A stretch of 64,000 nt of DNA, taken from positions 211,763-275,762 of the forward strand of contig JALHDB010000001.1 of the NCBI GenBank assembly GCA_022840825.1. The letters run 5' to 3'. The translations under genes and the position numbers were made by a program. The notes beneath the pieces are model-generated. The model searched no databases. It saw only the letters and a program-made list of their open reading frames with translations, and was not told the origin of the DNA. Below, piece after piece: positions 1-64,000 of this stretch; within the stretch, counting starts at the first letter, position 1, and each line of letters begins with the position of its first letter. The stretch comes from Negativicutes bacterium (GTDB lineage Bacteria > Bacillota > Negativicutes > JALHDB01).

Positions 1-255
1 TTTATTATACATTTAACATGAAATAATGACAATTATATAAAGATGGTGACGGCGTAGAATGCCAAAAGAACGAAGTCCTAATTTTGCTATCAGCGCTAAA
101 TTTGTAAAACCAGCTGCCTAAAGAAGTCATGAACCTGGATTTTATCGCTGTAAAATATTATAATATATATAAACATGAGTTTGAAAAAATCGATAAAGTA
201 ATGATCATTTGTTTAAGGTCGGTACTCATGTATATCGGTAAGACTAGGTAAGTAG

Positions 256-471
256 GTGATTTTGATGTTGGAAAAGCTGTTTAAACTAACCGATAAAAAT
301 GCCAAGGTGGTACTTAATTCAGGTGAGAGTTTCATCTGTGTGCCGTTGCAGTATCTGGAGGAAGAATACGAATCTTTTCTGGTAAGGGTGTCTGAAACCT
401 CAGGCATGTATAGCCAAGGTTCCCTAGTTGAGCTTGAAGAGTCGCAAATTAAATCTGTTGTTCAAGTATAA
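256..471 (+). CDS. hypothetical small protein (71 aa)
   Basis: ORF with an AGGTGA-like RBS upstream, followed by a hairpin and T-run. No recognisable family. Confidence 0.3.
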   Translation: MILMLEKLFKLTDKNAKVVLNSGESFICVPLQYLEEEYESFLVRVSETSGMYSQGSLVELEESQIKSVVQV

Positions 472-526
472 AGGCGCTTAAGTTATTACATAAAGCGCTT
501 TTATATTTTTAATTTTCGTCAAATTA

Positions 527-550
527 AACACTCTCAAGAGTGTTATTTTT
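527..550 (+). terminator. rho-independent terminator-like hairpin
   Basis: aacactc-tcaa-gagtgtt stem followed by attttt, just downstream of the 256..471 ORF. Confidence 0.4.
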
Positions 551-777
551 ATGCCCAAAACGCAGTGACCGGCCTTAAAAACTTGCTGCGGAAAAAGGCG
601 ACGGCTTAAAAATGGAGGTAAGGAAATGGACGGCGATGCCACCAATGAACGCTCCGCCAGGTAATCAGCAACAACGGGGAGGTCTAAATAAAAATAGTGA
701 ATACCGGCCGTAAATCCGCCAATGAGCACGGCTACATATCCAGTTTACACGAATAGGATAATATGGAGGTGAAATAA

Positions 778-1341
778 ATGATAAAAGGTATCGATGTATC
801 TGTGCATAACGGAATGATAGATTGGCAAGCCGTGGCTGCTGCCGGTATTGAATTTGCCATAATTCGTTGCTCCTATGGTCTCCAATCTAAAGATGCAATG
901 TTTGCTCAAAACATCGCCGGGGCAAAAGCGGCCGGTCTGCAAGTCGGCGCATATCATTATTCCTATGCCCTGAGTGTAGAAGATACAATCCAGGAAGCAG
1001 CCAACTGCCGGGAGGCGATTGAGACAGCGGGGATAGCACTTGATCTTCCTGTGTTCTTCGACATGGAAGACGCGGACGGATACAAATCACGAAATGGTTT
1101 TTCCTTTGATCCTGCAGAAATTACGGCTATGTGTCAGGCTTTTATTGAAAATGTCGGCATTGACTGTGGTATTTATGCTTCTTACTATTGGCTGACTGAT
1201 TATATAGACTGGCGCAGCATAGGTTGTGCAGTTTGGAATGCGCAGTGGGGACCGAATGACGATATCCAAGGATATATCTGGCAGTATACTGATTCCCTAG
1301 AAATCGGCGGGCAATTGTTTGACGGAAATATTAAATATTAG
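778..1341 (+). CDS. GH25 family muramidase (lysozyme, phage endolysin-like), catalytic domain only
   Basis: N-terminal GIDVSxHNGxIDW and IEFAIIRxSYG motifs typical of glycoside hydrolase family 25. Strong GGAGGTGA RBS. Confidence 0.85.
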   Translation: MIKGIDVSVHNGMIDWQAVAAAGIEFAIIRCSYGLQSKDAMFAQNIAGAKAAGLQVGAYHYSYALSVEDTIQEAANCREAIETAGIALDLPVFFDMEDADGYKSRNGFSFDPAEITAMCQAFIENVGIDCGIYASYYWLTDYIDWRSIGCAVWNAQWGPNDDIQGYIWQYTDSLEIGGQLFDGNIKY

Positions 1342-1346
1342 GAGGA

Positions 1347-1535
1347 ATGAACATGGATTGGTTGATTAAAAAGTTAAAGGCAGTAAGCAATTCCCTGGCT
1401 GGAAAAGCCGAGTATTTAGAGAAACTGGATGCCGAAACCAAGGCCAAGATTAATGCCGATACCAAGCGGGCCTTTTGGCTTGGAGTTGGTAGTCTGGCCA
1501 TCATTGAGGGAGTTTTATACCTGGTGGTGAGGTAG
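1347..1535 (+). CDS. small tail-anchored membrane protein (62 aa), possible holin-like lysis accessory
   Basis: Starts 5 nt after the endolysin stop with a GGAGGAA RBS. Amphipathic N-terminus and a single C-terminal TM (FWLGVGSLAIIEGVLYLVV). Confidence 0.45.
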   Translation: MNMDWLIKKLKAVSNSLAGKAEYLEKLDAETKAKINADTKRAFWLGVGSLAIIEGVLYLVVR

Positions 1536-1545
1536 GTGTTATTGA

Positions 1546-1974
1546 TTGGTTCAAAAAATATTGTCATTATTATTGTGTTGTTTTTTATTGCTATTGCCGG
1601 TTGGTACGTGTTCGGCCCAGACCTATCAAGTGACCGATCCGGAATTGACGAGGCTCGAACAAATATTCAATCAGCTAGCGAGCAACAATCAAAGGCTGCT
1701 GAACGAATTAAGTCAGTCGAAACAGGACTTGACGATAGCGCGGCAAAAGCTGGCCGAATATCAACAGGACTTGCAGGCACTGCAGCGGCAATTGCTAACG
1801 TTGAAACAAGAATCGATTCAGGCCAAAACGGAGCTCAGTCAAGCGCAGAGCTCATTGCAGAAGGCCAATCGATCCTTGCAAGAATACGAAAAAGAAATCA
1901 ATTCTAAAATGAAGAAAATGAAACTGCAACAAGCGATATGTGTGCTTGCTGCAGTCATACTGGCTGTTAGATAG
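1546..1974 (+). CDS. secreted/lipoprotein-like coiled-coil protein with C-terminal TM (142 aa), unimolecular-spanin-like architecture
   Basis: TTG start preceded by a GGTGAGGT RBS. N-terminal signal/lipobox-like LLPVGTCSAQ and Q/L-rich heptad repeats. C-terminal TM (ICVLAAVILAV). The stop is immediately followed by a terminator. An alternative frame, 1536..1907, is also open. Confidence 0.5.
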   Translation: MVQKILSLLLCCFLLLLPVGTCSAQTYQVTDPELTRLEQIFNQLASNNQRLLNELSQSKQDLTIARQKLAEYQQDLQALQRQLLTLKQESIQAKTELSQAQSSLQKANRSLQEYEKEINSKMKKMKLQQAICVLAAVILAVR

Positions 1975-1985
1975 CTCCTTAGGTT

Positions 1986-2022
1986 GCCGCTCTGTCCTTC
2001 GGGATGGGGCGGCTTTTTTGTT
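1986..2022 (+). terminator. rho-independent terminator
   Basis: GC-rich hairpin gccgc...ttcg...gcggc followed by a tttttt run. Confidence 0.7.
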
Positions 2023-2051
2023 TATTTCACTTAGACAATAGTCTCATTAAG

Positions 2052-2669
2052 TTACAATTTTCGGTTAGGCTGAAGTGGAAGATGAATTGATATTGCTTCA
2101 CCAGCTTCAAACAATGCTTTGTCAACTGCAGTTAATCCAACATCTTTGCTTCTTATTGATACCCATGAAACGACTCTGTCATCAAGAAAAACCGACTCTT
2201 GATCATTTGCTGCCTTGGCTGTAATGATATTGCTGTAAATAGTTTGCTTAGTATAGATATCAAATATTTTAACTGTCATGGAAGCTGAGAATTTTTTCCC
2301 ATATCTAAATAGAGCGACCTGTTCTTTTCTATTAAAGGGATGTAGTTCTAAATATACGGCATAATCAATTTCATCATTCGCAAAAACGTTTATTATTTCT
2401 TTATCTGCTGATTTCGAAGTGGCAAGAGTTGCCATTATTTTATAATATTTTTGATGATTAATTACTTTATAAAGTCCGTCTACTTTTCTATGAAGAAAAT
2501 TTGTAATATGTTCATTTAGAACATCATCGAAAGCGCTTTTGGAGTTATTAATAAAAACTAAAGTGACAGTCGCTTTTTCACGTTCTTGTGCATTTGTGAC
2601 ACTTAATGCGCAAATAACATTAAAACTGATTATTAGAGCTATTATAATCCTTAAAACCATAGTAATCAC
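2052..2669 (-). CDS. secreted protein of unknown function, paralog A (205 aa)
   Basis: N-terminal signal peptide. Shares conserved blocks with the adjacent gene (FINNSKSAFDD, DYAVYLELHPFNRKE). Local GC ~30%. Confidence 0.7.
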   Translation of the reverse strand: MITMVLRIIIALIISFNVICALSVTNAQEREKATVTLVFINNSKSAFDDVLNEHITNFLHRKVDGLYKVINHQKYYKIMATLATSKSADKEIINVFANDEIDYAVYLELHPFNRKEQVALFRYGKKFSASMTVKIFDIYTKQTIYSNIITAKAANDQESVFLDDRVVSWVSIRSKDVGLTAVDKALFEAGEAISIHLPLQPNRKL

Positions 2670-2672
2670 TCA

Positions 2673-3284
2673 CTAATCTTTTTTTTCAGGCTTTTTTAAA
2701 GGTAAACGAACTTTTATAACTGAATTCATTTTTTCAAGTGCTTTATTCAATGCTTTTAAAGATACAGATTTATTGCCTATGCCACCGAGCATAGTTGAAT
2801 CAGAAGCAAACTCAGTAAACTTACCGTTATACAAATATTTATTTTTTGAAAGATCAATTATTTTTAATGGTATAATAGCAGTCATATCAATACCATACGT
2901 AAAGAAGGTTTGTCTCTCTTTCCTAATAAAAGGTTGAAGTTCACAAAAAAGAACATAATCAACATTTTCACCTTTAAATACATCAATAATATCGGATCTC
3001 TCAGCTGTTGCAATATCAACTATACCTGATTTATTTAATAACTCTATATAGCGGGTTCCAGGTATAATATTATAATTCTTTTTCAATAAACTATCAAAAT
3101 TATCCATTATTGTTTTGTTAATTTCATCATCATAGGTAGTTTTCGCATTATTAATATATAATAATGCTACATTTGGCTGGTTCTCTTTACTTGAAGAAAA
3201 TTCAAAAGCATGTGCATTCGGGATGAAAGTTACAGAAAATAATATAGCTGTAACTATGAAAAGCATTAATATTTTTTTCATCAT
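2673..3284 (-). CDS. secreted protein of unknown function, paralog B (203 aa)
   Basis: Signal peptide with AHA cleavage site. Paralogous blocks YINNAKTTYDD and DYVLFCELQPFIRKE. Strong GGGGGG RBS. AT-rich. Confidence 0.7.
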   Translation of the reverse strand: MMKKILMLFIVTAILFSVTFIPNAHAFEFSSSKENQPNVALLYINNAKTTYDDEINKTIMDNFDSLLKKNYNIIPGTRYIELLNKSGIVDIATAERSDIIDVFKGENVDYVLFCELQPFIRKERQTFFTYGIDMTAIIPLKIIDLSKNKYLYNGKFTEFASDSTMLGGIGNKSVSLKALNKALEKMNSVIKVRLPLKKPEKKD

Positions 3285-3462
3285 AGTCCCCCCTAATAAT
3301 TTTAGTGAAAAAAAAGTAAATTACATACTAAATTTTTCCTTTTTAAATAATACCATAAATATCAAATAATTACAAAAATAAAATATTATCCCCCGCTTTG
3401 GCAGGGCTTATTTTTTTACACCAATTACCAACGGGTTTAATACTTGCTTTTCTCCTATAGGC

Positions 3463-3665
3463 ATGTGTGGATAAGTTTTTATTCGGGTAATCGTAGAGCA
3501 TGATGAAGATGGCAATATCCGTCCACTGTCGTTGAAATGGACAGATGGCCGAATTTTGCAATTGATCGGATTTTAGACGTACGCCAGGCTGTAGCTTTAA
3601 GGCTGAACACACGTGCTTTGAGTTTATAGCAAAATGCAAATTTGTGGTATAATGAAACATAGAGT
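3463..3665 (+). pseudogene. degraded paralog of the small dinB-downstream gene (21858..22088); premature stop and frameshift
   Basis: Translation VFIRVIVEHDEDGNIRPLSLKWTDGR aligns with KIFVKVTAEHNTDGQIRPLIITWTDGR of the intact gene. Shared nucleotide strings ATCCGTCCACTG and AATTTTGCAATTGATCG. TAA at codon 4 and a 1-nt deletion. Confidence 0.6.
3624..3653 (+). promoter_or_regulatory. candidate sigma-A promoter with extended -10 (TGGTATAAT)
   Basis: tgg-tataat at 3645..3653, about 35 nt upstream of the RBS/start of 3691..4089. Confidence 0.4.
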
Positions 3666-3690
3666 TGGAACTGAAAGAAGGAGATAGAGT

Positions 3691-4089
3691 ATGAAATTTA
3701 AGCCTTTAGTTGTTTGTTTACTTGTAGTTGCATCTCTATTTGTAGGAATAGCTTCTGCATTTGCAGCAAATTGGATATATGTAGGGCATACGAAAAATGG
3801 ATATTCGTGGTATGTGGATGGCAACACATCTAAGAGAATCGGTAATACTGTTGTTTTTTGGCAGTTGATTGTTTGGGATACGCCTAGTAAAAGTGGCGTG
3901 AAGAAAGGTATGATTAAAATAAAAGCTACATTGTCTAACCCTCGTACAAGGCAGACTCTAGAAACATATGCATATGATTCCAATAATAAAGAGATTACTC
4001 ATAATCTTCATCCTGGGGAAATTAATCGGGTTTCTCCAGGCTCAATAAATGATAACTGTATTGATATTGCTCTTAAATATGCAAAATAA
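3691..4089 (+). CDS. small secreted protein of unknown function (132 aa)
   Basis: GGAG RBS, signal peptide with ASAFA cleavage site, terminator downstream. Confidence 0.6.
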   Translation: MKFKPLVVCLLVVASLFVGIASAFAANWIYVGHTKNGYSWYVDGNTSKRIGNTVVFWQLIVWDTPSKSGVKKGMIKIKATLSNPRTRQTLETYAYDSNNKEITHNLHPGEINRVSPGSINDNCIDIALKYAK

Positions 4090-4127
4090 AATAGAAATAT
4101 TTGTAATGGCGGCGGGATATGATGTAT

Positions 4128-4160
4128 AAAACACGGTATAGACTTGTGCCGTGTTTTTGT
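4128..4160 (+). terminator. rho-independent terminator
   Basis: acacgg...ccgtgt hairpin followed by ttttt. Confidence 0.6.
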
Positions 4161-4200
4161 ACATATGAGTTTAGTCATATTCTTCGAATAATACAGATAA

Positions 4201-4420
4201 TCATATGAAGGCAATGAAATAACTTTGATTGATGTTTTGGGGACAGCTCCGGACGAAGTCGCTGAAAAGGTTGAAAGTCAATGTGAACAAGAAAGGCTAA
4301 GCCTGCATATTAATTGCTTAAGCAGACGGGAAAAATGGGTATTGGAGATGAGATTTGGTATTCCGGATGGTCACAAGTACGGATGATTAGAGAGGTGAAA
4401 TAAAGCTGTAGCAATATTGA
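4201..4420 (+). pseudogene. 3' fragment of a SigK/SigE-like sporulation sigma-70 factor gene (region 3 to 4.1; region 4.2 decayed)
   Basis: An in-frame TAA at 4198 is followed by EGNEITLIDVLGT...LSRREKWVLEMRFGI, a sigma region 3/4.1 signature. Premature stop at 4384. A +2 frame retains a weak SRIEKRA-like remnant. Confidence 0.7.
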
Positions 4421-4484
4421 ATATTTTCTTGTCTTGCGACATACCACCGGTAGAGCTTGCTGACAAAATAAGGGGAGTAGCATA

Positions 4485-5372
4485 ATGGACAAAATTACGG
4501 TAATGGCTAACCGGGCAAGAGCGGCTTTTAATGCGAAGCAGGCCAAGTTGCCTCGCGAGATTGTTCCTGTAGGTTCTTTTTCTCAGCGTATTTTAACGAC
4601 CTTTGCTGGCAGCACCTCTATAATAATATATCGCCCACATACAGCAAAGGAAGAATTTCTACCCGTTTTTGTCAATATTCACGGTGGTGGGTTCGTTATG
4701 GGTAGCGCATGTGATGATGACGTATGGTGCAGAAAAATTGCAAATATCGTGGGTTGTGTTGTTATCAATATCGATTACCACCTTGCTCCAGAGCAGAAGT
4801 TTCCAGTAGCACTGGAAGAGTGCTACTATGTTATCAAATGGATATATACTAATGCATTAGAGTTAAATATTGATCCTAATCGCATAGCCGTTGGCGGGCA
4901 TAGTGCCGGTGGTAATCTGGCGGCGTCATTATGCCTGCTGTCAAGGGATAGGGGGGAATTTCCGATAGTGTATCAGGTACTGAACTATCCTCCACTAGAC
5001 TTGTCTATCGACCCATTCAATCGTCCATCGACAGATAGCTTACTGACACCAAAGGCACAAGACTTTTTCAATTCTTGTTATTTTAACACTGCAGCGGATG
5101 CTCTTAACCCCCTAGTTTCTCCTTTACTAGCTGCAGACTTGTCCGAATTACCGGACGCCCTAATCATTACGGCAGAATATGACCCCTTAAGACAGGATGG
5201 AAAAGTATATGCCGAACGTTTAGCAGAAGCCGGTGTTGAGGTTACGTATAGAATGTTCCCGGGATGTATGCATGCGTTCACTCATTTTAGTTCACATAAG
5301 ATGTCTAAAGAGGCCTGGGCGTTGATATATTCTCAACTAAAGAGAGCTTTTGGGGTAGGGAAAAACAATTGA
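4485..5372 (+). CDS. alpha/beta hydrolase fold-3 esterase/lipase (HSL family)
   Basis: HGGGF oxyanion motif, GHSAGG nucleophile elbow, C-terminal His region. Confidence 0.85.
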   Translation: MDKITVMANRARAAFNAKQAKLPREIVPVGSFSQRILTTFAGSTSIIIYRPHTAKEEFLPVFVNIHGGGFVMGSACDDDVWCRKIANIVGCVVINIDYHLAPEQKFPVALEECYYVIKWIYTNALELNIDPNRIAVGGHSAGGNLAASLCLLSRDRGEFPIVYQVLNYPPLDLSIDPFNRPSTDSLLTPKAQDFFNSCYFNTAADALNPLVSPLLAADLSELPDALIITAEYDPLRQDGKVYAERLAEAGVEVTYRMFPGCMHAFTHFSSHKMSKEAWALIYSQLKRAFGVGKNN

Positions 5373-5441
5373 AATTAATACTGCGTCTGATTTTATTAAT
5401 ATCAGAATAGTGGACATACTAGCTGTAAAGGAGGGTTATAA

Positions 5442-5702
5442 TTGACTAGTATGGTTTGGATGTTAATCATAGGGGCAGTTGCAGGATGGTTGGCAGGAAA
5501 TTTAGTAAGAGGACATGGATTTGGATTATGGATAGATATGATTGTTGGGGTAATTGGTGCATTTATCGGTAATTTTTTATTTTCAATGGTAGGAATAGGA
5601 ACATTTGGGGTAATTGGAAGTTTCATATCAAGTTTGGTCGGAGCGGTAATATTTGTTTATATAATTAGGATGTTTAGTAATAAATCGACCGGAAATAAAT
5701 GA
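5442..5702 (+). CDS. GlsB/YeaQ/YmgE family transglycosylase-associated membrane protein
   Basis: Gly-rich three-TM small protein (AGWLAG...GIIGAFIG) typical of this family. Confidence 0.85.
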   Translation: MTSMVWMLIIGAVAGWLAGNLVRGHGFGLWIDMIVGVIGAFIGNFLFSMVGIGTFGVIGSFISSLVGAVIFVYIIRMFSNKSTGNK

Positions 5703-5802
5703 AATAAAAAGGTGTAATTGGTATTAACGCCAGAGGATTTGAACAAATCGCCAGCGATACCCTCGGTACAAAACAGAATACTATAAACATAGTATATATA
5801 AT

Positions 5803-5848
5803 AATCCTTCCTGTCATGGAAATGACATGAAGGATTATTGGCATTTTA
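5803..5848 (+). terminator. terminator-like hairpin
   Basis: 15-nt arms aatccttcctgtcat / atgacatgaaggatt (one mismatch) followed by a T-rich tract. Confidence 0.5.
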
Positions 5849-6270
5849 TGGGGAATTTTTTTTAAGAAGTATTTCGTTTGACATTATAAACAGATATTGA
5901 ATAAGTAATATATTTGGGGGAGAGCAGTCCCAAATTACCGGATAAAGGCGTAATAAAATGGGTAATATTAGCACTAGGTGTTAGGGATTATATCAGAATG
6001 TGCCTGCTGAAGAAAAGTTGCCAGCAGTGGCTATCCTATACTATTGACATTACGGAATCTTGAATAAGAGGTACGAGTGGGCGATGATCTGAATCTTCAC
6101 TAAATTATGCAGGGCTACGTTTATGATTTTACGATAGGTAAAATGGTAATTGGTTTGATGATACGGCACAGGCGTTATATAATCAGGATTAGAGAAGGAT
6201 AGCTGGGGCAATCCAGGAGTAGATTGACTCGGTATAGGTATGGACTTGCTTAACAAAGGAGAGCTGTTTT

Positions 6271-7737
6271 TTGACGTTCAAAATTTCCGTGGTATTAACT
6301 GTAATGGTTGTTTTAGTAGGAGCAATTTTTCCTACGGTTTTAGCAAAAATGGCCCAAAATATGTTTGAAGGAATTATCGCTAGTTTCGGTTGGTTTTACT
6401 TATGGGTTACCTTAGGTTTCTTAGTATTTTCGCTTTATTTGGCCTTTGGTCCGTATGGAAAAATTCGTCTGGGACATGACGAAGACAGACCCGAATATAC
6501 CAATCTTACTTGGTTTGCTATGTTATTTAGCGCAGGTATGGGTATAGGCCTGGTATTCTGGGGTGTGGCTGAACCGATGTTTCATTATATAAGTCCGCCG
6601 ATGGGACTAGAAGGTAGAAGCGCGGAAGCTGCCAGGGTGGCGTTACGCTATGCTTTTTTTCACTGGGGACTTCATCCTTGGGGGATTTATAGTATAATGG
6701 CTCTGGCTCTTGCGTACTTTAACTTCCGAAAAAACAGCAAAAATCTTATCAGTGCTACGTTTACCCCGCTTATTGGCCGCGCAACAGAAGGTATTCTGGG
6801 TAAATCAATTGATGTGTTTACAATCATTGCTACTGTTTTCGGGGTGGCAACTTCCTTAGGATTGGGTGCTTTGCAGGTTAATAGCGGTTTGAGCAGTATG
6901 TTTGGGTTACCTGGTAGTGTAATGATGCAGATTATCATTATTGCCTGTGTAACTGTGTTATACATTCTTTCGGCTTCGACCGGCTTAGATAAAGGAATTA
7001 AGATATTAAGTAATGTAAATATAGTTTTGGCTATCACATTGATGCTATTCGTATTAGTAGTAGGACCAACCTCATTTATATTGGATGTTTTTACACTCAC
7101 TTTTGGCGAATATGTTCAAAACCTGCTTTATATGAGTCTGCGCATGAGTCCGTTTACGCAAGGCAGTTGGATGAGTCAGTGGACATTGTTTTATTGGGCT
7201 TGGTGGATTGCATGGGCACCATTTGTCGGTTCCTTTATAGCACGTATCTCACGGGGACGCACAATTCGGGGATTTATTTTAGGTGTTCTGATTGCACCCA
7301 GTATTTTTGGCTTTTTCTGGTTCTCCATATTTGGCGGAACAGCTTTAAATCTGGAAATATTTCGTGGCTACTCTATCGGTGAAGCTGTGCAGTCAGATAT
7401 GGCATCAGCGTTGTTTGCCACTTTGGAATATTTGCCTCTCGGAAAAGCTGTAGCGTTATTATCGTTGTTATTGATTATAAGTTTTTTTATTACTTCCGCC
7501 GATTCTGCTACTTTTGTGTTAGGTATGTTTTCCACTGACGGAAATCCAAACCCCAGTGCGGGCATAAAATTGACGTGGGGGATATTGCAATCTTCAATTG
7601 CTACGGTACTTCTTGTAAGTGGCGGGCTCATGGGATTGCAACAGGCTTCAATCATTGCATCTTTGCCTTTTTCGGTCATAATGATCTTTATGTGCATTTC
7701 ACTTTGGAAGTCGTTAAGGAATGAAAAATTCAAATAA
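6271..7737 (+). CDS. BCCT family betaine/carnitine/choline transporter
   Basis: 488 aa, 12-TM. BCCT signature WxxFAMLFSAGMGIGLVFWGVAEP. Confidence 0.9.
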   Translation: MTFKISVVLTVMVVLVGAIFPTVLAKMAQNMFEGIIASFGWFYLWVTLGFLVFSLYLAFGPYGKIRLGHDEDRPEYTNLTWFAMLFSAGMGIGLVFWGVAEPMFHYISPPMGLEGRSAEAARVALRYAFFHWGLHPWGIYSIMALALAYFNFRKNSKNLISATFTPLIGRATEGILGKSIDVFTIIATVFGVATSLGLGALQVNSGLSSMFGLPGSVMMQIIIIACVTVLYILSASTGLDKGIKILSNVNIVLAITLMLFVLVVGPTSFILDVFTLTFGEYVQNLLYMSLRMSPFTQGSWMSQWTLFYWAWWIAWAPFVGSFIARISRGRTIRGFILGVLIAPSIFGFFWFSIFGGTALNLEIFRGYSIGEAVQSDMASALFATLEYLPLGKAVALLSLLLIISFFITSADSATFVLGMFSTDGNPNPSAGIKLTWGILQSSIATVLLVSGGLMGLQQASIIASLPFSVIMIFMCISLWKSLRNEKFK

Positions 7738-7812
7738 ATTTAATATTGGGCGGTTAGTTTTATGCTGTGCAAAAAGCAGCCTCGCCTTGCAATATGGCTG
7801 AGACTTCGGTAT

Positions 7813-9456
7813 TTATAGGTGATCCTCCGCAACTGTTTTGTGAGCTATGCTGGCAGCATGATCGCCTATGCGTTCAAGATTGCTGGCTATATCGACAAAA
7901 AGGATTCCCGCATCACTGGTGCAGACTCTTTCATTCATTCGCTTAATGTGAGTATTACGCAAATCACGTTCCATTTGGTCAATAATCTTTTCTTTTTCAA
8001 AAACCGTTGAGGCCAGTTCTACATTATTAGTAAAGAAAGCTTGAAGCGCTTTTTTAAATGTTTCGTTAGTTAATTCGAACATTTCGTTCAATTCAATGAT
8101 CGCCTCATCGGAGAACGATACATTGTTTATTGTCCGATCCTCAAGTAACTCAACAATGTTTTCCATATGATCTCCTACACGCTCAATATCACGAATAGTA
8201 TCCATAAGTTGATTGTGTTCTTTTGATTCATAAGGGCTAAGCGATTTGGTGGATATAGTCACTAAATATTCAGTAATTACTTTATCCAGTTGATTAATTG
8301 CTTGTTCGTACTGAAGAGCAAGTGAAGCATGCTTCTGTTCTTTGTTATTTAAAAACAGAAACGCTTCATTAACAGCATCTGCAGCAAATTCGCCCATGCG
8401 TTTTACCTCATTTTTTGCTTGTCCTAAAGCAATGTTTGGGGATTGTTCGATTACGGTAGTACTTAAATGTTGTAATTGTATATTAAGCAGTCTATCTTCT
8501 CCGGGAATTATTTTGGTTACAAGCCAAGCAATTGCAGCAATAAACGGAAATTGAATAATCGTATTGGTTACATTAAAAATGCCGTGAGCAAACGCAATCG
8601 TCATCTCAGGATTTAAGTTCAAGGATGACTGCAAATATGCAATAAAATTGGTAAATGGCCCTAAGACAAGTAAAAAAATAACCGTTCCGAGTAGATTGAA
8701 CAATACGTGAACAACTGCTACTCTTTTTGCCGAAATCGAAGTGCCGATTGCGGCTAAAATAGCAGTAATTGTCGTTCCAATATTATCTCCAAACAATACA
8801 GGTAGTGCTGCACGCAGGTTAAGAGCACCCTGCGCAAATAACTCTTGCAGTATTCCAATGGTTGCGCTAGAACTCTGAACAATAATTGTGAATATAGTAC
8901 CTACAAGCACACTAAGTATTGCATTATCACTCATACTAACTGTAATTTGTTGAAATTCATCTAAAGAACGAAGGGGTTTCATTCCTGAACTCATTAGTTC
9001 TAAGCCGAAGAATAATGTGCCAAAGCCAAATATAATTTGGCCGAGGGCATTTATTTTTTTGCTCTTGAAGAAAAATAGCAAGATGGAGCCGGTCGCAATG
9101 ATTGGTAAAGCATATTCACCGATATCAATCCCGATAATGAAGGATGTAACAGTTGTTCCGATGTTTGCTCCCATAATGACGCCAATAGCTTGATGAAACG
9201 TCATGAATCCCGCACTCACTAATGCTACAGTCAGTGCAGTTGTGCCAGAACTTGATTGAATTAAGGCCGTAATAAAAATTCCTGCTAATACTCCCATAAA
9301 GGGATTTGTTGTAAAGCGGTCTAAGATGGCTCTTAATCTTCCACCGGCCGCAGCCTTAAGACCTTCCCCCATATATTTAATGCCAAATAAAAAGATACCG
9401 AGGCCGCCAACGAACTCAAATATCATGGTCTGTAGATCAAAGTTCAACACGAGCAA
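7813..9456 (-). CDS. Na/Pi cotransporter family protein with C-terminal PhoU-like domains
   Basis: N-terminal Na/Pi cotransporter repeats (QSSSGTTALTV, GANIGTT). C-terminal PhoU-like helical domain. Confidence 0.9.
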   Translation of the reverse strand: MLVLNFDLQTMIFEFVGGLGIFLFGIKYMGEGLKAAAGGRLRAILDRFTTNPFMGVLAGIFITALIQSSSGTTALTVALVSAGFMTFHQAIGVIMGANIGTTVTSFIIGIDIGEYALPIIATGSILLFFFKSKKINALGQIIFGFGTLFFGLELMSSGMKPLRSLDEFQQITVSMSDNAILSVLVGTIFTIIVQSSSATIGILQELFAQGALNLRAALPVLFGDNIGTTITAILAAIGTSISAKRVAVVHVLFNLLGTVIFLLVLGPFTNFIAYLQSSLNLNPEMTIAFAHGIFNVTNTIIQFPFIAAIAWLVTKIIPGEDRLLNIQLQHLSTTVIEQSPNIALGQAKNEVKRMGEFAADAVNEAFLFLNNKEQKHASLALQYEQAINQLDKVITEYLVTISTKSLSPYESKEHNQLMDTIRDIERVGDHMENIVELLEDRTINNVSFSDEAIIELNEMFELTNETFKKALQAFFTNNVELASTVFEKEKIIDQMERDLRNTHIKRMNERVCTSDAGILFVDIASNLERIGDHAASIAHKTVAEDHL

Positions 9457-9549
9457 CTCCTTTAGATTTATCCAGATGATGATAGTAGGGTAATAATCTT
9501 TCCTGCATCGGAAAACATGCCGGTAGATGATGCTGGTTATGTTAAGCGG

Positions 9550-9810
9550 CTAGTCTAGATCATCCATACCATAGGTGTTATTTCGATTATGGTTTCGGAT
9601 GAAATTTTCTTTGCTAGTTGCTTCTTGGGTAGCTGGTGATTTATTTACTTCAATACTGGGGATAGTACCCGGAACAGGTTGGGATTTATCTATACCTTTC
9701 ATCCACGGCGCGAGTAATATATAGCTCGTGACAGCCCCTGCAATCAAAACAATAGCTAGAATTACACCAAGCCACTTATGAAGTTTAGAAATTTGTTGAT
9801 AATATTTCAC
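9550..9810 (-). CDS. small single-TM membrane protein (86 aa)
   Basis: GTG start with a GGAGG RBS 6 nt upstream. One TM helix. Confidence 0.45.
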   Translation of the reverse strand: MKYYQQISKLHKWLGVILAIVLIAGAVTSYILLAPWMKGIDKSQPVPGTIPSIEVNKSPATQEATSKENFIRNHNRNNTYGMDDLD

Positions 9811-10053
9811 TTTATGCCTCCAAATTTAAGATGGTTTAAGCTAATATTCGCGGTTAGTCTAGTTTATCCAATTTTGCAGATTAGTTTACCAAAAATGAAA
9901 TTGAACTTTTACGATATTGCAGAACTTGTTGGTATTGCCTTTGTTATAATAGGATGAGCTACCTGGGGATGAGGAGAAAAGTGGTTGGAATTTATGCTAA
10001 GTTTAAGGGCAGTCCATATAGATTGATCGCATACAAATAATAGAGGTGATTCA

Positions 10054-10245
10054 ATGGAACAGAAATATGATGCTACTTACCATTTTGGTAAGGTCGTTGT
10101 TCACGTTGTAGCTCCTCCGCCAATGACCGAAGAAAAGAAACAAAAAATTCTTGCAGAGTTTTATAAACACGCATGGACTGCTTGGAACGATCTGCCTGTC
10201 GAACAGAGACTAAAAATTAACGCACAGTATGCTAAGGACGAATAG
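10054..10245 (+). CDS. hypothetical small protein (63 aa)
   Basis: AGAGGTGA RBS. Followed by a strong terminator. Confidence 0.4.
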   Translation: MEQKYDATYHFGKVVVHVVAPPPMTEEKKQKILAEFYKHAWTAWNDLPVEQRLKINAQYAKDE

Positions 10246-10252
10246 ATTACCT

Positions 10253-10306
10253 AAAATACAAAAGAGAATTACCCAGCTGCGGTGGGAAATTCTCTTTTGT
10301 ATTTTA
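10253..10306. terminator. bidirectional rho-independent terminator
   Basis: 18-nt perfect arms aaaatacaaaagagaatt / aattctcttttgtatttt with flanking A/T runs. Confidence 0.65.
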
Positions 10307-10612
10307 CGGATTTAAGAGAGTGAAAAGTAAAATTATAATTGATGAAAAATTGGATAACATTGGTTGATAAGTCAATTATGATCAGCGAAATACAAGAATA
10401 AGTAAAAAGGTGAAAACAACGCCATATATACCATTTATAATTATGAAAACATATAATATACATCCTTAGGAGTATAAAATTGCTACAAGCGATTAGATGC
10501 ATAAGTTAATACACCGTTAGTTCATTCTCTAGACGGAAGTGATGTAGTGATTAACCAATTATAATATATATGATAGTATTTTTATTTCGTAAATATTGTA
10601 ACTGGAGGATAG

Positions 10613-11257
10613 GTGATGAAAATATTAGTTATTGGCGACAGCTATGGACTCCCTCGCTGGCACCAATATATTGACAGGGTCGAACTTTACTATAAAGACA
10701 CGTATCCGGAATGCTTGCGAAGTATACTACTGGACCGCTATCATGAGGATATTTTACTAGTGAATCATTGCCGGCATGTCAATGTGTCCCTTGCCTTGTT
10801 ACGGGGAGAAGCTAATGATGTATATTTTTTAGAACCTGATTTTGTCGTTGTTCAGCTAGGTCTAGTTGATCTTTGGCCGGTTTATGGTCGTAATATAGTC
10901 CCGCCTTTTGCGGATTTGGCAGGTAAAGACCCGTGGGTAGATTTGGAACAATACCGTGAAAATCTAGAACGGTTTATAAAGTTTTGTTCAAGCAGAGATG
11001 AGCTTAAAGGGATTGTACTTGTTAATATACCTAAGGTAAGTGAGGAGCAGTATCAGCGATATCCTGCAAGTCATACTAGAACAATAAGCTACAATAAAAT
11101 TTTGACAACGTTGGCCCGATTCCCAGTTGCCTTGGTTGATGCCTACTCCTTAGTGGAAGAATTAGGGCAGGCTGCAATTGGTAGTGATGGTATACATCCT
11201 ACCGCCTTGATGTCCCACAAACTGGCGGATCGCATTGCCAATACTATAAAAATTTAA
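10613..11257 (+). CDS. SGNH/GDSL-type hydrolase
   Basis: Block I GDSYG near the N-terminus, block III GEANDV, block V DGIHP. Confidence 0.65.
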   Translation: MMKILVIGDSYGLPRWHQYIDRVELYYKDTYPECLRSILLDRYHEDILLVNHCRHVNVSLALLRGEANDVYFLEPDFVVVQLGLVDLWPVYGRNIVPPFADLAGKDPWVDLEQYRENLERFIKFCSSRDELKGIVLVNIPKVSEEQYQRYPASHTRTISYNKILTTLARFPVALVDAYSLVEELGQAAIGSDGIHPTALMSHKLADRIANTIKI

Positions 11258-11281
11258 AAATAATAATTTGGGGGTAAAAAC

Positions 11282-11836
11282 ATGAAAGGTCAGATTGTAA
11301 AAAGTGAATTGATCGAACAGATTATTAAGTTGGAAGAGGAAATGTTTTTAGCGGTGAGATCTATGGAATCTGCACCTTGCCAGCAAATGATCGGAACTTT
11401 CAGGGCTATGCGGAATATGAGCCATTCAGTATTAAGTGAGGAAACACTGAAATCATATTTTAATGATCTCGTGCAAGCCAAAGAGGTAGGACGCAATCTT
11501 ATGACGGAAAAGTATGCGCGAATGGATAACTTGATACCTCCGTTGAGTACCAACCCATTGATTGTTAAAATTGTCGATATTGAGATGGAGTGGATGCAAC
11601 AGCTTCAGACAAAATACCCGCATGCTATTAAGGAAAAAGGCGGATTCGATAATTATATGAGAAGTGAATTAGAAACTTATTCTGATAATACTCTTCAATT
11701 TTATTATCGAGATATAATAACAGCAAAAGCAGATGAAGTTAATTTTGTCGAGCAGAGATACAAGAACCTGTACTTGGGTTTAGGATTTAGATCTCTTGAT
11801 GAGGTTGAAGAAACGGCACGTAAAAATAGCAAATAA
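11282..11836 (+). CDS. hypothetical protein (184 aa)
   Basis: Good RBS, 24 nt after the upstream hydrolase gene. No recognisable family. Confidence 0.5.
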   Translation: MKGQIVKSELIEQIIKLEEEMFLAVRSMESAPCQQMIGTFRAMRNMSHSVLSEETLKSYFNDLVQAKEVGRNLMTEKYARMDNLIPPLSTNPLIVKIVDIEMEWMQQLQTKYPHAIKEKGGFDNYMRSELETYSDNTLQFYYRDIITAKADEVNFVEQRYKNLYLGLGFRSLDEVEETARKNSK

Positions 11837-11870
11837 GTACTTTGGGAATTAACGGATGAGTAAGTCAGAC

Positions 11871-12083
11871 CTATAGAACAGTATGATCAAAGCTTTTAAG
11901 TCTTGTTTGCCGTTTTAACGCGGTGGGAAAGACTTCTATAAGCATAATTATTGAGACTAAGATAACTGTGATTTCAAATGCGATGGCAAAGGCTATCACG
12001 GTATAGCGGGCCAAGGAAGAATTTATTAGAATTCCGAATAGCGTCGATAGAGAAATTAAGATAATGTAAATCCATTTAGTCAT
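11871..12083 (-). CDS. small two-TM membrane protein (70 aa)
   Basis: Hydrophobic ORF with GGAG-like RBS. Weak support. Confidence 0.35.
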   Translation of the reverse strand: MTKWIYIILISLSTLFGILINSSLARYTVIAFAIAFEITVILVSIIMLIEVFPTALKRQTRLKSFDHTVL

Positions 12084-12302
12084 ATAACCATCTCCTGATG
12101 ATTTATCTGGCTTTTAAATGAAAGATCTAGCAAAGCCACCTTATGCCAAGGTGGTTTATTTATTATGTTTAAAAACTATAGCAATTTTTCAAGCTATTGA
12201 CTCACCAAAAGATTGCTTAGCTCATAGTCTAAAGTAGCTACCTTTTGATGTTAGCCTTGTTGAACATTTAAATCTAGGGGTGATTACGAAACAGCCAAAA
12301 GG

Positions 12303-13586
12303 GTGATGTTGATGAAAGAAAGCGAACTCTCACATAATTTATCATTGCAGCCTTTACCTGAAGCTGCGGAATTGAAGCAAAAAGCAAAGGGTCTTTTCAA
12401 GTACATCGGCCCGGCTTTCATTGTAAGTGTGGCATATATGGATCCTGGTAATTTCGGTACGAATATTGCTGGAGGTTCGAAATTTGCCTACAATCTAATT
12501 TGGGTTATTCTATGGAGTAATTTAATGGCAATTTTCATTCAAATTCTTTCGGCAAAATTGGGAATTGCTACCGGCGTTCATTTGCCTGATCATTGTGGAA
12601 AGGTTTTTTCACGGCCCGTTAACTGGTGCTTGTGGTCAATAGCTACCGTGGCGGCGATGGCTACAGACCTTGCAGAATTTCTTGGGGGGGTATTGGGTTT
12701 CTACCTTCTATTCGGAATACCACTGGTGTGGGCTGCTTTACTCACAGGAGTGATTACCTTCGGGATTTGCCATATGCAAAAGTATGGACAGCAGATTGTT
12801 GAACGCATAATCACAGTCATGGTAGCGATCATTAGTATTGCCTATGTGTGGGAAATGTTTGTTGCCAAGCCGGAATGGAATAAAGTTGCTTATCATACTA
12901 TAGTTCCTATACTTACTTCTGATAGTGTATTAGTGGCGGTGGGCATGTTGGGAGCAACCGTAATGCCCCATGTCATCTACCTGCATTCTCATCTGGTTCA
13001 GTCAAGACGTACTGAATGTATTGAAGACTGTAAACACCACTTAAAGATGGCTAAAATTGATGTATTCGTGGCTATGAACATGGCATTTATCGTAAACGCA
13101 GCCATGGTAATTGTAGCTGCTGCAGTATTTAACGGTAATGGTCTTGATGTCGATAGTATCGAGGCCGCGTATATGACGTTGCAGCCATTAATGGGTAATA
13201 TGGCTGCCGGAGCCTTTGGCTTGGCGTTGTTGGCTTCCGGGTTATCATCATCTACTGTTGGTACGATGGCTGGAGAAGTAATTTTGGGGGGATTTGTCGG
13301 CTTTGATATACCTGCAAGTATAAGACGCTTAATCACAATGATTCCAGGCTTAGCAATTTTAATTGCAGGCGTGAACCCAATGGAGGCTTTAGTTTACAGC
13401 CAAGTGTCATTAAGCTTCGCTTTACCTGCAGCGATTATTCCATTAATGATTGTTACTAACAAAGCAAATGTTATGGGTAAGTTCAAAAACGGTCTACTCA
13501 CGAATTGTATCGGTTGGATTATAGTTAGTATGATTATCGCTTTGAATACTGTTTTGTTGTACCTTACTTTTACTGGGCAAGGTTAA
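12303..13586 (+). CDS. mntH: NRAMP family divalent metal (Mn2+/Fe2+) transporter
   Basis: MDPGNFGTNIAGG and MPHVIYLHS Nramp signatures. 11-TM. Confidence 0.9.
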   Translation: MMLMKESELSHNLSLQPLPEAAELKQKAKGLFKYIGPAFIVSVAYMDPGNFGTNIAGGSKFAYNLIWVILWSNLMAIFIQILSAKLGIATGVHLPDHCGKVFSRPVNWCLWSIATVAAMATDLAEFLGGVLGFYLLFGIPLVWAALLTGVITFGICHMQKYGQQIVERIITVMVAIISIAYVWEMFVAKPEWNKVAYHTIVPILTSDSVLVAVGMLGATVMPHVIYLHSHLVQSRRTECIEDCKHHLKMAKIDVFVAMNMAFIVNAAMVIVAAAVFNGNGLDVDSIEAAYMTLQPLMGNMAAGAFGLALLASGLSSSTVGTMAGEVILGGFVGFDIPASIRRLITMIPGLAILIAGVNPMEALVYSQVSLSFALPAAIIPLMIVTNKANVMGKFKNGLLTNCIGWIIVSMIIALNTVLLYLTFTGQG

Positions 13587-13600
13587 GTTTTGGACTTCTG

Positions 13601-13642
13601 CAAGGTTTGTAGAATTGTTATCTACAAACCTTGTGAATTTTC
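13601..13642 (+). terminator. rho-independent terminator (mntH)
   Basis: 13-nt arms caaggtttgtaga / tctacaaaccttg followed by a T-rich tract. Confidence 0.6.
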
Positions 13643-13660
13643 TGGGAAGAAAAATTAGAA

Positions 13661-13700
13661 GAGACCTTTATTTCCAGTAGTAGGTGGAAATAAAGGTCTC
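13661..13700 (-). terminator. terminator-like hairpin for the minus-strand gene 13925..14194
   Basis: 15-nt perfect arms gagacctttatttcc / ggaaataaaggtctc with an A-run on the plus side (U-run on the minus transcript). Confidence 0.5.
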
Positions 13701-13924
13701 GCTATAGCAGGCGTACTGCCAGTAGAACCGGGCTTTCGCCAGTGTGTCGATTCTACTCACGGATTATTGTCCGTTAGCTACTCCCCTTTACGGGATAACT
13801 GTTTGATGTATTTTATGAAACGAATCACTTTAATGACACATATTTCTGCAAAAATTTGATGGATTGCTTTTTCTTTGCCACTTCTTCGCCAGACTATTTG
13901 CAGTTTTTAAAATTATGATTTAAA

Positions 13925-14194
13925 CTAAAAAGTGCGGTTTCTGATCCATTCCCAAGCTTTGTCGGTCAGCCAGCCATTATAATCTTTCGTTACTCGGATA
14001 ACCAATAATGTATCGTCGGTATCAATATGAGGCTTAAGTTTGTTGAATATTGCAGCAGCATCTTCCTGAGTATCGATTAACCATGACGAAGTTAATTGGT
14101 GCCACCAAGTCTCATATGACTTTATGGCGCCATATAATTCTTCGTAGTTTTTATCTTTTTTGTTTAAGTCATAACTAATCATATAAACAGCCAA
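13925..14194 (-). CDS. hypothetical Trp-rich small protein (89 aa)
   Basis: GGAAAGGA RBS. Predicted beta-alpha-beta-beta-alpha-beta pattern. Confidence 0.5.
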   Translation of the reverse strand: MAVYMISYDLNKKDKNYEELYGAIKSYETWWHQLTSSWLIDTQEDAAAIFNKLKPHIDTDDTLLVIRVTKDYNGWLTDKAWEWIRNRTF

Positions 14195-14420
14195 AATATC
14201 ACGTCCTTTCTATGACGGATTTCGACCTGACAAAGATATTTCCTGTAATCGATTAGCAAAAATGGTTGAAATAATTATCGGAAACGAGCAGTACTAACAA
14301 GGAAAAAATGTAGCCTGCTCATTTAGGCTGTACTCGATCATACATAAAGTCGGGTAGATAAACAGAACAATAGAAAAGGAAAGAACGGGGCAGTTTCAAA
14401 ATTGGGGTGGTAGAATAATA

Positions 14421-15326
14421 ATGAATGAAGAAGTTAGAAACAAAAGAGCAAAAGAAGTAACTTGGGCCGGTTTTTGGCTAAACATAGTTTTAACGGTACT
14501 CAAGATTTTCGCCGGCATTCAGGGGAAAAGTGCGGCAATGCTTGCGGATGGAATACATTCATTGTCGGATTTTATTACGGATATCGTTATTTTGATTGGA
14601 TTTCAGTTTACGGCAAAACCAGCAGATGAAAGCCATAACTACGGTCATGGTAAATTTGAGACATTTGCAACAGTAATTATCGGATTAGCGTTAATATTTG
14701 CCGGCTACGGTATTTTTAAGTCAGGTGCGCAGAATATATATGCGGTTTTTGTGCAAGGCGTTACATTGGAAAAGCCTGGTATGATTTCGCTTGTAGCAGC
14801 GGTCATATCAATTGTTGGAAAGGAATGGCTATTTAGATACACGAGAAACGTTGGTATAGAAATAAACTCACCGGCTGTCATCGCTAATGGCTGGCATCAT
14901 CGCTCAGATGTTTTTTCTTCTTTTGGGACCTTAATTGGTATTGGTGGTGCAATTTTTCTAGGATCTAATTGGACAATTCTCGACCCGATCGCATCTATTG
15001 TGGTTAGCTTTTTCATTTTTAAGGTGGCTTTAGAAATATTGGCTCCAGCCTTTAGTGAATTAATGGAGACATCTTTAGGAGCGGATGACATTGATTTTAT
15101 TGAATCGACGATAGCGCAGCATCCTGAGGTAGTAAGTTCGCATAAACTTCGTACCCGCCGAATTGGTTCTAAAGCTGCTATCGAAGTGCATATCGAAGTT
15201 GATCCTAATTTGACCGTAAAGATTGCCCATATGATAGCGACCGAAATTGAAATGACGCTGCATGAGCATTTTGGTGAAGCAGTGTTTATAACTACTCACA
15301 TTGAACCTGCTCCCGACAGAGTATGA
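14421..15326 (+). CDS. cation diffusion facilitator (CDF) family metal efflux transporter
   Basis: CDF N-terminal TM motifs (LADGIHSLSDF, HGHGKFE). C-terminal cytoplasmic domain. Confidence 0.9.
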   Translation: MNEEVRNKRAKEVTWAGFWLNIVLTVLKIFAGIQGKSAAMLADGIHSLSDFITDIVILIGFQFTAKPADESHNYGHGKFETFATVIIGLALIFAGYGIFKSGAQNIYAVFVQGVTLEKPGMISLVAAVISIVGKEWLFRYTRNVGIEINSPAVIANGWHHRSDVFSSFGTLIGIGGAIFLGSNWTILDPIASIVVSFFIFKVALEILAPAFSELMETSLGADDIDFIESTIAQHPEVVSSHKLRTRRIGSKAAIEVHIEVDPNLTVKIAHMIATEIEMTLHEHFGEAVFITTHIEPAPDRV

Positions 15327-15554
15327 CGAATAAGACAGACGTCTCTTTTGATGACAAGTTGATGACAAGGGGACGTTCCTTTTTTGTCATAGAATAGTTA
15401 AAATGACTAAGTAGAAGCAACAGGTTATTGCAGGATTTTCAGAGCTTTATGGGAATATATGGTTTACAAGTATTATGTCGGCTGCGGCTGAGATGGGATG
15501 TTGTGAAGTATTGCGGTATGGTGGTCATTTGTTACTAAGAAAGGAGAATATATT

Positions 15555-16235
15555 ATGATTTCAAGTAATGAGATCAAGGCTAGGGTGATCCAGTTAGGGG
15601 CAGATATTTGCGGATTTGCTGGCGTGGATCGTTTTGTTGATGCACCCCAAGGATTTCATCCTAAGGATATTATGAAGGAATGTAAAACAGTTATTGTATT
15701 TGCTGCCCGTTTTCCTGCTAATACACTTTCAGCGTCTACCCAATCACCATATACCTTTGTTCGTCACAAAATGGTTGATAAACTGGATACCATTACTTTT
15801 CAGCTTACTTCGGAACTGGAATCGGCAGGTGTCGGCGCAATTCCTATACCGTCTTCCGAACCTTATGATTACTGGGACAGTGAGCGACGGCACGGTCAGG
15901 GAATTTTATCATTGAAGCATGCCGCAGTACGAGCCGGCTTAGGAAAAATGGGAAAGAATACGCTTTTGATTAACGAACACTTTGGTAATATGCTTTGGCT
16001 GGGAGCTGTACTGACAGATTTAGAACTGGAATCGGATCATATGGCCGATTATGAGGCTTGTATTCCCGGTTGTCAGCTTTGTATTGATTCTTGTCCAGGG
16101 CAAGCCCTCGATGGTACCACGATTATTCAGCAGGCCTGTCGTAGTCATTCTACTAAATTTACCGAAGGTGGCGGAGTAGTACTGTTATGCAACCTGTGCC
16201 GCAAAATATGTCCGCGCCGACAAGGTATCAGATAA
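15555..16235 (+). CDS. 4Fe-4S dicluster domain protein (epoxyqueuosine-reductase-like N-terminal fold)
   Basis: Two CxxCxxCxxxCP motifs (CIPGCQLCIDSCP, CNLCRKICP). Confidence 0.6.
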   Translation: MISSNEIKARVIQLGADICGFAGVDRFVDAPQGFHPKDIMKECKTVIVFAARFPANTLSASTQSPYTFVRHKMVDKLDTITFQLTSELESAGVGAIPIPSSEPYDYWDSERRHGQGILSLKHAAVRAGLGKMGKNTLLINEHFGNMLWLGAVLTDLELESDHMADYEACIPGCQLCIDSCPGQALDGTTIIQQACRSHSTKFTEGGGVVLLCNLCRKICPRRQGIR

Positions 16236-17745
16236 TTGGAATTGATGAACCAGCGGGGTAAACTGTCTTGCTTTTTTTATTTAGGGAATGTTTGATAACC
16301 ATTGCCAGTCTTTTGATACCTTCCACAAGTAATTCTTCTTCGTGGGTTGCAAAACAAAGGCGAAATTGGTTGGTAGGTGCCGGAGCTTGATAAAAGGCTT
16401 CTCCAGGTACGAAAGTTATACCTTTAGTTACTGCTTCGTGAAGCAACAGATGGGATGAATGTTCGGATTGCAGCGTACACCAGAAATAAAAACCGCCTTG
16501 TGGTAAGCTGAAATGAAGAAGTTCCCGGCAATAGTGATTTAATGCTTGGGCCATAGTGTCGCGCCGTTGTTTATATATTTTGCGGATTTTCGTCAAGTGG
16601 TCCGGCAAATAATTATATTGTAAATACCGGTAAATTAATATTTGGGCTAAATTGTTGCTATGCAAATCAATATATTGTTTTTCCAAGGCTAAGCGCTGAA
16701 TGACTTCGGTAGGTGCTATAAGCCATCCGGTACGCAGGCCGGGAAACAGCATCTTGGAGAACGTACCGATGTACAGGACATTGCCGTACTGATCGGCAGT
16801 TTTGAGTGGCTGCGGCGGTTGGTTATCGTAATATAAGTGGCCGTAAGGGTCATCTTCAATAATGATAAGTCTGTAGCGGGCTGCTAATTCTAGTAAATCC
16901 CGGCGTTCCTGCCATGAGAGACAACGACCGGTTGGGTTTTGAAAAGTAGGGATAATGTAAAATAGTTTGGGGCGATAGCGAATAAGATAATCTTTAATTA
17001 AATTTAAATCCAGTGGACTGGATACCGGAACTTTCAGTAGCCGTGCTCCTGCAGCTTGAAAAATCTGAAGCGCTCCGATGTAGGTCGGCGATTCAACGAT
17101 TGCATAATCTCCGGGTTCCAATAAAATTTTGCTAAGTAAATATAGACCTTGCTGGGAACCGGAAAGTACGATGGTATTTTCCGGTTCAGTGATGATATTT
17201 TGCTCCAGCATCAAGTCTTTAATTGCGCAGCGCAGCGGCATATATCCTTCTGTCGCAATATAGCCAAAATCTGTAGCAGCGGTATGGATATCTACCGTCG
17301 CATAAAGTTGTTGAAAAATGTCCAGCGGATAATGGGCAGGATCTGGTTTTCCCGCTGCCAATGAAATACATTCACCAGATGATGGTGCGGCAATCATATC
17401 TTTTAGGATAGAGGACATTGATGTTTGAATGTATGGGTTGAATAGTTGAGACCAAGGAATACGGACGGTATTGGGTTGAGTTGTCTGACTGGCCGCGACA
17501 TATGTACCGCTGCCAGCTTTAGTTTCTACCAGACCTTGTTTTTCTAACTGACGATAGACATTGATTGCCGTAGTACGACTTACCGCAAGCAATGCCGCCA
17601 ATTCTCTTTCCGGAGGTAGTTTGCTTTTTGGAGGTAAGTTTCCCTGAATGATCATATCTGTAATGTAATTTGCAATTTGAATATAAAGTGGTACCGGTGA
17701 GTTAAATTCCAATTTGCATAGTTTAACCATTTTGGATGTATCCAT
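16228..17745 (-). CDS. MocR/GabR-family transcriptional regulator (GntR HTH + class I aminotransferase-like PLP domain)
   Basis: N-terminal GntR-type HTH (LPPERELAALLAVSRTTAINVYRQL). ~400-aa aminotransferase fold domain. Confidence 0.9.
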   Translation of the reverse strand: MDTSKMVKLCKLEFNSPVPLYIQIANYITDMIIQGNLPPKSKLPPERELAALLAVSRTTAINVYRQLEKQGLVETKAGSGTYVAASQTTQPNTVRIPWSQLFNPYIQTSMSSILKDMIAAPSSGECISLAAGKPDPAHYPLDIFQQLYATVDIHTAATDFGYIATEGYMPLRCAIKDLMLEQNIITEPENTIVLSGSQQGLYLLSKILLEPGDYAIVESPTYIGALQIFQAAGARLLKVPVSSPLDLNLIKDYLIRYRPKLFYIIPTFQNPTGRCLSWQERRDLLELAARYRLIIIEDDPYGHLYYDNQPPQPLKTADQYGNVLYIGTFSKMLFPGLRTGWLIAPTEVIQRLALEKQYIDLHSNNLAQILIYRYLQYNYLPDHLTKIRKIYKQRRDTMAQALNHYCRELLHFSLPQGGFYFWCTLQSEHSSHLLLHEAVTKGITFVPGEAFYQAPAPTNQFRLCFATHEEELLVEGIKRLAMVIKHSLNKKSKTVYPAGSSIPII

Positions 17746-17761
17746 TTTTACTCTCCTGTCG

Positions 17762-17806
17762 ATTGGTATCCAATTTTTTTTATTAATTGGGTAATTGGAT
17801 ATTTAC
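17762..17806. promoter_or_regulatory. candidate MocR operator: ATTGG repeats (inverted ATTGG-N3-CCAAT plus two direct AATTGG copies)
   Basis: Sequence gATTGGtatCCAATtttttttattAATTGGgtAATTGGat in the divergent regulator/azlC intergenic region. Confidence 0.4.
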
Positions 17807-17859
17807 GTTTATTTTCCTTCTCGATACTATAATATATATGTTAAAGGAGGTCCGGTTGC

Positions 17860-18591
17860 ATGGATAATTCTAGAGCTGTATCTATAACAAATTGTAGTTT
17901 GACAATTCCGGAATTTTGGCAGGGAGTAAAAAATGCCGGGCCAATTTTGGTAGGGGTCGTACCTTTTGGAATTACTTGTGGTGTAATGGGCTTGACAGCA
18001 GGTCTTACATCGCTGGAAACGGTGATGATGTCACTGTTGGTGTTTGCCGGGGCCTCACAATTTATTGGCATTACAATGTTGGGGGCTGGTATCACCGGCT
18101 GGGGTATTATTGTATTTACGACCTTATTGGTTAATCTGCGACATATGCTGATGGGAGCTTCCTTAGCTCCGCATATGGTGAAGCAACCTTTTTCACTGCA
18201 GGCGCTGCTTGCATTCTTATTAACTGATGAGGCGTATGCTATAACTATCAGTCGTATTGATAAAACCGGATATAATCCTTCCTATCAACTGGGGGCAAGT
18301 CTTTCACTGTATGTTTCGTGGTTCTTGTCGACGCTGGCAGGAGTATTGGTAGGTAGTTATATTGACGACCCGCTGGCTTGGGGGCTGGATTTTGCGATGC
18401 CTGTTACTTTTTTGGTATTACTTTTCCCTCGCTTGACCGACCGGACCAGTTTGGCTGTATGCATTGTTGCCGGTATTATTGCTATAGTCGGAGCTACATA
18501 TTTGCCGGGGAAATGGTATATGATTGCAGCCTGCCTGGTAGCAACGATCATCGGGGGTTTAATGGAAGGTGGTAAGGAAGATGCGCAGTGA
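17860..18591 (+). CDS. azlC: AzlC family branched-chain amino acid permease subunit
   Basis: AzlC signature GASQF and multi-TM profile. Divergent from the MocR regulator. Confidence 0.85.
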   Translation: MDNSRAVSITNCSLTIPEFWQGVKNAGPILVGVVPFGITCGVMGLTAGLTSLETVMMSLLVFAGASQFIGITMLGAGITGWGIIVFTTLLVNLRHMLMGASLAPHMVKQPFSLQALLAFLLTDEAYAITISRIDKTGYNPSYQLGASLSLYVSWFLSTLAGVLVGSYIDDPLAWGLDFAMPVTFLVLLFPRLTDRTSLAVCIVAGIIAIVGATYLPGKWYMIAACLVATIIGGLMEGGKEDAQ

Positions 18592-18901
18592 GATTTTTAT
18601 GCTAATCATTGGTATGGCACTAGTTACTTTTGCGACTAGATTTAGTTGTGTGGCGTTGTTTAGGCAAATGGGAATTCCTAATTGGCTGGAACGCTGGTTA
18701 AAACATATTCCTACTGCCATTCTTACGGCGTTGATTGTTCCAGCGTTGGTATTGCCGAAAGGGCAAATTGACATATCATTCCATAATCACTATTTATTGG
18801 CGGGCATTGTCGCTGCTGTTGTCGCCTATAAGAGCAGGAATATTCTTGTTACGCTGACCACCGGCATGGGAACTATGCTGGCACTGCGATGGTTTATTTG
18901 A
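18569..18901 (+). CDS. azlD: AzlD family branched-chain amino acid transport protein
   Basis: ~110 aa, 4-TM. Overlaps the azlC stop, suggesting translational coupling. Confidence 0.8.
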   Translation: MVRKMRSEIFMLIIGMALVTFATRFSCVALFRQMGIPNWLERWLKHIPTAILTALIVPALVLPKGQIDISFHNHYLLAGIVAAVVAYKSRNILVTLTTGMGTMLALRWFI

Positions 18902-18978
18902 TTAAAATTTATGGTAGATGGTACTGACTAAAGCTATTGTCTAACGTGGGAGTATGATATTTCTACTGATTAAAGAGA

Positions 18979-19003
18979 AAATAGCGGGTGGTCCCGCTAT
19001 TTA
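18979..19003 (+). terminator. terminator-like hairpin after azlD
   Basis: aatagcggg-tggt-cccgctatt stem. Weak T-run. Confidence 0.45.
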
Positions 19004-19159
19004 GTGGTTAGCAGTATTTTGTTTACGACGATTTAACATAATTATCCGGCTATATGGATGGCTAATTTTTGATCTCCAGCAGTAACAGACGGCAATTTAT
19101 ATATAACTGTTAGTAACTGCTAGGGCGAGAGTTCTTTTCTTTATACTTGAAGATGCTTT

Positions 19160-19294
19160 TTAAGTTGATGGATGATTGATATCATTAGTGTGTTTATCAG
19201 CGAGATAAGTATCATTTTGTGCAGTTTTATTTTTTCTTTTGGTTTTTTTCTGTTCTAAAGAATCATTTGTATGCGGTAATTTTTTGCGGACCAT
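19160..19294 (-). CDS. unannotated small Lys-rich ORF (44 aa)
   Basis: GGAGGTG RBS 6 nt before the ATG. Hand-translated as MVRKKLPHTNDSLEQKKTKRKNKTAQNDTYLADKHTNDINHPST. Below the ORF-track size cutoff. Confidence 0.35.
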   Translation of the reverse strand: MVRKKLPHTNDSLEQKKTKRKNKTAQNDTYLADKHTNDINHPST

Positions 19295-19441
19295 GATTAT
19301 CACCTCCAGTATTAGTTTTGCCAAGATCGTAATGCTATTTCCTGGAAATAAATGTAATTAATTTTTCATTAATGATTGCAATATAAAAAATATGATGAAT
19401 GTTGCGATTGGTAATGAAGCAAGCTAAATGTAAACTGGAAT

Positions 19442-19825
19442 GTGACGGTAAGCAGAGCGGGGGTAATAATCACGTCTAAGCAAACGGTAGTATTTGATTT
19501 TGACGGTGTTATAAATAGCTATACCAGCTGCTGGCAGGGGACTGCAGTAATTTCAGACCCGCCGGTTGAAGGAATCCGCGAAGCAATTGCTAAGATACGC
19601 CGAAGTTATCGGGTTGTAGTTGTGTCGTCAAGATGTTCTCAGCCGGGGGGAATTGAGGCAATAAGAAATTATTTAGAAAAACATAATATTATTGTTGATG
19701 ATATTGCTGTTAATAAACCGCCTGCTGTTGTCTACATTGATGACCGAGCACTTACCTTTGACGGCCATCCGGAGACTTTATTAGCTAAAATTAAGGCATT
19801 TAAACCTTGGAACAAGAATAAATAA
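19442..19825 (+). CDS. HAD superfamily small phosphatase
   Basis: Motif I VVFDFDGVI (DxDG). Later motifs VVVVSS and VYIDD. Confidence 0.6.
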   Translation: MTVSRAGVIITSKQTVVFDFDGVINSYTSCWQGTAVISDPPVEGIREAIAKIRRSYRVVVVSSRCSQPGGIEAIRNYLEKHNIIVDDIAVNKPPAVVYIDDRALTFDGHPETLLAKIKAFKPWNKNK

Positions 19826-19858
19826 TCACCGCCTCTATGAGGCGGTGATTATTTATCT
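19824..19858 (+). terminator. rho-independent terminator
   Basis: 12-bp perfect stem aatcaccgcctc / gaggcggtgatt followed by an atttatctt tract. Confidence 0.6.
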
Positions 19859-19966
19859 TATTCAGCGAGTTAAGACTCCCGCCTCTATAGGCGGCGTCAG
19901 CTCAGGTGGAGTTGACTCTCCACCTGAGCCCCCGATGTTTCAGCTTTGCGCTTTGCTGAAACGAGT

Positions 19967-20122
19967 TCACTCTTGTGTCTCAACTGTATCATCTGTTGGT
20001 TTATCATCTTTTTGAGCTTTGGGAGGCTTGTCTAAGTCATTGGTAGGAAACGATCCTAAGGTCGCTGTAATGAGTTCCGCATCGGAAACACTGGAAAAGT
20101 TGCCGGAAACTAACTTTTTCAT
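19967..20122 (-). CDS. unannotated small acidic ORF (51 aa)
   Basis: Consensus AAGGAGG RBS 6 nt before the ATG. Hand-translated as MKKLVSGNFSSVSDAELITATLGSFPTNDLDKPPKAQKDDKPTDDTVETQE. Structured hairpins lie downstream. Confidence 0.45.
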   Translation of the reverse strand: MKKLVSGNFSSVSDAELITATLGSFPTNDLDKPPKAQKDDKPTDDTVETQE

Positions 20123-20299
20123 AGCAAACCTCCTTGTGTTTTTATTGCAGAATATCGCTATTATATGAATATGTAATTTGATCCATGATTATTCTTGGAA
20201 GTTTTTGCATTTTTTATAGACAAGCTGTAATTGCTATAATTGTAACATCACTATTGCGGTTTACATATTATAGATAGGAATCAGATAGGAGGTTCCTAT

Positions 20300-20473
20300 A
20301 TGATGATTTATTGCTGTAAGTATTGTCCGTGTAGGTTTTGTCCGTATGGATTCTGTCCGTATTATCAAAATTCTAATAATGATTCCGGCAGTATTGGTTT
20401 TATATATTTTCCCGAACTGGTCGTAGGTACATCTTTGCCGCAATTATTTCCGGAACTATATTTTTATCCATAA
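20300..20473 (+). CDS. unannotated Cys-rich small ORF (57 aa)
   Basis: AGGAGG RBS 6 nt upstream. Translation is MMIYCCKYCPCRFCPYGFCPYYQNSNNDSGSIGFIYFPELVVGTSLPQLFPELYFYP. The DNA carries three tandem tgtccgt units. Confidence 0.45.
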   Translation: MMIYCCKYCPCRFCPYGFCPYYQNSNNDSGSIGFIYFPELVVGTSLPQLFPELYFYP

Positions 20474-20552
20474 CTACTTTGCCCACTGATCGGTTTTTTG
20501 TAATCCGGCAGCCTAATTGTCTGCCGGTATTTTATATGGGAATATATATCAG

Positions 20553-20581
20553 TTGATTTTTAGGATAGGTAATTTTATAAT
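20553..20581 (+). promoter_or_regulatory. sigma-A-type promoter of dinB (TTGATT-17-TATAAT)
   Basis: Spacing and hexamers match the consensus. Immediately upstream of the LexA box. Confidence 0.5.
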
Positions 20582-20586
20582 AATAT

Positions 20587-20600
20587 AGAACATATGTTCT
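20587..20600. promoter_or_regulatory. LexA operator (Firmicutes Cheo/SOS box, GAAC-N4-GTTC)
   Basis: Perfect palindrome aGAACATATGTTCt, 18 nt upstream of the dinB start. Confidence 0.7.
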
Positions 20601-20617
20601 ATATTGGGGGCCTAAAG

Positions 20618-21853
20618 ATGCAACGAACAATTTTTCATATTGATTTGAATAATTTTTATGCCAGTGTTGAGTGCTTATACAGGCCGGAACTACGCCATAG
20701 ACCAATTGCTGTTTGTGGCGACGTTGAAGCGCGTCACGGGATTGTATTGGCTAAAAATTATCCGGCCAAGCAATCTGGGGTTAAGACCGGGGAAGCAATT
20801 TGGCAGGCTAAGCAAAAATGTCCGGGTTTGATTACGGTTCCGCCTGATTTTCGCAAATACCTGCGCTTTTCGAGACTGGCTAAGTTAATATATGCTGATT
20901 ATACTGATCAGATTGAACCCTTCGGTATCGACGAGGCGTGGCTTGATATGTCAAGGTCATTAAAGATATTTGGCGATGCACACATGATTGCCACTGAAAT
21001 TAGGCGCCGGTTGCGGGAAGAAATTGGTATTACCGGGTCCATCGGTATTTCGTTTAATAAAATTTTTGCTAAATTAGGCAGCGATTTAAACAAGCCGGAT
21101 GCTACAACTGTTATTACGGAGAACAATTTTCAAAAAATAGTATGGCCGCTGCCGGTGGGCGAATTACTGTATGTTGGACGTTCAACCCAGCGGAAACTTG
21201 AAAATCGCGCGATATTTACCGTCGGTGATCTTGCTAAAGCTGATGTAAACGGTTTGCGTCTGTTACTAGGCGTGTGGGGTGAGACGTTATGGAATTTTGC
21301 TAATGGTTATGATGCAGCTGTCGTGCGGCATTCCGGGGAAGAGTATTTAATTAAATCTGTCGGTAACAGCACTACTACAGCACGGGATTTAAGAAATGAA
21401 CAAGATGCAAAATTAATAATTTTTGTACTTAGCGAGAGTATTGCCGCGCGGCTGCGTGAGCTTGGACTAAAATGCACAACAGTTGCGATTACTATACGGA
21501 ATATTGAACTTGTATCATGCGTAAGGCAAGGAAAACTAACAAGACCGTCATTTTTGTCTGCCGAGATTGCTCAGACAGCACTGGAATTGTTGACAAATTA
21601 TAATTGGGATAAACCTATCCGCAGCCTTGGTGTACGCGGTTGCGATTTGGTGACGGCGAATGAGCATATTCAACTAAATTTGTTTGAGGGCGATAGAACA
21701 TCATCGGAAGAACTTGAGAAAACAGTAGACGGAATAAGAGCGCGCTTCGGTCATTATAGTGTACGGCGGTGTTCGATGCTATTAGATCGAAAATTAACTG
21801 GATTCAGTCCCAAAGAGGACCATGTAATTCATCCAGTATCTTTTTTTAGGTGA
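20618..21853 (+). CDS. dinB: DNA polymerase IV (Y-family translesion polymerase)
   Basis: MQRTIFHIDLNNFYASVE and later Y-family motifs. Start placed at the ATG following a GGGGG RBS, since the track's upstream ATG lies inside the LexA box. Confidence 0.9.
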   Translation: MQRTIFHIDLNNFYASVECLYRPELRHRPIAVCGDVEARHGIVLAKNYPAKQSGVKTGEAIWQAKQKCPGLITVPPDFRKYLRFSRLAKLIYADYTDQIEPFGIDEAWLDMSRSLKIFGDAHMIATEIRRRLREEIGITGSIGISFNKIFAKLGSDLNKPDATTVITENNFQKIVWPLPVGELLYVGRSTQRKLENRAIFTVGDLAKADVNGLRLLLGVWGETLWNFANGYDAAVVRHSGEEYLIKSVGNSTTTARDLRNEQDAKLIIFVLSESIAARLRELGLKCTTVAITIRNIELVSCVRQGKLTRPSFLSAEIAQTALELLTNYNWDKPIRSLGVRGCDLVTANEHIQLNLFEGDRTSSEELEKTVDGIRARFGHYSVRRCSMLLDRKLTGFSPKEDHVIHPVSFFR

Positions 21854-21857
21854 TTAT

Positions 21858-22088
21858 ATGGGTAAGATTTTTGTGAAAGTAACAGCAGAGCATAATACTG
21901 ACGGACAAATCCGTCCACTGATAATAACCTGGACAGATGGGAGAAATTTTGCAATTGATCGTATTTTAGCCATATGCCCGGCGGCCTCGCTTAAAGGCGG
22001 AGGGCAAGGTATGCGATATACTTGCCGTATTTACGGTAAGCAAGTATATTTGTTTTGTGATGAAGGCCGGTGGTTTTTAGAAATTTGA
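21858..22088 (+). CDS. small conserved protein translationally coupled to dinB (76 aa; YolD-like accessory role suspected)
   Basis: AGGTGA RBS 4 nt after the dinB stop. A degraded paralog exists at 3463..3665. Confidence 0.6.
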   Translation: MGKIFVKVTAEHNTDGQIRPLIITWTDGRNFAIDRILAICPAASLKGGGQGMRYTCRIYGKQVYLFCDEGRWFLEI

Positions 22089-22153
22089 GGTTGGGAGACT
22101 TAATACAAATATATATTGCAACGATGCATAACAGGACAAGATTAGGGCAAACC

Positions 22154-22182
22154 TTTTCTAAAAGTACTGCTCATGGTATAAT
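22154..22182 (+). promoter_or_regulatory. candidate extended -10 promoter (TGGTATAAT) for the yqeG operon
   Basis: tgg-tataat, 29 nt upstream of the GAGGAGG RBS. Confidence 0.35.
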
Positions 22183-22210
22183 TTAACTTACAGAATGAGG
22201 AGGAATTGGT

Positions 22211-22717
22211 TTGTACCAATTACTTTGCCCTAGTTTGTTTGTTGACTCTGTTCATGATATTCAGCTTGAAAGTTTACAAAGACGAAACATTCAAGGGCTT
22301 ATTTTAGACCTAGACAATACTATATTGATTTGGGATGAAAATGAATTTGCGCCGGAAATACTTTCATGGTTACAAAATGTCCATTTACAAGGTTTTAAGG
22401 TCGTTTTGGTATCTAATAATCATCGTACGCGAGTAGAAAAAATGGCCGGAATACTGCAGATTCCATTCATCCATCGGGCTCTGAAGCCAACCAAGAGCGG
22501 CTTTTACCAAGCTATGAAAATTATGGATTTGCCGGCTGAACAAATTGCAGTTGTCGGAGATCAATTGTTTACAGATATTCTTGGCGGTAACCGCATGGGT
22601 TTTTTCACAATTTTGGTTAAGTCGCTTAGCTCAAAAGAGTTTATTGGCACAAGGCTTACCCGACAGCTGGAAAAAGTAGCAGTTAAAATATTAAAGGCCA
22701 AGGGCTTGTTGAAGTAG
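22211..22717 (+). CDS. yqeG: YqeG family HAD-IIIA phosphatase
   Basis: ILDLDNTIL motif I and VVLVSNN motif. Size and architecture match TIGR01668. Confidence 0.8.
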   Translation: MYQLLCPSLFVDSVHDIQLESLQRRNIQGLILDLDNTILIWDENEFAPEILSWLQNVHLQGFKVVLVSNNHRTRVEKMAGILQIPFIHRALKPTKSGFYQAMKIMDLPAEQIAVVGDQLFTDILGGNRMGFFTILVKSLSSKEFIGTRLTRQLEKVAVKILKAKGLLK

Positions 22718-22726
22718 GGGGAAAAT

Positions 22727-23506
22727 ATGAAGGTTGCAATGATTCAAATGGAGGTAATACCCGGGGCAATAGAACAAAATCGAAGCCATGGACTGGAATT
22801 AGCCAGACAAGTCGCTAATCAAGCAGATGTCCTTGTGTTCCCGGAAGTTTGGACAACCGGATATTCTTTGGGAAATATCGAAGAAAAAGCGGAGCATATT
22901 GATGGACCGACCATTTCGCAGTTGCGGGAGGTGGCCCAAAAATATCATGTTAATGTTATTGCCGGTTCCATTCCGCTAAAACTTGTCGATAAGATCTATA
23001 ATGCTGCTGTAATTATTGATACTAAGGGCGATGTAATTGCTCATTATGAAAAAATGCATTTATTCAGTTTTACCAATGAGGCCAGATTTTTTTCATCTGG
23101 ACAAGGATTGTGCCAATTTGAACTGAACCAAGTTCCATCAGGAATAGCGATTTGCTATGATTTGAGATTCCCGGAAATATTTCGGATGATGGCCTTGCAA
23201 GGAGCTAAAGTAATATATCTGCCGGCCGAATGGCCTACTGTTCGGAATGAGAACTGGCGGGTATTGTGTCAAGCCAGAGCAATTGAAAATCAATTATTTA
23301 TTTGTGCAGTTAACTGTGTTGGCGATTTTAAAGGAAACCCGTTCTATGGACATTCGCTGTTGATTGCACCCAGCGGAAAAATATTAGCGGAAGGAACCGA
23401 TGAGGAACAAATAGTTATTGCTGATATCGATATGCAGATATTTGATAAGGTCCGTAACAGCATGTCGGTTTTTGCTGACCGACGGTCGGAACTGTATCAG
23501 CTATGA
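22727..23506 (+). CDS. carbon-nitrogen hydrolase family protein (nitrilase/amidase superfamily)
   Basis: CN-hydrolase fold motifs (PEVW, catalytic-triad context AICYD). Confidence 0.85.
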   Translation: MKVAMIQMEVIPGAIEQNRSHGLELARQVANQADVLVFPEVWTTGYSLGNIEEKAEHIDGPTISQLREVAQKYHVNVIAGSIPLKLVDKIYNAAVIIDTKGDVIAHYEKMHLFSFTNEARFFSSGQGLCQFELNQVPSGIAICYDLRFPEIFRMMALQGAKVIYLPAEWPTVRNENWRVLCQARAIENQLFICAVNCVGDFKGNPFYGHSLLIAPSGKILAEGTDEEQIVIADIDMQIFDKVRNSMSVFADRRSELYQL

Positions 23507-24363
23507 TTAACGCTAGAACTAAATTCGTCGGGTTACTTGGCTGGCCGGTGGAGCACTCTCTCTCTCCGTTTATTCACAATCTGGCATTTGACCATTTTAA
23601 AATAAACTGGCGGTATATTCCCTTGCCTGTTCAGCCCGGTTGTTTAGAGCAGGCCGTAAGTGGGTTGAAAGCATTAAATTTTATTGGTGTAAACGTTACA
23701 ATTCCCCATAAAGTAGATATTGTCAAATATGTAGATGAATTAGATGATGCCGCAAAGGGGATCGGTGCAGTAAATACCTTGGCGATAGCGGGCAATAAGG
23801 TACACGGGTTTAATACTGATGCGGGAGGCTTTCTTAATTCGTTGATCCGTTGCGGATTTACCATTAAAGGTAAAAAGGCCGTATTACTGGGGGCGGGCGG
23901 AGCGGCCCGGGCCGTGATACATAGTTTGCTGCATAACGGAATTGCTGAAGTAGCGGTGGGTGGCCGTAATCAGGAAAAAATAAGCAAATGGTGTCAGGGG
24001 TTGGCCGGCATATTGCGGGTCAAGGCTTATGATTGGTTAAGTGCTGATTTTGCTAGTCAACTTAAAGATTGCGATTTAATTATAAACTGTACTCCGCTGG
24101 GAATGTCGCCTAATGCTTTTGAATATCCACCGGTAGATTGGAGTATAGTCAACTCCAGCGCCATCGCGTATGATTTAATATATAATCCGCTGGAAACATG
24201 TTTTTTGCAACAGGCTAAACAAAATGGATTGGCTACAATTAACGGATTGGCAATGCTCATTGAGCAAGCATTGCTGTCATTTTCGATCTGGACGGGTACA
24301 GATACTTCATCGGACAGATTATATGCACAAATTGAATCATATTTAAAGATGCAATTAAAATAA
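23503..24363 (+). CDS. aroE: shikimate dehydrogenase
   Basis: N-terminal GWPVEHSLSP and NVTIPHK signatures. NADP-binding GAGGAARA. Confidence 0.9.
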   Translation: MINARTKFVGLLGWPVEHSLSPFIHNLAFDHFKINWRYIPLPVQPGCLEQAVSGLKALNFIGVNVTIPHKVDIVKYVDELDDAAKGIGAVNTLAIAGNKVHGFNTDAGGFLNSLIRCGFTIKGKKAVLLGAGGAARAVIHSLLHNGIAEVAVGGRNQEKISKWCQGLAGILRVKAYDWLSADFASQLKDCDLIINCTPLGMSPNAFEYPPVDWSIVNSSAIAYDLIYNPLETCFLQQAKQNGLATINGLAMLIEQALLSFSIWTGTDTSSDRLYAQIESYLKMQLK

Positions 24364-24494
24364 AATTTTTTACAATTTTTTGCAGGATAATTTGTAAAAA
24401 TATAGAAGAAATTAAATAACAGAAAATTCATCTAACCGTTTGACGGTATATTCTACCGGCCAACGGTTGCTTTTTTTGCTGGAGAAGGTGGATT

Positions 24495-25715
24495 ATGGCC
24501 CAATTTTTTGTCTATCGTGCCAAAGATGATCAAGGCAAGGAATTCAAAGGTGAATTATTGGCTCCGGATAAGCATGCAGTTGCTGTTCATTTGCGGGAGA
24601 AGGGCTATTATATTACTGAAATTATAGTGAGCAGACGATCGATAGCTATGTCGGTGATGGAACATTTTCAGTCGGTAAGTGAACGAAGCTTGTCGATATT
24701 TTGCCAACAATTTGCTACATTAATGGATGCAGGAGTAAATTTAGTCCAAAGTTTAAGTGTGATATTAGCACAGACAAGCAATTTAACATTACAAAGTGTC
24801 TTGCAGGATGTCTATCAAAGCGTACAGGAAGGGGAGTCTTTAGCTCAGGCGTTGAACCGTCATCCCAGTACTTTTCCGCGGTTAATGATAAGTATGGTTG
24901 AAGCTGCCGAATTGGGCGGAGTATTGGATATTGTTTTACAGCAATTAGCTGAATATTTTGAAAAAGAGTATCAACTACAGGAAAAAATACGGGCCGCCTT
25001 GGTATATCCGCTTTTTGTGCTATGTTTAGCCGGTGGAGCGGTGACATTCATTATCATGTATGTATTTCCTCAGTTTGTCAATTTTTATAAGGATTTAAGA
25101 TTAGAATTACCTGCGCCGACATTACAGTTTATAAACTTTATGAGTAATATACGAAGCAATGGTGCGGAATATTTAGGTTGGCTTTTAGCTATAGTATGCG
25201 GGTTGTATGGCGCTAAACAGACCGTTCCGGGGCGTCAGGTTTGGGAAAGCCTTTTATTTCATTTGCCGCTGCTGGGGAATATCTGGCGTAAAAACTTAAT
25301 AGTAAGGTTTAGCCGAATGCTGAGTATTTTGCTGCAAGGCGGAGTTCCGCTGCTGCTGGCGGTCGAAGCAGTGAGAAAAATGGTTGATAACTTAACGATG
25401 AATAAGACACTGATAGCTGTTGAGAACAGCTTAAAAGCCGGCTGGGGGTTAAGTGTTCCTTTAAGAGAACAAGATTTTTTTACACCGGTTTTTATGCAAA
25501 TGATTTCAGTAGGAGAGCAAACAGGGAATCTTGACCGGGTTTTGGGCAAAGTAGCCGATGCTTATGAACGGGATGTTCAGCATTCCTTGGATTGTATGAA
25601 CCATTTGCTGGAACCGGTATTAATTACAATAACCGCAGGAATCGTCGGGTTTTTACTAATTGTTATTATTTTGCCTTTGTTTGAAGTTATTACCGATATT
25701 TCACGGGCATTATGA
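24495..25715 (+). CDS. type IV filament platform protein, GspF/PilC family (ComGB-like), copy 1
   Basis: Two GspF repeats, 3 TM, 406 aa. First gene of a pseudopilin operon. Confidence 0.9.
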   Translation: MAQFFVYRAKDDQGKEFKGELLAPDKHAVAVHLREKGYYITEIIVSRRSIAMSVMEHFQSVSERSLSIFCQQFATLMDAGVNLVQSLSVILAQTSNLTLQSVLQDVYQSVQEGESLAQALNRHPSTFPRLMISMVEAAELGGVLDIVLQQLAEYFEKEYQLQEKIRAALVYPLFVLCLAGGAVTFIIMYVFPQFVNFYKDLRLELPAPTLQFINFMSNIRSNGAEYLGWLLAIVCGLYGAKQTVPGRQVWESLLFHLPLLGNIWRKNLIVRFSRMLSILLQGGVPLLLAVEAVRKMVDNLTMNKTLIAVENSLKAGWGLSVPLREQDFFTPVFMQMISVGEQTGNLDRVLGKVADAYERDVQHSLDCMNHLLEPVLITITAGIVGFLLIVIILPLFEVITDISRAL

Positions 25716-25744
25716 TGCTTAAAGTTTTAAAAGAGGCGGTATGA

Positions 25745-26110
25745 GTGAGAAGGTTGGGATGCAATAGTAATAAAGGCTTAACGCTGGTTGAACTAATTGT
25801 TGTTCTTGCTATTATCAGCATATTGACTGGGATCGTGGTGCCTAAGATGGGTACAATTGTTGATCAGGCCAAAGATACTAAGCTGCTGGCTGATTTATGC
25901 TTACTAGACACAGTAATTATGGTTTATTATAGCGACCATAATGCCTATCCGGTGAAACTTGCCGATTTGGTTCCTGACTATATTCACTTAGAACCGCAGG
26001 ATGCTTTAGGACAAGCTTTTTATTACTTGGTTGATGAAGACGGGAACGGATATGTTTTAAAAGGAAAGAACACCTGTAATCAGGATGTGCAGTCAGAAGC
26101 AAGTCAATAG
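25745..26110 (+). CDS. prepilin-type major pseudopilin (ComGC-like)
   Basis: Class III signal KG/LTLVELIVVLAII followed by a short periplasmic domain. Confidence 0.75.
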   Translation: MRRLGCNSNKGLTLVELIVVLAIISILTGIVVPKMGTIVDQAKDTKLLADLCLLDTVIMVYYSDHNAYPVKLADLVPDYIHLEPQDALGQAFYYLVDEDGNGYVLKGKNTCNQDVQSEASQ

Positions 26111-26125
26111 CAAGAGGGTGTCGAA

Positions 26126-26602
26126 GTGAAACAGAAAAAGTACTTGTTTGCGCAAGGTTATTCTCTGGTGGAGTTTATAATTACGATATGCTTATTATTG
26201 ATTGCCGGTCAATTTGCATTGGCTTCGTATAAAGGTTTTTTAAACCTGCAATATAAGGTTAAATTGGATTGTGCGGTAAATATGGTAGCGGCGGATATTC
26301 GTCTCATTCAGCAAAAAAATCTTAATTCAGGGAATGGCCATTCGTACAAAATTTTATTTTTTACCGATTATCCTCAGCGATATATTATCGTTGACCGTCT
26401 TACCGCAATCAGACAAGTCACTTTTGATCAAAGCGGTTTTTCGGACGTACTTATACAGGGAGCACCGCCGGAAATAAAGTTCAACTCGGATGGTGTTCCG
26501 GTCTCAGGATACACTTTGATATTAAAGTCTAAAGGCCATATTCCGGTTTATAGCCGTCAGATTACCGTTCTACCGGCAACCGGGAGGGTGATGGTAAAGT
26601 GA
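26126..26602 (+). CDS. prepilin-type minor pseudopilin (ComGD/GspH-like)
   Basis: QG/YSLVEFII N-terminal methylation motif. Confidence 0.7.
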   Translation: MKQKKYLFAQGYSLVEFIITICLLLIAGQFALASYKGFLNLQYKVKLDCAVNMVAADIRLIQQKNLNSGNGHSYKILFFTDYPQRYIIVDRLTAIRQVTFDQSGFSDVLIQGAPPEIKFNSDGVPVSGYTLILKSKGHIPVYSRQITVLPATGRVMVK

Positions 26603-26976
26603 AAGGTTTCATTCTGGCTGAAGTAAGTTTAGCTATTTTAATATTGGGTACGGCGATTTTAACATTAATAAGTTTACTGTTGCCAATGGCGGTTGCAGTC
26701 CATCAGTCTAACAATCAGATGCAAGCAGTATATCTTGCTCAAGAGCAGATAGAGCGAATCAGGCAAGGTACGACAACAAAGACGGGGATGCAAACCATAT
26801 TATTCGATAATAAACGATACCAGCTATTGTGGAATGAAACAGTGCGGGATACTTATATTGAAACAGATTTAACACAAATAAACGTTAAAATTGAATGGAT
26901 GACTAATAGGGGACCCCAAGCGGTTTTGCTTTCGACATTATCTGCCGGAGGATTACCAACCGGCCCGCAATGGTAG
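26599..26976 (+). CDS. prepilin-type minor pseudopilin (ComGE/GspI-like)
   Basis: KG/FILAEVSLAIL N-terminal motif. Overlaps the upstream stop. Confidence 0.65.
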   Translation: MKGFILAEVSLAILILGTAILTLISLLLPMAVAVHQSNNQMQAVYLAQEQIERIRQGTTTKTGMQTILFDNKRYQLLWNETVRDTYIETDLTQINVKIEWMTNRGPQAVLLSTLSAGGLPTGPQW

Positions 26977-26983
26977 GAGCTAA

Positions 26984-27517
26984 ATGAAGAATATCAGAGA
27001 TAATGAGGATGGAATAAGTTTAATTGAAATTGTTTGCGGTTTTGCAATTACCGGCATCATTATAATATTGTTGTCCAGGATTGTATTTAGTTGGGGGCAA
27101 GGCTGGTCAAGAGAGCTGGCCCGTATCAATTTGCAACAGAATATGCGCGTTGCGGTAGAACTTATCAGTAAAGATTTTCGTTACCAGGGTGGCCGGGTAA
27201 TATATCCTGCTCTTGGACAGAGTGGCGGTTATTTAGAATTCAGGAATTTTGAAAATTATCGTACATATCGATTTTATTCGGCAAGACCGACGGATTTCGT
27301 GAAAATACCGACTGTTTACCGTTGGGTAAAAGATGATAATAATCTAGTGCCGGGAGTAAACCAACTAACCGAACCGAGTAGGGTCGAGGTCAAGAAATTA
27401 GTTTTTTACCGCGAAGGACAATATTCCATCCGTTTGCAGATAGTATTGTCCGATTACCTTACCGGGGCCGAAACTCAAATCGAGACGGTGATAACTTGCT
27501 TAAACAAAACCGGATAA
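26984..27517 (+). CDS. prepilin-type minor pseudopilin (ComGF/GspJ-like)
   Basis: DG/ISLIEIVCGFAI N-terminal motif. Confidence 0.65.
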   Translation: MKNIRDNEDGISLIEIVCGFAITGIIIILLSRIVFSWGQGWSRELARINLQQNMRVAVELISKDFRYQGGRVIYPALGQSGGYLEFRNFENYRTYRFYSARPTDFVKIPTVYRWVKDDNNLVPGVNQLTEPSRVEVKKLVFYREGQYSIRLQIVLSDYLTGAETQIETVITCLNKTG

Positions 27518-28464
27518 TTGCACAGAACGGTTCAGCTTCAATATTAATTATTTTAGTAATGGTGCTATTATTATGTATGGGTAGGGCAATACTCCCCGTC
27601 TTACGTACTGAGAAGGAAATCAGCAGGGAATTTTGCGATGGTGTGGCCGCTCAATATTTAGCAGAAGCCGGAATTCAACGGGCAATTTATGAATTAAACA
27701 AAAATATATTATGGGCAGGAATCCCTTATCCGGGAGAAGAATTGAATAATGAACTTTGTATCGGACGATATCGTGTTGAGGCTATTCCCTCCAGTGATGT
27801 TGTATGGGTTCGAGCTATTGGCAGTGTTAACACTGCCGAACGGATTGTTTCTTTTGCGTATGTTTGGCCGCCTAAGTCGAATGCCTACCAATATACGTTG
27901 TTTTCCGGCGATAATTTAACGATAGTTGACGCCAACAGTATTCAGGGCATAACTGTCGGTAGCCGTAAGCAGACACAGGTGGGCGGTAATTTTATTGAAG
28001 TTTCATCTAATTTGCTTGACATTACAATACCTGTACTAAACTGTAGTGGATATCAGTTGAGTCCGTATCGCCCGCCGATTACAGCGGAAATCAATAAAGG
28101 AATTGGCTTGTCCGGAGTGGTATATTATTATGAATCAGCGCAAGAACTTCCCTGGGAGATTGAAAAGTATAAAACTTTAGCCGGCAATGGTGTAATTTAT
28201 AGCAAAAATAGTATTATTATCAATGAGGGTGTAAAAATGCCCGGACGTATTAGCCTCATTTCGGAAAGAAGTATTATTGTCGGAAAGGGCGCGGCAATTA
28301 ATAATGCGTTGTTACTTGCCCGGCAGAATATAGATATAAAAGAGAATGTTGTGTTTAGCGGTATAGCCATAGCAGGAGGAACGATGTCAATTGGCGGCGG
28401 GACATCAATAAAACGGAATGCAAATGCCGTAAACAGAATACAAACAAACTATACTTATAATTGA
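27496..28464 (+). CDS. minor pilin, ComGG/PilX/GspK-like (no Glu5)
   Basis: N-terminal hydrophobic segment NGSASILIILVMVLLL without a conserved Glu. 322 aa. Last pilin-like gene of the operon. Confidence 0.55.
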   Translation: MLKQNRIIAQNGSASILIILVMVLLLCMGRAILPVLRTEKEISREFCDGVAAQYLAEAGIQRAIYELNKNILWAGIPYPGEELNNELCIGRYRVEAIPSSDVVWVRAIGSVNTAERIVSFAYVWPPKSNAYQYTLFSGDNLTIVDANSIQGITVGSRKQTQVGGNFIEVSSNLLDITIPVLNCSGYQLSPYRPPITAEINKGIGLSGVVYYYESAQELPWEIEKYKTLAGNGVIYSKNSIIINEGVKMPGRISLISERSIIVGKGAAINNALLLARQNIDIKENVVFSGIAIAGGTMSIGGGTSIKRNANAVNRIQTNYTYN

Positions 28465-28481
28465 GCGGAGGAGAAGATTAA

Positions 28482-28757
28482 ATGTTTCTCAAGAATTATA
28501 TGGAAGATTTGGTCTGGGAACGGTTAGATGAAGTGATCAATGGACACGCGGGAGCATGTAACTGCCAACGCTGTCGGTATGACATTGCTGCATTGGCACT
28601 CAACTTTTTACCTACTCGTTATGTAGTGACTGAGAAAGGGGAGACTTATACTAAAGTACAGGCTTTAGAGCAGCAGTTTTATATTGATATTGTTAGTGCC
28701 ATCAGTAGGGCCATTACTATTGTTATCCATCATCCCCGCCATGAGCAAGAAGATTAG
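28482..28757 (+). CDS. comFB: ComFB family late-competence protein
   Basis: Four-Cys motif CNCQRCRYDIAALALNFLPTRYVV, characteristic of ComFB. 91 aa. Confidence 0.65.
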   Translation: MFLKNYMEDLVWERLDEVINGHAGACNCQRCRYDIAALALNFLPTRYVVTEKGETYTKVQALEQQFYIDIVSAISRAITIVIHHPRHEQED

Positions 28758-28763
28758 TAAATT

Positions 28764-28812
28764 AGAAAAGCAGTATCAACTAATAACGGATTAGTCGATA
28801 CTGCTTTTCTAA
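28764..28812. terminator. bidirectional terminator between the convergent comG-like operon and pilQ
   Basis: 14-nt arms agaaaagcagtatc / gatactgcttttct. Confidence 0.6.
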
Positions 28813-28824
28813 TTGTTGAAGATT

Positions 28825-30039
28825 CTAAGGCTCAATGATTTTTGCTGTTAAAAATATTACAACTTCGGTTTCAGTTTTCGAGTTACTTACATTGCGAAAC
28901 AAATTACCTAGAATTGGCAGTTGGCTTAAAAACGGAATCCTACTATTATTTTTTGATTCTTCACTGCCAATCAAGCCGCCAATTACTAATGTTTCACCGT
29001 TTTTCATTCTTACTTGTGTATCGGCTTGGCGGGTAGTGATCTTATAGTTCTTGATTTCTGATACTAAAGTTGGTGTACTGACTTCAGTATGTACTTTGGC
29101 CGAAATTAGACCGTCGGCGTTAATTCGCGGCGTATAAGAGAGTTTAATGCCGGCATCGACATATTCAGTGCTGTACGTGGAAACACCGTTTTCCTTTTTT
29201 TCGGTCAGGACCGGAATGTGGTCACCGATAAAAATTACTGCTTCTTTACCGTCGATAGTGGATATTTTGGGCTTAGCTAAAATTTTAGCATTGCCTTTAG
29301 CAACTAACGCGTTGATTTGGGCTTGATACAGAAATTCAAATGGTTTGCCATTGTAGCTGCCAAACTTGATCGAACCTTTAGTAGAGGAAGAGTCGGAGGT
29401 TGAAGAGGATGTATCGGAATCTGAATCAGTACTCTGCTGGGTAGGTGTTTTGTCCCACTCCCATTGGATACCCAAATCCTTGCTGGCTGATTTACTAATG
29501 GCTACGACCTGAGCTTCTAATGAAACTTGTTCATAAGGAACATCTAAGTTTTTCAAGGCTTCAGCCAGTTTATGCGCTTCGGAGTCAGTGCCGACAAAAA
29601 CCAAAGAATTAGTAGCATTGTCAACTTTTATCCGATCGTCAGGAATAATCAATACCAGCGATTTTTTAAGATCTTCAGCCTTGGCATATTTTAATTTTAT
29701 AACTTGTACTGTACCAAAACCTTTGGACATTTTTTCCGGCGACGAAACTACAATTACATTACTCACTACTTGATAAGTCAAGCCTTTGGTCTTAGTTACC
29801 AGGTCCAGCGCCGTCTCAAACGGGATATTTTTTAATTCGATAGTTATTTTACCAGTGACCGAGTCATCAGCAACAATACTGATTCTGCCCACCGCCGATA
29901 ATGCTGTTAATACATCGCGAACTTGAGCGTCCGTTACAGTCAGATTAACTAATTTTGCCGGTACCGCCGCTGCAACAGAATTGAACAGTAAGCCGGCGCA
30001 TATGCATAACGCTAGAATAAGATGTTTCTTGGCTCTCAT
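28825..30039 (-). CDS. pilQ: type IV pilus secretin (PilQ/GspD family)
   Basis: Signal peptide and an N-terminal secretin N domain. An S/T/D-rich linker follows. C-terminal secretin domain (LVIGGLI...IPFLSQLPILGNLFR). Confidence 0.85.
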   Translation of the reverse strand: MRAKKHLILALCICAGLLFNSVAAAVPAKLVNLTVTDAQVRDVLTALSAVGRISIVADDSVTGKITIELKNIPFETALDLVTKTKGLTYQVVSNVIVVSSPEKMSKGFGTVQVIKLKYAKAEDLKKSLVLIIPDDRIKVDNATNSLVFVGTDSEAHKLAEALKNLDVPYEQVSLEAQVVAISKSASKDLGIQWEWDKTPTQQSTDSDSDTSSSTSDSSSTKGSIKFGSYNGKPFEFLYQAQINALVAKGNAKILAKPKISTIDGKEAVIFIGDHIPVLTEKKENGVSTYSTEYVDAGIKLSYTPRINADGLISAKVHTEVSTPTLVSEIKNYKITTRQADTQVRMKNGETLVIGGLIGSEESKNNSRIPFLSQLPILGNLFRNVSNSKTETEVVIFLTAKIIEP

Positions 30040-30044
30040 TGTTA

Positions 30045-30530
30045 CTACCTCCTTAAGGGTAAGACCTGCCGGCCATTGGCACTGTATAATGTGACGGAGT
30101 TATCACTGATTGCAATGAGTTGATAAGGACCAATCTTATCTTGCAACCGGTGATAACGGCTTTTGCCGTTATATTCAAGTATTGCAACCCGGTAATTATT
30201 TGTTTTTACGATCCCGGTAAGAACAGGCAGACCTAGGTGTTCGTAACTAGCAGCCTTAGAACCACCTTGATAAGTCAATGGTCCGGATTGTTTGGTCAAT
30301 GTGCTAGGCATCTTAAACGGGTCCCGCATGATTTTGTTAGCTATATAGCCATTGGGCAGTAGCGGTTTATTATCGGCAGCAGCAACTATAGCCTTGGGTG
30401 GATTCGCCGGAACTGTTGCCGGAGGTATAACTGGCGATGTAGATTGTAAGTAGAATAAAATGCCAACTAAGAAAAGGAGCGTAAATAACAGGTATTTACT
30501 ATATTTTCGCGAAAAAAAAGATTTGAACAT
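30045..30530 (-). CDS. PilP-like pilus assembly protein (inner-membrane anchored)
   Basis: N-terminal TM and a Pro-rich linker. RDPF motif and C-terminal beta-domain. Sits immediately upstream of pilQ. Confidence 0.5.
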   Translation of the reverse strand: MFKSFFSRKYSKYLLFTLLFLVGILFYLQSTSPVIPPATVPANPPKAIVAAADNKPLLPNGYIANKIMRDPFKMPSTLTKQSGPLTYQGGSKAASYEHLGLPVLTGIVKTNNYRVAILEYNGKSRYHRLQDKIGPYQLIAISDNSVTLYSANGRQVLPLRR

Positions 30531-30929
30531 CTATATCTCTCCAATTGGCAAAATTACTGATATTTCTTGTTTATTTTCTACATTACGTAATATTATCCTC
30601 TATTTATGGTCGACAATTGTAAAAAACAATGAAGATATTGCGGTGGTAATTTGAAAGGGAATTTAAAACAGTGATGCGCCGGACTGCTGGCGAATCAAGG
30701 ATTTGGCTACCCGTTATTTGCGCAGTAAATATTCCGGCAATCTATCTGGAGGCTTATGATTTGTGGCAAGGATGGGAAAATTATGATAGACATCGTTGCT
30801 GCCGGTGAATGATTATGATGCAAAGGCAGGAAATTTGTCATTATTAAAGAAATTACAACTGCAAAGATATTAATAGTACAGACAAAAACATGAATTAATT
30901 CGGTTACTAATGATCTAAGTAATAAGGGG

Positions 30930-32615
30930 ATGATGACTATGCTGCCAAGGCGAAAAAGATTAGGCGATTTATTGATAGAAGCCGGCTTGATTCAAGAACA
31001 GCAACTGAACAAAGCACTGGAGGTCCAAAAAAGAACTGGGGAAAGATTAGGTAAAGTCCTAATTAACTTGGGCTATATTACTGAGGAAAGAATTATTGAG
31101 GTCTTGGAGTTTCAACTGGGTGTTCCGCATCTTGATTTGATGAGTCTTCATGTTCCCCGTGAAGTTGCCGCACTGATTCCGGTGTCGCTGGCTGAACGAT
31201 ATCAGGTAGTTCCCGTGCAAAAAGAAGGAAAGATAATCAAATTGGCGATGGTCGACCCGACTAATTATTATGCCATCGAAGATGTCCGGATGGTCACCGG
31301 CTGTGAGGTACAACCGGTGATAGCTTCGGAACGAAGTATAATGCAAATAATTAATCAATCGTTTGGGGTGCAGGATTTAGTAGATAAAGTAGTGGACAAG
31401 CTTCGGCCCGAAGATGTTGCACTTATATCAGAATTGGAAACGGCCGACGATGCGCCGATTATTAGTATTGTAAATTCAATTATTGCCCAGGCCGTCAAAA
31501 ACCGGGCCAGTGATATTCATATTGAGCCGCTGGATAAGTCATTGCGGATCCGTTTTCGAATCGATGGTGTTTTGCGCGAGATATCAACATTTCCTAAGCA
31601 TATTCACCCTGCTATTTTGTCGCGGATAAAAATTATGAGCAGTATGGACATCGCGGAAAAACGACTGCCGCAGGACGGACGGATCAAAATTCAAGAATTT
31701 GGTCGCGATATTGACATTCGTGTTTCAACATTGCCTACTATTACCGGTGAAAAAGTAGTTATGCGGATATTGGATAAACAGACGGTGATATTGAATGTTA
31801 CGGGATTAGGTGTCAGTAAAGCAAATCTGCCAAAATTCCGGCAACTGTATTCGCAGTCTTATGGAATGGTCTTGGTCACCGGACCAACCGGTTCAGGTAA
31901 GTCAACAACGCTTTACTCAGTATTAGCTGACGTAAATGCACCGGGTATGAATATTATTACGGTCGAAGATCCGGTTGAATATCGGTTGGAGGGAATTAAC
32001 CAAGTTCAAGTAAATCAAAAAGCCGGACTGACATTTGCCAATGGCTTGCGTTCCATCTTAAGGCAAGATCCCAATGTTATTATGGTCGGTGAGGTTCGGG
32101 ATACGGATACGGCCGACATTGCCATCCGGGCTGCTTTAACCGGTCATTTGGTTTTTACTACCTTACATACCAACGATGCCTCCGGGGCAGTAACCAGATT
32201 AGTTGATATGGGAGTCGAACCGTTTTTGGTCGCTTCGTCAGTATTGGGAGTTGTTGCCCAGCGATTAGTCCGAACGATTTGCAGCGATTGTAAACAAAAG
32301 TATTTCTTGCCGCCAGATGCACCGGAACGATTATTTTTAGGTGTGGAAAAAGATACGCAAATTGAATTATATCGCGGCACAGGCTGTCCGCGTTGTGATT
32401 ATACCGGCTATCGAGGACGGATGGCCATTCATGAAATTATGGTGGTTAGTCCTCAGTTAAGAGACGCAATTAATAAACGCCTTTCCAGTGATGAAATTAA
32501 AGTTATTGCCATGCAAGAGGGAATGACCACTATGAAGCAGGACGGTATTGATAAAGTTTTTCAAGGTTTAACTACTATCGAAGAAGTCATTCGCGTAGCG
32601 TATTCGGGACTGTAA
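30930..32615 (+). CDS. pilB: type IV pilus assembly ATPase (GspE family)
   Basis: N-terminal T2SE_N domain. Walker A GPTGSGKST. Tetracysteine CxxC...CxxC. Confidence 0.9.
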   Translation: MMTMLPRRKRLGDLLIEAGLIQEQQLNKALEVQKRTGERLGKVLINLGYITEERIIEVLEFQLGVPHLDLMSLHVPREVAALIPVSLAERYQVVPVQKEGKIIKLAMVDPTNYYAIEDVRMVTGCEVQPVIASERSIMQIINQSFGVQDLVDKVVDKLRPEDVALISELETADDAPIISIVNSIIAQAVKNRASDIHIEPLDKSLRIRFRIDGVLREISTFPKHIHPAILSRIKIMSSMDIAEKRLPQDGRIKIQEFGRDIDIRVSTLPTITGEKVVMRILDKQTVILNVTGLGVSKANLPKFRQLYSQSYGMVLVTGPTGSGKSTTLYSVLADVNAPGMNIITVEDPVEYRLEGINQVQVNQKAGLTFANGLRSILRQDPNVIMVGEVRDTDTADIAIRAALTGHLVFTTLHTNDASGAVTRLVDMGVEPFLVASSVLGVVAQRLVRTICSDCKQKYFLPPDAPERLFLGVEKDTQIELYRGTGCPRCDYTGYRGRMAIHEIMVVSPQLRDAINKRLSSDEIKVIAMQEGMTTMKQDGIDKVFQGLTTIEEVIRVAYSGL

Positions 32616-32628
32616 TGGGGGGGATACA

Positions 32629-33678
32629 GTGATAGAGGATCTACTTAAAGAAGCAGTTGACCGGAATGCTTCCGATATTCATATTACGGTAGGAGTACCG
32701 CCTGTTTTCCGTATTAACGGTATGCTGGTGCAAACAGACAGGCCTAAACTGGCTGTGCGCGATACGGAAAACATGCTGAATGCTTTGACCAATTCTGAGC
32801 AATTGCGTAAATTTCTTGATAACGGCGAACTGGACTTTTCTTATGCAATTCATGGATTAAGCCGTTTCAGAATTAATGCTTTTCGGCAACGGGGCACAAT
32901 TGCAATTGCCATCAGAACGGTAAATGAACAAGTACCGAATTTGGATCAGCTAGGCTTTCCGGATGTTGTTAAAACGTTAGCCCGCAAGCCACGGGGGCTG
33001 GTACTGATAACCGGGCCGACCGGCAGCGGAAAATCGACTACTATGGCGGCGATGATCGATTTGATAAATCAGGAAAAGTTTTGTCATATCATTACGCTGG
33101 AGGACCCCATAGAGTATCTGCATAAGCACCACAAAAGCATAATCAATCAACGGGAGATCAATGCTGACAGCAAATCTTTTGCCAATGCGTTGCGGGCGTC
33201 ATTACGGGAAGATCCGGATGTAATATTGGTGGGAGAAATGCGGGACATGGAAACTATCGGCATTGCTATTACGGCAGCCGAGACCGGGCATTTAGTGCTG
33301 GCAACATTGCATACCCAGGATTGTGCGCAGACAATTGACCGGATTATCGATGTATTTCCGCCTTATCAGCAGCAGCAGGTCCGGATTCAGTTATCCTTGA
33401 CCTTACAGGGTATAGTTGCCCAGCAATTGCTTCCCCGCAAAGATGAAAGCAACCGGGTTGCCGCTTTAGAGATATTGGTAGCAACACCGGCAATACGCAA
33501 TCTTATTCGCGAAGGCAAAACCCACCAAATCTTGTCGGTGATTCAGACCGGCAGTAAGTATGGTATGCAGTCAATGGATATGGCGTTGCGTGATTTATAC
33601 CGAACCGGAACTATTTCTTACGAGGATGCCGTAGCCCGGGCAATGGATTATGAGACCTTTGTGCGACTAATGCATTAG
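32629..33678 (+). CDS. pilT: twitching motility retraction ATPase
   Basis: ASDIHI, GPTGSGKST and AIRNLIREGK (PilT signature). Confidence 0.9.
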   Translation: MIEDLLKEAVDRNASDIHITVGVPPVFRINGMLVQTDRPKLAVRDTENMLNALTNSEQLRKFLDNGELDFSYAIHGLSRFRINAFRQRGTIAIAIRTVNEQVPNLDQLGFPDVVKTLARKPRGLVLITGPTGSGKSTTMAAMIDLINQEKFCHIITLEDPIEYLHKHHKSIINQREINADSKSFANALRASLREDPDVILVGEMRDMETIGIAITAAETGHLVLATLHTQDCAQTIDRIIDVFPPYQQQQVRIQLSLTLQGIVAQQLLPRKDESNRVAALEILVATPAIRNLIREGKTHQILSVIQTGSKYGMQSMDMALRDLYRTGTISYEDAVARAMDYETFVRLMH

Positions 33679-33732
33679 CTTTGAGCAGCGTGAATGGCCA
33701 GCAAGCAAACGATTAGACGGGGGAATGTGTAA

Positions 33733-34956
33733 ATGCCAACAACTTATCAATATACTGTCCGTGATAGGGCCGGGCAGGTATCTTCCGGCTCGGTTGTAGC
33801 GGAAAATCCTCCGGCCGCGGCAGCCTTTTTGCGGGACAAGGGCTATTATGTTACTTCGATCAAACAGGCCAAACAACAACAAACCACCCTTGCGCAGGCA
33901 TTTGAGCAATTGCAGCAAATATCCGCTAAGGATTTGGCGATTTTCTGCCGGCAGTTTGCCACCATGGTTGATGCCGGGTTGCCGCTGGTTTCTTGTCTGA
34001 ATGTATTAATAGAGCAAACTCAAAAGGCTAAATTAAAGGATGCCCTGCAAGGTGTGTATAAGAAGGTGCAGGAAGGAGAATCGTTAGCCGGCGCTTTGCA
34101 AAGCTACAGCTCGGTTTTTCCTAAAATTATGGTCAGCATGATTGATGCCGGTGAAGTAGGCGGAGTATTGGATGTCGTATTGAACCGGCTGGCTATTCAT
34201 TTTGAAAAAGAGCACAAAGTGAATGAAAAAGTTAAATCAGCGATGGTCTATCCGGCGGTAGTAATATTTATGGCTGCCTTGTCGGTGAGTTTTATTTTGG
34301 TGTTTGTGTTGCCGACATTTTTAAAACTGTTTGATAACATGAAAATCCAATTGCCGCTGCCGACCAGAATTCTATTGTCATTCAGCGATATTCTTAAAAA
34401 TTATTGGTTTATTGGTATTCTCGCTATAATTGCCGCCGTCGTAGGCTGGAATTATCTTATGCGGCGCAAACAATACCAGTCAATTAGAGATCGCTTTCTT
34501 CTGCAAGTTCCGGTTTTCGGCGATTTATTCCGCAAAATCGCGGTGGCTAGGTTTAGCCGGACCTTCGGTACGTTGGTACAAAGCGGGGTACCGATTATTT
34601 CGGCGTTGGATGTAGTTAAGCAGACGGCCGGCAACATTAATATTGAGGAGGCATTAGAACGGGCGCAAAAAAGCGTGACTGAAGGCGCGCGGCTGGCAGT
34701 TACACTGGCCGGCAGCAAAGTGTTTACCCCGATGGTTATTCAAATGATTGCTATTGGGGAGGAAAGCGGTCAGTTGGATAAAATGCTGGAAAAAATCGCC
34801 GAATTTTATGAAAACGAAGTAGACGAAACCGTCGGTCGCCTGAGTACGCTGATGGAACCGTTTTTGATTGCCATATTAGGTATAGTTATTGGTCTTATTG
34901 TTATTTCAATTGCTTTGCCGTTATTTGATGTTGTAACAAATTTCGGCAGAATTTGA
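33733..34956 (+). CDS. pilC: type IV pilus platform protein GspF/PilC, copy 2
   Basis: 407 aa. Paralogous to 24495..25715. Two GspF repeats. Confidence 0.9.
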   Translation: MPTTYQYTVRDRAGQVSSGSVVAENPPAAAAFLRDKGYYVTSIKQAKQQQTTLAQAFEQLQQISAKDLAIFCRQFATMVDAGLPLVSCLNVLIEQTQKAKLKDALQGVYKKVQEGESLAGALQSYSSVFPKIMVSMIDAGEVGGVLDVVLNRLAIHFEKEHKVNEKVKSAMVYPAVVIFMAALSVSFILVFVLPTFLKLFDNMKIQLPLPTRILLSFSDILKNYWFIGILAIIAAVVGWNYLMRRKQYQSIRDRFLLQVPVFGDLFRKIAVARFSRTFGTLVQSGVPIISALDVVKQTAGNINIEEALERAQKSVTEGARLAVTLAGSKVFTPMVIQMIAIGEESGQLDKMLEKIAEFYENEVDETVGRLSTLMEPFLIAILGIVIGLIVISIALPLFDVVTNFGRI

Positions 34957-34995
34957 TAATGATTTAATTTTAATATAAATTTTCTGTAAAAAATA

Positions 34996-35025
34996 TTTAC
35001 TAAATGACTATTTGCAGTATATAAT
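34996..35025 (+). promoter_or_regulatory. candidate promoter for pilA (TTTACT-18-TATAAT)
   Basis: Hexamers upstream of the strong GAGGAGG RBS of the pilin gene. Confidence 0.35.
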
Positions 35026-35094
35026 TTGAGTAAATAGAAAAATATGTATGTTTAATGAAATTATATTATTTAAGGTTAGAGGAGGAAGTTAATC

Positions 35095-35493
35095 ATGTTG
35101 AGAAATATTAGACAACAGCTGCAAAAGCAGCAAGGTTTCACATTAGTTGAACTGGTGGTCGTAATCGCCATTATTGGTATTTTAGCAGCAATTGCTGTAC
35201 CGAAATTTACCAGTGCGACTGATTCTGCAAAAGGGGCAAAAGTTCAAGCCGATTTAAGAACCGTTGACAGTGCTATAGCATTAGTTATTGCGGAGACAGG
35301 AAGTACTCCCAGCGACGGTGAATTAAGTGCGAATGCTACTGTATTAGCAAAATTATCGACAACTTCAATTGCGCCGGCAACGACCTTTAAAGTAGGCGCA
35401 ACCAATTATACCTGTGATGGAAAGTACTACATAAATAGTGGAAGAGCTGCGGTTAAAATTGAAACAGATTATAAAACAGTTGAGCAGCTCTAA
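35095..35493 (+). CDS. pilA: type IV major pilin
   Basis: Class III signal QQG/FTLVELVVVIAIIGILAAIAVP. Confidence 0.85.
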   Translation: MLRNIRQQLQKQQGFTLVELVVVIAIIGILAAIAVPKFTSATDSAKGAKVQADLRTVDSAIALVIAETGSTPSDGELSANATVLAKLSTTSIAPATTFKVGATNYTCDGKYYINSGRAAVKIETDYKTVEQL

Positions 35494-35530
35494 TATTCAA
35501 ATACTTTAAAACACTATTTTAAAAGTTAGT

Positions 35531-35566
35531 AAAACCAAGAGGTCAATTGGCTTCTTGGTTTATTTG
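35531..35566 (+). terminator. terminator/attenuator hairpin after pilA
   Basis: aaccaagagg...cttcttggtt stem followed by a tatttg tract. Confidence 0.5.
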
Positions 35567-35585
35567 TAATATATACCGACTATAG

Positions 35586-36347
35586 ATGGGAAGTACAATT
35601 ATGATTGAGTTGTTGCTAGGGACAATTGGTTTAGTTATCGGTAGTTTTTTAAATGTTTGCATTTACCGGCTGCCGCTGGGTATGTCGGTCGTTAGGCCGC
35701 CATCCCATTGTCCGGCTTGCAAGAGCAGATTAACCGCCTGGGATTTAGTGCCGGTTGTCAGCTATATTTTTTTACAAGGCCAGTGCCGTCATTGCCAGGC
35801 TAAGATTTCCGGCCGGTATGCCATGGTGGAACTGCTTACGGCTGTAATATTTTTAATTTGTCTGCGAACATTAGGTTTAACTGATTTTCTGCCGGCGGCA
35901 TTGATATTTGCCTGCTTTATGATTGTAATTACGTTTATCGATTATGACCATCAGCTCATTCTTGATTCAGTGCTGATTCCCTTGGCGGTTACCGGACTGA
36001 TTGTTAATAGTTGGCTGCATTCACTTGGTTTGGCGGACATGCTGATCGGCAGCTTAGCCGGCGGCGGTTTGCTGCTGGTCCTTGCTATTGCCAGCCGGGG
36101 CGGTATGGGCGGCGGCGACATTAAATTTGCGGCGGCTCTCGGTATTTGGCTGGGTTGGAAATTAACCTTGGTTGCACTGCTGCTAGCGTTCATCATGGGC
36201 GGATTCGGCAGCATGCTGCTAATGATTTTAAAATTAAAGAAACGTAAAGATATGATACCGTTTGGCCCGTTTATTGCCATTGGTGCCTTTATCTCACTAT
36301 TATACGGTAACCAAATTCTCGTTTGGTATTTACGCAGCTTTTTATAA
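35586..36347 (+). CDS. pilD: prepilin peptidase (A24 family)
   Basis: N-terminal CPACKSRL...CRHC zinc knuckle. 8-TM with catalytic Asp motifs. Confidence 0.9.
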   Translation: MGSTIMIELLLGTIGLVIGSFLNVCIYRLPLGMSVVRPPSHCPACKSRLTAWDLVPVVSYIFLQGQCRHCQAKISGRYAMVELLTAVIFLICLRTLGLTDFLPAALIFACFMIVITFIDYDHQLILDSVLIPLAVTGLIVNSWLHSLGLADMLIGSLAGGGLLLVLAIASRGGMGGGDIKFAAALGIWLGWKLTLVALLLAFIMGGFGSMLLMILKLKKRKDMIPFGPFIAIGAFISLLYGNQILVWYLRSFL

Positions 36348-36448
36348 TATGATATTTTTTTTCACAGGATATTGGTCAATATGGTAAATACTGCAGGAGC
36401 AGCCCGGATTTTGTTGAATAATTAAATACAATCGAAGATAATTGCAGT

Positions 36449-37549
36449 TTGGCCAATTTTAAGATGCAAGGAGATATCTTAATGTTAAGGTTTATAAACA
36501 GTTTTTTTCCCCGTGATCCGAAAATTTTATTAGGCATTGATATTGGGGCCACTGAAATAAAGATTGCCGAAGTTGTCAACAGCAAACAGCCGGTTTTAAA
36601 TAATATTGCCAGTTTAGACTATTCATTTGATGTAACAATCGAACATGATTCGGCTGAACTGACCGATTTGGGCGGACAACTGCGCCGTCTGCTTAACATT
36701 AATGGATTTTCTGCCAAACATGCTGTATTTGCGGTTGGCGGACGTCATGTTTTTGTACGGGAAGTAGAAGTTCCGTTTATGACCGATACGGAGTTAAAAG
36801 AAGCTGTTAAATGGGATATAGAAAGATATGTGCCTTATGAAACAGATGCTTATTACTATGATTTTTCGGTAGTTGGGCCGGGTAAGACGGATATGCAATT
36901 GAAGCTATTGCTGGTGGCTTCGCCTAAAGCTGTTATTGACCATATAGCTGCACTGGCTAAGAGTGCCGGAATCCGGCCGGTAGCCATCGAAATAGAGTCG
37001 GCGGCATTGGCCCGGACGATGGTAACCGGCAGTAAGCAAATACTGGTTGCTGATATTGGCTATGATTATTCGCAGTTAACCGTATTTAGAAAAGATATAC
37101 CGACGGTAATTCGTTCAGTACCTATCGGCGGTAAGCATTTTACTAAAGCGGTGGCGAATTCCTTAAATTTAGACATGGAAGAAGCCGAACGGCTGAAGAC
37201 TCGCCAGCAAGGACTGTTGCAGCGGGATATTACGTCGGAAACTTCAGAACTGCATAATCAACTGCACATGATTGTTGCCGAATTTGCTACTGAAATTCGC
37301 CGTACAGCAGAGTTTTATCAACTGCAAAATCAGGACGCCGTAGTTGAATCAATAATATTAACCGGCGGCGGGTCCGGCTTGGATAATCTGATTCCTAATT
37401 TAATCGGTCAATTAGGTCCGAATATCCAGCTGCATAATCCGTTGATTGGTTTCAAGGGAATTGACCGCTTTGATGAAATATATCTTGCTCAAAACGCCGC
37501 CCGTTTTGCGGTTGCCGTAGGATTGGCGTTGCGTGGAGGTGAAAAATAA
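36449..37549 (+). CDS. pilM: type IV pilus assembly protein PilM (actin-like ATPase fold)
   Basis: LGIDIGATEIKIAE N-terminal motif. ~350 aa. Confidence 0.85.
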   Translation: MANFKMQGDILMLRFINSFFPRDPKILLGIDIGATEIKIAEVVNSKQPVLNNIASLDYSFDVTIEHDSAELTDLGGQLRRLLNINGFSAKHAVFAVGGRHVFVREVEVPFMTDTELKEAVKWDIERYVPYETDAYYYDFSVVGPGKTDMQLKLLLVASPKAVIDHIAALAKSAGIRPVAIEIESAALARTMVTGSKQILVADIGYDYSQLTVFRKDIPTVIRSVPIGGKHFTKAVANSLNLDMEEAERLKTRQQGLLQRDITSETSELHNQLHMIVAEFATEIRRTAEFYQLQNQDAVVESIILTGGGSGLDNLIPNLIGQLGPNIQLHNPLIGFKGIDRFDEIYLAQNAARFAVAVGLALRGGEK

Positions 37550-38076
37550 TGAAAATAAATTTGTTGCCTCCGCAAGAAAGACCGCAAGGTCTTACCCGTA
37601 AGAAACTTTTTAGTATCGTGTCAGCTCTGGTATTGTTTAGTTATGCGGTAATCTTTAGTTACAATCAATATGTGTTGTGGAACTTAAACGACGAACTATT
37701 GGCTGTGGATGCGCAATACCAACTGCTGCGTCCGGCGGAACAGAAAATGTTGGCGGCGTTAGCCAAACAAACAGCTTATAATCAGCGCAACAGCCTGCTG
37801 GTCAAGTTGTCCAGAGAAAGAAAGTCTTGGCATGCCGCTTTATCGAGGTTGGGCTATATTACGCCGCCCAAGGTATGGTTGACCCAGGTTTCAACAGTTG
37901 ACCGGACGTATGTCAAAATACTTGGTCAAGCAGCAAGCTATTCTGAATTGGCTGCTTTCTTGACGAATATGGGCCAGGACGAGATATTTACTGCACCGAT
38001 GCTTATTTCAGCCGACCAAGATAATAGATCTAATCTGACAAAATTTGAAATTGTCGTAAAAATTAAGGAGACATAA
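37549..38076 (+). CDS. pilN: type IV pilus assembly protein PilN
   Basis: MKINLLPP start, single TM, coiled-coil periplasmic part. Confidence 0.8.
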   Translation: MKINLLPPQERPQGLTRKKLFSIVSALVLFSYAVIFSYNQYVLWNLNDELLAVDAQYQLLRPAEQKMLAALAKQTAYNQRNSLLVKLSRERKSWHAALSRLGYITPPKVWLTQVSTVDRTYVKILGQAASYSELAAFLTNMGQDEIFTAPMLISADQDNRSNLTKFEIVVKIKET

Positions 38077-38079
38077 CCA

Positions 38080-38646
38080 ATGCTGGAAATAAAAAAAATA
38101 ACGGCAAAAGTTTATAATATGATTTTTGCGGCGCTCATAGTATTGTCGGCAATTGTATTTTATAATTTTTTCTTTCAGCCGCAACAAGACCAAATTGCTT
38201 TGGCCCGAAATACACTTTCCATCCACCGACAGCGGGTTGCCGTGGTAGAGTCATTTGTACGAAGTCACCCTGATGCCGATAATTACTTGTCGGAATTGGA
38301 TGCCAAATTGATGTCGGCGCAGCGATTATTGCCGGATCAAACGATTATGTCGGCCTTATTATTGGAAGTTCAACAGGCGGCGCAAGATTCCGGTGTTAAG
38401 TTATTACGATTGAAGCCGCAAAAAGTTGTTATGAAGGCGGCTTACAGTGAAATTCCGATTGAAGTGGATATTCGCGGTAATTACTTTTCCCAGCTTAAAT
38501 TTTACAATTACCTTGAAAACAGATTACGCTTTAGTATTGTAAATAAGGTTAACATCCAAGCCCAACAGGGAATACTAGATACAAAACTTACCATTATTTT
38601 TTATGATTATATTACTAAAAACAATAAGATTAACAACAAGGGGTGA
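38080..38646 (+). CDS. pilO: type IV pilus assembly protein PilO
   Basis: N-terminal TM and coiled-coil. Position directly after pilN. Confidence 0.7.
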   Translation: MLEIKKITAKVYNMIFAALIVLSAIVFYNFFFQPQQDQIALARNTLSIHRQRVAVVESFVRSHPDADNYLSELDAKLMSAQRLLPDQTIMSALLLEVQQAAQDSGVKLLRLKPQKVVMKAAYSEIPIEVDIRGNYFSQLKFYNYLENRLRFSIVNKVNIQAQQGILDTKLTIIFYDYITKNNKINNKG

Positions 38647-39794
38647 ACAAGTTGCGCTATTTAACCGCAGGGGAGTCGCATGGGCCGGCATTAACCGCAA
38701 TAATTGAAGGATTGCCGGCCGGGTTAAAAATAGATTTGGATGATATAAACCATGAGTTGTATCGGCGCCAGCAAGGGTTCGGCCGTGGCGGGCGGATGGC
38801 CATCGAACAAGACCAAGTTAAGGTTTTATCCGGGGTGAGGTTTGGCCAAACCCTCGGGAGTCCGGTAACGTTACAGATCGAGAACCGTGATTGGGAGAAC
38901 CGCAGCCGGGACATGGCTGTCTTTGGCTCTGAGACCGGCAATATATTGTCCGCTCCGCGCCCCGGACATGCTGATTACTGTGGCATGCTAAAATATAACC
39001 ATCGGGATATTCGAAATATTTTGGAGCGGGCCAGCGCTAGGGAAACAGCAGCCAGAGTTGCGGTTGGTGCTATCGCCAAGCAATTATTGGCTGTTTTTAA
39101 TATTCATTTGATTTCGCATGTTATCAATATCGGCGGAGTGGTTATAAAAAAACAAGCTGTAGATTATGAGTTGGTTGCCGCCCGGCGTGATAATGAATTT
39201 GGCTGTATCGATCCGTCAGTTGTCGAAGAAATGCGTCGGGCTGTTACGACCGCGCAACATAATAAAGACACCTTGGGCGGCGCTTTTGAAATAATAACTA
39301 CGCCAATAATTCCCGGGTTGGGCAGTCATGTTCAATGGGACCGGCGTCTTGATGCCCAATTGGCTGCAGCTGTTGCTTCGGTACCGGCGATTAAAGGGGT
39401 GGAGTTCGGTGATGGTTTCGAATATGCCGGTATTCCCGGCAGTCAGGCACATGATGAATTTAGTGTTGATGATGGCGTCATTAATCGTACTTCTAACCAC
39501 GCCGGCGGCTTGGAAGGCGGCATGACCAATGGTCAGCCGGTTATTCTGCGTGCTGTTATGAAACCTATTCCGACGTTGATGCAGCCGCTGGCTTCGGTGG
39601 ATATGATTACCGGCCGGCCGGTACCGGCGGTGAGTGAACGCAGCGATGTGTGTGCGGTTCAGGCTGCCGCAGTGGTGACAGAAGCAATGGTAGCGATAGT
39701 ACTAGCCCAAGCACTGTTGGAAAAATTCAGCAGTGATTGTATGGCCGACTTGCAACATTCGGTTCAGGAATATCTTCAGCGTATAGGTGGTTAA
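38643..39794 (+). CDS. aroC: chorismate synthase
   Basis: RYLTAGESHGPAL N-terminal signature and further AroC motifs. Confidence 0.95.
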   Translation: MNKLRYLTAGESHGPALTAIIEGLPAGLKIDLDDINHELYRRQQGFGRGGRMAIEQDQVKVLSGVRFGQTLGSPVTLQIENRDWENRSRDMAVFGSETGNILSAPRPGHADYCGMLKYNHRDIRNILERASARETAARVAVGAIAKQLLAVFNIHLISHVINIGGVVIKKQAVDYELVAARRDNEFGCIDPSVVEEMRRAVTTAQHNKDTLGGAFEIITTPIIPGLGSHVQWDRRLDAQLAAAVASVPAIKGVEFGDGFEYAGIPGSQAHDEFSVDDGVINRTSNHAGGLEGGMTNGQPVILRAVMKPIPTLMQPLASVDMITGRPVPAVSERSDVCAVQAAAVVTEAMVAIVLAQALLEKFSSDCMADLQHSVQEYLQRIGG

Positions 39795-40326
39795 AGATAT
39801 GCGCAACATTGTTTTGATAGGTTTTATGGGGACCGGTAAAACTACTACCGGAAAAATGCTGGCTAATCGATTGCAACGCCCGTTTGTGGATGTGGATCGT
39901 AAAATTGAACAGCAAATGGGATTAGAAATACCGCAAATATTTTCCAATCACGGCGAAGATTTTTTCCGTGATGTCGAAGCACAAATCATTGCCAAAATAG
40001 CCCGTTACACCAATACGGTTATTGCCACTGGCGGCGGGGCGGTACTAGATCCGGTAAACTTAAGAAATCTTAGGATGAATGGAATTGTTGTTTTACTTAC
40101 AGCTTCCTTGGCGGTTATCTATGAACGAACTGAGCGTCGGAGGACCAGGCCGCTGCTGGAGGGTGAAGATAAATTTAAAATAATAGCCGATTTGTTGGCA
40201 CAACGACAAAGTCTTTATAATGAATATGATTTAAAGATTGATACATCCTCATTGCCGCCGGCAGAGGTGGTAGAACAAATAATTATATTTTTACGACAGG
40301 GAGGTTATCTGCGTGGGCGAAGTTAA
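39787..40326 (+). CDS. aroK: shikimate kinase
   Basis: P-loop GFMGTGKTT. ~170 aa. Confidence 0.9.
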   Translation: MVKDMRNIVLIGFMGTGKTTTGKMLANRLQRPFVDVDRKIEQQMGLEIPQIFSNHGEDFFRDVEAQIIAKIARYTNTVIATGGGAVLDPVNLRNLRMNGIVVLLTASLAVIYERTERRRTRPLLEGEDKFKIIADLLAQRQSLYNEYDLKIDTSSLPPAEVVEQIIIFLRQGGYLRGRS

Positions 40327-41398
40327 GGTGAATTTGGGCAGTAATAGTTATAAAATCCATATTGGTTGCGGATTAATGCAGCAGATTCATCTATTTTTGG
40401 ATAGCCTGAATATGCCTAACCATGTCTTTATTATAACCGATGAAAATGTAGGCAGTCTTTACGCCAAACAATTGGCGGCCGATTTACAACGCAATCACTA
40501 TCGCACGGTTCTGTATTGTGTAAAGCCGGGTGAACAATCGAAGTCTTGGCCTGTGTTGGACTGCTTATATACAGAAGCGGTAAAGGCCGGTTTTGACCGA
40601 AGCTGCACGGTATTGGCTGTTGGCGGCGGTGTAGTGGGGGATTTGGCCGGTTTTTTTGCCGCTACCTATATGCGCGGTGTTCCTTTTATTCAAATACCTA
40701 CAACTCTGCTGGCCCAAGTTGATTCCAGCGTCGGCGGGAAAGTTGCCATCAATCATGTTTTGGGGAAAAATATTATCGGTGCGTTTTACCAGCCCCGGAT
40801 GGTATTGATCGATCCGACAGTATTGACTACATTACCGGCTAGCGAGATTTCCAACGGTTTAGCGGAAGTTATTAAATATGGAATTATCGCTGATCAAGAT
40901 TTATTTGCGTATTTAATCGATAATGTACAAAAAATAGTTAATATTAATGAAGAAGTGATGCTTAGGCTTATTTCAAAATCCTGCTCGATAAAAGCAAGGA
41001 TTGTTGAACAGGATGAAAAGGATACCTCAGTGAGAATGATCCTCAATTTTGGCCATACTATCGGTCACGCTGTGGAGGCAGTGACCGGTTATAATAAATA
41101 TACTCATGGTGAAGCTGTAGCAATTGGGATGCATGGGGCTGCGCTGTTAAGCGAAAAATTGCTGCATTCGCCGGCTGAGCTTACAAAGCAACTATTGAAA
41201 TTATTACAAAAAATCAATTTGCCTGTTTCAACCTCGGAGTGCGATGCTGATAGTATAGTAACCGCAATACGCCATGACAAAAAGAGTATGGATGGGGTAG
41301 TAAATTGGATATTGCTGAGGAATATCGGCGATGCCGTTATTCATAAGGATGTTGCAGTGGATGTTCTGCAAACTGTTTTGCACCAAATTTGTAAATAA
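40313..41398 (+). CDS. aroB: 3-dehydroquinate synthase
   Basis: GGGVVGDLAGF NAD-binding and metal-binding His motifs. Confidence 0.9.
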   Translation: MGEVKVNLGSNSYKIHIGCGLMQQIHLFLDSLNMPNHVFIITDENVGSLYAKQLAADLQRNHYRTVLYCVKPGEQSKSWPVLDCLYTEAVKAGFDRSCTVLAVGGGVVGDLAGFFAATYMRGVPFIQIPTTLLAQVDSSVGGKVAINHVLGKNIIGAFYQPRMVLIDPTVLTTLPASEISNGLAEVIKYGIIADQDLFAYLIDNVQKIVNINEEVMLRLISKSCSIKARIVEQDEKDTSVRMILNFGHTIGHAVEAVTGYNKYTHGEAVAIGMHGAALLSEKLLHSPAELTKQLLKLLQKINLPVSTSECDADSIVTAIRHDKKSMDGVVNWILLRNIGDAVIHKDVAVDVLQTVLHQICK

Positions 41399-41431
41399 TA
41401 AACGCCAGTAACCGAATGGGGGGTTAAATCG

Positions 41432-42850
41432 TTGATCGACAAGCGGACCATTAGTGATGTACTGCAAGTAGCCATGCAGCATGGCGGCGATTTTGCCGAT
41501 ATATTTATTGAAAAAAAAGCTACTACCTTTATTTCCTGTGAAGAAAATCATATTGAAAGAATTAAGTCGGGTACGGATATCGGGGCCGGAATCAGAGTTG
41601 TTTATGATGATATGACATCCTATGCCTATACGAATGAACTGGACAAGGATAAGCTAATAGAGATTGCCGATATCGCCAGCCGGGCGGTAAAGCGTGGTAA
41701 TTCGCCCGTTACTTTGGATTTTAAACAAATCGCGCCGGATTTTTGCAACGAAGTAGAATTATTTCCCGGCCAGGTCAAGACAGAAGACAAGGTCGAAGTT
41801 GTTGAGCAGGCCAATACGGCAGCTAGAAAAACAGGCGGGCAAATAGCGCAAGTCGCCGTCACCTATGCCGATGCGGTACAAGATGTAGTTATAGCAAATT
41901 CACTAGGCCGTTATGTACAAGATAAAAGAGTTAGAACACGGTTATCGGTGACAGCGATTGCAAATGGCGGCAATATGATTCAGACTGGGTTTGATTCCAA
42001 TGGCGGCGCCTGTGGATTCGAATTATTTAAAAGAGTATCACCATGGGAAATGGGACAAAAGGCGGCGACCAGGGCTCTAACTATGCTGCAGGCCAAGCCG
42101 GCACCGGCAGGAAACATGCCGGTCGTAATGGCCGGCGAAGCAGGCGGTACCATGGTTCACGAAGCGTGCGGACACGGTTTGGAAGCTGACTTGGTCCAAA
42201 AAGGGCTGTCGGTATATGCCGGTAAACAAGGGCAGCAGGTTGCTGCGGATACGGTTACGGTGATTGATGACGGTACAATTCCTGGTAAATTTGGAACAAT
42301 GGTATTTGATGATGAAGGGTTTCCTACGCAGAAAACGGTTTTGATCGAAAACGGGGTGCTGCAAGGATATATGTACGATTATTTAACAGCCCGGCGGGAT
42401 GACACTTGTTCCACCGGTAACGGCCGCCGGGAATCGTTTGAAGATAAGCCGATTCCGCGGATGCGCAATACTTACATTGCTCCCGGAAAAGACGGTCCTG
42501 ATTTGATTGTAAAAGCTGTTAAAGATGGTTTGCTGGTCAAAAAAATGGGCGGCGGTCAAGTAAACACCGTGAACGGCGACTTTATGTTTGAGGTAGCTGA
42601 AGGATACCGGATTTGTAATGGAAAAATCGCTTATCCGGTTAAAGGCGCTACTTTAACCGGCAATGGACCACAAGCCTTAAAAAATATTGATATGGTAGGC
42701 AGTGATTTTGGTTTTACCATTGGTGTATGCGGAAAGAACGGCCAAGGCGCGCCGGTGTCTGATGCCCAGCCGACAATTAGAATTCCGGAGTTAATAGTAG
42801 GCGGTACTGAATATCAAGGTGGAAATGACCCCAAAATTTGTAGACGGTAA
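41432..42850 (+). CDS. tldD: TldD/PmbA family metalloprotease
   Basis: 472 aa. HEACGHGLE zinc-binding motif typical of TldD. Confidence 0.9.
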   Translation: MIDKRTISDVLQVAMQHGGDFADIFIEKKATTFISCEENHIERIKSGTDIGAGIRVVYDDMTSYAYTNELDKDKLIEIADIASRAVKRGNSPVTLDFKQIAPDFCNEVELFPGQVKTEDKVEVVEQANTAARKTGGQIAQVAVTYADAVQDVVIANSLGRYVQDKRVRTRLSVTAIANGGNMIQTGFDSNGGACGFELFKRVSPWEMGQKAATRALTMLQAKPAPAGNMPVVMAGEAGGTMVHEACGHGLEADLVQKGLSVYAGKQGQQVAADTVTVIDDGTIPGKFGTMVFDDEGFPTQKTVLIENGVLQGYMYDYLTARRDDTCSTGNGRRESFEDKPIPRMRNTYIAPGKDGPDLIVKAVKDGLLVKKMGGGQVNTVNGDFMFEVAEGYRICNGKIAYPVKGATLTGNGPQALKNIDMVGSDFGFTIGVCGKNGQGAPVSDAQPTIRIPELIVGGTEYQGGNDPKICRR

Positions 42851-42880
42851 TAAATGTAACATAATATCATATATTGTTAG

Positions 42881-42914
42881 CAAGGTTCGCTTACGTGGCC
42901 GAACCTTGTTTTAC
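42881..42914 (+). terminator. rho-independent terminator
   Basis: caaggttcg-...-cgaaccttg stem followed by ttttac. Confidence 0.6.
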
Positions 42915-43003
42915 TTCGGAAATTTTATATACTAAAAAACAAAGGATTCCTGACTTTTCAGTCGAATCCTATGTAAATAATAATGCACTTGGGGGAGTCA
43001 TAA

Positions 43004-44131
43004 TTGGGTAAAAAGAAATTTATTCAGGTTTTGCTGGTGATGAGTGTTGTGTTGGTAGGGATCATTGCATTTAGAATTTATCACAATTTGGAAGCAAACA
43101 AACAACGGGCCGGACGTGTTTCACGGGATAAGACAATTGCAGTAGAATTTATGAAAGTCGGCCGAAAAGATATTCAGCCGGAGCTGACTTTTTCTGCTAA
43201 TTTAGATCCGGTATGGAGTGCTGACATTTCTGCCAAAGTTGAGGGAAGAATAGACAGCTTGGTTGTGGAAGAAGGCATGACGGTAACAGCCGGTCAGATA
43301 TTGGCCCGATTGGACACCAGTGAACTGGAAGCCCAGGTCGCCAGGGACAAAGGCAGCTGGTATGCGGCTAAAGCGACATTGGAACAGGCTGAAATCGATT
43401 TTAAACGGATGCAGACACTTGCGGCACAGGGAGCTGTATCTAAGCAGGAACTTGATGCAGCTAAATATAAACGTGATCTGGCACAAGGCCAAGTTGCTGC
43501 TGCTGCCGGAAGTTTGAATGTATCATCGGTAAAACTGAATAATACTGAAGTTACTGCCCCCCGGGATTCGATAGTACTGAAACGATTTATCCAAGCCGGT
43601 GTATTTGTTAAGCTTGGCAATCCGATAGTAACATTGGGAGATGTTTCAACTTTGTTGGCCAAAGCTACTGTTGGCGAAGCACAAATCGGTGAAATAAGCC
43701 TTGGTTTGCCGGTTAAAGTACTGGTTAATGCCTATCCGCATAAAACATTCACCGGAACTGTTACCAGAATTTCGCCGATGGCAGCTCTTCCTTCGCGGAC
43801 ATTTACCGCTGAAATTAGTATTGCTAATCAACAGTCCTTGTTGAAGCCGGGAATGTTTGCTACAGCACGGGTGCAAGGAAATATACATAGAGATGCATTG
43901 GCTGTACCACAAAGTGCATTGGTAATGCGCGAGGATCAAAAAACAGTTTTTGTTGTGTTAGATGAGGGGATAGTTCAGCAGCGACTGTTAAAAATCGGCT
44001 ATATCGGCAATGGCTGGGTCGAAGTTCTGGATGGCGTAAAAGAAGGCGAAACAATTGTTGTCTCCGGACAAAATAAAGTTCATGACGGAGCCAAAGTAAT
44101 TAGCGGTTCTTCCCAGGAAGGGAGTAAGTAA
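43004..44131 (+). CDS. RND efflux periplasmic adaptor (membrane fusion protein, HlyD family)
   Basis: N-terminal TM anchor. Coiled-coil hairpin, lipoyl and beta-barrel regions. Confidence 0.85.
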   Translation: MGKKKFIQVLLVMSVVLVGIIAFRIYHNLEANKQRAGRVSRDKTIAVEFMKVGRKDIQPELTFSANLDPVWSADISAKVEGRIDSLVVEEGMTVTAGQILARLDTSELEAQVARDKGSWYAAKATLEQAEIDFKRMQTLAAQGAVSKQELDAAKYKRDLAQGQVAAAAGSLNVSSVKLNNTEVTAPRDSIVLKRFIQAGVFVKLGNPIVTLGDVSTLLAKATVGEAQIGEISLGLPVKVLVNAYPHKTFTGTVTRISPMAALPSRTFTAEISIANQQSLLKPGMFATARVQGNIHRDALAVPQSALVMREDQKTVFVVLDEGIVQQRLLKIGYIGNGWVEVLDGVKEGETIVVSGQNKVHDGAKVISGSSQEGSK

Positions 44132-44134
44132 GCT

Positions 44135-47100
44135 ATGGTACAAACATTTATAAAGCGCCCAATTTTTACAACAATGATCGTTATGTTGCTGGTAGTATTT
44201 GGGCTGAATTCTTACCCTGGACTAGGAATCGACTTATACCCGGATATTGACTTTCCGATAGTCACTGTTACGGTAACTTACACCGGTGCTTCGCCGGAAG
44301 AAATGGAGACGTTGGTTACCAAGCCTATCGAGAATGCAGTCAGCTCGGTAGCTGGTATTAAGACCATGTCGTCTATCTCTCGCGAGGGGTATTCACAGAC
44401 AACATTAGAGTTTGAATTAGGCACCGACCCTAAACAAGCCTCAAGTGAGGTCCGTGAAAAAGTGGCCAGCCGGCGAAAAAGACTGCCGGACCAGATTGAT
44501 GAACCGATAGTCCAACGGTTTGACATAACGGCGCAATCAATTCTTGGTTTCAGTTTAGCCTCTGACACTCGCAATCGGGGAGAGATCCGTAAGATTGCCG
44601 AAGATATTGTTAAAGACGAACTGCAAAGACTGGATGGAGTTGCTGAGGTCAATATAATCGGGGCTAGTCCACGGGAAATAATTTTGACTGTTGACCCGCA
44701 GAAACTGGAGGCTTACGGAGTTACCTTTCAGCAGGTTCTGGCGGCAGCCAACAATCAAAATATCAACACACCGGGCGGTAAAGTTAATGAACAAGGATTG
44801 GAACTTACTGTCAGGACAATAGGAAAATACCGAAATGTTGATGATATAAAAAACATTATTGTTGCTAATAAAGACGGTAAACTGGTACGTATGAGCGATG
44901 TCGTAGCGGTGGAGGACACCTGGGAAGAAGAAAGAACCTTTGCCAGAACAGGCGGTGTATCCAGCGTCATTATCTTAGTTCAGAAGCAATCAGGAACTAA
45001 TACGGTGGATGTTGCTGATCGGGCAATTGCGGCTATGAAGCGCATGGAAACGGAAGTATTACCCAAGGATATTAAGGTTTCATTGGTACGGGATCGTTCC
45101 ACTTATATTCGCGACAGTGTTGACGATGTAATGACAGCTATTATATTCGGCGGCTTGTTGGCAGTATTGGTAACTTATGTGTTTTTGCGGAACCTGCGGG
45201 CAACAATTATTGGCGCTTTTGCTATTCCTACCTCAATTATTGCCACCTTTTTCTTAATGAAGGCCATGGATTTTACCTTAAATAATATGTCACTAATGGG
45301 ATTAAGTTTGTCGGTTGGTATTTTGATCGATGATGCCATTGTAGTAGTAGAAAATATCTTTCGACATCTGGAAATGGGTAAGAGCCCTAAGCAAGCTGCT
45401 TTAGATGCTACAAATGAGATCTCCTTGGCCATTACGGCGACAACTTTGGCTATCTTGGCCGTGTTTGTTCCGGTTGGAAATATGGGTGAAATTGTCGGCC
45501 AGTTTTTTAAACAATTCGGCTTGACAGTTGCTTTTGCCGTTGCATTTTCGCTATTTGTAGCTTTTACCTTAACACCGATGTTGTCGGCTTATTGGCTGAA
45601 AAATGATTTAGCCCAAAAAGAAAAAACCGGTATAACCGGCTGGATTCAGCGCAAATTGGATTCTTGGGAAGACGGTTTTGTTACTTTGCGTGAACTGTAT
45701 AAAGATTTTTTGCGCTGGGCATTTCAACGACCAAAAAAAATTGTGGCTGTTGCGATATTATCACTATTTCTTAATGTTTTGTTGGTACCATTTTTGGGGA
45801 TTGAGTTTCAACCAACATATGACTCCGGCGAGTTCAGTATAAACTTTCAAGCTCCTACCGGTACTTCAATGGAGAAAATGAAGGAAATCTTAAAACCGAT
45901 CGAAAATGAAGTAATAAAAATTCCCGAATTGCAAACAGTATCACTGTGGATTGGCAGTTCCCGGAATCCCGTATATAAGGGCCAATTATCGGTGAAATTG
46001 GTGCCGTCTAATGAGCGCAAACGCTCAATGACGCAAATAATGGATGAATTAAGAATCAAATTCCGCAACAATAAAGATATGAAAATTTCACTAACCACTA
46101 ATCAAGGAGGCGGACGGGGTGATTCACGGCCGGTACAAATTGCTTTGCGCGGACCGGATCTGGATACATTGAACCGTTTTGCCGAGGAAATCATTGAGAA
46201 TATTAAAAAAATTCCCGGTGCTACCGATGTAGATATTTCCAGTTCTCAGATGGAACCGGAAGTCCAAATACGGCTTGATCCGGCCCGGATGGGTGATGTG
46301 GGCTTAGATGCTACCAGTGCCGGTACGGTTATTCAAACCGCTTTCCTGGGAAATACTACGAGCAACCAATTTTCGGTGGCCGGCAGTGACTATAATATTC
46401 GCGTGCAGATGAAAGAGACCAACCGCTTAAACATTAATGATGTTGCTAATTTGCGGGTGTCTACACCTACCGGACAATTTGTTCGGCTAGGTGATATTGC
46501 CGAAGTGAAATTGTCGTCGGGCCCGACCCAGATCGACCGGGAAGACCGTCAGCGGCAGGTTATCGTTTATGCCAATGCAGTTGGTATTTCACCCGGTGAA
46601 GTAATTGAAAAAATCAAACAGGATATTTTGCCGAACCTAAATCTACCTATTGGCTATTCCCACAAATTTGTTGGTCAGGCCAAAATGATGCAAGATTCCT
46701 TCGGCGAGATTGCCAAAGCGCTAATTTTGGCAGTAATACTTATTTACATGGTATTGGCTTCAGAATTTGAAAGTTTTATCCATCCGCTTACGATCATGCT
46801 ATCATTGCCATTTTCGTTGATTGGTGCGATTTTAGGGTTGATGATAGCAGGAAATACGATAAATATTATGTCGCTGATCGGTGTAATTATGTTAATGGGA
46901 TTGGTAACTAAAAATGCAATTATCTTAATTGACTATACCAATCAACTGCGCGACGAAGGGTTTTCAATTACTGATGCCTTATTGGAAGCAGGTTCTTTAC
47001 GGCTACGACCAATACTTATCACAACAATATCGACAATTCTAGGTATGCTGCCCATTGCTTTAGGCTGGGGTGCCGGTGCCGAATTACGTCAATCGATGGG

Positions 47101-47233
47101 TGTAGTATTAGTCGGCGGCATGATCACATCGACTTTTTTAACGTTAATTGTTGTGCCGTTAGTTTATTTGTTGATGGACCAATTGCAAACATATTGGAAG
47201 CAGCGCAAGACCTCGCAAGCTGTGAATTCATAG
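44135..47233 (+). CDS. RND efflux transporter permease (AcrB/HAE1 family)
   Basis: 1032 aa, 12-TM with two large periplasmic loops. Conserved TM4 motif. Confidence 0.95.
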   Translation: MVQTFIKRPIFTTMIVMLLVVFGLNSYPGLGIDLYPDIDFPIVTVTVTYTGASPEEMETLVTKPIENAVSSVAGIKTMSSISREGYSQTTLEFELGTDPKQASSEVREKVASRRKRLPDQIDEPIVQRFDITAQSILGFSLASDTRNRGEIRKIAEDIVKDELQRLDGVAEVNIIGASPREIILTVDPQKLEAYGVTFQQVLAAANNQNINTPGGKVNEQGLELTVRTIGKYRNVDDIKNIIVANKDGKLVRMSDVVAVEDTWEEERTFARTGGVSSVIILVQKQSGTNTVDVADRAIAAMKRMETEVLPKDIKVSLVRDRSTYIRDSVDDVMTAIIFGGLLAVLVTYVFLRNLRATIIGAFAIPTSIIATFFLMKAMDFTLNNMSLMGLSLSVGILIDDAIVVVENIFRHLEMGKSPKQAALDATNEISLAITATTLAILAVFVPVGNMGEIVGQFFKQFGLTVAFAVAFSLFVAFTLTPMLSAYWLKNDLAQKEKTGITGWIQRKLDSWEDGFVTLRELYKDFLRWAFQRPKKIVAVAILSLFLNVLLVPFLGIEFQPTYDSGEFSINFQAPTGTSMEKMKEILKPIENEVIKIPELQTVSLWIGSSRNPVYKGQLSVKLVPSNERKRSMTQIMDELRIKFRNNKDMKISLTTNQGGGRGDSRPVQIALRGPDLDTLNRFAEEIIENIKKIPGATDVDISSSQMEPEVQIRLDPARMGDVGLDATSAGTVIQTAFLGNTTSNQFSVAGSDYNIRVQMKETNRLNINDVANLRVSTPTGQFVRLGDIAEVKLSSGPTQIDREDRQRQVIVYANAVGISPGEVIEKIKQDILPNLNLPIGYSHKFVGQAKMMQDSFGEIAKALILAVILIYMVLASEFESFIHPLTIMLSLPFSLIGAILGLMIAGNTINIMSLIGVIMLMGLVTKNAIILIDYTNQLRDEGFSITDALLEAGSLRLRPILITTISTILGMLPIALGWGAGAELRQSMGVVLVGGMITSTFLTLIVVPLVYLLMDQLQTYWKQRKTSQAVNS

Positions 47234-47243
47234 AGGAGGAATC

Positions 47244-48206
47244 ATGGTGAAAAGAATTGCGGTTTTAACCAGCGGAGGCGATGCGCCGGGAATGAACGCT
47301 GCAATTCGGGCTGTGACCCGAACCGGAATTTATCACGGATTAGAGGTTTACGGAGTAGAACATGGCTATGCCGGATTAATGGATGGCCAATTTGTACCGT
47401 TGACTTTACACTCGGTTGCCGGAATCATTCAGCACGGCGGTACGATGTTAAAAACTGCCCGGAGTGATAAGTTTAAAACTGCCGACGGCTTTAACCAGGC
47501 CGTCGGTTCCCTTCAACGTATGAGCATTGAAATGTTGGTAGTAATTGGCGGCGATGGTTCAATGGCCGGTGCTGTAAAGTTGTCCCAGGCGGGGATAGCA
47601 ACGATGGTAGTACCAGGTACGATTGATAATGATATGCCGGGAACAAAATACACAATTGGTTTTGATACAGCTTTGAATACTGTGCTGGAGGCGGTGAACA
47701 AAATCCGCGATACGGCAGCTTCGCATGAACGAGTCGCCGTGGTGGAAGTTATGGGTCGTAGTGCCGGTCATATCGCTTTAATGGCAGGGCTTGCCTGTGG
47801 CGCTGAAGTAATGTTGCTGCCGGAGAAACCTTATGATATTAGGGATATTTGTGCAGGTTTGGACAAAAGCTATAAACGCGGCAAATTGTATAGCATTATA
47901 CTGGTTGCCGAAGGAGCAGCTAAAGGCTACGATATTGCCGATCAGATTGCTGTGAGTACTCCATTCAAACCGCATGTGACTGTATTGGGTTATATTCAGC
48001 GCGGCGGCAGTCCGTCGGCATTCGACAATATTATGGGCAGCCGGATGGGAGCAAGAGCCGTAGAGGCTTATATCGCGGGTAGTAAAGATCAATTAATTGC
48101 TTTTGAACATGGTGATATATTAACAAAAGATTATCATGCAGCTCTCAGCGAAAGAAAAGGAATAGATTATGCAATTGTAGATTTGGCAGGTATTTTGAGT
48201 ATGTAA
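47244..48206 (+). CDS. pfkA: ATP-dependent 6-phosphofructokinase
   Basis: IAVLTSGGDAPGMNAAIRAV and GGDGS motifs. Confidence 0.95.
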   Translation: MVKRIAVLTSGGDAPGMNAAIRAVTRTGIYHGLEVYGVEHGYAGLMDGQFVPLTLHSVAGIIQHGGTMLKTARSDKFKTADGFNQAVGSLQRMSIEMLVVIGGDGSMAGAVKLSQAGIATMVVPGTIDNDMPGTKYTIGFDTALNTVLEAVNKIRDTAASHERVAVVEVMGRSAGHIALMAGLACGAEVMLLPEKPYDIRDICAGLDKSYKRGKLYSIILVAEGAAKGYDIADQIAVSTPFKPHVTVLGYIQRGGSPSAFDNIMGSRMGARAVEAYIAGSKDQLIAFEHGDILTKDYHAALSERKGIDYAIVDLAGILSM

Positions 48207-48384
48207 TTTACAAGCATCTGCCCTGTAAAATTTCAAGATACTAATTTTGAATTGAAATGGTGAGTCATGTGATAATTTGACATCGTTTCAATTCTTTTTT
48301 TAAGTATGGTCAATATGACGTTGGCCAGTTCAATAATCTTATTAAGTTAACAGGATTTTTCTAGTAAGGTGTAAAATAATATAT

Positions 48385-49230
48385 ATGGTCAAAAATGGGA
48401 GGCTTTTTGTGCAAACTATTGAAGATAAGATCAATAAACTTGAACTGTTATTAAAAAGCTATAAAAAAGTTATCGTTGCTTTTTCTGGTGGAGTTGACAG
48501 TACTTTTTTAGCTGCGGCAGCTAACCGAGCATTAAACGGACAAGTAGTAGCACTTACTGTCCAATCGCCATCTTTGCCCCAAAGCGAAATTCGGGCATGT
48601 ATACAACTCGCTAAACTATTGGGGATAGAACATGTCATAGTCAACGGACCTGAAATGCAAAACAGTAATTTTCTTGAAAATAATAAACAAAGATGTTACT
48701 GGTGTAAACTGACGAGATTTCAATCTTTAATTAAATGGGCCGATCAACATGATTTTCCGTTCGTTATCGAAGGTACTAATGCTGATGATAGCGAAGAGGA
48801 CCGACCAGGAATGCGGGCGCTGGCAGAGCTAGCCGGGCGGGTCAAAAGTCCTTTGCGTGAACTAGGATTTTCTAAGGATAATATCCGATATGTTGCTAAA
48901 TCGTGGGGATTGCCGGTATGGGACAAGCCCAGCGCTGCTTGCTTGGTATCGCGATTAAATTATGGATTGCCAATTACGCCTGCAGTTCTATCACAAGTGG
49001 AGGCGGCAGAGGCATTGCTGAAGCAATACCTGGATGGACAGTTGCGTGTTCGGCATCATGATAGTATTGCCCGCATTGAGATCCCTACGGATAAATTTCT
49101 TGAAATTATGCAATCAAGTATACGGAATAAAATAGTGGCTGAATTTACTAAGATCGGCTATAAATTTGTTGTATTGGATCTGGCCGGTTACCGGACCGGA
49201 AGCATGAACGATACCAATGACGAGGTGTAA
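48385..49230 (+). CDS. larE: LarE, ATP-dependent sulfur transferase for nickel-pincer cofactor biosynthesis (PP-loop ATPase)
   Basis: PP-loop SGGVDS. Conserved Cys (AACLVSRL). The likely true start is the GTG at 48409, after a GGGAGG RBS. Confidence 0.85.
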   Translation: MVKNGRLFVQTIEDKINKLELLLKSYKKVIVAFSGGVDSTFLAAAANRALNGQVVALTVQSPSLPQSEIRACIQLAKLLGIEHVIVNGPEMQNSNFLENNKQRCYWCKLTRFQSLIKWADQHDFPFVIEGTNADDSEEDRPGMRALAELAGRVKSPLRELGFSKDNIRYVAKSWGLPVWDKPSAACLVSRLNYGLPITPAVLSQVEAAEALLKQYLDGQLRVRHHDSIARIEIPTDKFLEIMQSSIRNKIVAEFTKIGYKFVVLDLAGYRTGSMNDTNDEV

Positions 49231-49984
49231 CATGGACACTCTACAAATTAAGAATATATTATCTGAGTTTCAACTGGGCAAACTAGCAATGGAAGAGGTC
49301 ATCGACAAGCTGCGGGTGTTGCCGTATGAAGATCTCGTCTACGCTAAAATTGATCATCATCGGATGATGAGACAGGGATTTCCGGAAGTAGTATATTGTG
49401 AAGGCAAAACAGTACAACAGGTTGTTGGGATTATGGAACATCTGACAGGCTTAAATCGTAACATTTTGGCTACGAGGGCCAGCTGCGAAATGTTCGAAGC
49501 TGTTAGCAAAATTATTCCGGATGCACATTATCACGAGTTGCCTCGTCTTATTACCGTTGAGCGGGAAAAACGGGCGGTAGATGAGAAACGATTTATCTTG
49601 GTGCTGACAGCAGGAACCAGTGATATCCCGGTAGCTGAAGAGGCTGCAGTTACAGCTGAAATAATGGGTAATGACGTAAAACGGGTTTTTGATGTCGGAG
49701 TGGCCGGTATTCATCGATTATTTGCTCAGCATGAATTATTAGAACAAGCTAATGTTGTTATTGTGGCGGCAGGGATGGAAGGTGCTCTAGCCAGTGTCGT
49801 TGGCGGGTTAGTGGCTAAGCCGGTTATTGCAATTCCCACCAGTGTCGGGTACGGTGCGAATTTTGGCGGTCTCTCAGCACTGTTAAGCATGTTAAACAGT
49901 TGTGCCGCCGGAGTCGCGGTGGTTAATATCGACAACGGTTTTGGCGCCGGAAGACTTGCCAGTATTATTAACAATATGAGGTGA
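49217..49984 (+). CDS. larB: LarB, nickel-pincer nucleotide biosynthesis carboxylase/hydrolase (PurE-like)
   Basis: C-terminal PurE-like domain. ~255 aa. Overlaps the larE stop. Confidence 0.85.
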   Translation: MTRCNMDTLQIKNILSEFQLGKLAMEEVIDKLRVLPYEDLVYAKIDHHRMMRQGFPEVVYCEGKTVQQVVGIMEHLTGLNRNILATRASCEMFEAVSKIIPDAHYHELPRLITVEREKRAVDEKRFILVLTAGTSDIPVAEEAAVTAEIMGNDVKRVFDVGVAGIHRLFAQHELLEQANVVIVAAGMEGALASVVGGLVAKPVIAIPTSVGYGANFGGLSALLSMLNSCAAGVAVVNIDNGFGAGRLASIINNMR

Positions 49985-51240
49985 TTTTTTTGAATGCATT
50001 GTATTTCGACTGTTTTGCCGGAATAAGCGGTAATATGATATTAGGAGCACTGGTCGACTTAGGGGTTCCTACTGATTATTTGCAGCAAGAGTTAAATAAG
50101 CTCAATATCAGTGGTTATAAATTGCAGCTTGAACAGGTTAGTAAAGCTGGAATTCGGGCAACCTATTTGGATGTGCAGATTGATAACGGCGCAGGTCATG
50201 ATCATCATAATCTAAGCCATGACCATAACCATGATCATAACCACAATTATGATCATGGCACTTTCCAACAATATCGCCATTTGCCGGATATATTAGGAAT
50301 TATTGACCAGTCACAGTTAAACGAAAAGATCAAAGAGGCCAGTAAAGCAGTTTTTTATTGTTTAGCCAAGGCGGAGGCCAAGGTTCATGGAGTAACTGTT
50401 GAACAGGTGCATTTTCATGAAGTAGGAGCAGTTGATACTATAGTTGACATCGTTGGCACGATGATTTGTCTAGATTATTTACAAATTGAGAAAATTTACT
50501 GTTCCCAATTAAATGTCGGTAGTGGATTCATAAAATGTGCTCATGGGGTATTGCCGGTACCTGCGCCGGCTACGGCGGAGTTATTGAACAACGTGCCTTA
50601 TTATTCTATAGATGTCCAAAAAGAACTTGTTACCCCAACCGGCGCTGCCTTAATAACTTATTTAGCAAATGAGTTCGGCGACAAGCCGGCTGGTTTTATT
50701 ACCCGTAAAATTGGCTACGGAGCAGGAACTTGGGACTTAGAAATACCAAATGTGCTTAGAACTTTTTGGGGAGACAGTGTCCCTGTCAGCGGTTCCCCTA
50801 ACTTGTTAGTTATGGAAAGCAATATTGATGATATGAATCCGCAGATATTGGGATATGTGACCGAAAAACTATTGGCTGCCGGTGTATTGGATGTTTGGTT
50901 GACCCCAATTCAAATGAAAAAGGGTCGGCCTGCTCAGAAAATTTCAATTTTAACTGATAAAGATCTAAAGGAACAAATAACTGATATTCTCTTAAACGAG
51001 ACAACTACTATTGGCCTTCGTTACTATAACGTCCGCCGTGAAATTGCCGAACGAAAGATTGTTGAAGTACAAGTCGAATGGGGACAGGCTAGAGTAAAGT
51101 TAGCGTATCATAGAGGAGAACTGTGTAATATTACTCCTGAATATGAAGATTGCCGGGTTTTGGCAGAACGGGCGAAAGTGCCGCTCAAGCTAATATTAGA
51201 GGCTGTACGACAGCAAGCATTGAAGGAATATCAAATGTAG
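49981..51240 (+). CDS. larC: LarC, nickel insertion protein (DUF111 family) with a His-rich Ni-binding stretch
   Basis: N-terminal YFDCFAGISGNMILGAL. His-rich stretch GAGHDHHNLSHDHNHDHNHNYDHG. Overlaps the larB stop. Confidence 0.85.
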   Translation: MIFLNALYFDCFAGISGNMILGALVDLGVPTDYLQQELNKLNISGYKLQLEQVSKAGIRATYLDVQIDNGAGHDHHNLSHDHNHDHNHNYDHGTFQQYRHLPDILGIIDQSQLNEKIKEASKAVFYCLAKAEAKVHGVTVEQVHFHEVGAVDTIVDIVGTMICLDYLQIEKIYCSQLNVGSGFIKCAHGVLPVPAPATAELLNNVPYYSIDVQKELVTPTGAALITYLANEFGDKPAGFITRKIGYGAGTWDLEIPNVLRTFWGDSVPVSGSPNLLVMESNIDDMNPQILGYVTEKLLAAGVLDVWLTPIQMKKGRPAQKISILTDKDLKEQITDILLNETTTIGLRYYNVRREIAERKIVEVQVEWGQARVKLAYHRGELCNITPEYEDCRVLAERAKVPLKLILEAVRQQALKEYQM

Positions 51241-51283
51241 ATTAGTGTAATTAGAGTTAGAGTTGCAGTTGTGGAGGTGACCC

Positions 51284-52342
51284 ATGGACCATGGTTGGCG
51301 TAATAAATTAGTTAAAATTGAAGATGCCAAGGATGGAATGGAACTTGCCGATATTATACTTGCTGATAACGGCAGAATAATTCTAAGCCCGGGGACCCTG
51401 CTTACTGGACTTCTGATAGAAAAATTGAAATGGTGGGGAATATCTGAAGTAAAAATCAAATTGCTCAGCGAAGATACGGAGCAAGTACATTCATTTGATC
51501 AGGCGTTTCATCGCAATTACAACAGTACGGTTGCTGAGGTAAGAAAAGCCTTTCAGACTATTCGCTATTTCAAAGAGATTTCTTTAGAAGAAATGTTTCA
51601 ATTACAGAAGAAGAATATTGATCCTTTGCTCAATTCACCTGGTATAATCAGTAACTTATATAAAGTTCGCCGAATTGATGATTATACTTTTCATCATTCT
51701 ATAAACGTTGCAGTGTTATCAGGGATATTAGGGCGCTGGTTAGGTTATAAGGGCGATGACTTAAATAAATTAGTCTTGGCCGGTTTGCTTCATGATGTTG
51801 GGAAAACGCAGATCCCATTAAAGATTTTAAATAAACCCGGGAAATTAAGCGCGCAGGAAATGAATATAATGCAATTGCATACTAAGCAGGGTTATAAGTT
51901 GCTGTCAGTAGTTGAGAATCTTCCTCAAGAAATACTATTTGTCAGTTTAGAACATCATGAACGGCTAGACGGCAGCGGCTATCCGCTGGAGATAAAATCA
52001 AGCAAGATACATCCTTATGCTAAGATTATCGCTGTTTGCGATATATATGACGCTATGACATCCGATCGAGTCTATAAGCAAAAGGTAACTCCGTTTGAGG
52101 TGCTGGAAACTATAGCTGAAGATATGTATGGTCGTTTGGATCCGGAGATTTGTACTACCTTTTTGAAAAATGTGCGCGAATATTTTATTGGTAATCATAT
52201 TTTACTAAATGACGGACGCAAGGGACGAGTAATTCAATCCGGTTTATTTTTATCTTCAAGGCCGGTGGTGCAAACAGAAGACGGCGAATTTATTGATATG
52301 GAAACTAATTCCGGTATAAAAATCATAGATGTAATTGCGTAA
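51284..52342 (+). CDS. HD-GYP domain c-di-GMP phosphodiesterase-like protein
   Basis: HD motif (LLHDVGK) and HHERLDGSGYP. Confidence 0.85.
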   Translation: MDHGWRNKLVKIEDAKDGMELADIILADNGRIILSPGTLLTGLLIEKLKWWGISEVKIKLLSEDTEQVHSFDQAFHRNYNSTVAEVRKAFQTIRYFKEISLEEMFQLQKKNIDPLLNSPGIISNLYKVRRIDDYTFHHSINVAVLSGILGRWLGYKGDDLNKLVLAGLLHDVGKTQIPLKILNKPGKLSAQEMNIMQLHTKQGYKLLSVVENLPQEILFVSLEHHERLDGSGYPLEIKSSKIHPYAKIIAVCDIYDAMTSDRVYKQKVTPFEVLETIAEDMYGRLDPEICTTFLKNVREYFIGNHILLNDGRKGRVIQSGLFLSSRPVVQTEDGEFIDMETNSGIKIIDVIA

Positions 52343-52390
52343 TATTATAGATTACTTAAAAATAGTAAATAGAACAATAGAGGTGTAATT

Positions 52391-53074
52391 GTGAAAGCTG
52401 TTATTTTGTTATCAGGCGGATTGGATTCTACTGTTTGTATGGCTGTTGCGCATAGTAAAGGATATGAATTGTATCCAATCAGTTTTAATTATCAACAACG
52501 TCATAATCGTGAGATTGAATGTGCCAAAAATGTTGCTGATTATTACGCGGTGGACAAACATTTAGTTATTGAAACAAATCTTAATGATATGGGTGGAAGT
52601 GCGCTTACTGATTCTCAAATTGCTGTACCGGCGGGAGATGTCCGGCGGACAGATATACCGGCAACTTATGTACCGGCCCGTAATTTAATTTTCTTAAGCT
52701 ATGCGCTGGGGCTTGCCGAAGTTGTTGGTGCGGAATCTATTTTTATTGGCGTAAATGCTTTAGATTATTCCGGTTATCCGGATTGTCGCCCAGAATTCAT
52801 TAGTGCTTTTCAACAATTGGCTAATTATACAACCAAGGCTGCGGTGCAGAATAAGTCAGTAATTACTGTAGAAACGCCGCTATTATATCTTACAAAAAAA
52901 GATATTGTGTTGCTGGGCAAAAAATTATCAGCCCCGTTAGCAATGACAACCAGTTGTTATCAAGGTGGGGACAAAGCCTGCGGTGTTTGTGATAGTTGCC
53001 TGTTGCGATTAAAAGGATTTGAAGAGGCCGGTTTTTCCGATCCTATTCCTTATTTGACTAGGAGTGGTAGTTAA
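52391..53074 (+). CDS. queC: 7-cyano-7-deazaguanine synthase
   Basis: PP-loop LLSGGLDST. C-terminal Zn-binding Cys cluster (CYQGGDKACGVCDSC). Confidence 0.9.
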   Translation: MKAVILLSGGLDSTVCMAVAHSKGYELYPISFNYQQRHNREIECAKNVADYYAVDKHLVIETNLNDMGGSALTDSQIAVPAGDVRRTDIPATYVPARNLIFLSYALGLAEVVGAESIFIGVNALDYSGYPDCRPEFISAFQQLANYTTKAAVQNKSVITVETPLLYLTKKDIVLLGKKLSAPLAMTTSCYQGGDKACGVCDSCLLRLKGFEEAGFSDPIPYLTRSGS

Positions 53075-53860
53075 GTGAGAGATGTGCAAAATCTGATAGA
53101 CGAAAGAGGCATTGCAATCCAGAAGGTTGGCGTAAGCGATGTATACTTACCGTTTTTGATAAAAACTAAAAGTGGGTCCTGGCAAACAGTGTTGGCCGAA
53201 ATAGAACTAATGGTAGATTTGCCGCAGGAATTTAAGGGAACGCATATGAGCCGGTTTATTGAGGTACTTAGTGATTGGAGCCAAAAGCCAATATCCAGTA
53301 ATGAAATCAAACTAATCTTGCGGGATATTATGCAGCGGCTGAATGCTCAGCGAGCCGAAATGTCGATGAAGTTTAAGTATTTTGTTGAAAGATCGGCACC
53401 AGTTACCGGCTTAAAGAGTTTATTGGATTGTGATTGTTCATTTTCCGGTATTATGGAGCAGGGAACCGAACTGGATTTTATGCTGGGATTTACTATTCCT
53501 TATACATCTGTTTGTCCTTGTAGTAAAGAGATAGCTGAATATGGAGCTCATAACCAACGTGGGGTAATAAAAGTGAAACTTCGCAGTGAACGCGATACGA
53601 TTATCTGGTTTGAGGACTTGGCTGATGTACTAGGTAATCAGGGAAGCTGCCCGGTATATCCCTTATTAAAACGAGAAGACGAAAAATTTGTTACCGAAGT
53701 TGCTTATGAGAATCCAAAGTTTGTTGAGGATATTCTACGGGATGCAGTTATATCAATGAGAGAATTAACCGGTATTACCTGGTTTGAGGTAGAATGTAAG
53801 AATTACGAATCAATACATAACCATAGTGCGTTTGCGGCGCATACGGAAACTGTCGGGTAG
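53075..53860 (+). CDS. GTP cyclohydrolase FolE2/MptA-like (DUF198/COG1469) protein
   Basis: 261 aa. GTHMSRF and VCPCSKE motifs. Translationally coupled to queC. Confidence 0.5.
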   Translation: MRDVQNLIDERGIAIQKVGVSDVYLPFLIKTKSGSWQTVLAEIELMVDLPQEFKGTHMSRFIEVLSDWSQKPISSNEIKLILRDIMQRLNAQRAEMSMKFKYFVERSAPVTGLKSLLDCDCSFSGIMEQGTELDFMLGFTIPYTSVCPCSKEIAEYGAHNQRGVIKVKLRSERDTIIWFEDLADVLGNQGSCPVYPLLKREDEKFVTEVAYENPKFVEDILRDAVISMRELTGITWFEVECKNYESIHNHSAFAAHTETVG

Positions 53861-54749
53861 ATGCTGCGATTTTCCCCATAAATTAGGTGAGTGTATGAGA
53901 TATTTGATTATTAACGCTGATGACTTTGGCTTACATCCTGCTATTAATGATGGAATACGGCACGGACATACCCTCGGATGTATAACCAGCACTTCTCTCA
54001 TGGCCGGTGGTTCGTCATTTGATCATGCCGTGTCGACTGCTCGTGAACTGAATAACTTAGGCGTAGGAATTCATCTTACACTAGTGGCTTGTGCGCCGGT
54101 TTGTAACCCTGTTGAAATACCAACGTTGGTAGATAATGATGGTTTATTGACAACAAATTATTTGGAATTCATGAAAAAATATTTTACTAATAAAATAAGT
54201 CTTGCTGACATACAGAAGGAATTAGAAGCCCAAGTCCAGAAAGTAATTTCAACTGGCATAAATATAACGCATGTTGATAGTCACCAGCATTTACATGTAC
54301 TGCCGGGAATATTAGATTTAGTATTAAGATTAGCGGTAAAGTACGATATAGCATCGATTCGCATTCCCCGGGAGGCATACTTTTTTTCCGGCGGTTTTCC
54401 GTTTCAGGTTTATAGAACTATTGGTAAATGGGGTTTGACTACACTCGCTGCAGCAGCAAAGCAAAAAGCTTTGCGAATGGGTTTAGCTGTGCCCGATTAT
54501 TTTTTTGGGATGCTGGCCGGTGGAAACTTGTTGGAACCATACTTGCATCGAATTCTGGAAGCTATTCCTGATGGGGTATCTGAAATAATGATACATCCGG
54601 GTATTAAAAACGATGTATTAAAACAAACATTTGGCTGGCCATATCACTGGCAGCAGGAACTAAACGCAGTTACCAGTAACACAACACTAAAAAAGCTAAA
54701 TGATCTAAATATTAACTTAATCTCTTTTAAGGAGCTGGGGAATGGGTAA
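53826..54749 (+). CDS. YdjC/ChbG/HpnK family carbohydrate deacetylase
   Basis: MRYLIINADDFGL N-terminal motif. The likely true start is the ATG at 53895. Confidence 0.8.
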   Translation: MRLRRIRKLSGRCCDFPHKLGECMRYLIINADDFGLHPAINDGIRHGHTLGCITSTSLMAGGSSFDHAVSTARELNNLGVGIHLTLVACAPVCNPVEIPTLVDNDGLLTTNYLEFMKKYFTNKISLADIQKELEAQVQKVISTGINITHVDSHQHLHVLPGILDLVLRLAVKYDIASIRIPREAYFFSGGFPFQVYRTIGKWGLTTLAAAAKQKALRMGLAVPDYFFGMLAGGNLLEPYLHRILEAIPDGVSEIMIHPGIKNDVLKQTFGWPYHWQQELNAVTSNTTLKKLNDLNINLISFKELGNG

Positions 54750-55725
54750 ATTTTATAAACGGCTGATATTGCTGTTTTTGTTCGTAGGTTTGATTTCAGG
54801 GGCCGTCATTTATTTTACAGTGGATATTAATACTTTGATGCATTTAAATGTATTTAAACCGTGGTCATTATTGGGTGCTTTGTTTTTTTTGGCAGTTGGT
54901 CTGTTTTTTGACGGTACACGATTAATGCATTTAGTACGTATTTCCGGCGAAAAAATTTCATTTATGGAAGCTGTTTATGTAGTATTTAGCAACTATTTCC
55001 TGGCCTTGGTCACCCCGGGCGCTGCGGGTGGTGCAGTTGCTCAAGTAATGTTTTTGCGTCGTGCCGGCGTTCCGACAGGCAAAGCAACCGTATTAGTTTT
55101 AGTTCGAACATTATTGTCGATATTTTTTTTGATTGCCTGTATGCCCGTGGTTTTTTATTACGACTCGGGGGTAGTTCCGTGGATTTCGGAAAGCGCCTTA
55201 TTATCAGTATCGATTCTTATGATAATTATTATTGCCAGCAGTATTGTCATTATGAAAACTCGTTACCCGGATTACTTACTTATTATGTTGACTAAGAAAA
55301 TAGGCTTTCGCGGCCGTAGACGTATATTTGCTTTATATCGCGATGTAAAAAGCGCAGTTGTTATGCTTTCTTCGTGTCCGCTGAGCATTCTTAGGGTGTT
55401 AATAGAGTCGGCCATCAGTTTACTTGCATTATATACGATGGTGCCGATGCTGTTTATGGGGTTAGGAATCAAATTTAATTTTTGGCAAGTTATGGGTAGA
55501 ATGATTTTACTAAATATTTTACTGTATTTTGCTCCGACGCCTGGTGGCTCAGGTATAGCGGAGGGAGGATTTATTGTGCTATTTAGTAAAATTGTTCCAA
55601 CCGGCACAGTCGGTATTTTGGCTGTTGCTTGGAGAATTTTAGCCGAATACCTGCCATTTGCTATTGGTCTATATTTCTCAGTTAGAGTTTTTGGCAGAGA
55701 TTATATTTCCAAGCAAATTGAATAA
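54742..55725 (+). CDS. UPF0104 flippase-like membrane protein (lysyl-PG synthase TM-region-like)
   Basis: ~8-TM, 327 aa. Overlaps the upstream stop. Confidence 0.6.
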   Translation: MGKFYKRLILLFLFVGLISGAVIYFTVDINTLMHLNVFKPWSLLGALFFLAVGLFFDGTRLMHLVRISGEKISFMEAVYVVFSNYFLALVTPGAAGGAVAQVMFLRRAGVPTGKATVLVLVRTLLSIFFLIACMPVVFYYDSGVVPWISESALLSVSILMIIIIASSIVIMKTRYPDYLLIMLTKKIGFRGRRRIFALYRDVKSAVVMLSSCPLSILRVLIESAISLLALYTMVPMLFMGLGIKFNFWQVMGRMILLNILLYFAPTPGGSGIAEGGFIVLFSKIVPTGTVGILAVAWRILAEYLPFAIGLYFSVRVFGRDYISKQIE

Positions 55726-55737
55726 GGAGGATTATGG

Positions 55738-56664
55738 TTGAAAGTACTTGTCACCGGCGGAGCCGGATTTATTGGATCACATGTAGTCGATAATTTGCTG
55801 CGTAAGGGTTATGAAGTTGTTGTATTGGATAACTTAAGTACAGGATCGAAAAAAAACGTGAATGAGGATGCTCGCTTTGTTCTATTAGATATTCGCGATG
55901 AAGCCATCAATCAATTAATTAAACAGGAAAGTTTTGACGGTGTAATTCATTTAGCGGCACAAACATCCGTTCCTCATTCCTTGATTCAACCATATTATGA
56001 TTGTGATGTAAATGTACAGGGGACAGTAAATATCTTAGAAGCTTGCCGTAATAATAATGTCCAAAGAATTGTGTTTGCATCAAGTGCTGCAACGTATGGG
56101 AAAAACAGCATGCTGCCACTGACTGAGGAAGCAGAGGCTCTACCGACATCGTTTTATGGATTAAGTAAACTTACGGCTGAAAAGTATCTATCCCTGTATA
56201 ATATTATGTATGGGTTGGAATTTGTTGTACTGCGCTATGCCAATGTATATGGGGAGCGACAGGGAGAGAACGGTGAGGGTGGCGTAATTAGTACTTTCAC
56301 CCGCCAGATTTATAACGAACAAGTAATTTCTATTTTTGGCGATGGAGGCCAAACTAGGGATTTTATCTATGTTGGTGATGTTGCCGAAGCTAATTGCGCG
56401 GCATTGGAAACTGCGTTTGCCAATAGATGTTATAATATTAGTACTGCGCAGGAGACAAGTATAAATCATTTAGCTGAGGTTTTATTGCATATTGCCAACA
56501 GAAACAATAAAATAGTGTATTCTGTTGCTCGTGATGGTGATATTTATCGCTCGGTGTTGGCCAATACAATGGCTAAAAAATATTTAAAGTGGCTGCCAAA
56601 ATTTGAGTTAGCCGATGGACTTGCCCGAACTTATAAAGCACTTGCTAATGATTTTCATTCGTAA
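55738..56664 (+). CDS. NAD-dependent sugar epimerase/dehydratase (GalE-like SDR)
   Basis: VTGGAGFIGSH Rossmann motif. YxxxK catalytic motif. Confidence 0.9.
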   Translation: MKVLVTGGAGFIGSHVVDNLLRKGYEVVVLDNLSTGSKKNVNEDARFVLLDIRDEAINQLIKQESFDGVIHLAAQTSVPHSLIQPYYDCDVNVQGTVNILEACRNNNVQRIVFASSAATYGKNSMLPLTEEAEALPTSFYGLSKLTAEKYLSLYNIMYGLEFVVLRYANVYGERQGENGEGGVISTFTRQIYNEQVISIFGDGGQTRDFIYVGDVAEANCAALETAFANRCYNISTAQETSINHLAEVLLHIANRNNKIVYSVARDGDIYRSVLANTMAKKYLKWLPKFELADGLARTYKALANDFHS

Positions 56665-56678
56665 TTGGGAGGTAGAAT

Positions 56679-58226
56679 ATGTTGTCGCGAAACAGGGGAT
56701 TTCTTTTTTTATTATGTATTGTTGCAGTAGTTGTCATATTTTATAATATCGGAACAATACCGTTGCTGGATCCCGATGAACCGGTTTATGCCGAGACTCC
56801 CAAAGAAATGATCAAATATAATGAATATCTGTCGCCACGCATTTATGGAGAGTATTGGTATGACAAACCGCCTATGTATTATTGGTTAGTAGCCGGTTCT
56901 TATAAAATATTTGGTATCAATGAGTTTGCGGCTCGGTTCCCATCAGCTTTTCTGGCGGTGTTGAGTGTTTTAGTCATGTACTATTACGGCAGCAAATTAT
57001 TTAATAAGCGGGCCGCAGCTTGCGGAGCATTAGTACTTGTTACAAGTTTGGAATTTTTTTACTTGGGTAAAGCCGCTGTAACAGATATTACGCTTAATTT
57101 TTGTTTAATGGTTTCATTATTGGCGTTTATAAATCGCCAGTATTATATTTTCTATATTTTTGCCGGACTGGCTACTTTGACCAAAGGTCCGGTAGGATTG
57201 CTGTTCCCTGGTGCAATACTTTTCTTGTACTTCCTGTTTTCAGGAAGGTGGCAAGAAATGAAACATATGAAGATTCTCAGTGGGGTGTTAGTATTTTCTT
57301 TAGTTGCATTACCATGGTATATCTACATGTATATAAATCATGGTAATGCTTTTGTAGAGACTTTTTTAGGTTTTCATAACATAACACGGTTTACCTCGCC
57401 GGAGCACCCGGAAACGGTATGGTGGTATTATTATATCCCCGTTCTTATACTCGGCTTTTTTCCATGGTCGGCGGTTATGGTACAGTCTGTATGGAAATCT
57501 TTTACTGACAGCCGCCATGATTATCCGCAATTATTATATTTAAACATCTGGGCTGCGTTTATATTTGTATTTTTTACGATTTCTCAAACAAAGCTTGTTT
57601 CATATATTTTGCCAATGTTTCCTCCCTTAGCACTCATCGTGGGTTGGAATATTGACAGATTGTGGGATTATCGGCGCAGTCAACGAATTATTAGCTGGCC
57701 GCTGCTATATAGTATCTTAACTATTTTATTAGGGACAGGTATGTTTCTTGGTTTAAAGTATATTCCCGAACTGACTAATGGTGTAATAGCTGTACTTATT
57801 CTGTTTAGCATTTCGTTAACGATAGTCTGGTTTTTTATTTGGCAAAGAGATATGGCTAAGGTTTTTTGGGTAAAGGTAATTACCGGCGTGGTTTTTTCAT
57901 TGATTTTGCTGGGTATTATGTTTCCTCAGGCCGCCCCCCGATTTACGGCTAAGTATATTGCACAAAGTTTCATTCGGCAATATGACGGGAAGTCCCCAAT
58001 TTATGTAACTAAATTTTTACATCCGGGATTTACCTTTTATTCAGAGCTTTATGGTACCGAGGTAGATGCCAAGGAAAATGTCGCAAAATTAATAAAAGCT
58101 GTAAATAAGCCTGGCCCAAGTTATTTTATATTAATGAAAAAGGACTTTGAAGCATTGGCCGACCAAACAAAACAACTAAGACTTCTGGAAACACATGATG
58201 AAAAACTATTGCTGTATAAGCCATAA
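56679..58226 (+). CDS. glycosyltransferase family 39 (ArnT/PMT-like undecaprenyl-phosphate-sugar transferase)
   Basis: N-terminal DPDEPVY loop motif with KPP and YW in the first periplasmic loop. 13-TM. 515 aa. Confidence 0.85.
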   Translation: MLSRNRGFLFLLCIVAVVVIFYNIGTIPLLDPDEPVYAETPKEMIKYNEYLSPRIYGEYWYDKPPMYYWLVAGSYKIFGINEFAARFPSAFLAVLSVLVMYYYGSKLFNKRAAACGALVLVTSLEFFYLGKAAVTDITLNFCLMVSLLAFINRQYYIFYIFAGLATLTKGPVGLLFPGAILFLYFLFSGRWQEMKHMKILSGVLVFSLVALPWYIYMYINHGNAFVETFLGFHNITRFTSPEHPETVWWYYYIPVLILGFFPWSAVMVQSVWKSFTDSRHDYPQLLYLNIWAAFIFVFFTISQTKLVSYILPMFPPLALIVGWNIDRLWDYRRSQRIISWPLLYSILTILLGTGMFLGLKYIPELTNGVIAVLILFSISLTIVWFFIWQRDMAKVFWVKVITGVVFSLILLGIMFPQAAPRFTAKYIAQSFIRQYDGKSPIYVTKFLHPGFTFYSELYGTEVDAKENVAKLIKAVNKPGPSYFILMKKDFEALADQTKQLRLLETHDEKLLLYKP

Positions 58227-58274
58227 GGACCGAAAATTTGGGTAAGAAAAATATTTTGCGTAAGATATAAAGTA

Positions 58275-58316
58275 AAAGGAGCTGTGCGAACAATTTCAAC
58301 ACAGCTCCTTTTTTAG
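58275..58316. terminator. bidirectional rho-independent terminator
   Basis: aaaaggagctgtg...cacagctcctttttt, a perfect 9-bp GC-rich stem flanked by A- and T-runs. Confidence 0.75.
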
Positions 58317-58702
58317 TTTTTTATACTTTCCGTATTTTCAAAAATAAACGCCGGACTTGGGTAAAAGAATTGACAATGAAGCGGTCTAAAGTCATCGGTT
58401 TTAAACCGGTCCATAACAGCACGAGAAACTTTTTCTTCAAAATCTAGCAAAGTATCTTTTGTTACATCTGCATCTTCGACAAGTATTAATAAAAATGGGC
58501 TTACCTCAGGAGCATCGTCGGGAACTTCACTGCGGTTCAACGGTAATCCGGGAATAACTTTTAAAGTACCGTAAATGTTTTGTTCTTCATCGGTTACCAG
58601 GCAGCGAAACGTGTTAAAATATAAGGTCTTAGTGATTTTAATAATTGGCTTAGCTGGAATAAGTGACAAAGTAATACATCCTTTCAATAAAAAATTTAAC
58701 AA
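58313..58702 (-). CDS. hypothetical protein (129 aa)
   Basis: TTG start with a weak RBS. Acidic protein with no recognisable family. Confidence 0.35.
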   Translation of the reverse strand: MLNFLLKGCITLSLIPAKPIIKITKTLYFNTFRCLVTDEEQNIYGTLKVIPGLPLNRSEVPDDAPEVSPFLLILVEDADVTKDTLLDFEEKVSRAVMDRFKTDDFRPLHCQFFYPSPAFIFENTESIKN

Positions 58703-59024
58703 TAAAAATTATAACATGAAGTTCTTTGAAAGTAAAAAATAACAAATCTTTTGCTAAAATGAAACAAATTTAACTAAACTGAAAATTAAAAAAATTATCA
58801 AGTAGTAAACTGTTGTGTCGTATAAATGTACATTTGTTAAAGTTTGTCTATAAATAAAAATTGCTTTTAACGATTCAAAATAAAAGGAATTTAAAGTGTT
58901 ACATCGAACCAATAAATAATATAATCTAATATCGCTTTAGTATTCTTATGTACACGGTCACGAGTCAGGGGGGGGAGAATATTTACGTGACCTAAGCGCT
59001 ATTAACAATTTTAGGAGGGAAACT

Positions 59025-59993
59025 ATGAAAAAATTACTGGCTATTGTAACTGTTTGTTTATTGCTGGTTGTAATGGTCGCTGGCTGTGGACAATCATCCA
59101 AGACCGAGAACAAAGCTCCAGCTCAGAAATTTATCAATATTGCTACCGGTGGTACCGCTGGTACATATTATCCGCTTGGTGGAGCAATTGCTGAAATTTT
59201 AAATAAAAATATCCCTGGCGTAAACGCTAGCGCCCAAAGTACCGGAGCTTCAGTTGCAAATATTAACCTTCTGAGCACTGGCAAAGTTGATATTGCTTTT
59301 GTACAAAACGATATTACTTATTATGCAGCTAATGGCACCGAAATGTTCAAAGGTAAAAAAGTTGCCAATTTGAAAGGTTTAGCAACCTTATATGCTGAAA
59401 CAGTTCAAATCGTAACTTTAAAGAAAACCGGAGTTAAAACAATTGCCGATCTGAAAGGCAAACGGGTAGCAGTTGGTGCAGCAGGAAGCGGTACTGAAGC
59501 TAATGCTCGTCAAATTCTGGAAGCTTATGGTATTACTTATAAGGATCTTAAAGTTCAATACCTGTCCTTCGGCGAAGCTGCCAGCAGCTTGAAAGACGGC
59601 AATGTTGACGCTGCGTTTGTAACTGCAGGGTTCCCAACTGCTGCTATTCAAGATATTGCTGCCCAACACGAATTAGTATTAATTCCTGTTGATGCTGCTA
59701 AAGCTGACGCTATGATTAAAAAGTATCCGTTCTATACAAAAGTTGTAATTCCAGCCAAAACTTATCCAAATGTAACTACCGATACTCCTGCAGTAGCTGT
59801 TAAAGCTATGCTGGTTGTTACTGATAAGATGGATGCTGATATGGGTTATAAAGTTGCTAAGGCTATTTACACTAATGGTGATAGACTGAAGGCTGCTCAT
59901 TCACAAGGTAAGAATATTACCAAAGATACGGCTACTCAAGGTATGTCAATTAAATTGAATGCCGGCGCCGAAAAATTCTATAAAGAAAAATAA
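59025..59993 (+). CDS. TAXI family TRAP transporter solute-binding protein
   Basis: Lipoprotein signal (VAGCG). TAXI signature TGGTAGTYYPLGGAIA. Confidence 0.85.
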   Translation: MKKLLAIVTVCLLLVVMVAGCGQSSKTENKAPAQKFINIATGGTAGTYYPLGGAIAEILNKNIPGVNASAQSTGASVANINLLSTGKVDIAFVQNDITYYAANGTEMFKGKKVANLKGLATLYAETVQIVTLKKTGVKTIADLKGKRVAVGAAGSGTEANARQILEAYGITYKDLKVQYLSFGEAASSLKDGNVDAAFVTAGFPTAAIQDIAAQHELVLIPVDAAKADAMIKKYPFYTKVVIPAKTYPNVTTDTPAVAVKAMLVVTDKMDADMGYKVAKAIYTNGDRLKAAHSQGKNITKDTATQGMSIKLNAGAEKFYKEK

Positions 59994-60085
59994 GAGTAAT
60001 TCATATTATCATTAACATTTTTGAACCGGGGACCGGGCTTTCCGGTTTCCGGTTTGATTTTTATAATGGAAACTAGGGTGTAGTT

Positions 60086-60559
60086 ATGTCAATTTATAAG
60101 AAAATATTTTGGCCAGCATTGATTATTGTAGTTTTTGCTGCGGGATATTTGCTAAGCGGTTTATATGTTTTTATTGAAACAGATCAAGGTATTAAATATA
60201 CTATGCCTGCTTATGCCGGCGATAAATTGAGTTTATATTATATTCACTCTGTTCAGCTTACGCCTGTCTATGAAAATTTCGTTGTTAAGGGACCGGACGA
60301 TTTAATGCTTTACTCTACTCAATTTAGTTCATACGGGGTAGGATTGCCTTCCTTGCCAAGCGACGGAATTTTTACTCAAACCAAGGAAGGTTTTGATTTA
60401 AAAGTGGAACGTCACTTTTCAGTAGTTAAAGTACGCAGCGGTCCGGAGGCGAAACTTTCAATTATTTATAATGGACAGGTTTTGCCTGTGTATCAAGAAC
60501 TTCCTAGTGGTACTTTGATTCGTATTAGGGCAGGACGTTATTACACTCGTTGGTTGTAA
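60086..60559 (+). CDS. DUF1850 domain protein (TAXI-TRAP accessory)
   Basis: Single N-terminal TM. Conserved position between the TAXI SBP and the fused permease. Confidence 0.65.
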   Translation: MSIYKKIFWPALIIVVFAAGYLLSGLYVFIETDQGIKYTMPAYAGDKLSLYYIHSVQLTPVYENFVVKGPDDLMLYSTQFSSYGVGLPSLPSDGIFTQTKEGFDLKVERHFSVVKVRSGPEAKLSIIYNGQVLPVYQELPSGTLIRIRAGRYYTRWL

Positions 60560-60611
60560 GAATAAATGAAAAATGATATATTTTAGGAAAGTATGAAGGG
60601 AGGAATTTTTC

Positions 60612-62537
60612 TTGAGCAAAGAGATGAGCGCCGAGGAAGTCTTAAAAAAGTATGATAAAGAATCAGATACTATGAATTACAAAGGTTTAATGGCGCGCAT
60701 TGTAGCAGGCATTGCAATCATGTTTTCTGCTTTTCAATTGTATACAGCAATTTTCGGCGTAATGGATGCGCATTTGCAACGGGCAATCCATCTAAGTTTT
60801 GGATTGGTTCTGATTTTTTTGCTATATCCTACACGTAAGAACTGGTCGCGGGAAAAGTTGCATCCGGTGGATTTTTTGCTGGCAGTTTTAGGAGCATTAG
60901 CTCCGATGTACATTGTGGTTTTTTATAATGAATTAGTACTAAGAGCTGGATTAACCACTCCTACCGATTTAGTAGTTGGTTTATTGGGGTTGATATTAGT
61001 CATTGAAGCAGCAAGGCGTACTGTCGGTTGGCCGATGGTAATTGTTGCGCTGTTTTTCCTTGGTTATGCATTCGCGGGTCCGTTTATGCCCGGGTTGTTA
61101 GCACACCGGGGAGTTGGTCCTGGCGAACTTATTGACCACTTATTTTTTTCAACTGAGGGGATATTCGGTATTCCTCTGGGAGTCTCTTCTACCTTCATCT
61201 TCTTGTTTATTTTGTTCGGTTCGTATTTGGAGGCGACTGGTTTAGGAAAGTTTTTTATTGACTTGGCCAATGCCATCGCCGGATGGGCCAGTGGCGGTCC
61301 GGCTAAAGTAGCAGTTCTTTCCAGCGGCTTGATGGGAACTGTATCCGGCAGTTCAGTCGCTAATGTCGCCGGTACCGGAAGTTTTACCATTCCAATGATG
61401 AAAAAACTTGGTTACAGTAAAGAATTTGCCGGTGCTGTTGAAGCAGCAGCATCAACAGGCGGACAGTTAATGCCACCGGTTATGGGAGCGGCAGCTTTTC
61501 TCATGGCGGAATTTGTTGGTGTTGCATATATTGAAGTTGTAAAAGCAGCTGTTATTCCGGCATTACTATATTTCAGCGGTATTTGGATCGGTGTTCATTT
61601 TGAAGCCAAGAAAAACGGATTGAAGGGAGTGCCACGGGAAGAGTTACCGAAGTTTATGGAGTTATTTGTTTCCCGGGGGCATTTGGCAATCCCGTTAGTG
61701 GTAATCGTATATTTACTTGTTGTTGGCTATACACCGATGCGGGCCGCTCTATGGGCCATTTTCCTGTCGATAGCAGCCTCAATGTTACGTAAGGAAACAA
61801 GAATTTCATTTATGGATATCATTCAAGGATTAATTAACGGAGCTAAAGGAGTTCTAGGTGTATTAATTGCCTGTGCTACAGCCGGAATTATTATCGGTGT
61901 CGTTACGAAAACAGGCGTTGGCCTTAAACTTGCAACTGCTTTGTTAGATTTAGCCGGAGGAAAATTATTGCCGGCCATGTTCTTTACGATGATTACTTCA
62001 ATAATACTAGGGATGGGTGTGCCGACTACTGCGAATTATGTTATTACTTCAACAATTGCCGCACCGGCCTTAGTACAAATGAATGTTCCGGTTTTAGCTG
62101 CCCATATGTTTGCGTTCTATTTTGGAATTATTGCAGACGTAACACCGCCTGTTGCTTTGGCCGCTTATGCCGGTTCGGGTATTGCCGGCGGAAATCCGAT
62201 GAAAACAGGTGTTAATGCGGCTAAACTGGCAATTGCGGCATTTGTTATTCCATATATATTTGTACTATCACCAAGCATATTGATGATCAAAGCAACAGTC
62301 CCAACCTTGATCTGGGTTACAATAACCGCGTTGCTTGGTATGCTGGGATTGGGCGTATCAATGATCGGATTCTTTATTACCAATGCTAATATTTTGGAAA
62401 GAATTATATTCTTTGTCGGCGGTTTAATGATGATTGATCCGGGTGGATTTACAGACCTTGTTGGTGTCGGTCTATTAGCTACAGCTACAATAATACAAGT
62501 CCTGAAAAAGCGTCGTCAGAAACATTCAGTTAAATAA
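60612..62537 (+). CDS. TRAP transporter fused permease (DctQ-DctM fusion, TAXI type)
   Basis: 641 aa, ~18 TM. Confidence 0.85.
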   Translation: MSKEMSAEEVLKKYDKESDTMNYKGLMARIVAGIAIMFSAFQLYTAIFGVMDAHLQRAIHLSFGLVLIFLLYPTRKNWSREKLHPVDFLLAVLGALAPMYIVVFYNELVLRAGLTTPTDLVVGLLGLILVIEAARRTVGWPMVIVALFFLGYAFAGPFMPGLLAHRGVGPGELIDHLFFSTEGIFGIPLGVSSTFIFLFILFGSYLEATGLGKFFIDLANAIAGWASGGPAKVAVLSSGLMGTVSGSSVANVAGTGSFTIPMMKKLGYSKEFAGAVEAAASTGGQLMPPVMGAAAFLMAEFVGVAYIEVVKAAVIPALLYFSGIWIGVHFEAKKNGLKGVPREELPKFMELFVSRGHLAIPLVVIVYLLVVGYTPMRAALWAIFLSIAASMLRKETRISFMDIIQGLINGAKGVLGVLIACATAGIIIGVVTKTGVGLKLATALLDLAGGKLLPAMFFTMITSIILGMGVPTTANYVITSTIAAPALVQMNVPVLAAHMFAFYFGIIADVTPPVALAAYAGSGIAGGNPMKTGVNAAKLAIAAFVIPYIFVLSPSILMIKATVPTLIWVTITALLGMLGLGVSMIGFFITNANILERIIFFVGGLMMIDPGGFTDLVGVGLLATATIIQVLKKRRQKHSVK

Positions 62538-62608
62538 TGTGGTTGTTGTTCCCTTACTGGTAATACTAATTAATATAATTTATTAATATGTTAAGTGGGG
62601 GGATCTAA

Positions 62609-63859
62609 ATGAATACAGAAACTTTTAATCCGTTACAGGTAGTGCAAAGGCAACTTGCGGTTGCAGCCCAACGTCTAGGGTTGGACCCAGGTATTTACGA
62701 ATTGCTTAAAGAACCAGCCAAAGTATTAGAAGTTGGTATTCCTGTAAAAATGGACGACGGCTCCATTAAGGTGTTCCGTGGCTGGAGATCTCAGCATTCT
62801 CATGCAACCGGACCTACTAAAGGAGGTATTCGCTTTCATCCGGAAGTTTACTTGGATGAGGTGAAGGCTCTGTCAATGTGGATGACTTTTAAGTGCGGAG
62901 TGGTAGGTTTACCTTATGGTGGAGGAAAAGGTGGTATTCGGGTTGACCCTCGAAAACTTTCTACCAGAGAACTGGAGCAATTAACCCGTAAATATGTAGA
63001 CTCAATTGCGGAGATTATTGGCCCGGAGAAAGATATTCCCGCTCCTGATGTTTACACAACGCCGCAAATCATGAGTTGGTTTATGGATGAGTTCAGTAAG
63101 CTTAGGGGCTATAATGTTCCGGGAGTGGTCACTGGAAAACCTGTAGAAAATTCAGGCTCTGCAGGTCGAAGCTCGGCTACGGCGCGCGGATGTATGTTCG
63201 TAATCCGTGAGGCGGCTAAACAAATTAATTTACCTGCAGCAGGTACTACTGTGGCTATTCAAGGTTTTGGCAATGCCGGTAGCAATGCTGCAAAATTGTT
63301 GAATGATATTGGATGCAAAATTATTGCCGTTAGTGATAGCAAAGGCGGTATCTACGATCCGAACGGTCTAACACCCAGCGATGTAATAGCTCACAAAGCC
63401 CAAACCGGGACCGTTGTCGGTTTGGCTGGTGCACAGAGTATTACCAACGAAGATTTACTGACCAGTAATGTTGACATACTTATACCGGCGGCCTTTGAAA
63501 ATCAGATTACAACTGATATTGCAAAACGGGTAAAAGCAAAAATTGTGGCGGAAGCAGCCAATGGTCCTACTACTCCTGAGGCCGATGAAATACTATTTAA
63601 CAAAGGCATCATGGTTGTACCAGACATCTTGGCAAGTGCCGGTGGTGTTACAGTTTCTTACTTCGAATGGGTACAGAATATAATGAACTTTTATTGGACA
63701 GAAGCCGAAGTTAACCAGCGTCTTGAAGATATCATGGTTAAGGCATTTAAACAAATTTATGATATGCATACTAACATGAACGTTGATTTACGGCTGGCTG
63801 CTTATATGGTTGCATTGCAACGTATTGCAAACACAATTAAAAGTCGGGGCTGGATATAG
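62609..63859 (+). CDS. NAD(P)-dependent glutamate dehydrogenase
   Basis: Glu/Leu/Phe/Val dehydrogenase signature LPYGGGKGGIRVDP. Rossmann GFGNAGS. Confidence 0.95.
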   Translation: MNTETFNPLQVVQRQLAVAAQRLGLDPGIYELLKEPAKVLEVGIPVKMDDGSIKVFRGWRSQHSHATGPTKGGIRFHPEVYLDEVKALSMWMTFKCGVVGLPYGGGKGGIRVDPRKLSTRELEQLTRKYVDSIAEIIGPEKDIPAPDVYTTPQIMSWFMDEFSKLRGYNVPGVVTGKPVENSGSAGRSSATARGCMFVIREAAKQINLPAAGTTVAIQGFGNAGSNAAKLLNDIGCKIIAVSDSKGGIYDPNGLTPSDVIAHKAQTGTVVGLAGAQSITNEDLLTSNVDILIPAAFENQITTDIAKRVKAKIVAEAANGPTTPEADEILFNKGIMVVPDILASAGGVTVSYFEWVQNIMNFYWTEAEVNQRLEDIMVKAFKQIYDMHTNMNVDLRLAAYMVALQRIANTIKSRGWI

Positions 63860-63939
63860 TTTTTAATGTATTTTGTGTTTTTGTTATGTATAGGCAGGAT
63901 AATTCAAAGAAACCTTGAATCTAATATAAGATATTTTAT

Positions 63940-64000
63940 ATTTGTTAGGGAATAGGTGCCTATGCATAATAGGGAAGCCGGTGAAAATCCTGCACGGTCC
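63940..64000 (+). ncRNA. 5' part of a cobalamin (AdoCbl) riboswitch, truncated by the window end
   Basis: AATAGGGAAGCCGGTGAAAATCCTGCACGGTCC matches the conserved cobalamin-riboswitch core upstream of the B12 box (GGGAA...GGTGAAAATCC...GCACGGTCC). Confidence 0.55.

Follow-up and report, generated by a model that had tools for sequence, protein, structure and literature searches.

Analysis of a 64,000-nt stretch of DNA from a Negativicutes bacterium (the window) revealed two adjacent ORFs on the minus strand, here called gene A and gene B, which lie in tandem as the original prediction had placed them (Table 1). Public gene calls of the identical sequence in two MAG assemblies start A at its second ATG (3281) and B at 2660, which gives 202 aa for each protein. 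The position of an AGGGGGG ribosome-binding site (3288-3294) favours start 3281 for gene A. The mature proteins are about 20 kDa each, with a pI of about 8.7. Alignment of A with B by BLASTP revealed 30% identity over 210 columns and over the whole length (E 1e-25), and the sequence blocks on which paralogy had been proposed fall inside this alignment, which confirms that the genes are paralogs. Gene B carries an insertion after the long beta-hairpin. Chance ORFs in AT-rich DNA were ruled out by the homologs, the confident structural models and the E-value of the paralogy.

A sigma-70-like promoter candidate is located upstream of gene A. It is a consensus match only, and the number of such matches in the region (17) was not clearly higher than in shuffled sequences (12.7 +/- 3.4). 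The convergent lysis cassette and gene B are separated by a GC-rich hairpin. Its T-run is present on the plus strand only; on the minus strand the hairpin follows the gene B stop codon without a T-run. A search for RNA elements revealed no Rfam match in positions 1-6500 or in the whole window.

Table 1. Features in and around the A/B pair (positions in the window)
Feature	Position	Strand	Details
Phage lysis cassette remnant	778..1974	+	GH25 endolysin, holin-like and spanin-like ORFs
GH25 endolysin	778-1341	+	Pfam Glyco_hydro_25, 4e-27; PHROG endolysin, 3.6e-34
Holin-like ORF	1347-1535	+	62 aa
Spanin-like coiled-coil ORF	1546-1974, or overlapping frame 1536-1907	+	PHROG Rz-like spanin, 2e-4; frame analysis
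GC-rich hairpin between convergent lysis cassette and gene B	1986..2013	+	Terminator scan: 12-pair stem, then TTTTTTGTTT
Gene B	2052..2669	-	Fast-evolving paralog type, predicted exported, 202-205 aa; likely start ATG 2660
Gene A	2673..3284	-	Conserved paralog type, predicted exported, 202-203 aa; likely start ATG 3281
Sigma-70-like promoter candidate upstream of gene A	3347..3375	-	TTGTAA, 17-nt spacer, TATTAT, TG before the -10
Adhesin_E-like exported protein (PF16747)	3691..4089	+	132 aa; Pfam 29.5 bits (cutoff 23.7), E 9.7e-7
Orphan sigK copy, attR-like direct repeat	4207..4378	+	Copy of an internal-to-3' segment of sigK (sigma region 3-4); right boundary of the islet

The N-termini of A and B were inspected for export signals. 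Each begins with basic residues, followed by a hydrophobic core and an A-x-A type site (AHA/F in A and TNA/Q in B, with the slash at the site), and in the models both form a helix followed by a linker. This layout agrees with the signal peptides that had been predicted for both proteins. A hydrophobic N-terminus is present in 219 of the 236 full-length family members and a lipobox-like motif in 2 of the 236. Reading of the A and B sequences revealed no lipobox cysteine. Since the lipobox is lacking family-wide, a lipoprotein nature of the pair was ruled out. The two proteins had also been described as secreted. Export is indicated by the sequences, but the host is a diderm Firmicute, so that "secreted" most likely means export to the periplasm or the outer membrane. 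In Negativicutes, the Lol pathway, evidence of lipoproteins targeted to the outer membrane and LptE have been reported absent, and diderm Firmicutes are reported to be without the Lol pathway, LptE, BamB-E, Pal and Lpp (PMC5491611, PMC13018214).

The base composition of the pair deviates from that of its surroundings. Sliding-window analysis revealed a GC content of 25 to 31% across the pair (about 2200-3400) compared to 40 to 47% in the flanking genes; for the islet as a whole the value is 27 to 32%. GC3 is 0.19 and 0.21 in the pair compared to 0.38 +/- 0.05 in 50 other ORFs of the window (z -3.3 to -3.8). The low-GC islet of the original prediction is thus borne out by both comparisons, and because GC3 deviates, codon usage is shifted and amino acid composition is not the sole source of the difference. 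These results support the view that the pair is compositionally foreign in this genome. Elsewhere, GC3 of the family mostly tracks that of the host: it is below the mean of the neighbours in 30 of 37 loci, but by more than 2 SD in only about a dozen. Since GC3 is at host level in many genomes, "foreign" applies to the present copy and not to the family.

The flanks of the pair hold phage lysis genes, as had been expected, in the form of the GH25 endolysin, holin-like and spanin-like ORFs. On the other side lies the Adhesin_E-like gene, whose product exceeds the Pfam gathering threshold and covers profile positions 1-106 of 109. It has a GC3 of 0.23 (z = -2.9) and a signal peptide without a lipobox cysteine; protein E of Haemophilus is a lipoprotein. 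The islet ends at the orphan sigK copy. Two pseudogenes had been predicted in the flanks. One of them is this orphan copy, which is internally deleted, but a second was not identified.

To the left of the window, the locus was extended with contigs of two MAG assemblies (L001 and L002) that are essentially identical to the window; all assemblies that cover the A/B locus belong to the same species. The orphan copy is 99.4% identical to positions 5964-6135 of L002, which lie inside a gene for a SigK homolog about 1.6 kb left of the window start. The homolog is 57% identical to B. subtilis SigK (an approximate value). The two copies form a direct repeat of 171-172 nt with 99% identity and a spacing of 5964 nt, which bounds a segment of about 6 kb with the pair inside. 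The repeat was found wherever the sequence covers it: all three sequences (the window, L001 and L002) show the orphan copy, and L001 and L002 also show the one in sigK. In L001, the repeat reaches the sigK stop codon in both copies (ending in NMSADD and NMSTDD). The lesion of the orphan copy differs between the assemblies that cover the right-hand part: the window shows an internal deletion, L001 a tandem duplication of 73 nt. The L002 contig ends inside the orphan copy, and its sigK carries a 36-nt in-frame deletion. The differences between the three assemblies may partly be assembly noise, and since the assemblies disagree around the repeat, the exact att structure is uncertain.

Between the repeats, the segment contains, in this order, a fragment of an ImmA-like metalloprotease (phrog_87, 1.4e-7), small zinc-ribbon and weakly XhlA-like ORFs, the lysis cassette, gene B, gene A and the Adhesin_E-like gene. 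No integrase and no structural genes were found in the remnant of about 6 kb. The pair and the gene for the Adhesin_E-like protein are thus the cargo at one end of a decayed prophage that sits at the 3' end of sigK. The layout reads as that of a temperate phage that would have integrated at the 3' end of sigK, bringing a replacement 3' end, and would then have lost its integrase and middle part. The position of the pair in the cargo end of this prophage indicates that the present copy was laterally acquired. For this copy, the proposal of horizontally acquired cargo is upheld by the att-like repeat, the lysis genes and GC3. The pair resembles prophage "moron" genes such as lambda bor and lom in its location between the lysis cassette and the att repeat, its orientation opposite to the lysis genes and its atypical composition. 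Unlike these genes, the A/B family is chromosomal elsewhere and was not found in sequenced phages.

The relatives of A and B were then examined. Searches of both proteins against Pfam, NCBIfam, PHROGs and PADLOC revealed no match at the curated cutoffs and no significant match. A word-seeded search with gene A yielded 127 homologs with 40 to 76% identity, all of them unnamed or "hypothetical" and without a precomputed Pfam domain; where organism names are given, they are Negativicutes. The same search with B returned only B itself. When 1.84 billion representative proteins were searched exhaustively with a profile, 201 clusters were found at E<=1e-3, with lengths of 60 to 314 aa (mostly 170 to 250 aa). 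One 90% cluster by itself comprises 1,814 member sequences from ENA metagenomes. A broad-alignment search added no named relatives. Comparison of two family alignments as profiles with PDB sequences gave no match in the first case and a single one in the second (HpaA family, E 0.46), which covered the last helix only.

A scan of one genome per GTDB species yielded 48 loci; it used strict peptide patterns and says nothing about absence elsewhere, for example, from named Veillonella. Almost all of the titles name Negativicutes, Selenomonadales, Acidaminococcaceae, Phascolarctobacterium, Succiniclasticum, Pelosinus, Anaerovibrio, Selenomonas or Schwartzia, and a few are MAGs with implausible names. 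Besides gut species, organisms from soil, sediment and the rumen are among the carriers. Judged by these searches, the A/B family appears to be small and unnamed, with named members so far only in Negativicutes (diderm Firmicutes).

About half of the loci, those of Sporomusales-like MAGs and of Phascolarctobacterium/Acidaminococcaceae, have the A-then-B tandem, and its flanks are unrelated from one locus to the next. The other loci, about half and mostly from Selenomonadales, contain A without B, which indicates that B is dispensable there or replaced. In at least six loci, the stop codon of A and the start of the longest B ORF overlap by 4 nt, an arrangement consistent with translational coupling. 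A neighbour-joining tree, calculated without support values, places the A sequences and all single-copy ones in a single clade, with the B sequences on long branches outside. A recent tandem duplication was ruled out because the B-type sequences lie outside the A clade. Identity between orthologs is 51 to 67% for A and 26 to 46% for B, and A retains 50 to 76% identity across orders of Negativicutes. These data suggest that the duplication is old and predates the splits of the carrier lineages and that B has evolved much faster. The A-type sequences cluster broadly by order, with exceptions: Selenomonadales are split over two clades, and two loci occur in a single MAG, which points to some paralogy or lateral transfer.

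When all neighbour ORFs of the 48 non-redundant loci were clustered, only generic ABC ATPases and response regulators recurred, so that guilt by association assigns the pair to no pathway. The genes that flank the pair in the window, the Adhesin_E-like gene beside it among them, were found next to it at no other locus. No match to the family was present in 50,697 phage genomes (INPHARED) or 72,556 plasmids (PLSDB), and one contig among 2.9 million in IMG/VR carries it. On this contig (L061), the pair is located near a large serine recombinase, a Lamassu-like LmuB ATPase and a restriction-like gene. A structural search of BFVD gave no convincing match. A phage-borne family was ruled out by the lack of matches in the phage and plasmid collections and of a convincing match in BFVD. 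The A/B family is old and well conserved, is found mostly in ordinary chromosomal contexts and is not generally phage cargo.

Structural models were generated by AlphaFold2 with the family alignments (pLDDT 87.2 and pTM 0.77 for A; pLDDT 89.9 and pTM 0.78 for B). The order of elements is the same in A and B, namely, the signal helix, a strand, a helix, a strand, two helices, two strands, a beta-hairpin of 15-17 residues and a C-terminal helix. Both proteins are modelled confidently into the alpha/beta fold of CT253/HpaA and of LptE, PelC, CsgG and the TolB N-terminal domain (Table 2). The best matches, CT253 and HpaA, align over about 145 residues, and LptE aligns over about 115. The original prediction had assigned the pair to no known family. 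This holds at the sequence level, where no named family was found, but the predicted fold is recognisable.

Table 2. Structural matches of the A/B models, with match values in two columns
Structure	Column 1	Column 2
CT253 (Chlamydia trachomatis)	11.3	12.5
HpaA (Helicobacter pylori)	11.2	11.6
HP0410, HP0492 (PDB 3bgh, 2i9i)	10.6, 10.5	11.0, 10.7
Cj1090c	9.8	10.1
PelC	9.3	10.2
CsgG	9.0	10.1
TolB N-terminal domain	8.9	10.4
LptE	8.5	9.0
TraT	8.3	9.1
PqiC	7.4	7.8
GNA1162	7.3	8.4
LpoB	6.2	9.1

CT253 (NF041726; PDB 6uxc) shares with A and B the predicted fold, the elongated beta-hairpin extension, a similar size and the nature of an exported envelope protein. The CT253 HMM aligns with B over nearly the full length, but with 21 bits compared to a cutoff of 125 (E 2e-4), and it does not match A; only 2 of 37 family members match it at E<=0.1. 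CT253 differs further in its phylum, in a sequence identity of 9 to 17% and in the lack of a lipobox in A and B. A literature search revealed no established function for CT253. With HpaA (PF05211; PDB 8t8d, 3bgh, 2i9i), the models share a globular domain with an apical beta-hairpin extension, but the apical region is variable in HpaA, whereas the apical hairpin region is the most conserved part of A. PF05211 matched neither A nor B at E<=1 and none of the 37 family members at E<=0.1. HpaA proteins are lipoproteins, and their family has been described as exclusive to Helicobacteraceae (PMC10936181).

The second group of relatives (LptE, PelC, CsgG, TolB-N, LpoB, GNA1162, PqiC and TraT) consists of periplasmic proteins close to the outer membrane that have the same alpha/beta fold and align with A and B over about 110 to 125 residues. 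To our knowledge, all of them except TolB are lipoproteins. CsgG is a nonameric ring. According to the titles of their PDB entries, PelC is a dodecamer and TraT a decamer. The A/B family has no match to an LptE family in Pfam or NCBIfam and no lipobox anchor. GNA1162-like PF05643 did not reach its gathering threshold, with subthreshold echoes of the HMM in 3 of 37 family members (best 6.6e-4). The first (N-terminal) strand of distant family members is of the type "VAILPIVDNS", which we take to be a motif of CsgG/LpoB-type families. The partner genes of the LptE-type proteins (lptD, pelB, csgEF, tolA/pal and mrcB) differ from the context of A and B in that none of them is linked to the pair. 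Since Negativicutes are reported to be without the Lol pathway, LptE and evidence of outer membrane lipoproteins, an anchor-less version of this fold fits the lineage. The structural relatives differ widely in function, so that the fold alone fixes no mechanism.

We infer from these data a periplasmic place of A and B close to the outer membrane or the peptidoglycan, joint action of the two proteins and an accessory or scaffold role. As a whole, the reading of A and B as an anciently duplicated, cotranscribed, Sec-exported and nonlipidated periplasmic pair that serves as an envelope accessory or scaffold, with the present copy as prophage cargo, has in our estimation an even chance of being correct. 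Once cleaved by signal peptidase I, the two proteins would work jointly in the periplasm. They would probably form a hetero-oligomer there, either on the inner face of the outer membrane or on the peptidoglycan. A would be the conserved core subunit and might contact a conserved envelope partner or ligand via its invariant motifs (NNAKTTYD after strand 1, KYLYNGKF at the hairpin and GNKS before the last helix). B would be a rapidly diverging adaptor subunit. In this way, the pair may do without a lipid anchor what its proteobacterial structural relatives do as lipoproteins.

Four other explanations were weighed, and all are weaker than a periplasmic accessory pair. The prophage location suggests lysogenic conversion or exclusion, in which the pair and the Adhesin_E-like protein would mask or modify an outer membrane component against superinfecting phages, conjugation or host factors, in the manner of the outer membrane lipoproteins TraT, lambda Bor, T5 Llp and phi80 Cor. 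The pair is flanked by the lysis cassette and the att-like repeat, is encoded on the strand opposite to the lysis genes and has a promoter-like site of its own, a geometry that is also that of lambda bor next to Rz. The foreign composition of the pair and the defence-type and recombinase genes of the sole IMG/VR match point in the same direction. However, A is 50 to 76% identical across orders of Negativicutes, and exclusion proteins are usually less conserved than this. Most loci, moreover, have no phage or defence neighbours, and neither the PADLOC and PHROG searches nor the sequenced phage genomes gave a match, so that we consider exclusion unlikely. A surface adhesin like H. pylori HpaA, whose conserved apical hairpin would bind a ligand on host or partner cells, is suggested by the neighbouring Adhesin_E-like gene and by the high structural ranking of HpaA and its paralogs HP0410 and HP0492. 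Yet A and B have no lipid anchor, and we know of no route by which a soluble periplasmic protein could reach the surface in Negativicutes. The paralogs share the elongated hairpin, which in HpaA mediates cell binding (PMC10936181), but this apical region is where HpaA varies and A is most conserved. With carriers from soil, sediment and the rumen besides the gut species, we regard an adhesin as very unlikely.

The remaining two explanations concern the envelope itself. A peptidoglycan-directed regulator or binder, either LpoB-like or tied to the polyamine-modified peptidoglycan that tethers OmpM, would fit a YkuD L,D-transpeptidase gene 52 nt downstream of one distant family member, a YkuD+PG_binding gene about 4 kb upstream in one locus (L004) and the location of the pair directly after genes for AdoMet decarboxylase and spermidine synthase in three Phascolarctobacterium-type loci (L007, L024 and L025). 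Such adjacencies occur in few loci and in none family-wide, however, and Pfam scans detected no peptidoglycan-binding motif, which makes a specific role of this kind quite unlikely. The pair could also be an LptE equivalent and serve diderm Firmicutes as the nonlipidated partner or plug of their LPS translocon LptD. Members of the family are exported, and those with names come only from Negativicutes; LptE was not found in Veillonella parvula or Acetonema longum (PMC5491611, PMC13018214). But LptD of A. longum is reported to have 16 strands, not 26, and no plug (PMC13018214). In loci whose neighbours are annotated with Pfam domains, no lptD was seen close to the pair, and there is no conserved neighbour family. 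The family is patchy, sometimes multicopy and mobile here, and its best structural matches are CT253 and HpaA rather than LptE. An LptE equivalent is thus, in our view, the least probable of the four.

As a prophage remnant, the locus is ordinary; its arrangement, with cargo in a decayed prophage at sigK, is of a common kind, although it means that the module can move laterally. The more notable point is the family, which the models suggest to be an unnamed, anchor-less branch of the fold of outer membrane accessory lipoproteins, so far found only in diderm Firmicutes. That neither Pfam nor NCBIfam has a model for it is an annotation gap. A more specific form of the periplasmic accessory reading, in which the family would be a lineage-specific nonlipidated replacement of an outer membrane accessory lipoprotein missing from diderm Firmicutes, is improbable at present. 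It might then act as a ring or adaptor with LptD, BamA/TamB, OmpM or the polyamine-modified peptidoglycan. If true, it would reveal how an outer membrane can be maintained in the absence of a Lol pathway, and would mean that envelope modules of this kind can travel between Negativicutes by phage.

Diderm Firmicutes have an LPS outer membrane but are reported to be without the accessory proteins named above. The A/B family is a candidate for such roles, since it is conserved, predicted to be exported, anchor-less, modelled with an accessory-lipoprotein fold, lineage-restricted among its named members and often present as a heteropair. Cultured carriers such as Phascolarctobacterium faecium exist, so that the candidate can be tested directly.

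Analysis of the lysis cassette revealed two overlapping spanin-like reading frames behind the holin-like gene. The frame called in the public annotation encodes 123 aa, carries a transmembrane segment at its N terminus and gives a weak match to Rz-like spanins. The other encodes 142 aa that begin with a signal peptide, continue as a long coiled coil and end in a transmembrane segment, a topology resembling that of unimolecular spanins. The GC content by codon position of the 142-aa frame (0.49/0.30/0.51) is close to that of the holin gene (0.48/0.33/0.54), but that of the 123-aa frame is unlike it. Judged from this sequence composition, the public annotation may have chosen the wrong frame.

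A short way to the left of the window is sigK, which encodes a sporulation sigma factor; its 3' part is present a second time, as an orphan fragment at a distance of about 6 kb. This duplication suggests phage integration at the 3' end of sigK rather than an interruption of the skin type. The repeat region differs among the window and the two matching metagenome-assembled contigs that extend further left, L001 and L002. Region 4.2 of sigK in L002 has a 36-nt in-frame deletion, the orphan copy in L001 contains a 73-nt tandem duplication, and the orphan copy of the window has a larger deletion.

Coordinates of the features in the window and in loci from other assemblies
Feature	Sequence	Position	Strand
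Two spanin-like ORFs after the holin-like gene, overlap almost complete	window	1536-1974	+
Short GC-rich hairpin CCCTGCCAAAGCGGGG	window	3391-3406	-
Exported Adhesin_E-family (PF16747) protein	window	3691-4089	+
sigK/orphan repeat	window; L002; L001	4207-4378; 5890-6552; 8744-9075 and 14797-14976	
Exported protein gene upstream of A-B	L027; L028; L029; L032	151-699; 7272-7817; 7243-7785; 7197-7775	
P0264 and YkuD region	L062	8001-9266	
Polyamine genes and pair	L007, L024, L025	about 5830-9280 (locus coordinates)	
LmuB-like, nuclease and recombinase features	L061	1107-4261; 8265-9551; 13946-15592	

The low-GC islet that holds the tandem exported paralogs A and B (the pair) also contains an Adhesin_E-like gene, divergent from gene A and with a low GC3 of 0.23. 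Its product lacks a lipobox cysteine, and the other loci with the pair showed no such gene next to it. The promoter-like site of gene A is preceded at a short distance by the hairpin; the stretch of about 400 nt around the hairpin contains no convincing ORF and gave no Rfam match.

In four Acidaminococcaceae/Phascolarctobacterium loci, a gene for an exported protein of 180 to 192 aa directly precedes A-B, as if the three genes formed an operon. This protein matches no Pfam family and has a hydrophobic, glycine-zipper-like segment at its C terminus. In IMG/VR the pair occurs on a single contig, L061. A gene for a large serine recombinase stands at the end of this contig, which also encodes an HSDR_N/type IIG-like nuclease and, together with a partner of 328 aa, a Lamassu-like homolog of LmuB (PADLOC, 3e-13). 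These surroundings of the pair resemble a mobile or defence island.

A YkuD L,D-transpeptidase gene lies 52 nt downstream of the gene for P0264, a distant family member with about 20% identity to A, which makes a peptidoglycan link possible. In three Phascolarctobacterium loci, genes for S-adenosylmethionine decarboxylase and spermidine synthase are followed directly by the pair, and P. faecium DSM 14760 is among the Phascolarctobacterium with this order. One database protein, P0111, combines an AdoMet_dc domain with the A domain. In Negativicutes, OmpM is anchored by polyamine-modified peptidoglycan, and the position of the pair beside polyamine synthesis genes may therefore be more than coincidence.

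Follow-up and report, generated by a model that had tools for sequence, protein, structure and literature searches.

The question raised by this locus is how a piece of the sporulation sigma factor gene sigK came to lie beside prophage-like DNA, and whether either of its ends has decayed. The window analysed is the whole stretch of 64,000 nt, and all coordinates given below are window positions unless another sequence is named. The best explanation, with a probability of about 0.8, is that the piece represents copy B of a 283-bp duplication of the host sigK 3' end, located at the right junction of a defunct PhiS63/skin-type prophage, and that the loss of region 4.2 from it is probably an assembly error. 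The features of the locus are listed in Table 1.

Table 1. Features at and around the sigK fragment (window positions)
Position	Strand	Feature	Basis
1-4206		Right-hand 4.2 kb of a 5.7-kb prophage remnant	Pfam, PHROGs, blast of the 76-aa gene
778-1341		GH25 endolysin
1347-1535		62-aa ORF
1536-1907		Rz-like spanin candidate
2052-2669 and 2673-3284	minus	Two paralogous low-GC ORFs, 205 and 203 aa
3468-3606		Remnant of the 76-aa gene	blast
3691-4089		Adhesin_E-like gene
4122-4164	plus	Hairpin with U-run, terminator of the Adhesin_E-like gene	MFE -21.6 kcal/mol, z = -6.5, 0 of 200 shuffles as stable
4193-4200	plus	Element-side (P-arm) motif ACAGATAA of the right attachment junction	Same motif at ~20 independent split-sigK loci of Sporomusaceae
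4207-4377	plus	Copy B of the sigK 3' end, as assembled; codons E139 to K195, repeat positions 0-170	Translation, NCBIfam, L048 alignment
4213-4220	plus	Core octamer AATGAAAT, codons N-E-I, crossover region inside sigK	Split loci diverge from intact sigK just ahead of the octamer
4377/4378		Probable mis-join, 98 bp absent between the two bases (repeat positions 171-268, all of region 4.2)	L001 alignment, k=100 simulation
4378-4390	plus	Final 13 nt of the copy B frame (T ACG GAT GAT TAG), including the copy-B-specific ACG codon	L001 alignment, copy comparison
4485-5372	plus	Abhydrolase_3 esterase, first gene after copy B, opens the 18-kb cargo block	Pfam E = 9e-68
20594-22088	plus	Y-family DNA polymerase (IMS) and 76-aa partner gene	Pfam IMS E = 2e-42; abuts the yqeG-like gene, no sigK piece between
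22211-24363	plus	yqeG-like phosphatase, CN hydrolase, aroE; direct sigK followers in most relatives	tblastn synteny, ~17 related loci

Identity of the fragment and its 5' edge

Translated from position 4198, the frame opens with an in-frame TAA and reads SYEGNEITLIDVLGTAPDEVAEKVESQCEQERLSLHINCLSRREKWVLEMRFGIPDGHKYG up to the next stop codon. The 57 residues encoded by the copy B segment correspond to SigK region 3 to 4.1. In the NCBIfam profile search, the fragment was aligned with model positions 138-193 of the 227 positions of SigK TIGR02846 (E = 1.4e-14, 54 bits); the SigE profile was the runner-up (6e-12), and the remaining sigma factors were far behind. A Sporomusaceae SigK query matched the same segment by tblastn with 82% identity (E = 8e-26), which was its sole match in the 64-kb window. 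Compared with the full-length sigK of the species itself (L048 10418-10589, described below), the fragment showed one mismatch in 172 bases (99.4% DNA identity). No match was obtained with the 61-residue fragment in Pfam. Judged by these scores, the likeness to SigK is real and well past chance. An earlier interpretation made from the letters of the window (hereafter the sequence-only reading) had described a sporulation-sigma frame matching region 3 to 4.1 directly after an in-frame TAA, and had made itself dependent on a significant profile alignment to region 3/4. Both the frame and the alignment were confirmed, with SigK ranked above SigE. The window copy is a gene fragment and not a complete sigK gene; it has neither a start codon nor region 2, and its score is below the curated cut-off of TIGR02846 (298.65 bits).

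The DNA alignment at the upstream break revealed the motif ACAGATAA 12-15 nt ahead of AATGARAT in about 20 independent Sporomusaceae loci, the distance in the window being 12 nt. Copy B begins exactly where about 20 related genomes hold an element inserted in sigK. With both the motif and the core common to many related elements intact, the 5' edge of the fragment is not decayed and represents a canonical right junction of a sigK-integrating prophage. The sequence-only reading had considered a relic of a skin-like element with a decayed boundary; the link with skin-type insertion into sigK is retained from it, but the 5' boundary carries both motif and core. Its statement that the fragment starts near the skin split of Bacillus subtilis is only approximately right, as skin is placed elsewhere in sigK (PMC3442830). 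A minority class of loci (L009, L015 from Propionispora sp. 2/2-37, and L044) has GTCTAAA instead of ACAGATAA about 12 nt ahead of the NEITL core, which suggests a second recombinase specificity at this site.

Full-length sigK in sister assemblies and the 3' break

The closest database match to the fragment (protein P0005) led to the assembly GCA_022838805.1 (L001), which, together with GCA_022837255.1 (L048), was used as a sister assembly. Over 14.4 kb, L001 and the window agree at every base (100% identity), save indels in the sigK segment and one 12-N scaffold gap, and L048 12176-16552 is identical to window positions 1-4377 (100%). The gene order in L048 is response regulator, histidine kinase, full-length sigK (copy A), 5.7 kb of further DNA, and copy B; the esterase is next in the sister-assembly order. 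L001 opens at its contig end with a second sigK 3' end (positions 1-183), 1.5 kb left of window position 1. In the sister assemblies, copy A is located about 5.9 kb upstream of the fragment, just left of the window start. As copy A is outside the window, we infer its presence in the genome of the window from the 100% identity with L048 and L001 over the common sequence.

The sigK 5' half of L048 runs unbroken through the core to the stop codon and has the copy-A-specific base at repeat position 71, where copy B has T. Copies A and B form a 283-bp direct repeat that begins at GAAGGC (codon 139) and includes a single base beyond the stop codon; they agree at 279 positions and differ at 4. The gene is not split at this locus; with a duplicated 3' end flanking the element, sigK can be made without any excision. 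Another sigK elsewhere in the genome had been anticipated by the sequence-only reading and corresponds to the full-length copy of L048 and L001, whereas an interruption of that gene by an element, for which a check had been proposed, was not observed in L048, where sigK is continuous from start to stop. A first protein search with the fragment, which yielded five short ORFs only, had hinted at a truly split gene, and this idea was dropped in view of the same continuous sigK. Using a chimeric full-length query, two full-length SigK proteins with a C-terminal half identical to the fragment were found, namely P0052 (in L048) and P0102. No fully intact 232-aa SigK of the species was present in the protein collection, the sole two full-length entries being gapped by 12 and 23 residues in region 4.2.

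The 98 bp absent from the window relative to L001 (L001 6126-6223) amount to 32 codons and two bases of the next codon. The final T ACG GAT GAT TAG, with the ACG at repeat positions 270-272, is all of the reading frame that remains 3' of the break and is out of frame in the window, and translation of the two other frames after 4386 gave no remnant of region 4.2. A shifted, shortened trace of the region 4.2 helix-turn-helix had been reported from the sequence alone; what is found instead is a clean block missing in comparison with L001. The break in the frame, reported likewise, is present in the window as given, but is probably not biological. L001 has region 4.2 intact in both copies and a 53-bp tandem repeat that is extra relative to the window. 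P0052 lacks 12 residues of region 4.2 (a 36-bp gap in copy A of L048) and P0102 lacks 23 (a 69-bp gap), and both gaps begin after the same residue (GHK) as that of the window.

The positions of these gaps follow the spacing of the bases at which copies A and B differ. In the window, the gap has its left end at repeat position 170, which corresponds to SNP1+99, and the missing block starts at 171, which corresponds to diff3-99. The L048 contig ends at the same base at which the deletion starts, and the L001 contig and its 53-bp "duplication" both begin at SNP2-99. In a k=100 de Bruijn simulation of the reconstructed locus, copy-specific unitigs ended at 170 and started at 99 or 171, and these boundaries coincide with the points where the gaps start, the contigs end, and the 53-bp repeat begins. 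The coincidence is at base level for two gap starts and two contig ends, and at residue level for the third gap. The gap sizes of 36, 69, and 98 bp are those of a right-hand contig (start 171) appended at a wrong negative distance; simple k-mer geometry does not predict where the 36-bp and 69-bp gaps end on their right or where the 53-bp repeat ends on its left, and noisy negative gap estimates at scaffolding have to be assumed in addition. Outside the repeat, zero base differences were observed between the assemblies over 14-16 kb. Within the BCCT transporter gene, L001 8177-8188 is occupied by 12 N, compared with 28 bp at window positions 6331-6358. Since 12 N stand there for 28 bp, distance-based joins do occur in these assemblies.

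In a k=100 de Bruijn graph, both copies would thus be merged, and contigs specific to one copy would then have been joined with a wrong negative gap. Because the ends of the 98-bp gap sit exactly 99 bases from copy-discriminating bases, as the k=100 graph predicts, the absence of region 4.2 from the window most likely reflects an assembly artefact and not decay. The join error, indicated by both the k=100 geometry and the simulation, explains the break better than the decay of the 3' end assumed in the sequence-only reading. In the true copy B, region 4.2 and the stop codon are very probably intact, as they are in L001, and copy A of the species was concluded to be intact. The gaps in P0052 and P0102 probably represent the same artefact, and real lesions would look alike.

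A real loss of region 4.2 from copy B, and in some strains also from copy A, in a population losing sigma-K function or at a deletion hot spot with a fixed left end, is unlikely. It would account directly for the gap as given in the window, for the gaps starting at one residue in two proteins of the same species, and for the lack of an intact SigK of the species among the database proteins; moreover, invented junction k-mers are not normal for de Bruijn assemblers. These points are outweighed by the two gap starts and two contig ends that coincide at base level with the k=100 unitig boundaries set by copy-distinguishing SNPs, by the third gap beginning at the same residue, by the identity of the remaining 14-16 kb, by the absence of microhomology at the junctions, and by L001, which keeps region 4.2 in both copies and is itself scaffolded across N runs that misstate the true distance (12 N vs 28 bp). 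No biological cause of the common deletion start was found among microhomology, pseudo-attachment sites, and template switching between copies, and the 28-mer ending in CACAAG had no match in the metagenome scan. A population version of this explanation, in which both sigK copies repeatedly lose region 4.2 via 36-, 69-, and 98-bp deletions in one Sporomusaceae species, is very unlikely. Two of the deletions share their start nucleotide at base level, the third shares the residue, and two of the three are in frame; if true, they would imply a site-specific deletion process or strong selection disabling the DNA-binding helix of sigma-K with the rest of the protein kept. Under the preferred explanation, an assembly error, the locus is a worked example of how a 283-bp near-identical repeat gives false "pseudogenes" in metagenome-assembled genomes, and scoring sporulation capacity from such genomes would wrongly mark the organism as sigK-defective.

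Surroundings of the fragment and sigK insertions in Sporomusaceae

The fragment adjoins a prophage-like remnant, as the sequence-only reading had noted; the Pfam and PHROGs searches placed an endolysin, a spanin candidate, and accessory genes alongside it. The left end of the remnant, beyond the window, includes an ImmA-like protease gene, truncated next to copy A, and small ORFs. No recombinase was detected among the 10 ORFs of the 5.7-kb element using Pfam and PHROGs, and the left junction is absent from the element. Because it has neither recombinase nor left junction, developmentally regulated excision in the mother cell would not be expected here. The terminator hairpin is predicted from its folding energy to shield copy B from upstream transcription. 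The two paralogous minus-strand ORFs are about 29% identical to each other and, with 31-33% GC, form the lowest-GC part of the window; they had no family match, and a distant homologue of one of them lies inside the L026 element. No Rfam family was detected in positions 1-8000 and no tRNA in the window. Among 80 related prophages (viral contigs with endolysin relatives), the junction motif was found in none and a sigK piece at one distant locus only. The parent phage and its recombinase were not recovered from viral contigs by the endolysin scan or by tblastn with the PhiS63 integrase, the latter covering related viral contigs only.

Downstream of the fragment, the 18-kb cargo (4387-22100) comprises the esterase, the BCCT transporter, a Na/Pi cotransporter, a GDSL lipase, DUF4125, Nramp, a cation efflux protein, a 505-aa minus-strand ORF, and membrane ORFs. 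Judged by synteny, the yqeG-like gene and its followers, 18 kb downstream of the fragment, mark the ancestral sigK neighbourhood. The spacing between sigK and yqeG among relatives varies from 0 to more than 10 kb, which makes this a variable region. A foreign location of the fragment, suggested by the lack of synteny of the genes just downstream with those of relatives, was rejected, as the yqeG-like gene, CN hydrolase, aroE, and pilB were found 18 kb further on. Homologues of the 76-aa gene are located 1-2 kb upstream of the sigK 3' halves in L009, L015, L026, and L030, with the polymerase also in L015, and in relatives the polymerase and 76-aa pair is typically found as cargo at the right end of sigK-integrating elements. 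Because this right-end pair precedes the yqeG-like gene 18 kb downstream, the locus would have undergone more than one insertion event, and the window seems to hold the remains of two sigK-integrated elements. A decayed copy of the 76-aa gene also occurs inside the prophage remnant.

To survey sigK, one genome per species was scanned using the fragment aligned with its nearest relatives as the query, and the reading frame was extended upstream at each locus. The scan yielded 42 loci, the named ones belonging to Sporomusaceae and allies (Pelosinus, Sporomusa, Propionispora, Dendrosporobacter, Anaerospora, and Lucifera), all with at most 82% identity. The host is a member of Sporomusaceae (Negativicutes). 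An intact sigK (about 235 residues) was found at 16 loci. At more than 20 others, including the complete genomes of S. aerivorans and S. acidovorans, the sigK sequence is lost immediately before NEITLIDVL, and 4 loci, including S. ovata DSM 2662, are split between CIE and NEILMH. With more than 20 loci split at the first point and 4 at the second, insertion into sigK is common in Sporomusaceae. The complete genomes of Sporomusa aerivorans, S. acidovorans, and S. ovata contain one sigK 3' match each, with no 5' half ahead of it. Split sigK genes in Negativicutes are on record, e.g., in Pelosinus fermentans CP010978.1 (Galperin et al., bioRxiv 10.1101/2022.02.25.481979), and the Pelosinus loci of the survey are also split at the NEITL point.

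The boundary between CIE and NEILMH, seen in L010, L028 (Sporomusa ovata DSM 2662), L031, and L041, constitutes a second insertion point about 100 bp upstream of the tblastn match, where the octamer AATGAAAT occurs again. L028, L031, and L041 have their own conserved element-side sequence, GAGAATAGCA, directly ahead of the octamer. Since the octamer is combined with a flank of its own at this site, sigK offers two landing sites with one core to different element families. In L035-L040, L042 (Pelosinus), L015, and L034, the last 10-15 SigK residues after the SRIEK codons are swapped for unrelated, similarly basic tails (HRMLMTKKLIT, QGIQRTKKIG, and others), and the canonical SigK end KAIGKLGKSLSAEDS is kept in Pelosinus L022 and L043. 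The swapped tails may represent a third junction at the extreme 3' end, the element supplying a substitute tail. Two or three partial sigK 3' copies per assembly were observed in the metagenome-assembled genomes CAXYVG01 (L010, L044, and L046) and JARBUM01 (L035 and L043); in CAXYVG01, two of them share a contig and are separated by 11 kb that include the hut operon. Such extra sigK tails may arise repeatedly as a by-product in Sporomusaceae, or the CAXYVG01 and JARBUM01 bins may mix strains. In another metagenome-assembled genome (L045 10001-10237), a sigK 3' half of the split type has an in-frame 12-residue gap in region 4.1, between REI and MRFGL, which may be real or a further assembly effect. 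The survey adds to what is known of skin-like elements in Negativicutes: in Sporomusaceae, sigK very often serves as a landing site, with two insertion points that have the octamer in common and at least three junction-sequence families.

Although a split gene is the usual state in many of these relatives, including the three complete Sporomusa genomes, and the junction sequence here is canonical, it is highly unlikely that the fragment is the sole 3' half of a truly split sigK, joined to a distant 5' half by excision during sporulation as in the skin system of B. subtilis; the sigK of L048, identified as copy A by its base at position 71, is unbroken to its stop just 5.7 kb from copy B, and the intervening DNA has no recombinase. 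The idea of a phage-carried sigma factor gene, also raised by the sequence-only reading, draws on the adjoining phage lysis genes and on the few phage records that do encode sigma factors, but is extremely unlikely, as the top match in a set of 50,697 phage records reached 48% identity, compared with 99.4% at the DNA level for the host sigK, the first bases of the fragment coincide exactly with the attachment core, and the homology with copy A stops one base past the sigK stop.

Origin of the duplication and comparison with known systems

In the preferred explanation, that of a host sigK 3' end duplicated at a prophage junction, a serine-integrase prophage would once have sat in sigK at the core octamer. 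The right end of the prophage, with the attached sigK 3' half, would then have been joined downstream of an intact sigK, the likeliest route being homologous (Campbell-type) integration of an aberrantly excised phage devoid of its integrase. The aberrant excision circle would have consisted of the phage right end, the junction, and the sigK 3' end, having lost the integrase end and gained host DNA from the right, like lambda bio phages, and one homologous crossover between such a circle and an intact sigK would yield the observed structure. The truncated ImmA gene adjoining copy A fits an illegitimate joint there. Alternatively, a chromosome segment may have been imported from a lysogen. Internal deletions would later have shrunk the prophage to 5.7 kb, and copy B could still recombine with copy A, deleting the remnant. 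With no promoter or start codon, and behind a terminator, copy B would be a functionless scar today. The locus is a further example of an ordinary, known kind of prophage scar, and, as such a scar beside an intact gene, it is of little import in itself.

The closest known system is the Clostridium perfringens phage PhiS63, the attB core of which, GTAATGAAAT at nt 427 of sigK, was mapped experimentally, the B. subtilis skin being in a different region of the gene (PMC3442830). The attachment core is the same here as in PhiS63 and the clostridial elements skinCd and skinCt, with GTAATGAAAT in PhiS63 corresponding to GGCAATGAAAT at codons 140-143 here. In the PhiS63 genome, GTAATGAAAT occurs once, between the end of the lysin and accessory genes and a 502-aa large serine recombinase. 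As in PhiS63, an endolysin and accessory genes stand at the junction with the sigK 3' half in the same orientation; the recombinase, found at the far end in PhiS63, is gone here together with the whole left and middle of the phage. The element-side arm motif also differs (ACAGATAA here vs ACATACAAC in PhiS63), the host here is a diderm Negativicute, and a second 3' end leaves sigK uninterrupted.

The B. subtilis skin (spoIVCB, spoIVCA, and spoIIIC) is likewise prophage-derived and associated with sigK, and its 3' gene piece is not expressible alone. Its insertion point is a different one, which we take to be about 12 codons further downstream than that of PhiS63 and the window. Among the features of a skin-type element, the conserved attachment core is present here, and the separation of the sigK 5' and 3' parts and a recombinase are absent. 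Skin has retained SpoIVCA together with its directionality factor, Skr, and its excision takes place in the mother cell (PMC6957869), whereas this element has no excision machinery and its host needs no excision. The split sigK of Pelosinus fermentans represents the same phenomenon in the same bacterial family, and it differs from the present locus in that only a remnant and a duplicated 3' end are found here.

Gene-preserving integration is exemplified by e14 and phage 21 in the icd gene of Escherichia coli, where a displaced 3' pseudo-copy is left; there, the phage attachment site itself includes the replacement tail, and the integrase drives the process. The present locus resembles these systems in that the target gene is complete on one side of the element, and the other side has a partial copy of its 3' end, beginning at the crossover (283-bp repeat, 279/283). 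It is unlike them in that the elements related to that of the window disrupt the gene, each of the complete Sporomusa genomes having a single 3' copy, and in that PhiS63 has no sigK-like arm; moreover, no integrase is left here. By this comparison, a built-in replacement tail appears unlikely as the origin of the duplication, and, because the related elements are gene-disrupting and PhiS63 has no such arm, homologous recombination or segment import would be likelier than a tail of the e14 type.

What the first reader, a model, noticed from the sequence alone, without database searches (positions are those of the whole stretch)
19160..20480. Cluster of unannotated, strongly translated-looking mini-ORFs upstream of dinB, including a Cys-rich 57-aa peptide
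Three ORFs below the 60-aa track cutoff each have a near-consensus RBS. They are a 44-aa Lys-rich protein (19160..19294, -), a 51-aa acidic protein (19967..20122, -) and a 57-aa protein (20300..20473, +). The third reads MMIYCCKYCPCRFCPYGFCPYY... and its DNA contains three tandem tgtccgt units. The latter two are divergently arranged across a ~180 bp AT-rich promoter region. The candidates are small sporulation proteins (SASP or coat-like), a metal-binding peptide, or a RiPP-like precursor, but no modification enzymes are adjacent.
Basis: seen in the sequence. Interest (0 to 1): 0.5.

Follow-up and report, generated by a model that had tools for sequence, protein, structure and literature searches.

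The report
Small cysteine-rich putative spore-coat protein gene
Two of the three tiny genes are real; the cysteine-rich one founds an undescribed family of small proteins, probably made late in spore formation as spore-surface building blocks, which is interesting but not surprising.

Summary
All three mini-ORFs, their strong ribosome-binding sites, the 3 x TGTCCGT repeat and the 177-bp AT-rich divergent spacer are at the stated coordinates.

orf57 (20300-20473, +) is a genuine gene.
- It has a 71%-identical homologue in a related contig (dN/dS 0.24).
- Seven more distant homologues occur in metagenomes.
- All share a variable Cys-rich N-terminus (invariant CxxC) and a conserved C-terminal tail, FFPEL-x7-LFPELxFYP.
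- No member hits Pfam, NCBIfam or PDB.
- All nine loci carry CATAnnnTA 19-30 nt before the start codon. Seven also have AC 16-17 nt upstream, the sigma-K (late mother-cell) promoter pattern.
- No neighbouring gene is conserved. One copy lies just after a CotA-like multicopper oxidase.
- Best reading: a new family of small Cys/Tyr-rich spore coat or outer-layer proteins of spore-forming, probably diderm, Firmicutes.
- RiPP and SASP readings are not supported. The position next to dinB, which has its own LexA box, is incidental.

orf51 (19967-20122, -) is also real, with one homologue in the same divergent arrangement (dN/dS 0.21). Its function is unknown.

orf44 (19160-19294, -) has no homologue and is missing from the syntenic relative. 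It may be spurious.

The parts
20300..20473 (+). orf57: a 57-aa protein with a Cys-rich N-terminus (three CPxxF repeats, invariant CxxC) and a conserved C-terminal tail FPEL-x7-LFPELYFYP. It is the founding member of an undescribed small-protein family.
   Evidence: ORF. A 58-aa homologue in L088 has dN/dS 0.24. Distant homologues are P0005-P0007 and L093-L097. The tail codons differ mostly at third positions, 213/156/512. No Pfam, NCBIfam or PDB hit.
20245..20272 (+). Putative sigma-K-type (late mother-cell) promoter of orf57: AC at 20245-20246, a 17-nt spacer, and CATATTATA at 20264-20272.
   Evidence: CATAnnnTA is present 19-30 nt before the start in all 9 family loci, and AC lies 16-17 nt upstream in 7 of 9. 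The spacers are unrelated in sequence. It is the only intergenic match of six in the window. The consensus is taken from PMC3789822 and PMC517825.
20287..20292 (+). Shine-Dalgarno site AGGAGG of orf57.
   Evidence: It is identical in L088.
20505..20535 (+). Terminator-like hairpin CCGGCAG-N9-CTGCCGG followed by UAUUUUAU. It closes a monocistronic orf57 unit before the dinB promoter.
   Evidence: Fold. L088 has a different hairpin (GCCCGC-N5-GCGGGC-TTTGTT) directly after its homologue.
19967..20122 (-). orf51: a 51-aa protein with a conserved N-terminal 35 residues (one predicted helix) and a variable acidic tail. It is a real gene of unknown function.
   Evidence: Its one homologue, P0003, is 69% identical and sits in the same divergent arrangement in L088. 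dN/dS is 0.21. The codon-usage score of 0.286 is typical of real genes. AF2 gives pLDDT 66 with a helix at residues 14-22.
20151..20194 (-). A 44-nt block upstream of orf51 that is almost identical in L088. It contains ATA-N16-CATATTCA (sigma-E-like) and an overlapping TATAAT. It is a probable promoter or operator of orf51.
   Evidence: Alignment. It is more conserved than synonymous sites of the flanking genes (pS about 0.45). Assigning a sigma factor to it is inference only.
19160..19294 (-). orf44: a 44-aa Lys-rich ORF with a perfect SD (GGAGGTGA at 19307..19300). Its status as a gene is unproven.
   Evidence: No homologue among 5.8 billion proteins apart from itself. The segment is replaced by a shorter sequence without an ORF in the syntenic L088. 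The codon score of 0.118 is intermediate. About 0.9 chance ORFs of this kind are expected per window.
19442..19825 (+). orf127: a small HAD-like hydrolase that is syntenic with orf51 and orf57 in L088.
   Evidence: Weak HAD-IIIA / HAD_SAK_2 hits. The L088 homologue is 82% identical by tblastn, with dN/dS 0.18.
19826..19968 (.). Four consecutive strong hairpins between the convergent orf127 and orf51. The first (19826-19848) works as a bidirectional terminator.
   Evidence: Fold z-scores of -7.8 and -8.9. Absent from L088. Not repeated elsewhere in the window.
20553..20599 (+). dinB's own promoter (TTGATT-17-TATAAT) and LexA/Cheo box GAACATATGTTC (20588-20599). Together they show that dinB is a separate SOS unit.
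   Evidence: It is the only GAAC-N4-GTTC in the window.

Best explanation
orf57 is a real, monocistronic gene for a 57-aa protein. It belongs to a previously undescribed family of 57 to about 80 aa.

Family members have a basic, variable Cys/Tyr/Pro-rich N-terminal half. It carries an invariant CxxC plus further Cys, here as three CPxxF repeats. They also have a strongly conserved C-terminal tail, F-FPEL-x7-LFPEL-x-FYP-COOH.

I infer that it is transcribed by sigma-K RNA polymerase in the mother cell late in endospore formation. I further infer that it is deposited as a structural, cross-linkable (disulfide, or Tyr-Tyr via laccase) component of the spore coat or outermost layer. The conserved double-FPEL tail would serve as the docking or assembly motif.

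What is shown: the gene is under purifying selection at the protein level, the family exists, the promoter motif is conserved, and there is no conserved partner gene. What is inferred: sigma-K dependence, spore localisation and the role of the tail.

orf51 is a second real small gene (one helix plus an acidic tail). It is divergently paired with orf57 only in this lineage and may also be expressed in the mother cell. orf44 is unsupported. Adjacency to dinB is coincidental.
For: Coding status:
- Window versus L088 gives dN/dS 0.24 for orf57 and 0.21 for orf51, similar to 0.18 for the neighbouring HAD-like gene.
- In nine family members the last 24 codons differ 213/156/512 times at codon positions 1/2/3.

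Family:
- An exhaustive HMMER search found P0005-P0007.
- A metagenome scan found L093-L097.
- Alignment A2 has invariant C11, C14 and F37 P38 L40 S45 L49 F50 P51 E52 L53 F55 Y56 P57.

Promoter:
- 9 of 9 loci have CATAnnnTA 19-30 nt before the start. The background rate is 3.9e-4 per nt.
- 7 of 9 have AC 16-17 nt upstream. The background rate for the composite is 6e-5 per nt.
- The spacer sequences between the two elements are unrelated, so this is a footprint rather than shared ancestry alone.
- In the 64-kb window it is the only such site that is intergenic and followed by an SD and ORF.
- The pattern equals the published sigma-K consensus, -35 AC and -10 CATATAAT (PMC3789822). Recognition is reported as conserved among endospore formers (PMC517825).
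- The sigma-70-like site found by the scan at 20213-20240 is not conserved in L088.

Context:
- The L091 homologue starts 119 nt after a multicopper oxidase that has its own CATAGGATA box. It lies near YkvP_N/CgeB-type glycosyltransferases.
- L093 carries a YetF/DUF421 gene and a CsgG-like lipoprotein gene.

The unit has its own terminator, and dinB has its own LexA box.
Against: - No expression or proteomic data exist.
- The window itself contains no recognisable sporulation gene, so the sporulation capacity of the host is inferred, not shown.
- 2 of 9 loci (L091, L096) lack the AC at the right spacing.
- CATA-type -10 boxes do not separate sigma-K from sigma-E. AT-rich promoters also overlap sigma-70-like hexamers.
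- The family was found only in uncultured material. It was not found within 8 kb of dinB in 80 related genomes.
- The AF2 model is uninformative, with pLDDT 50.
- The codon-usage score of orf57 is atypical at -0.08, explained by its composition.
Confidence: 0.6

Rival explanations
1. orf57 is a precursor of a ribosomally synthesised, post-translationally modified or secreted peptide. The conserved C-terminal FPEL tail would act as a follower (recognition) sequence, and the variable Cys-rich N-terminus would be the core (thioether or disulfide). The modifying enzymes would be encoded elsewhere.
For: The architecture is a variable Cys-rich half joined to a conserved half. L091 has a radical-SAM gene and a CxxCxxCC-domain gene within 3.5 kb.
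Against: No enzyme, transporter or protease gene is shared by any two of the nine loci. The radical-SAM gene in L091 is on the opposite strand, separated by two genes, and is unique to that locus. There is no signal or leader cleavage motif. The mother-cell-type promoter fits an intracellularly deposited protein.
Confidence: 0.07
2. orf57 is a small cytoplasmic metal-binding (Zn or Fe knuckle) or redox-active protein with no structural role in the spore. It could be a regulator or chaperone, possibly still sporulation-timed.
For: There is an invariant CxxC followed by CC or C within about 10 residues. The profile gives weak, non-significant resemblance to rubredoxin and L32 zinc knuckles, E 0.4-1.7.
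Against: Apart from the CxxC, Cys number and spacing vary among members. No significant match exists to any metal-binding family. The most conserved part is the Cys-free tail. High Tyr, Pro and Phe content and predicted lack of fold are more typical of coat proteins.
Confidence: 0.15
3. The mini-ORFs are chance ORFs in AT-rich intergenic DNA and are not genes.
For: For orf44 only. It has no homologue and is missing from syntenic L088. About 0.9 ORFs with SD, ATG and at least 40 aa are expected by chance per window. Its codon score is intermediate.
Against: For orf57 and orf51 this is refuted by dN/dS and by homologues. For orf44, the SD GGAGGTGA is an 8-nt match at ideal spacing. L088 keeps a short A-rich remnant resembling codons 13-21, which could mean loss in L088 rather than absence of a gene.
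Confidence: 0.12

Closest known systems
Cysteine-rich spore surface proteins: CotY/CotZ (B. subtilis crust), CotY/ExsY (B. cereus exosporium, PMC8546674), CdeC/CdeM (C. difficile exosporium, PMC6101409)
   Same: They are Cys-rich and mother-cell expressed (sigma-K in the known cases). They are lineage-restricted structural proteins of the outermost spore layers that self-assemble or cross-link. They are usually encoded as stand-alone genes.
   Different: There is no sequence similarity: no Pfam or NCBIfam hit for any of nine members. The new proteins are much smaller, 57-80 aa against about 160-400 aa. They carry a unique double-FPEL C-terminal tail. Localisation is untested.
Small Tyr/Lys- or Cys-rich coat proteins of B. 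subtilis such as CotC/CotU, CotG and SscA (from general knowledge, not tested here)
   Same: They are very small proteins of biased composition with low predicted structure. They are sigma-K driven and are candidates for oxidative cross-linking.
   Different: They are not homologous. Those families are confined to Bacillaceae, whereas this family comes from Negativicutes-like and other uncultured Firmicutes.
Minor small acid-soluble spore proteins (SspH/I/K/L/M/N/O/P, Tlp)
   Same: The size (about 40-60 aa) and hydrophilic, basic composition resemble orf44. All are small sporulation-associated ORFs.
   Different: No SASP HMM matches any of the three ORFs at E<=1. SASPs are made in the forespore from sigma-G promoters, and no such promoter was recognised upstream of orf44. 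orf44 is not conserved.
Cys-rich RiPP precursors, e.g. SCIFF/ranthipeptides
   Same: They are short Cys-rich peptides in anaerobic Firmicutes.
   Different: SCIFF precursors are always next to their radical-SAM maturase and have a conserved N-terminal leader. Here there is no conserved partner, and the conserved part is C-terminal.

Membership tests
Sigma-K (late mother-cell) regulon / spore coat genes | A promoter matching -35 AC, a 16-17 nt spacer and -10 CATAnnnTA just upstream of the gene | tested here: met
   The window has AC (20245-6), N17, then CATATTATA (20264-72). The -10 box is present in 9 of 9 homologous loci and the -35 AC in 7 of 9, with unrelated spacers. It is the only intergenic match in the window. 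The consensus comes from PMC3789822.
Sigma-K (late mother-cell) regulon / spore coat genes | Transcription that depends on sigK and is timed late in sporulation | not testable with these tools
   No expression data are available. This needs RNA-seq or a sigK mutant.
Sigma-K (late mother-cell) regulon / spore coat genes | The host is an endospore former (spo0A, sigE/K, spoIVA and so on) | tested here: inconclusive
   No sporulation gene was recognised in the 64-kb window. The nearest DinB relatives include Propionispora and Negativicutes MAGs. The L091 homologue lies among YkvP_N/CgeB-like and CotA-like genes. Whole genomes could not be scanned.
Sigma-K (late mother-cell) regulon / spore coat genes | The protein is physically present in the coat or exosporium | not testable with these tools
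   This needs spore proteomics or fusion-protein localisation.
Small acid-soluble spore proteins (alpha/beta-type and minor SASPs) | A match to SASP family models | tested here: not met
   Pfam and NCBIfam scans of orf44, orf51 and orf57 at E<=1 gave no family.
RiPP precursor | A genetically linked, co-conserved modification enzyme, protease or transporter | tested here: not met
   The nine loci share no neighbouring gene family.
RiPP precursor | A conserved recognition segment joined to a hypervariable core | tested here: inconclusive
   A conserved C-terminal 25 aa with a variable Cys-rich N-terminus would fit a follower-peptide layout. It fits a docking tail on a structural protein equally well.
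Zinc-ribbon / rubredoxin-like metal knuckles | Four conserved metal-ligand Cys (two CxxC-type knuckles) and a significant profile match | tested here: not met
   Only one CxxC is invariant and the second Cys pair varies in position. The best PDB profile hits are rubredoxin at E 0.38 and L32 at E 0.65, which are not significant.
CotY/CotZ/ExsY or CdeC/CdeM Cys-rich exosporium proteins | Sequence homology to these families | tested here: not met
   No Pfam or NCBIfam hit at E<=10 that is relevant to these families, for any of nine members. The resemblance is functional analogy only.
SOS (LexA) regulon, as a possible link to dinB | A LexA/Cheo box GAAC-N4-GTTC in the promoter | tested here: not met
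   The only box in the window is at 20588-20599, downstream of the orf57 terminator and in front of dinB. L088 has a 760-bp insertion between the orf57 homologue and the dinB promoter.

The most novel reading that the evidence does not exclude
In this reading the conserved C-terminal F-FPEL-x7-LFPEL-x-FYP tail is a new, portable targeting or recognition module. It could be a docking signal that recruits variable Cys-rich 'warheads' to a spore surface scaffold in diderm spore formers. Alternatively it could be a follower peptide recognised by an unlinked maturase, which would make this a new sporulation-timed RiPP-like class.
Probability: 0.1. Interest if true: 0.6.

Novelty: new member of a known kind. 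Interest (0 to 1): 0.35.

Why it matters
Spore coat and exosporium composition is essentially unknown outside Bacillus and a few clostridia, and completely unknown for diderm (Negativicutes-type) spore formers. Here an unnamed 57-aa ORF becomes a defined family with three usable features: a clear sequence signature, a conserved sporulation-type promoter and a candidate assembly motif. This gives a concrete handle for spore proteomics and localisation work in those organisms. It also shows that such genes are systematically missed or left unnamed by annotation. It does not change any general principle.

Tried and rejected
- Pfam and NCBIfam scans of the three ORFs, and of all nine family members, gave nothing.
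- A PDB profile search gave only insignificant rubredoxin and L32 hits.
- The word-indexed protein search found only self for orf57 and orf44, and one homologue for orf51.
- I looked for synteny in 80 dinB loci from GTDB species. The regions upstream of dinB are unrelated and none of the three ORFs is present. The nearest DinB is only 72% identical, so this test is uninformative rather than negative.
- An Rfam scan of 18800-20800 gave only sub-threshold hairpin matches, so there is no riboswitch or sRNA explanation.
- AF2 models of orf57 (pLDDT 50) and orf51 (pLDDT 66, one helix) were too poor for a fold search.
- A viral-contig scan found no relatives, so the family is not phage-borne.
- The sigma-70-like promoter at 20213-20240 was rejected as the main promoter because it is not conserved in L088.
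- Codon-usage scoring could not discriminate: orf57 scores like non-coding DNA although it is demonstrably coding.
- A literature search for the assembly and run accessions found nothing.
- I considered and rejected the TGTCCGT repeats as a DNA-level (binding-site or iteron) feature. In L088 the copies have drifted at synonymous positions (TGTCCGT, TGTCCGC, TGTCCAT) while the Cys-Pro dipeptide they encode is unchanged. The repeats are absent from distant homologues.

Full report
**Observation**

All three mini-ORFs are at the stated coordinates.
- Each has a GGAGG-type Shine-Dalgarno site at ideal spacing before an ATG.
- The window holds only 19 GGAGG-N4-9-ATG sites. Fourteen open ORFs of at least 40 aa, against 0.92 expected in shuffles. 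The signal is therefore far above chance as a class, but one chance small ORF per window remains plausible.
- TGTCCGT occurs at 20324, 20339 and 20354, a 15-bp period that encodes CPxxF repeats.
- The divergent spacer 20123-20299 is 177 bp and 29.9% GC, against 40.8% for the window.
- dinB (IMS/Pol IV) lies at 20618-21853. It has its own TTGATT-17-TATAAT promoter and the window's only LexA/Cheo box, GAACATATGTTC, at 20588-20599.

**Source**

Identical or near-identical sequence occurs in the MAG assemblies GCA_022837255.1 and GCA_022838805.1 and in Logan assemblies. The closest DinB relatives in GTDB species genomes are 65-72% identical. They are soil 'Bacillota' MAGs, Negativicutes MAGs and Propionispora. 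The window also carries a type IV pilus system and an RND efflux pump. The host is probably a diderm Firmicute of the Negativicutes type.

**orf57 is a real gene and founds a family**

The word-indexed search found only the query itself. Three other routes found relatives.
- Following the one homologue of orf51 (P0003) led to contig L088. It carries, in the same order and orientation, homologues of orf127 (HAD-like), orf51 and orf57. The orf57 homologue is 58 aa and 71% identical.
- An exhaustive HMMER search of 1.84 billion representatives found three more distant members, P0005-P0007.
- A metagenome scan with the alignment found five further loci, L093-L097.

Evidence that the reading frame is under protein-level selection:
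- Window versus L088 gives dN/dS 0.24 for orf57. orf51 gives 0.21 and orf127 gives 0.18.
- Across nine members the last 24 codons differ 213/156/512 times at positions 1/2/3.

The family signature (alignment A2) has three parts:
- a basic N-terminus;
- an invariant CxxC plus further Cys in a Tyr/Pro/Phe-rich, variable half;
- a nearly invariant tail, F-FPEL-x7-LFPEL-x-FYP, at the very C-terminus.

No member matches Pfam, NCBIfam or the PDB. Public records call them 'hypothetical protein' or give no name. AF2 gives no confident fold, with pLDDT 50.

**Promoter**

| Feature | Result |
|---|---|
| CATAnnnTA 19-30 nt before the start codon | 9 of 9 independent loci |
| AC 16-17 nt further upstream | 7 of 9 loci, usually as GTAACA |
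| Background rate of CATAnnnTA alone | 3.9e-4 per nt |
| Background rate of the composite motif | 6e-5 per nt |

- The 17-nt spacers are unrelated in sequence, so this is a phylogenetic footprint of the two boxes.
- The window has six composite matches. Only the one before orf57 is intergenic and followed by an SD and ORF.
- The pattern is the published sigma-K consensus: -35 AC with -10 CATATAAT, the 'canonical -10 box for mother cell sigma factors' (PMC3789822).
- The DNA-recognition determinants are reported to be conserved across endospore formers (PMC517825).
- The sigma-70-like site that the scanner reported at 20213-20240 lies in the part of the spacer that is not conserved in L088.
- A hairpin with a U-run at 20505-20535 ends the unit.

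**Context**

The nine loci share no neighbour, which argues against a RiPP cluster.
- The L091 copy starts 119 nt after a multicopper oxidase (CotA-like) that itself has a CATAGGATA box. It lies near YkvP_N/CgeB-type glycosyltransferases.
- L093 carries YetF/DUF421 and CsgG-like genes.
- In L088 a 760-bp insert (glucosaminidase plus a 61-aa membrane protein) separates the homologue from the dinB promoter. The dinB adjacency is therefore incidental.
- The family has no relatives in viral contigs.

**Interpretation of orf57**

I read orf57 as a late mother-cell, sigma-K-type sporulation gene. It would encode a small Cys/Tyr-rich structural protein of the coat or outer layer. This is analogous, but not homologous, to CotY/ExsY and CdeC/CdeM (PMC8546674, PMC6101409). 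The double-FPEL tail is a candidate assembly motif.

Shown: the coding status, the family, the promoter footprint and the lack of partner genes. Inferred: the sigma factor, the timing, the localisation and the role of the tail. Confidence is about 0.6.

**orf51**

orf51 is a real gene.
- Its homologue is 69% identical and keeps the same divergent pairing.
- dN/dS is 0.21 and the codon-usage score is typical of real genes.
- The conserved part is residues 1-35, with one predicted helix. The acidic tail varies.
- A 44-nt upstream block (20151-20194) is almost identical in L088. It contains ATA-N16-CATATTCA, which is sigma-E-like, and a TATAAT.
- With only two close sequences, assigning a sigma factor is speculative.
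- No homologue accompanies the other orf57 family members.

**orf44**

orf44 is unsupported.
- It has no homologue.
- The segment is replaced by a shorter sequence without an ORF in syntenic L088, apart from a short A-rich remnant.
- Its codon score is intermediate.
- No sporulation-type promoter was recognised upstream.

It may be a lineage-specific gene or the one chance ORF expected per window.

**Verdict**

This is a new, unnamed family of a known kind of protein and is of moderate interest.

Noticed in passing
window 21858-22088 (+): A 76-aa ORF starts 5 nt after the dinB stop codon. It is conserved (about 40-65% identity) directly downstream of dinB in nearly all of about 80 Firmicute dinB loci fetched. 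It still has no Pfam, NCBIfam or PDB match. This looks like an undescribed small partner protein of Pol IV in Clostridia and Negativicutes, and may be more interesting than the finding itself.
   Followed up: partly
window 19826-19968: Four consecutive strong hairpins (z about -8 to -9) lie between the convergent orf127 and orf51, and are absent from the relative L088. Contigs of other assemblies of the same organism break exactly at 19949/19950. The window has a 7-bp tandem duplication (GCTTTGC) there, while GCA_022837255.1 instead has a 12-bp duplication at 19866. This may be an assembly-join artefact or a hypervariable spot.
   Followed up: partly
window 778-1341 (+) and 1353-1535 (+); L088 155-844 (-): A GH25-lysozyme-like ORF is followed by a 60-aa membrane-protein ORF with a strong SD. 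The 60-aa protein is homologous to the 61-aa ORF that follows a glucosaminidase gene in L088. That cassette sits in L088 as a 760-bp insertion between the orf57 homologue and the dinB promoter. Together they look like a small 'lysin + holin-like' module that moves between sites.
   Followed up: no
window 19442-19480 (+): The HAD-like orf127 lacks the SD and ATG start used by its L088 homologue, because the ATG is ACG in the window. Only an upstream GTG without an SD, or a non-canonical ATA/ATC after GGGGGT, is available. The start may be altered or expression weakened.
   Followed up: no
window 18949-19002 vs L088 2426-2483 (+): The terminator hairpin after azlD is conserved in L088. There it follows a different gene (DJ-1/PfpI), which indicates a rearrangement boundary right at the stop codon. 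The palindrome TTCCAGGAA at about 19335-19345 is also conserved between the two.
   Followed up: no
L091 1774-2413 (+) and 6466-6828 (-): Three further small Cys-rich ORFs (104, 99 and 120 aa) without Pfam hits share a (V/L)xxDGFxFxGK motif. They lie beside the CotA-like oxidase and the orf57-family gene, and may be additional unannotated coat proteins.
   Followed up: no

Follow-up and report, generated by a model that had tools for sequence, protein, structure and literature searches.

The type IV filament genes lying among the aro genes of this Negativicutes genome probably encode one type IVa pilus machine, whose Sporomusales-type, aro-embedded cluster has been split by a lineage-specific rearrangement. 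The original prediction had read the locus as two systems, a ComG-like pseudopilus and a type IVa-like pilus sharing parts. An ORF check of the window (the whole 64,000-nucleotide stretch analyzed) bore out its gene list, coordinates, and aro bracketing: 18 of 18 listed genes were found, 16 of which were typed by profile or fold matches, and aroE upstream and aroC-aroK-aroB downstream flank the pilus locus.

22211-23506: HAD hydrolase and CN hydrolase genes, 5' of aroE
23503..24363, plus strand: aroE (shikimate dehydrogenase), upstream flank (Pfam Shikimate_dh_N, E = 3e-27)
24495-28757, plus strand: operon 1, encoding PilC1, pilin1, H, I, J, K, and ComFB
28825-30530, minus strand: secretin and 161-aa gene pair, between the operons
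30531..30929: intergenic region separating the divergently oriented secretin pair and pilB, with promoter-like sites on both strands
30930-38646, plus strand: operon 2, encoding PilB, PilT, PilC2, PilA, PilD, PilM, PilN, and PilO
38643..41398, plus strand: aroC, aroK, and aroB, downstream flank (Chorismate_synt, 9e-116; SKI and DHQ_synthase in gene calls of orthologous loci)

The gap between operon 1 and pilB, predicted as 2 kb, measures 2.2 kb and is filled by the secretin pair. Between this pair and pilB lies the remnant of an HD-domain gene (30667-30790), matched by the 205-aa HD-domain gene of locus L086 at 69% over 26 aa (tblastn); the gene is intact in the sister genome. The pilus machine genes of operon 2 are as follows.

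30930..32615, plus strand: PilB extension ATPase, carrying an MshE-type c-di-GMP-binding domain at its N terminus (T2SSE, 1e-142; MshEN, 1e-19)
32629..33678, plus strand: PilT retraction ATPase (TIGR01420, 490 bits; cut-off, 319)
33733..34956, plus strand: PilC2 (T2SSF, 212 bits)
34996..35561, plus strand: pilA unit, with a promoter-like site (34996-35025), a GGAGGA ribosome-binding site, and a hairpin (35532-35561)
35095-35493, plus strand: PilA coding sequence, G/FTLVE (N_methyl, 6.7e-10)
35586..36347, plus strand: PilD prepilin peptidase and N-methylase (A24_N_bact, 3e-34; Peptidase_A24, 2.5e-20)
36449..38646, plus strand: PilM, PilN, and PilO alignment subcomplex (PilM_2, 1e-44; PilN, 2.7e-11; PilO, 5.8e-14)

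PilB passed the c-di-GMP motif model NF053729 (75.5 bits; cut-off, 38) and scored 633 bits against both GspE and PilB. PilM scored 193 bits against TIGR01175 (cut-off, 133); its start probably lies 11 codons downstream of the longest-ORF start, and the protein has 355 aa in gene calls on the same contig. Judged by sequence, PilC2 and the single PilC of related loci are orthologues (55 to 57% identity in L007, L087, L088, and L091). The pilA promoter-like site (TTTACT-18-TATAAT) has 10 of 12 matches, and in the terminator-like hairpin a T-rich tail follows the 13-bp stem. Because both elements stand at pilA and neither was found at pilin1, the other PilA-like gene of the locus, PilA is probably the major pilin. 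Its dN/dS of 0.235 is among the highest of the 18 genes giving a ratio, with PilD and the 161-aa protein (P161) higher. In the proposed machine, PilB would serve as the extension ATPase, with its c-di-GMP-binding MshEN domain, and PilT as the retraction ATPase; PilC2 would be the platform, PilA the major pilin, PilD the prepilin peptidase, and PilMNO the alignment subcomplex.

Antunes et al. (2016, PMC5007114) described a conserved type IV pilus (T4P) locus with PilQ in Negativicutes and Halanaerobiales. The window resembles the Negativicutes locus: in this diderm Firmicute, too, PilB, PilT, PilC, and PilD are accompanied by a secretin, a pilin, and pilin-like genes. Six related Sporomusales-type loci that we compared (L007, L009, L087, L088, L090, and L091/L092) share the embedding in the aro gene cluster and have a single operon, aroE-pilB-T-C-A-D-H-I-J-K-comFB-pilM-N-O-aroC-aroK-aroB, in which one PilC and one PilA are encoded and the H-I-J-K and ComFB block lies between pilD and pilM; in L087 and L091, the operon is likewise preceded by a HAD hydrolase gene and aroE. 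In contrast, the window has an upstream minor-pilin/ComFB operon with an extra PilC and pilin at its head and, unlike its Negativicutes relatives, places the secretin pair on the other strand between two operons. This combination was found in no genome other than that of the window and that of one sister, whose secretin is 92% identical. The locus type is already described for Negativicutes; what is peculiar is the lineage-specific split with its extra PilC-pilin pair. Operon 1, which as predicted contains neither a GspE-type ATPase nor a prepilin peptidase, comprises the following genes.

24495..25715, plus strand: PilC1, extra divergent platform protein (Pfam T2SSF in two stretches, 194 bits)
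25745..26110, plus strand: pilin1, extra PilA/GspG-like prepilin, G/LTLVE (N_methyl, E = 4e-8)
26126..26602, plus strand: minor pilin H, G/YSLVE, GspH/FimU position, ~158 aa (weak XpsH match, E = 0.01)
26599..26976, plus strand: minor pilin I, G/FILAE, PilV/GspI-like, ~125 aa (NCBIfam PilV, 2.7e-6; XpsI, 2e-5; GspI, 4.8e-4)
26984..27517, plus strand: minor pilin J, G/ISLIE, GspJ/PilW position, ~177 aa (weak PRK10557 and HpsC pseudopilin matches)
27496..28464, plus strand: large minor pilin K, G/SASIL, without Glu5, GspK/PilX position, ~322 aa
28482..28757, plus strand: ComFB (Pfam ComFB, E = 1e-26)

The labels H, I, J, and K derive from gene order, size, weak subthreshold matches, and, for K, the absence of Glu5. 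Profile searches with the minor pilins matched the shared pilin helix alone, as did the H profile against the PDB (N-terminal helix); the PilV, XpsI, and GspI matches of I are all below cut-off and accompanied by a weak ComGE match, and K had no family match in Pfam/NCBIfam profile searches. The K model is poor (AF2 pLDDT, 47), and its C-terminal half may form a predicted beta-solenoid. Compared with L090 and L091, H is 34 to 35% identical to the gene after pilD, I 21 to 28%, J 40 to 42%, and K 39 to 43% identical to their counterparts, and the motif GSASIL...FRDGVAAQYLAEAG of K recurs in the gene that precedes comFB in relatives. ComFB is 57 to 62% identical to the comFB product encoded before pilM. 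Since H to K and ComFB match the relatives' block, they would be the pilus's own tip/priming set and c-di-NMP receptor. This agrees with the possibility, named in the original prediction as one that would overturn it, that the minor pilins are the priming set of the same pilus; it holds for five of the seven operon 1 genes, with PilC1 and pilin1 outside.

The four consecutive prepilin-type genes recall the FimU-PilV-PilW-PilX (T4aP) and GspH-I-J-K (T2SS) priming/tip complexes, e.g., that of Myxococcus xanthus (PMC7541494), with which they share starts that overlap or nearly do (that of I overlaps the H stop codon), a second gene weakly matching PilV, GspI, and XpsI, and a large last gene lacking Glu5. 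They differ in that all scores against the defining families are below cut-off and in that there is no PilY1-like gene at the window locus. Operon 1 would supply a minor-pilin module made up of ComFB and four minor pilins that follow the GspH-I-J-K order; the most likely role of the module is to prime assembly of the filament and make up its tip. Binding of c-di-NMPs is known for ComFB proteins, which are encoded in Thermoanaerobacterales T4P operons (PMC12448109), and in Synechocystis both pili and competence are under the control of ComFB/CdgR receptors (PMC12448109; 10.1101/2023.11.27.568819). The window ComFB is likewise a stand-alone protein of ~90 aa encoded within a pilus operon beside minor pilins, but it ends an ATPase-less operon. 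Its CxCxxC, Asp34, and Asn41 align with PDB 4WAI (E = 7.5e-7) and 8HJA (E = 0.0035). It is likely a c-di-GMP/c-di-AMP receptor and, by family membership, most likely makes pilus output, and perhaps also DNA uptake, responsive to c-di-GMP or c-di-AMP.

Could operon 1 instead be a separate competence pseudopilus, in which PilC1, pilin1, the minor pilins, and ComFB rely on the PilB, PilD, PilMNO, and secretin of a T4a pilus in the same cell? We consider this unlikely. Its gene order is that of the ComG operon of monoderm Firmicutes (platform, major pilin, and four minor pilins; comGB-GC-GD-GE-GF-GG), both have a linked ComFB-family gene, PilC1 and pilin1 are constrained, and Negativicutes T4P loci are needed for transformation, which fell by at least 3 logs upon deletion of the Veillonella parvula locus (Knapp et al. 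2017, PMC5397411). However, a single one-PilC locus suffices for Veillonella competence (PMC5397411), and the six relatives carry H-I-J-K and ComFB inside a single T4P operon. As the sole minor-pilin set of the locus, H-I-J-K would also be needed by PilA pili. Unlike the ComG operon (comGA-GG), the locus lacks ComGA and has a secretin, PilT, and PilMNO. Scores against ComGB, ComGC, ComGD, and ComGE are far under cut-off and no better than those of operon 2 genes. ComGB is the worst-scoring model for PilC1 (128 bits; cut-off, 240), ComGC is among the weaker ones for pilin1 (33 bits; cut-off, 75), and the family-model rankings of both proteins are much like those of PilC2 and PilA; on these scores, neither is specifically ComG-like. 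Moreover, pilin1 lacks a promoter-like site or terminator-like hairpin of its own. The predicted sharing stands within the locus, where operon 1 could draw only on the PilB, PilD, PilMNO, and secretin encoded outside it; the two separate systems do not, at least for most of operon 1.

The locus does contain a pair of PilC paralogs and a pair of PilA-like pilins. PilC1 shares 38% identity with PilC2 and 40 to 42% with the only PilC of L007, L087, L088, and L091; among 5.8 billion proteins it had only two close orthologues, the remainder reaching at most 42%, and by this search it is restricted to the lineage of the window genome and one sister. Over the N-terminal 67 aa, pilin1 and PilA are 42% identical; pilin1 is tightly packed, separated from the adjacent genes by 29 and 15 nt, and no second pilin of its kind was seen in the single-operon relatives examined. 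A reading of PilC1 and pilin1 as redundant remnants of duplication or transfer, with no distinct role, would fit their occurrence in just two sampled genomes and the long branch of PilC1 in the PilC tree, yet seems quite improbable. Neither ORF is truncated, PilC1 retains its two T2SSF domains intact, and dN/dS values against the sister genome (0.10 for PilC1 and 0.11 for pilin1, at dS ~0.7 to 1.0) indicate constraint equal to that of PilC2 (0.086) and PilM (0.089). Because dN/dS is ~0.10, we count both genes as being under purifying selection and functional. In the single, rearranged machine that we favor, they would be divergent, constrained extra pilC and pilA copies heading operon 1. The exact gene order would result if the operon had been duplicated in tandem and the two copies had then lost complementary sets of genes. 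Since PilC1 is slightly nearer to other Sporomusales PilCs than to PilC2, with tree support of 32 to 38%, an old paralogue or horizontal acquisition appears as likely as local duplication.

The secretin pair would be part of the same machine.

28825..30039, minus strand: PilQ-type secretin with N0/STN, one Secretin_N, and the secretin domain (Pfam Secretin, 3.7e-46; Secretin_N; STN)
30045..30530, minus strand: P161, 161-aa PilP/GspC HR-domain protein (profile against GspC-HR 2LNV, E = 0.0012)

The secretin, which had been called short, is neither unusually short nor divergent for Negativicutes: its 404 aa are ordinary beside homologues of 372 to 488 aa across the group. Close homologues occur in Sporomusa, Thermosinus, and Phascolarctobacterium. 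The predicted S/T/D-rich linker is present (residues 199-222), Pfam found no AMIN domains, and the score against the PilQ model TIGR02515 (241 bits) is under the cut-off of 284. P161 has no Pfam match of its own and consists of a TM anchor, a disordered linker, and a beta-domain (residues 103-158). Its AF2 model (pLDDT, 82.8 overall and 96 to 98 in the C-terminal domain) gave GspC-HR, PilP, or LspC as 14 of 15 best Foldseek matches (3oss_C, TM 0.76), so that by predicted fold it is a membrane-anchored PilP/GspC HR-domain protein, in line with the earlier PilP-like call. It shares the small C-terminal beta-sandwich of PilP and the GspC HR domain (PDB 2Y4Y, 3OSS, and 2LNV); unlike PilP, it has a GspC-like TM anchor, no lipobox Cys, and a gene paired with pilQ rather than following pilO, and unlike GspC it has no PDZ or coiled-coil domain. 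It would join the inner-membrane parts to the secretin N0 domain.

These GspC-like traits, together with family members matching Pfam T2SSC more often (15 of 72) than PilP (3 of 72), GspF and GspG as best NCBIfam models for PilC1 and pilin1, and the one T2SS reported in diderm Firmicutes (PMC6668835), could suggest that PilC1, pilin1, P161, and the secretin form a type II secretion-like pseudopilus with shared parts. We regard this as very unlikely: PilC2, PilA, and PilB also best match GspF, GspG, and GspE, which points to a clade signal rather than to operon 1, and all scores except that of PilB against GspE are below cut-off. The locus has no GspL or GspM but does have PilT and PilMNO. In >29 loci, the secretin gene is immediately preceded by a P161-type gene, and the pair accompanies single-PilC T4P loci in relatives.

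The Thermus PilA4/PilA5 and cyanobacterial multi-minor-pilin systems have one PilC. In these systems, one machine has two filaments or several minor-pilin sets (PDB 6XXD and 6XXE; 10.64898/2026.02.12.705559). Like Thermus, the window combines two PilA-like pilins with one ATPase set, peptidase, and secretin in the locus, but its second pilin is accompanied by a second platform, and there is a single minor-pilin set. A second constrained platform and pilin imply some function, which the description as one machine does not specify; our best guess is that PilC1 and pilin1 act as an accessory or alternative platform-pilin pair on the same machine.

The gene list predicted for positions 24495 to 38646 held up in ORF listing, translation, and Pfam and NCBIfam scans. 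Two plus-strand operons, separated by a minus-strand secretin pair (28825 to 30530), are inserted among aro genes. The window corresponds to sequence of the metagenome-assembled genome GCA_022837255.1.

Genes of the pilus locus and its flanks, in plus-strand order
Upstream flank: HAD hydrolase, CN hydrolase, aroE
Operon 1, plus: PilC1, 406 aa, two T2SSF domains
Operon 1, plus: pilin1, 121-aa prepilin, G/LTLVE
Operon 1, plus: minor pilin H, 158-aa prepilin, G/YSLVE
Operon 1, plus: minor pilin I, 125-aa prepilin, G/FILAE
Operon 1, plus: minor pilin J, 177-aa prepilin, G/ISLIE
Operon 1, plus: minor pilin K, 322 aa, pilin-like, G/SASIL, without Glu5
Operon 1, plus: ComFB, 91 aa
Minus strand: secretin, 404 aa, with STN, Secretin_N, and Secretin domains
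Minus strand: P161, a 161-aa PilP-like protein whose own sequence has no Pfam match
Operon 2, plus: PilB (with MshEN), PilT, PilC2, PilA (G/FTLVE), PilD, PilM, PilN, PilO
Downstream flank: aroC, aroK, aroB, TldD/PmbA gene

By its parts list, this locus encodes a complete type IVa pilus (T4aP) machine. PilB, the extension ATPase, combines a T2SSE domain (1e-142) with MshEN; it scored 632.6 bits on the PilB model TIGR02538, slightly below the cut-off of 675.65, and 633.4 bits on the GspE model TIGR02533 (cut-off, 630.25). PilT matched the retraction ATPase model TIGR01420 at 490 bits (cut-off, 319). Platform proteins (T2SSF), a prepilin peptidase (A24_N_bact and Peptidase_A24), and prepilins (N_methyl, with G/FxxxE motifs read in the translations) are all present, as are PilM (PilM_2, 1e-44; TIGR01175, above cut-off), PilN (2.7e-11), and PilO (5.8e-14), the last two above Pfam cut-offs. 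The secretin domains also exceeded Pfam cut-offs, with a score of 241 bits on the PilQ subfamily model, under its cut-off of 284, and P161 has a PilP/GspC-HR fold. A conserved Negativicutes type IV pilus (T4P) locus with PilQ was described in 2016 (PMC5007114). A type II secretion system was considered and rejected, as the locus has PilT and PilM/N/O but lacks GspL and GspM. P161 has only the HR domain of GspC, with neither PDZ nor coiled-coil, and best matches to GspF, GspG, and GspE are common to the operon 2 genes, a sharing that counts against reading the locus specifically as type II secretion.

The secretin shares 65% identity with its Thermosinus carboxydivorans counterpart and has hundreds of homologues in Sporomusa, Sporolituus, Anaeroselena, and Phascolarctobacterium, a taxonomic spread that identifies the source organism as a Sporomusales-type Negativicute. 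These homologues are 372 to 488 aa long, so that the 404-aa protein, originally described as short, is of ordinary length for the group. The PilP-like label of P161, on the other hand, was substantiated. A HMMER search gave a family of 138 cluster representatives, 90 to 240 aa long except for two much longer proteins; among the 72 members scanned, 15 matched Pfam T2SSC and 3 matched PilP, and the family profile matched the GspC HR domain 2LNV (E = 0.0012). An AF2 model built on the family alignment (pLDDT, 82.8) has a transmembrane helix (residues 8 to 29) joined by a disordered linker to a beta-domain (residues 103 to 158; pLDDT, 96 to 98). Its 15 best Foldseek matches in the PDB were GspC-HR, PilP, or LspC in 14 cases and GspB in one, led by 3oss_C (TM, 0.76; rmsd, 2.1 A). 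The translation has no lipobox cysteine. Profile, fold, and transmembrane evidence together indicate a membrane-anchored PilP/GspC-HR protein, which would couple PilNO to the secretin.

We compared at least 80 secretin loci from species-representative genomes (designated by L-numbers) and separately added Thermosinus and Anaeroselena, the nearest named relatives, which fall outside that set; contigs with the closest homologues of three window proteins (the secretin, PilC1, and K) were also added, and all were mapped with the window proteins. The P161 gene lies directly upstream of the secretin gene in at least 29 loci. The PilP/GspC-like gene and the secretin gene were never separated, yet relative to the aro/pilus cluster, the pair was found in at least five different places (L007, L009, L027, L084, L085, L087, and the window).

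Position of the secretin pair in selected loci
Window: between the two operons
L087: upstream of the HAD and aroE genes
L027: between aroE and pilB
Sporomusa sp. KB1 and L009: between aroC and aroK
Thermosinus and Anaeroselena: away from the pilus genes, with a response regulator following the pair

Among Negativicutes, the PilP/GspC-like gene always keeps to the side of the secretin gene, and it is the pair as a unit that changes place around the aro/pilus locus. In the sister genome L086, a 205-aa HD-domain gene (8741 to 9358) separates pilB from the PilP-like gene, and of this gene the window retains only a short 3' remnant (30667 to 30790; 26 aa at 69% identity), which points to a deletion in the divergent promoter region.

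The original prediction took operon 1 for a second, ComG-like pseudopilus system that borrows the motor, peptidase, and secretin of its neighbor, and the related loci speak against this for the minor pilins and ComFB. Six of them, namely, L007 (Sporomusa sp. KB1), L009, L087, L088, L090, and L091/L092, have a one-operon arrangement with the order aroE-pilB-pilT-pilC-pilA-pilD-[four prepilin-type genes]-comFB-pilM-pilN-pilO-aroC-aroK-aroB, each with a single PilC and a single PilA. The signal motifs of the four prepilin-type genes are those of H to K in the window, including the final gene without Glu5, and the window proteins are 34 to 35% (H), 21 to 28% (I), 40 to 42% (J), 39 to 43% (K), and 59 to 62% (ComFB) identical to their counterparts. 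Since the relatives keep the same genes inside a single T4P operon, the operon 1 minor pilins and ComFB are best read as the resident module of one pilus; the locus has no other set of this kind, as pilO runs directly into aroC. The four or five prepilin-type genes have the order and sizes expected of FimU/PilV/PilW/PilX-like core minor pilins and are candidates for that role, with all family matches below threshold, and H, I, J, and K profiles matched PDB sequences in the N-terminal pilin helix alone or not at all. These proteins would prime assembly and cap the filament.

For K, a homologue search returned only four relatives, and AF2 on that shallow alignment reached a pLDDT of 47. A C-terminal extension of 190 to 250 aa, possibly a beta-solenoid, is present in the window, L087, L088, and L091. 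The K-type minor pilin of Sporomusa sp. KB1 (L007, 5417 to 5809) is 130 aa long and consists of the N-terminal pilin-like part alone, which marks the extension as an optional module. Two loci have irregular gene calls. In L091 (3114 to 4809), pilB is broken into two ORFs (151 and 423 aa) that both match PilB, which reflects a frameshift or a split gene. In L002 (GCA_022838805.1, a second assembly of the same species), aroC is in two ORFs, pilB is called shorter, at 515 aa, and pilA is uncalled; errors in assembly or frameshifts, and not a biological difference, are the probable cause.

The likeness of operon 1 to a ComG operon did not extend beyond gene order, and, in contrast to that operon, it has no ComGA: no ATPase gene was found between 24495 and 28757. 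PilC1 scored 128 bits on the ComGB model (cut-off, 240), its weakest score among six platform models, and the ranking was the same for PilC1 and PilC2 (GspF first, then PilC, HofC, and XpsF, with ComGB last). On the ComGC model (cut-off, 75), pilin1 scored 33 bits and PilA scored 37 bits; matches to ComGE (25 to 26 bits; cut-off, 49) and ComGD (15 bits; cut-off, 70) were far below threshold. PilC2 and PilA of operon 2 outscored PilC1 and pilin1 on the ComGB and ComGC models, and no operon 1 protein qualifies as a ComG family member. A role in DNA uptake does not need a second system: in Veillonella parvula, the drop in transformation is at least 3 logs when the T4P locus, with its one PilC, is deleted (PMC5397411), and by analogy, DNA uptake is plausible for the single pilus described here. 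Among the 42 further ORFs scanned or read in the 64-kb window, we found no comEA, comEC, dprA, comFA/FC, or second ATPase gene.

Several other regions of the window were recorded in passing. A GH25 lysozyme gene precedes a stretch of low GC content (0.32 over 2001 to 4000) in which two minus-strand ORFs of ~200 aa gave no Pfam match; this region (778 to 4000) is possibly left over from a phage or mobile element. The interval 20594 to 22088, immediately before the HAD-hydrolase-aroE block, holds a gene for a Y-family (IMS/DinB-type) polymerase and, after it, a 76-aa ORF that matches no family. At 48385 to 51240, three adjacent genes match the NAD_synthase-like, AIR carboxylase-like, and nickel-insertion (LarC) families, which suggests a nickel-pincer cofactor cluster of the LarE-LarB-LarC type. 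A four-gene run at 53826 to 58226 (YdjC-like, LPG_synthase_TM, NAD-dependent epimerase, and PMT_2 [ArnT-like] glycosyltransferase) is perhaps a cluster for modifying the envelope or lipids of a diderm Firmicute.

ComFB is a constant component of pilus operons of this type, and its presence in pilus operons was described in 2025 (PMC12448109). The window protein matched PF10719 at 93 bits (cut-off, 25), Bacillus subtilis ComFB 4WAI at an E value of 7.5e-7, and the Synechocystis c-di-GMP receptor 8HJA at an E value of 0.0035; CxCxxC, Asp34, and Asn41 are kept in the alignment, and the score on the Bacillus equivalog model was 38.5 bits, below the cut-off of 120. Members of this family bind c-di-GMP and c-di-AMP, occur in T4P operons of Thermoanaerobacterales, and control pilus biogenesis and competence in Synechocystis (PMC12448109; 10.1101/2023.11.27.568819). 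PilB residues 10 to 62 (30930 to 31120) carry two tandem RLGxxLIxxGxI...Q motifs and scored 75.5 bits (cut-off, 38) on NF053729, the MshE-related c-di-GMP-binding domain, so PilB itself is, judging from its sequence, probably a c-di-GMP receptor besides ComFB. Both proteins would sense cyclic dinucleotides, which could give two points of control. Rfam searches of the whole window at gathering thresholds and of 24300 to 36500 at E ≤ 1 gave neither a c-di-GMP riboswitch nor any other RNA, and no tRNAs were found.

What sets the locus apart is its division into two operons, the extra PilC and pilin heading the detached module, and the secretin pair between the operons, each seen among the loci compared only in the window genome and L086, whose secretins are 92% identical. 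PilC2 is the orthologue of the single PilC of the relatives, to which it is 55 to 57% identical, and PilC1 is 40 to 42% identical to that PilC and 38% identical to PilC2. Only two close relatives of PilC1 were found in 5.8 billion proteins, the rest being at most 42% identical, and in a neighbor-joining tree (100 bootstraps), PilC1 fell among the PilCs of Negativicutes on a long branch, supported at only 32 to 38%. PilC1 may be a local duplicate, an old paralogue, or a transfer from a relative. The gene order is exactly the outcome expected of a tandem duplication of pilB to comFB with complementary losses, and such a history may have produced the split arrangement.

Every gene that gave a dN/dS ratio against L086 is under purifying selection (PilC1, 0.10; pilin1, 0.11; PilC2, 0.086); PilA, at 0.235, was among the highest, ranking after PilD and P161, and ComFB gave no ratio because dS was not estimable. 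pilA has a promoter-like site (TTTACT-18-TATAAT), a ribosome-binding site (GGAGGA), and a downstream hairpin (35532 to 35561; 13-bp stem, then a T-rich tail), and pilin1 is separated from its neighbors by gaps of 29 and 15 nt. These signals and the tight packing of pilin1 agree with PilA being the major pilin, abundant and exposed, and with pilin1 being a subunit made at a lower level. It is possible that pilin1 and PilC1 are a fifth, adaptor-type pilin with an accessory platform. That they build a second filament on the shared machine seems unlikely. We likewise consider it rather doubtful that they form an exchangeable platform-pilin cassette, in which shared PilB/PilT, PilMNO, PilP-like protein, secretin, and one H-I-J-K set would make either PilA pili on PilC2 or a pilin1 filament or pseudopilus on PilC1, with ComFB and the PilB MshEN domain choosing between them via cyclic dinucleotides; the pilin1 filament could then serve, for example, in DNA uptake. 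To our knowledge, no published work describes a single diderm machine that selects its filament type by swapping platforms.

Overall, the split operon with its extra, ATPase-less PilC-pilin pair is a small, lineage-restricted variant of a known T4P locus. An ATPase-less minor-pilin/ComFB operon mimics a second system, and comparison with relatives reveals a detached module of one pilus; the main value of the locus is as a guard against such a wrong two-system call. The constrained PilC1 and pilin1, predicted to be cotranscribed with the priming pilins, also provide a test case for whether the platform helps decide which pilin is polymerized.
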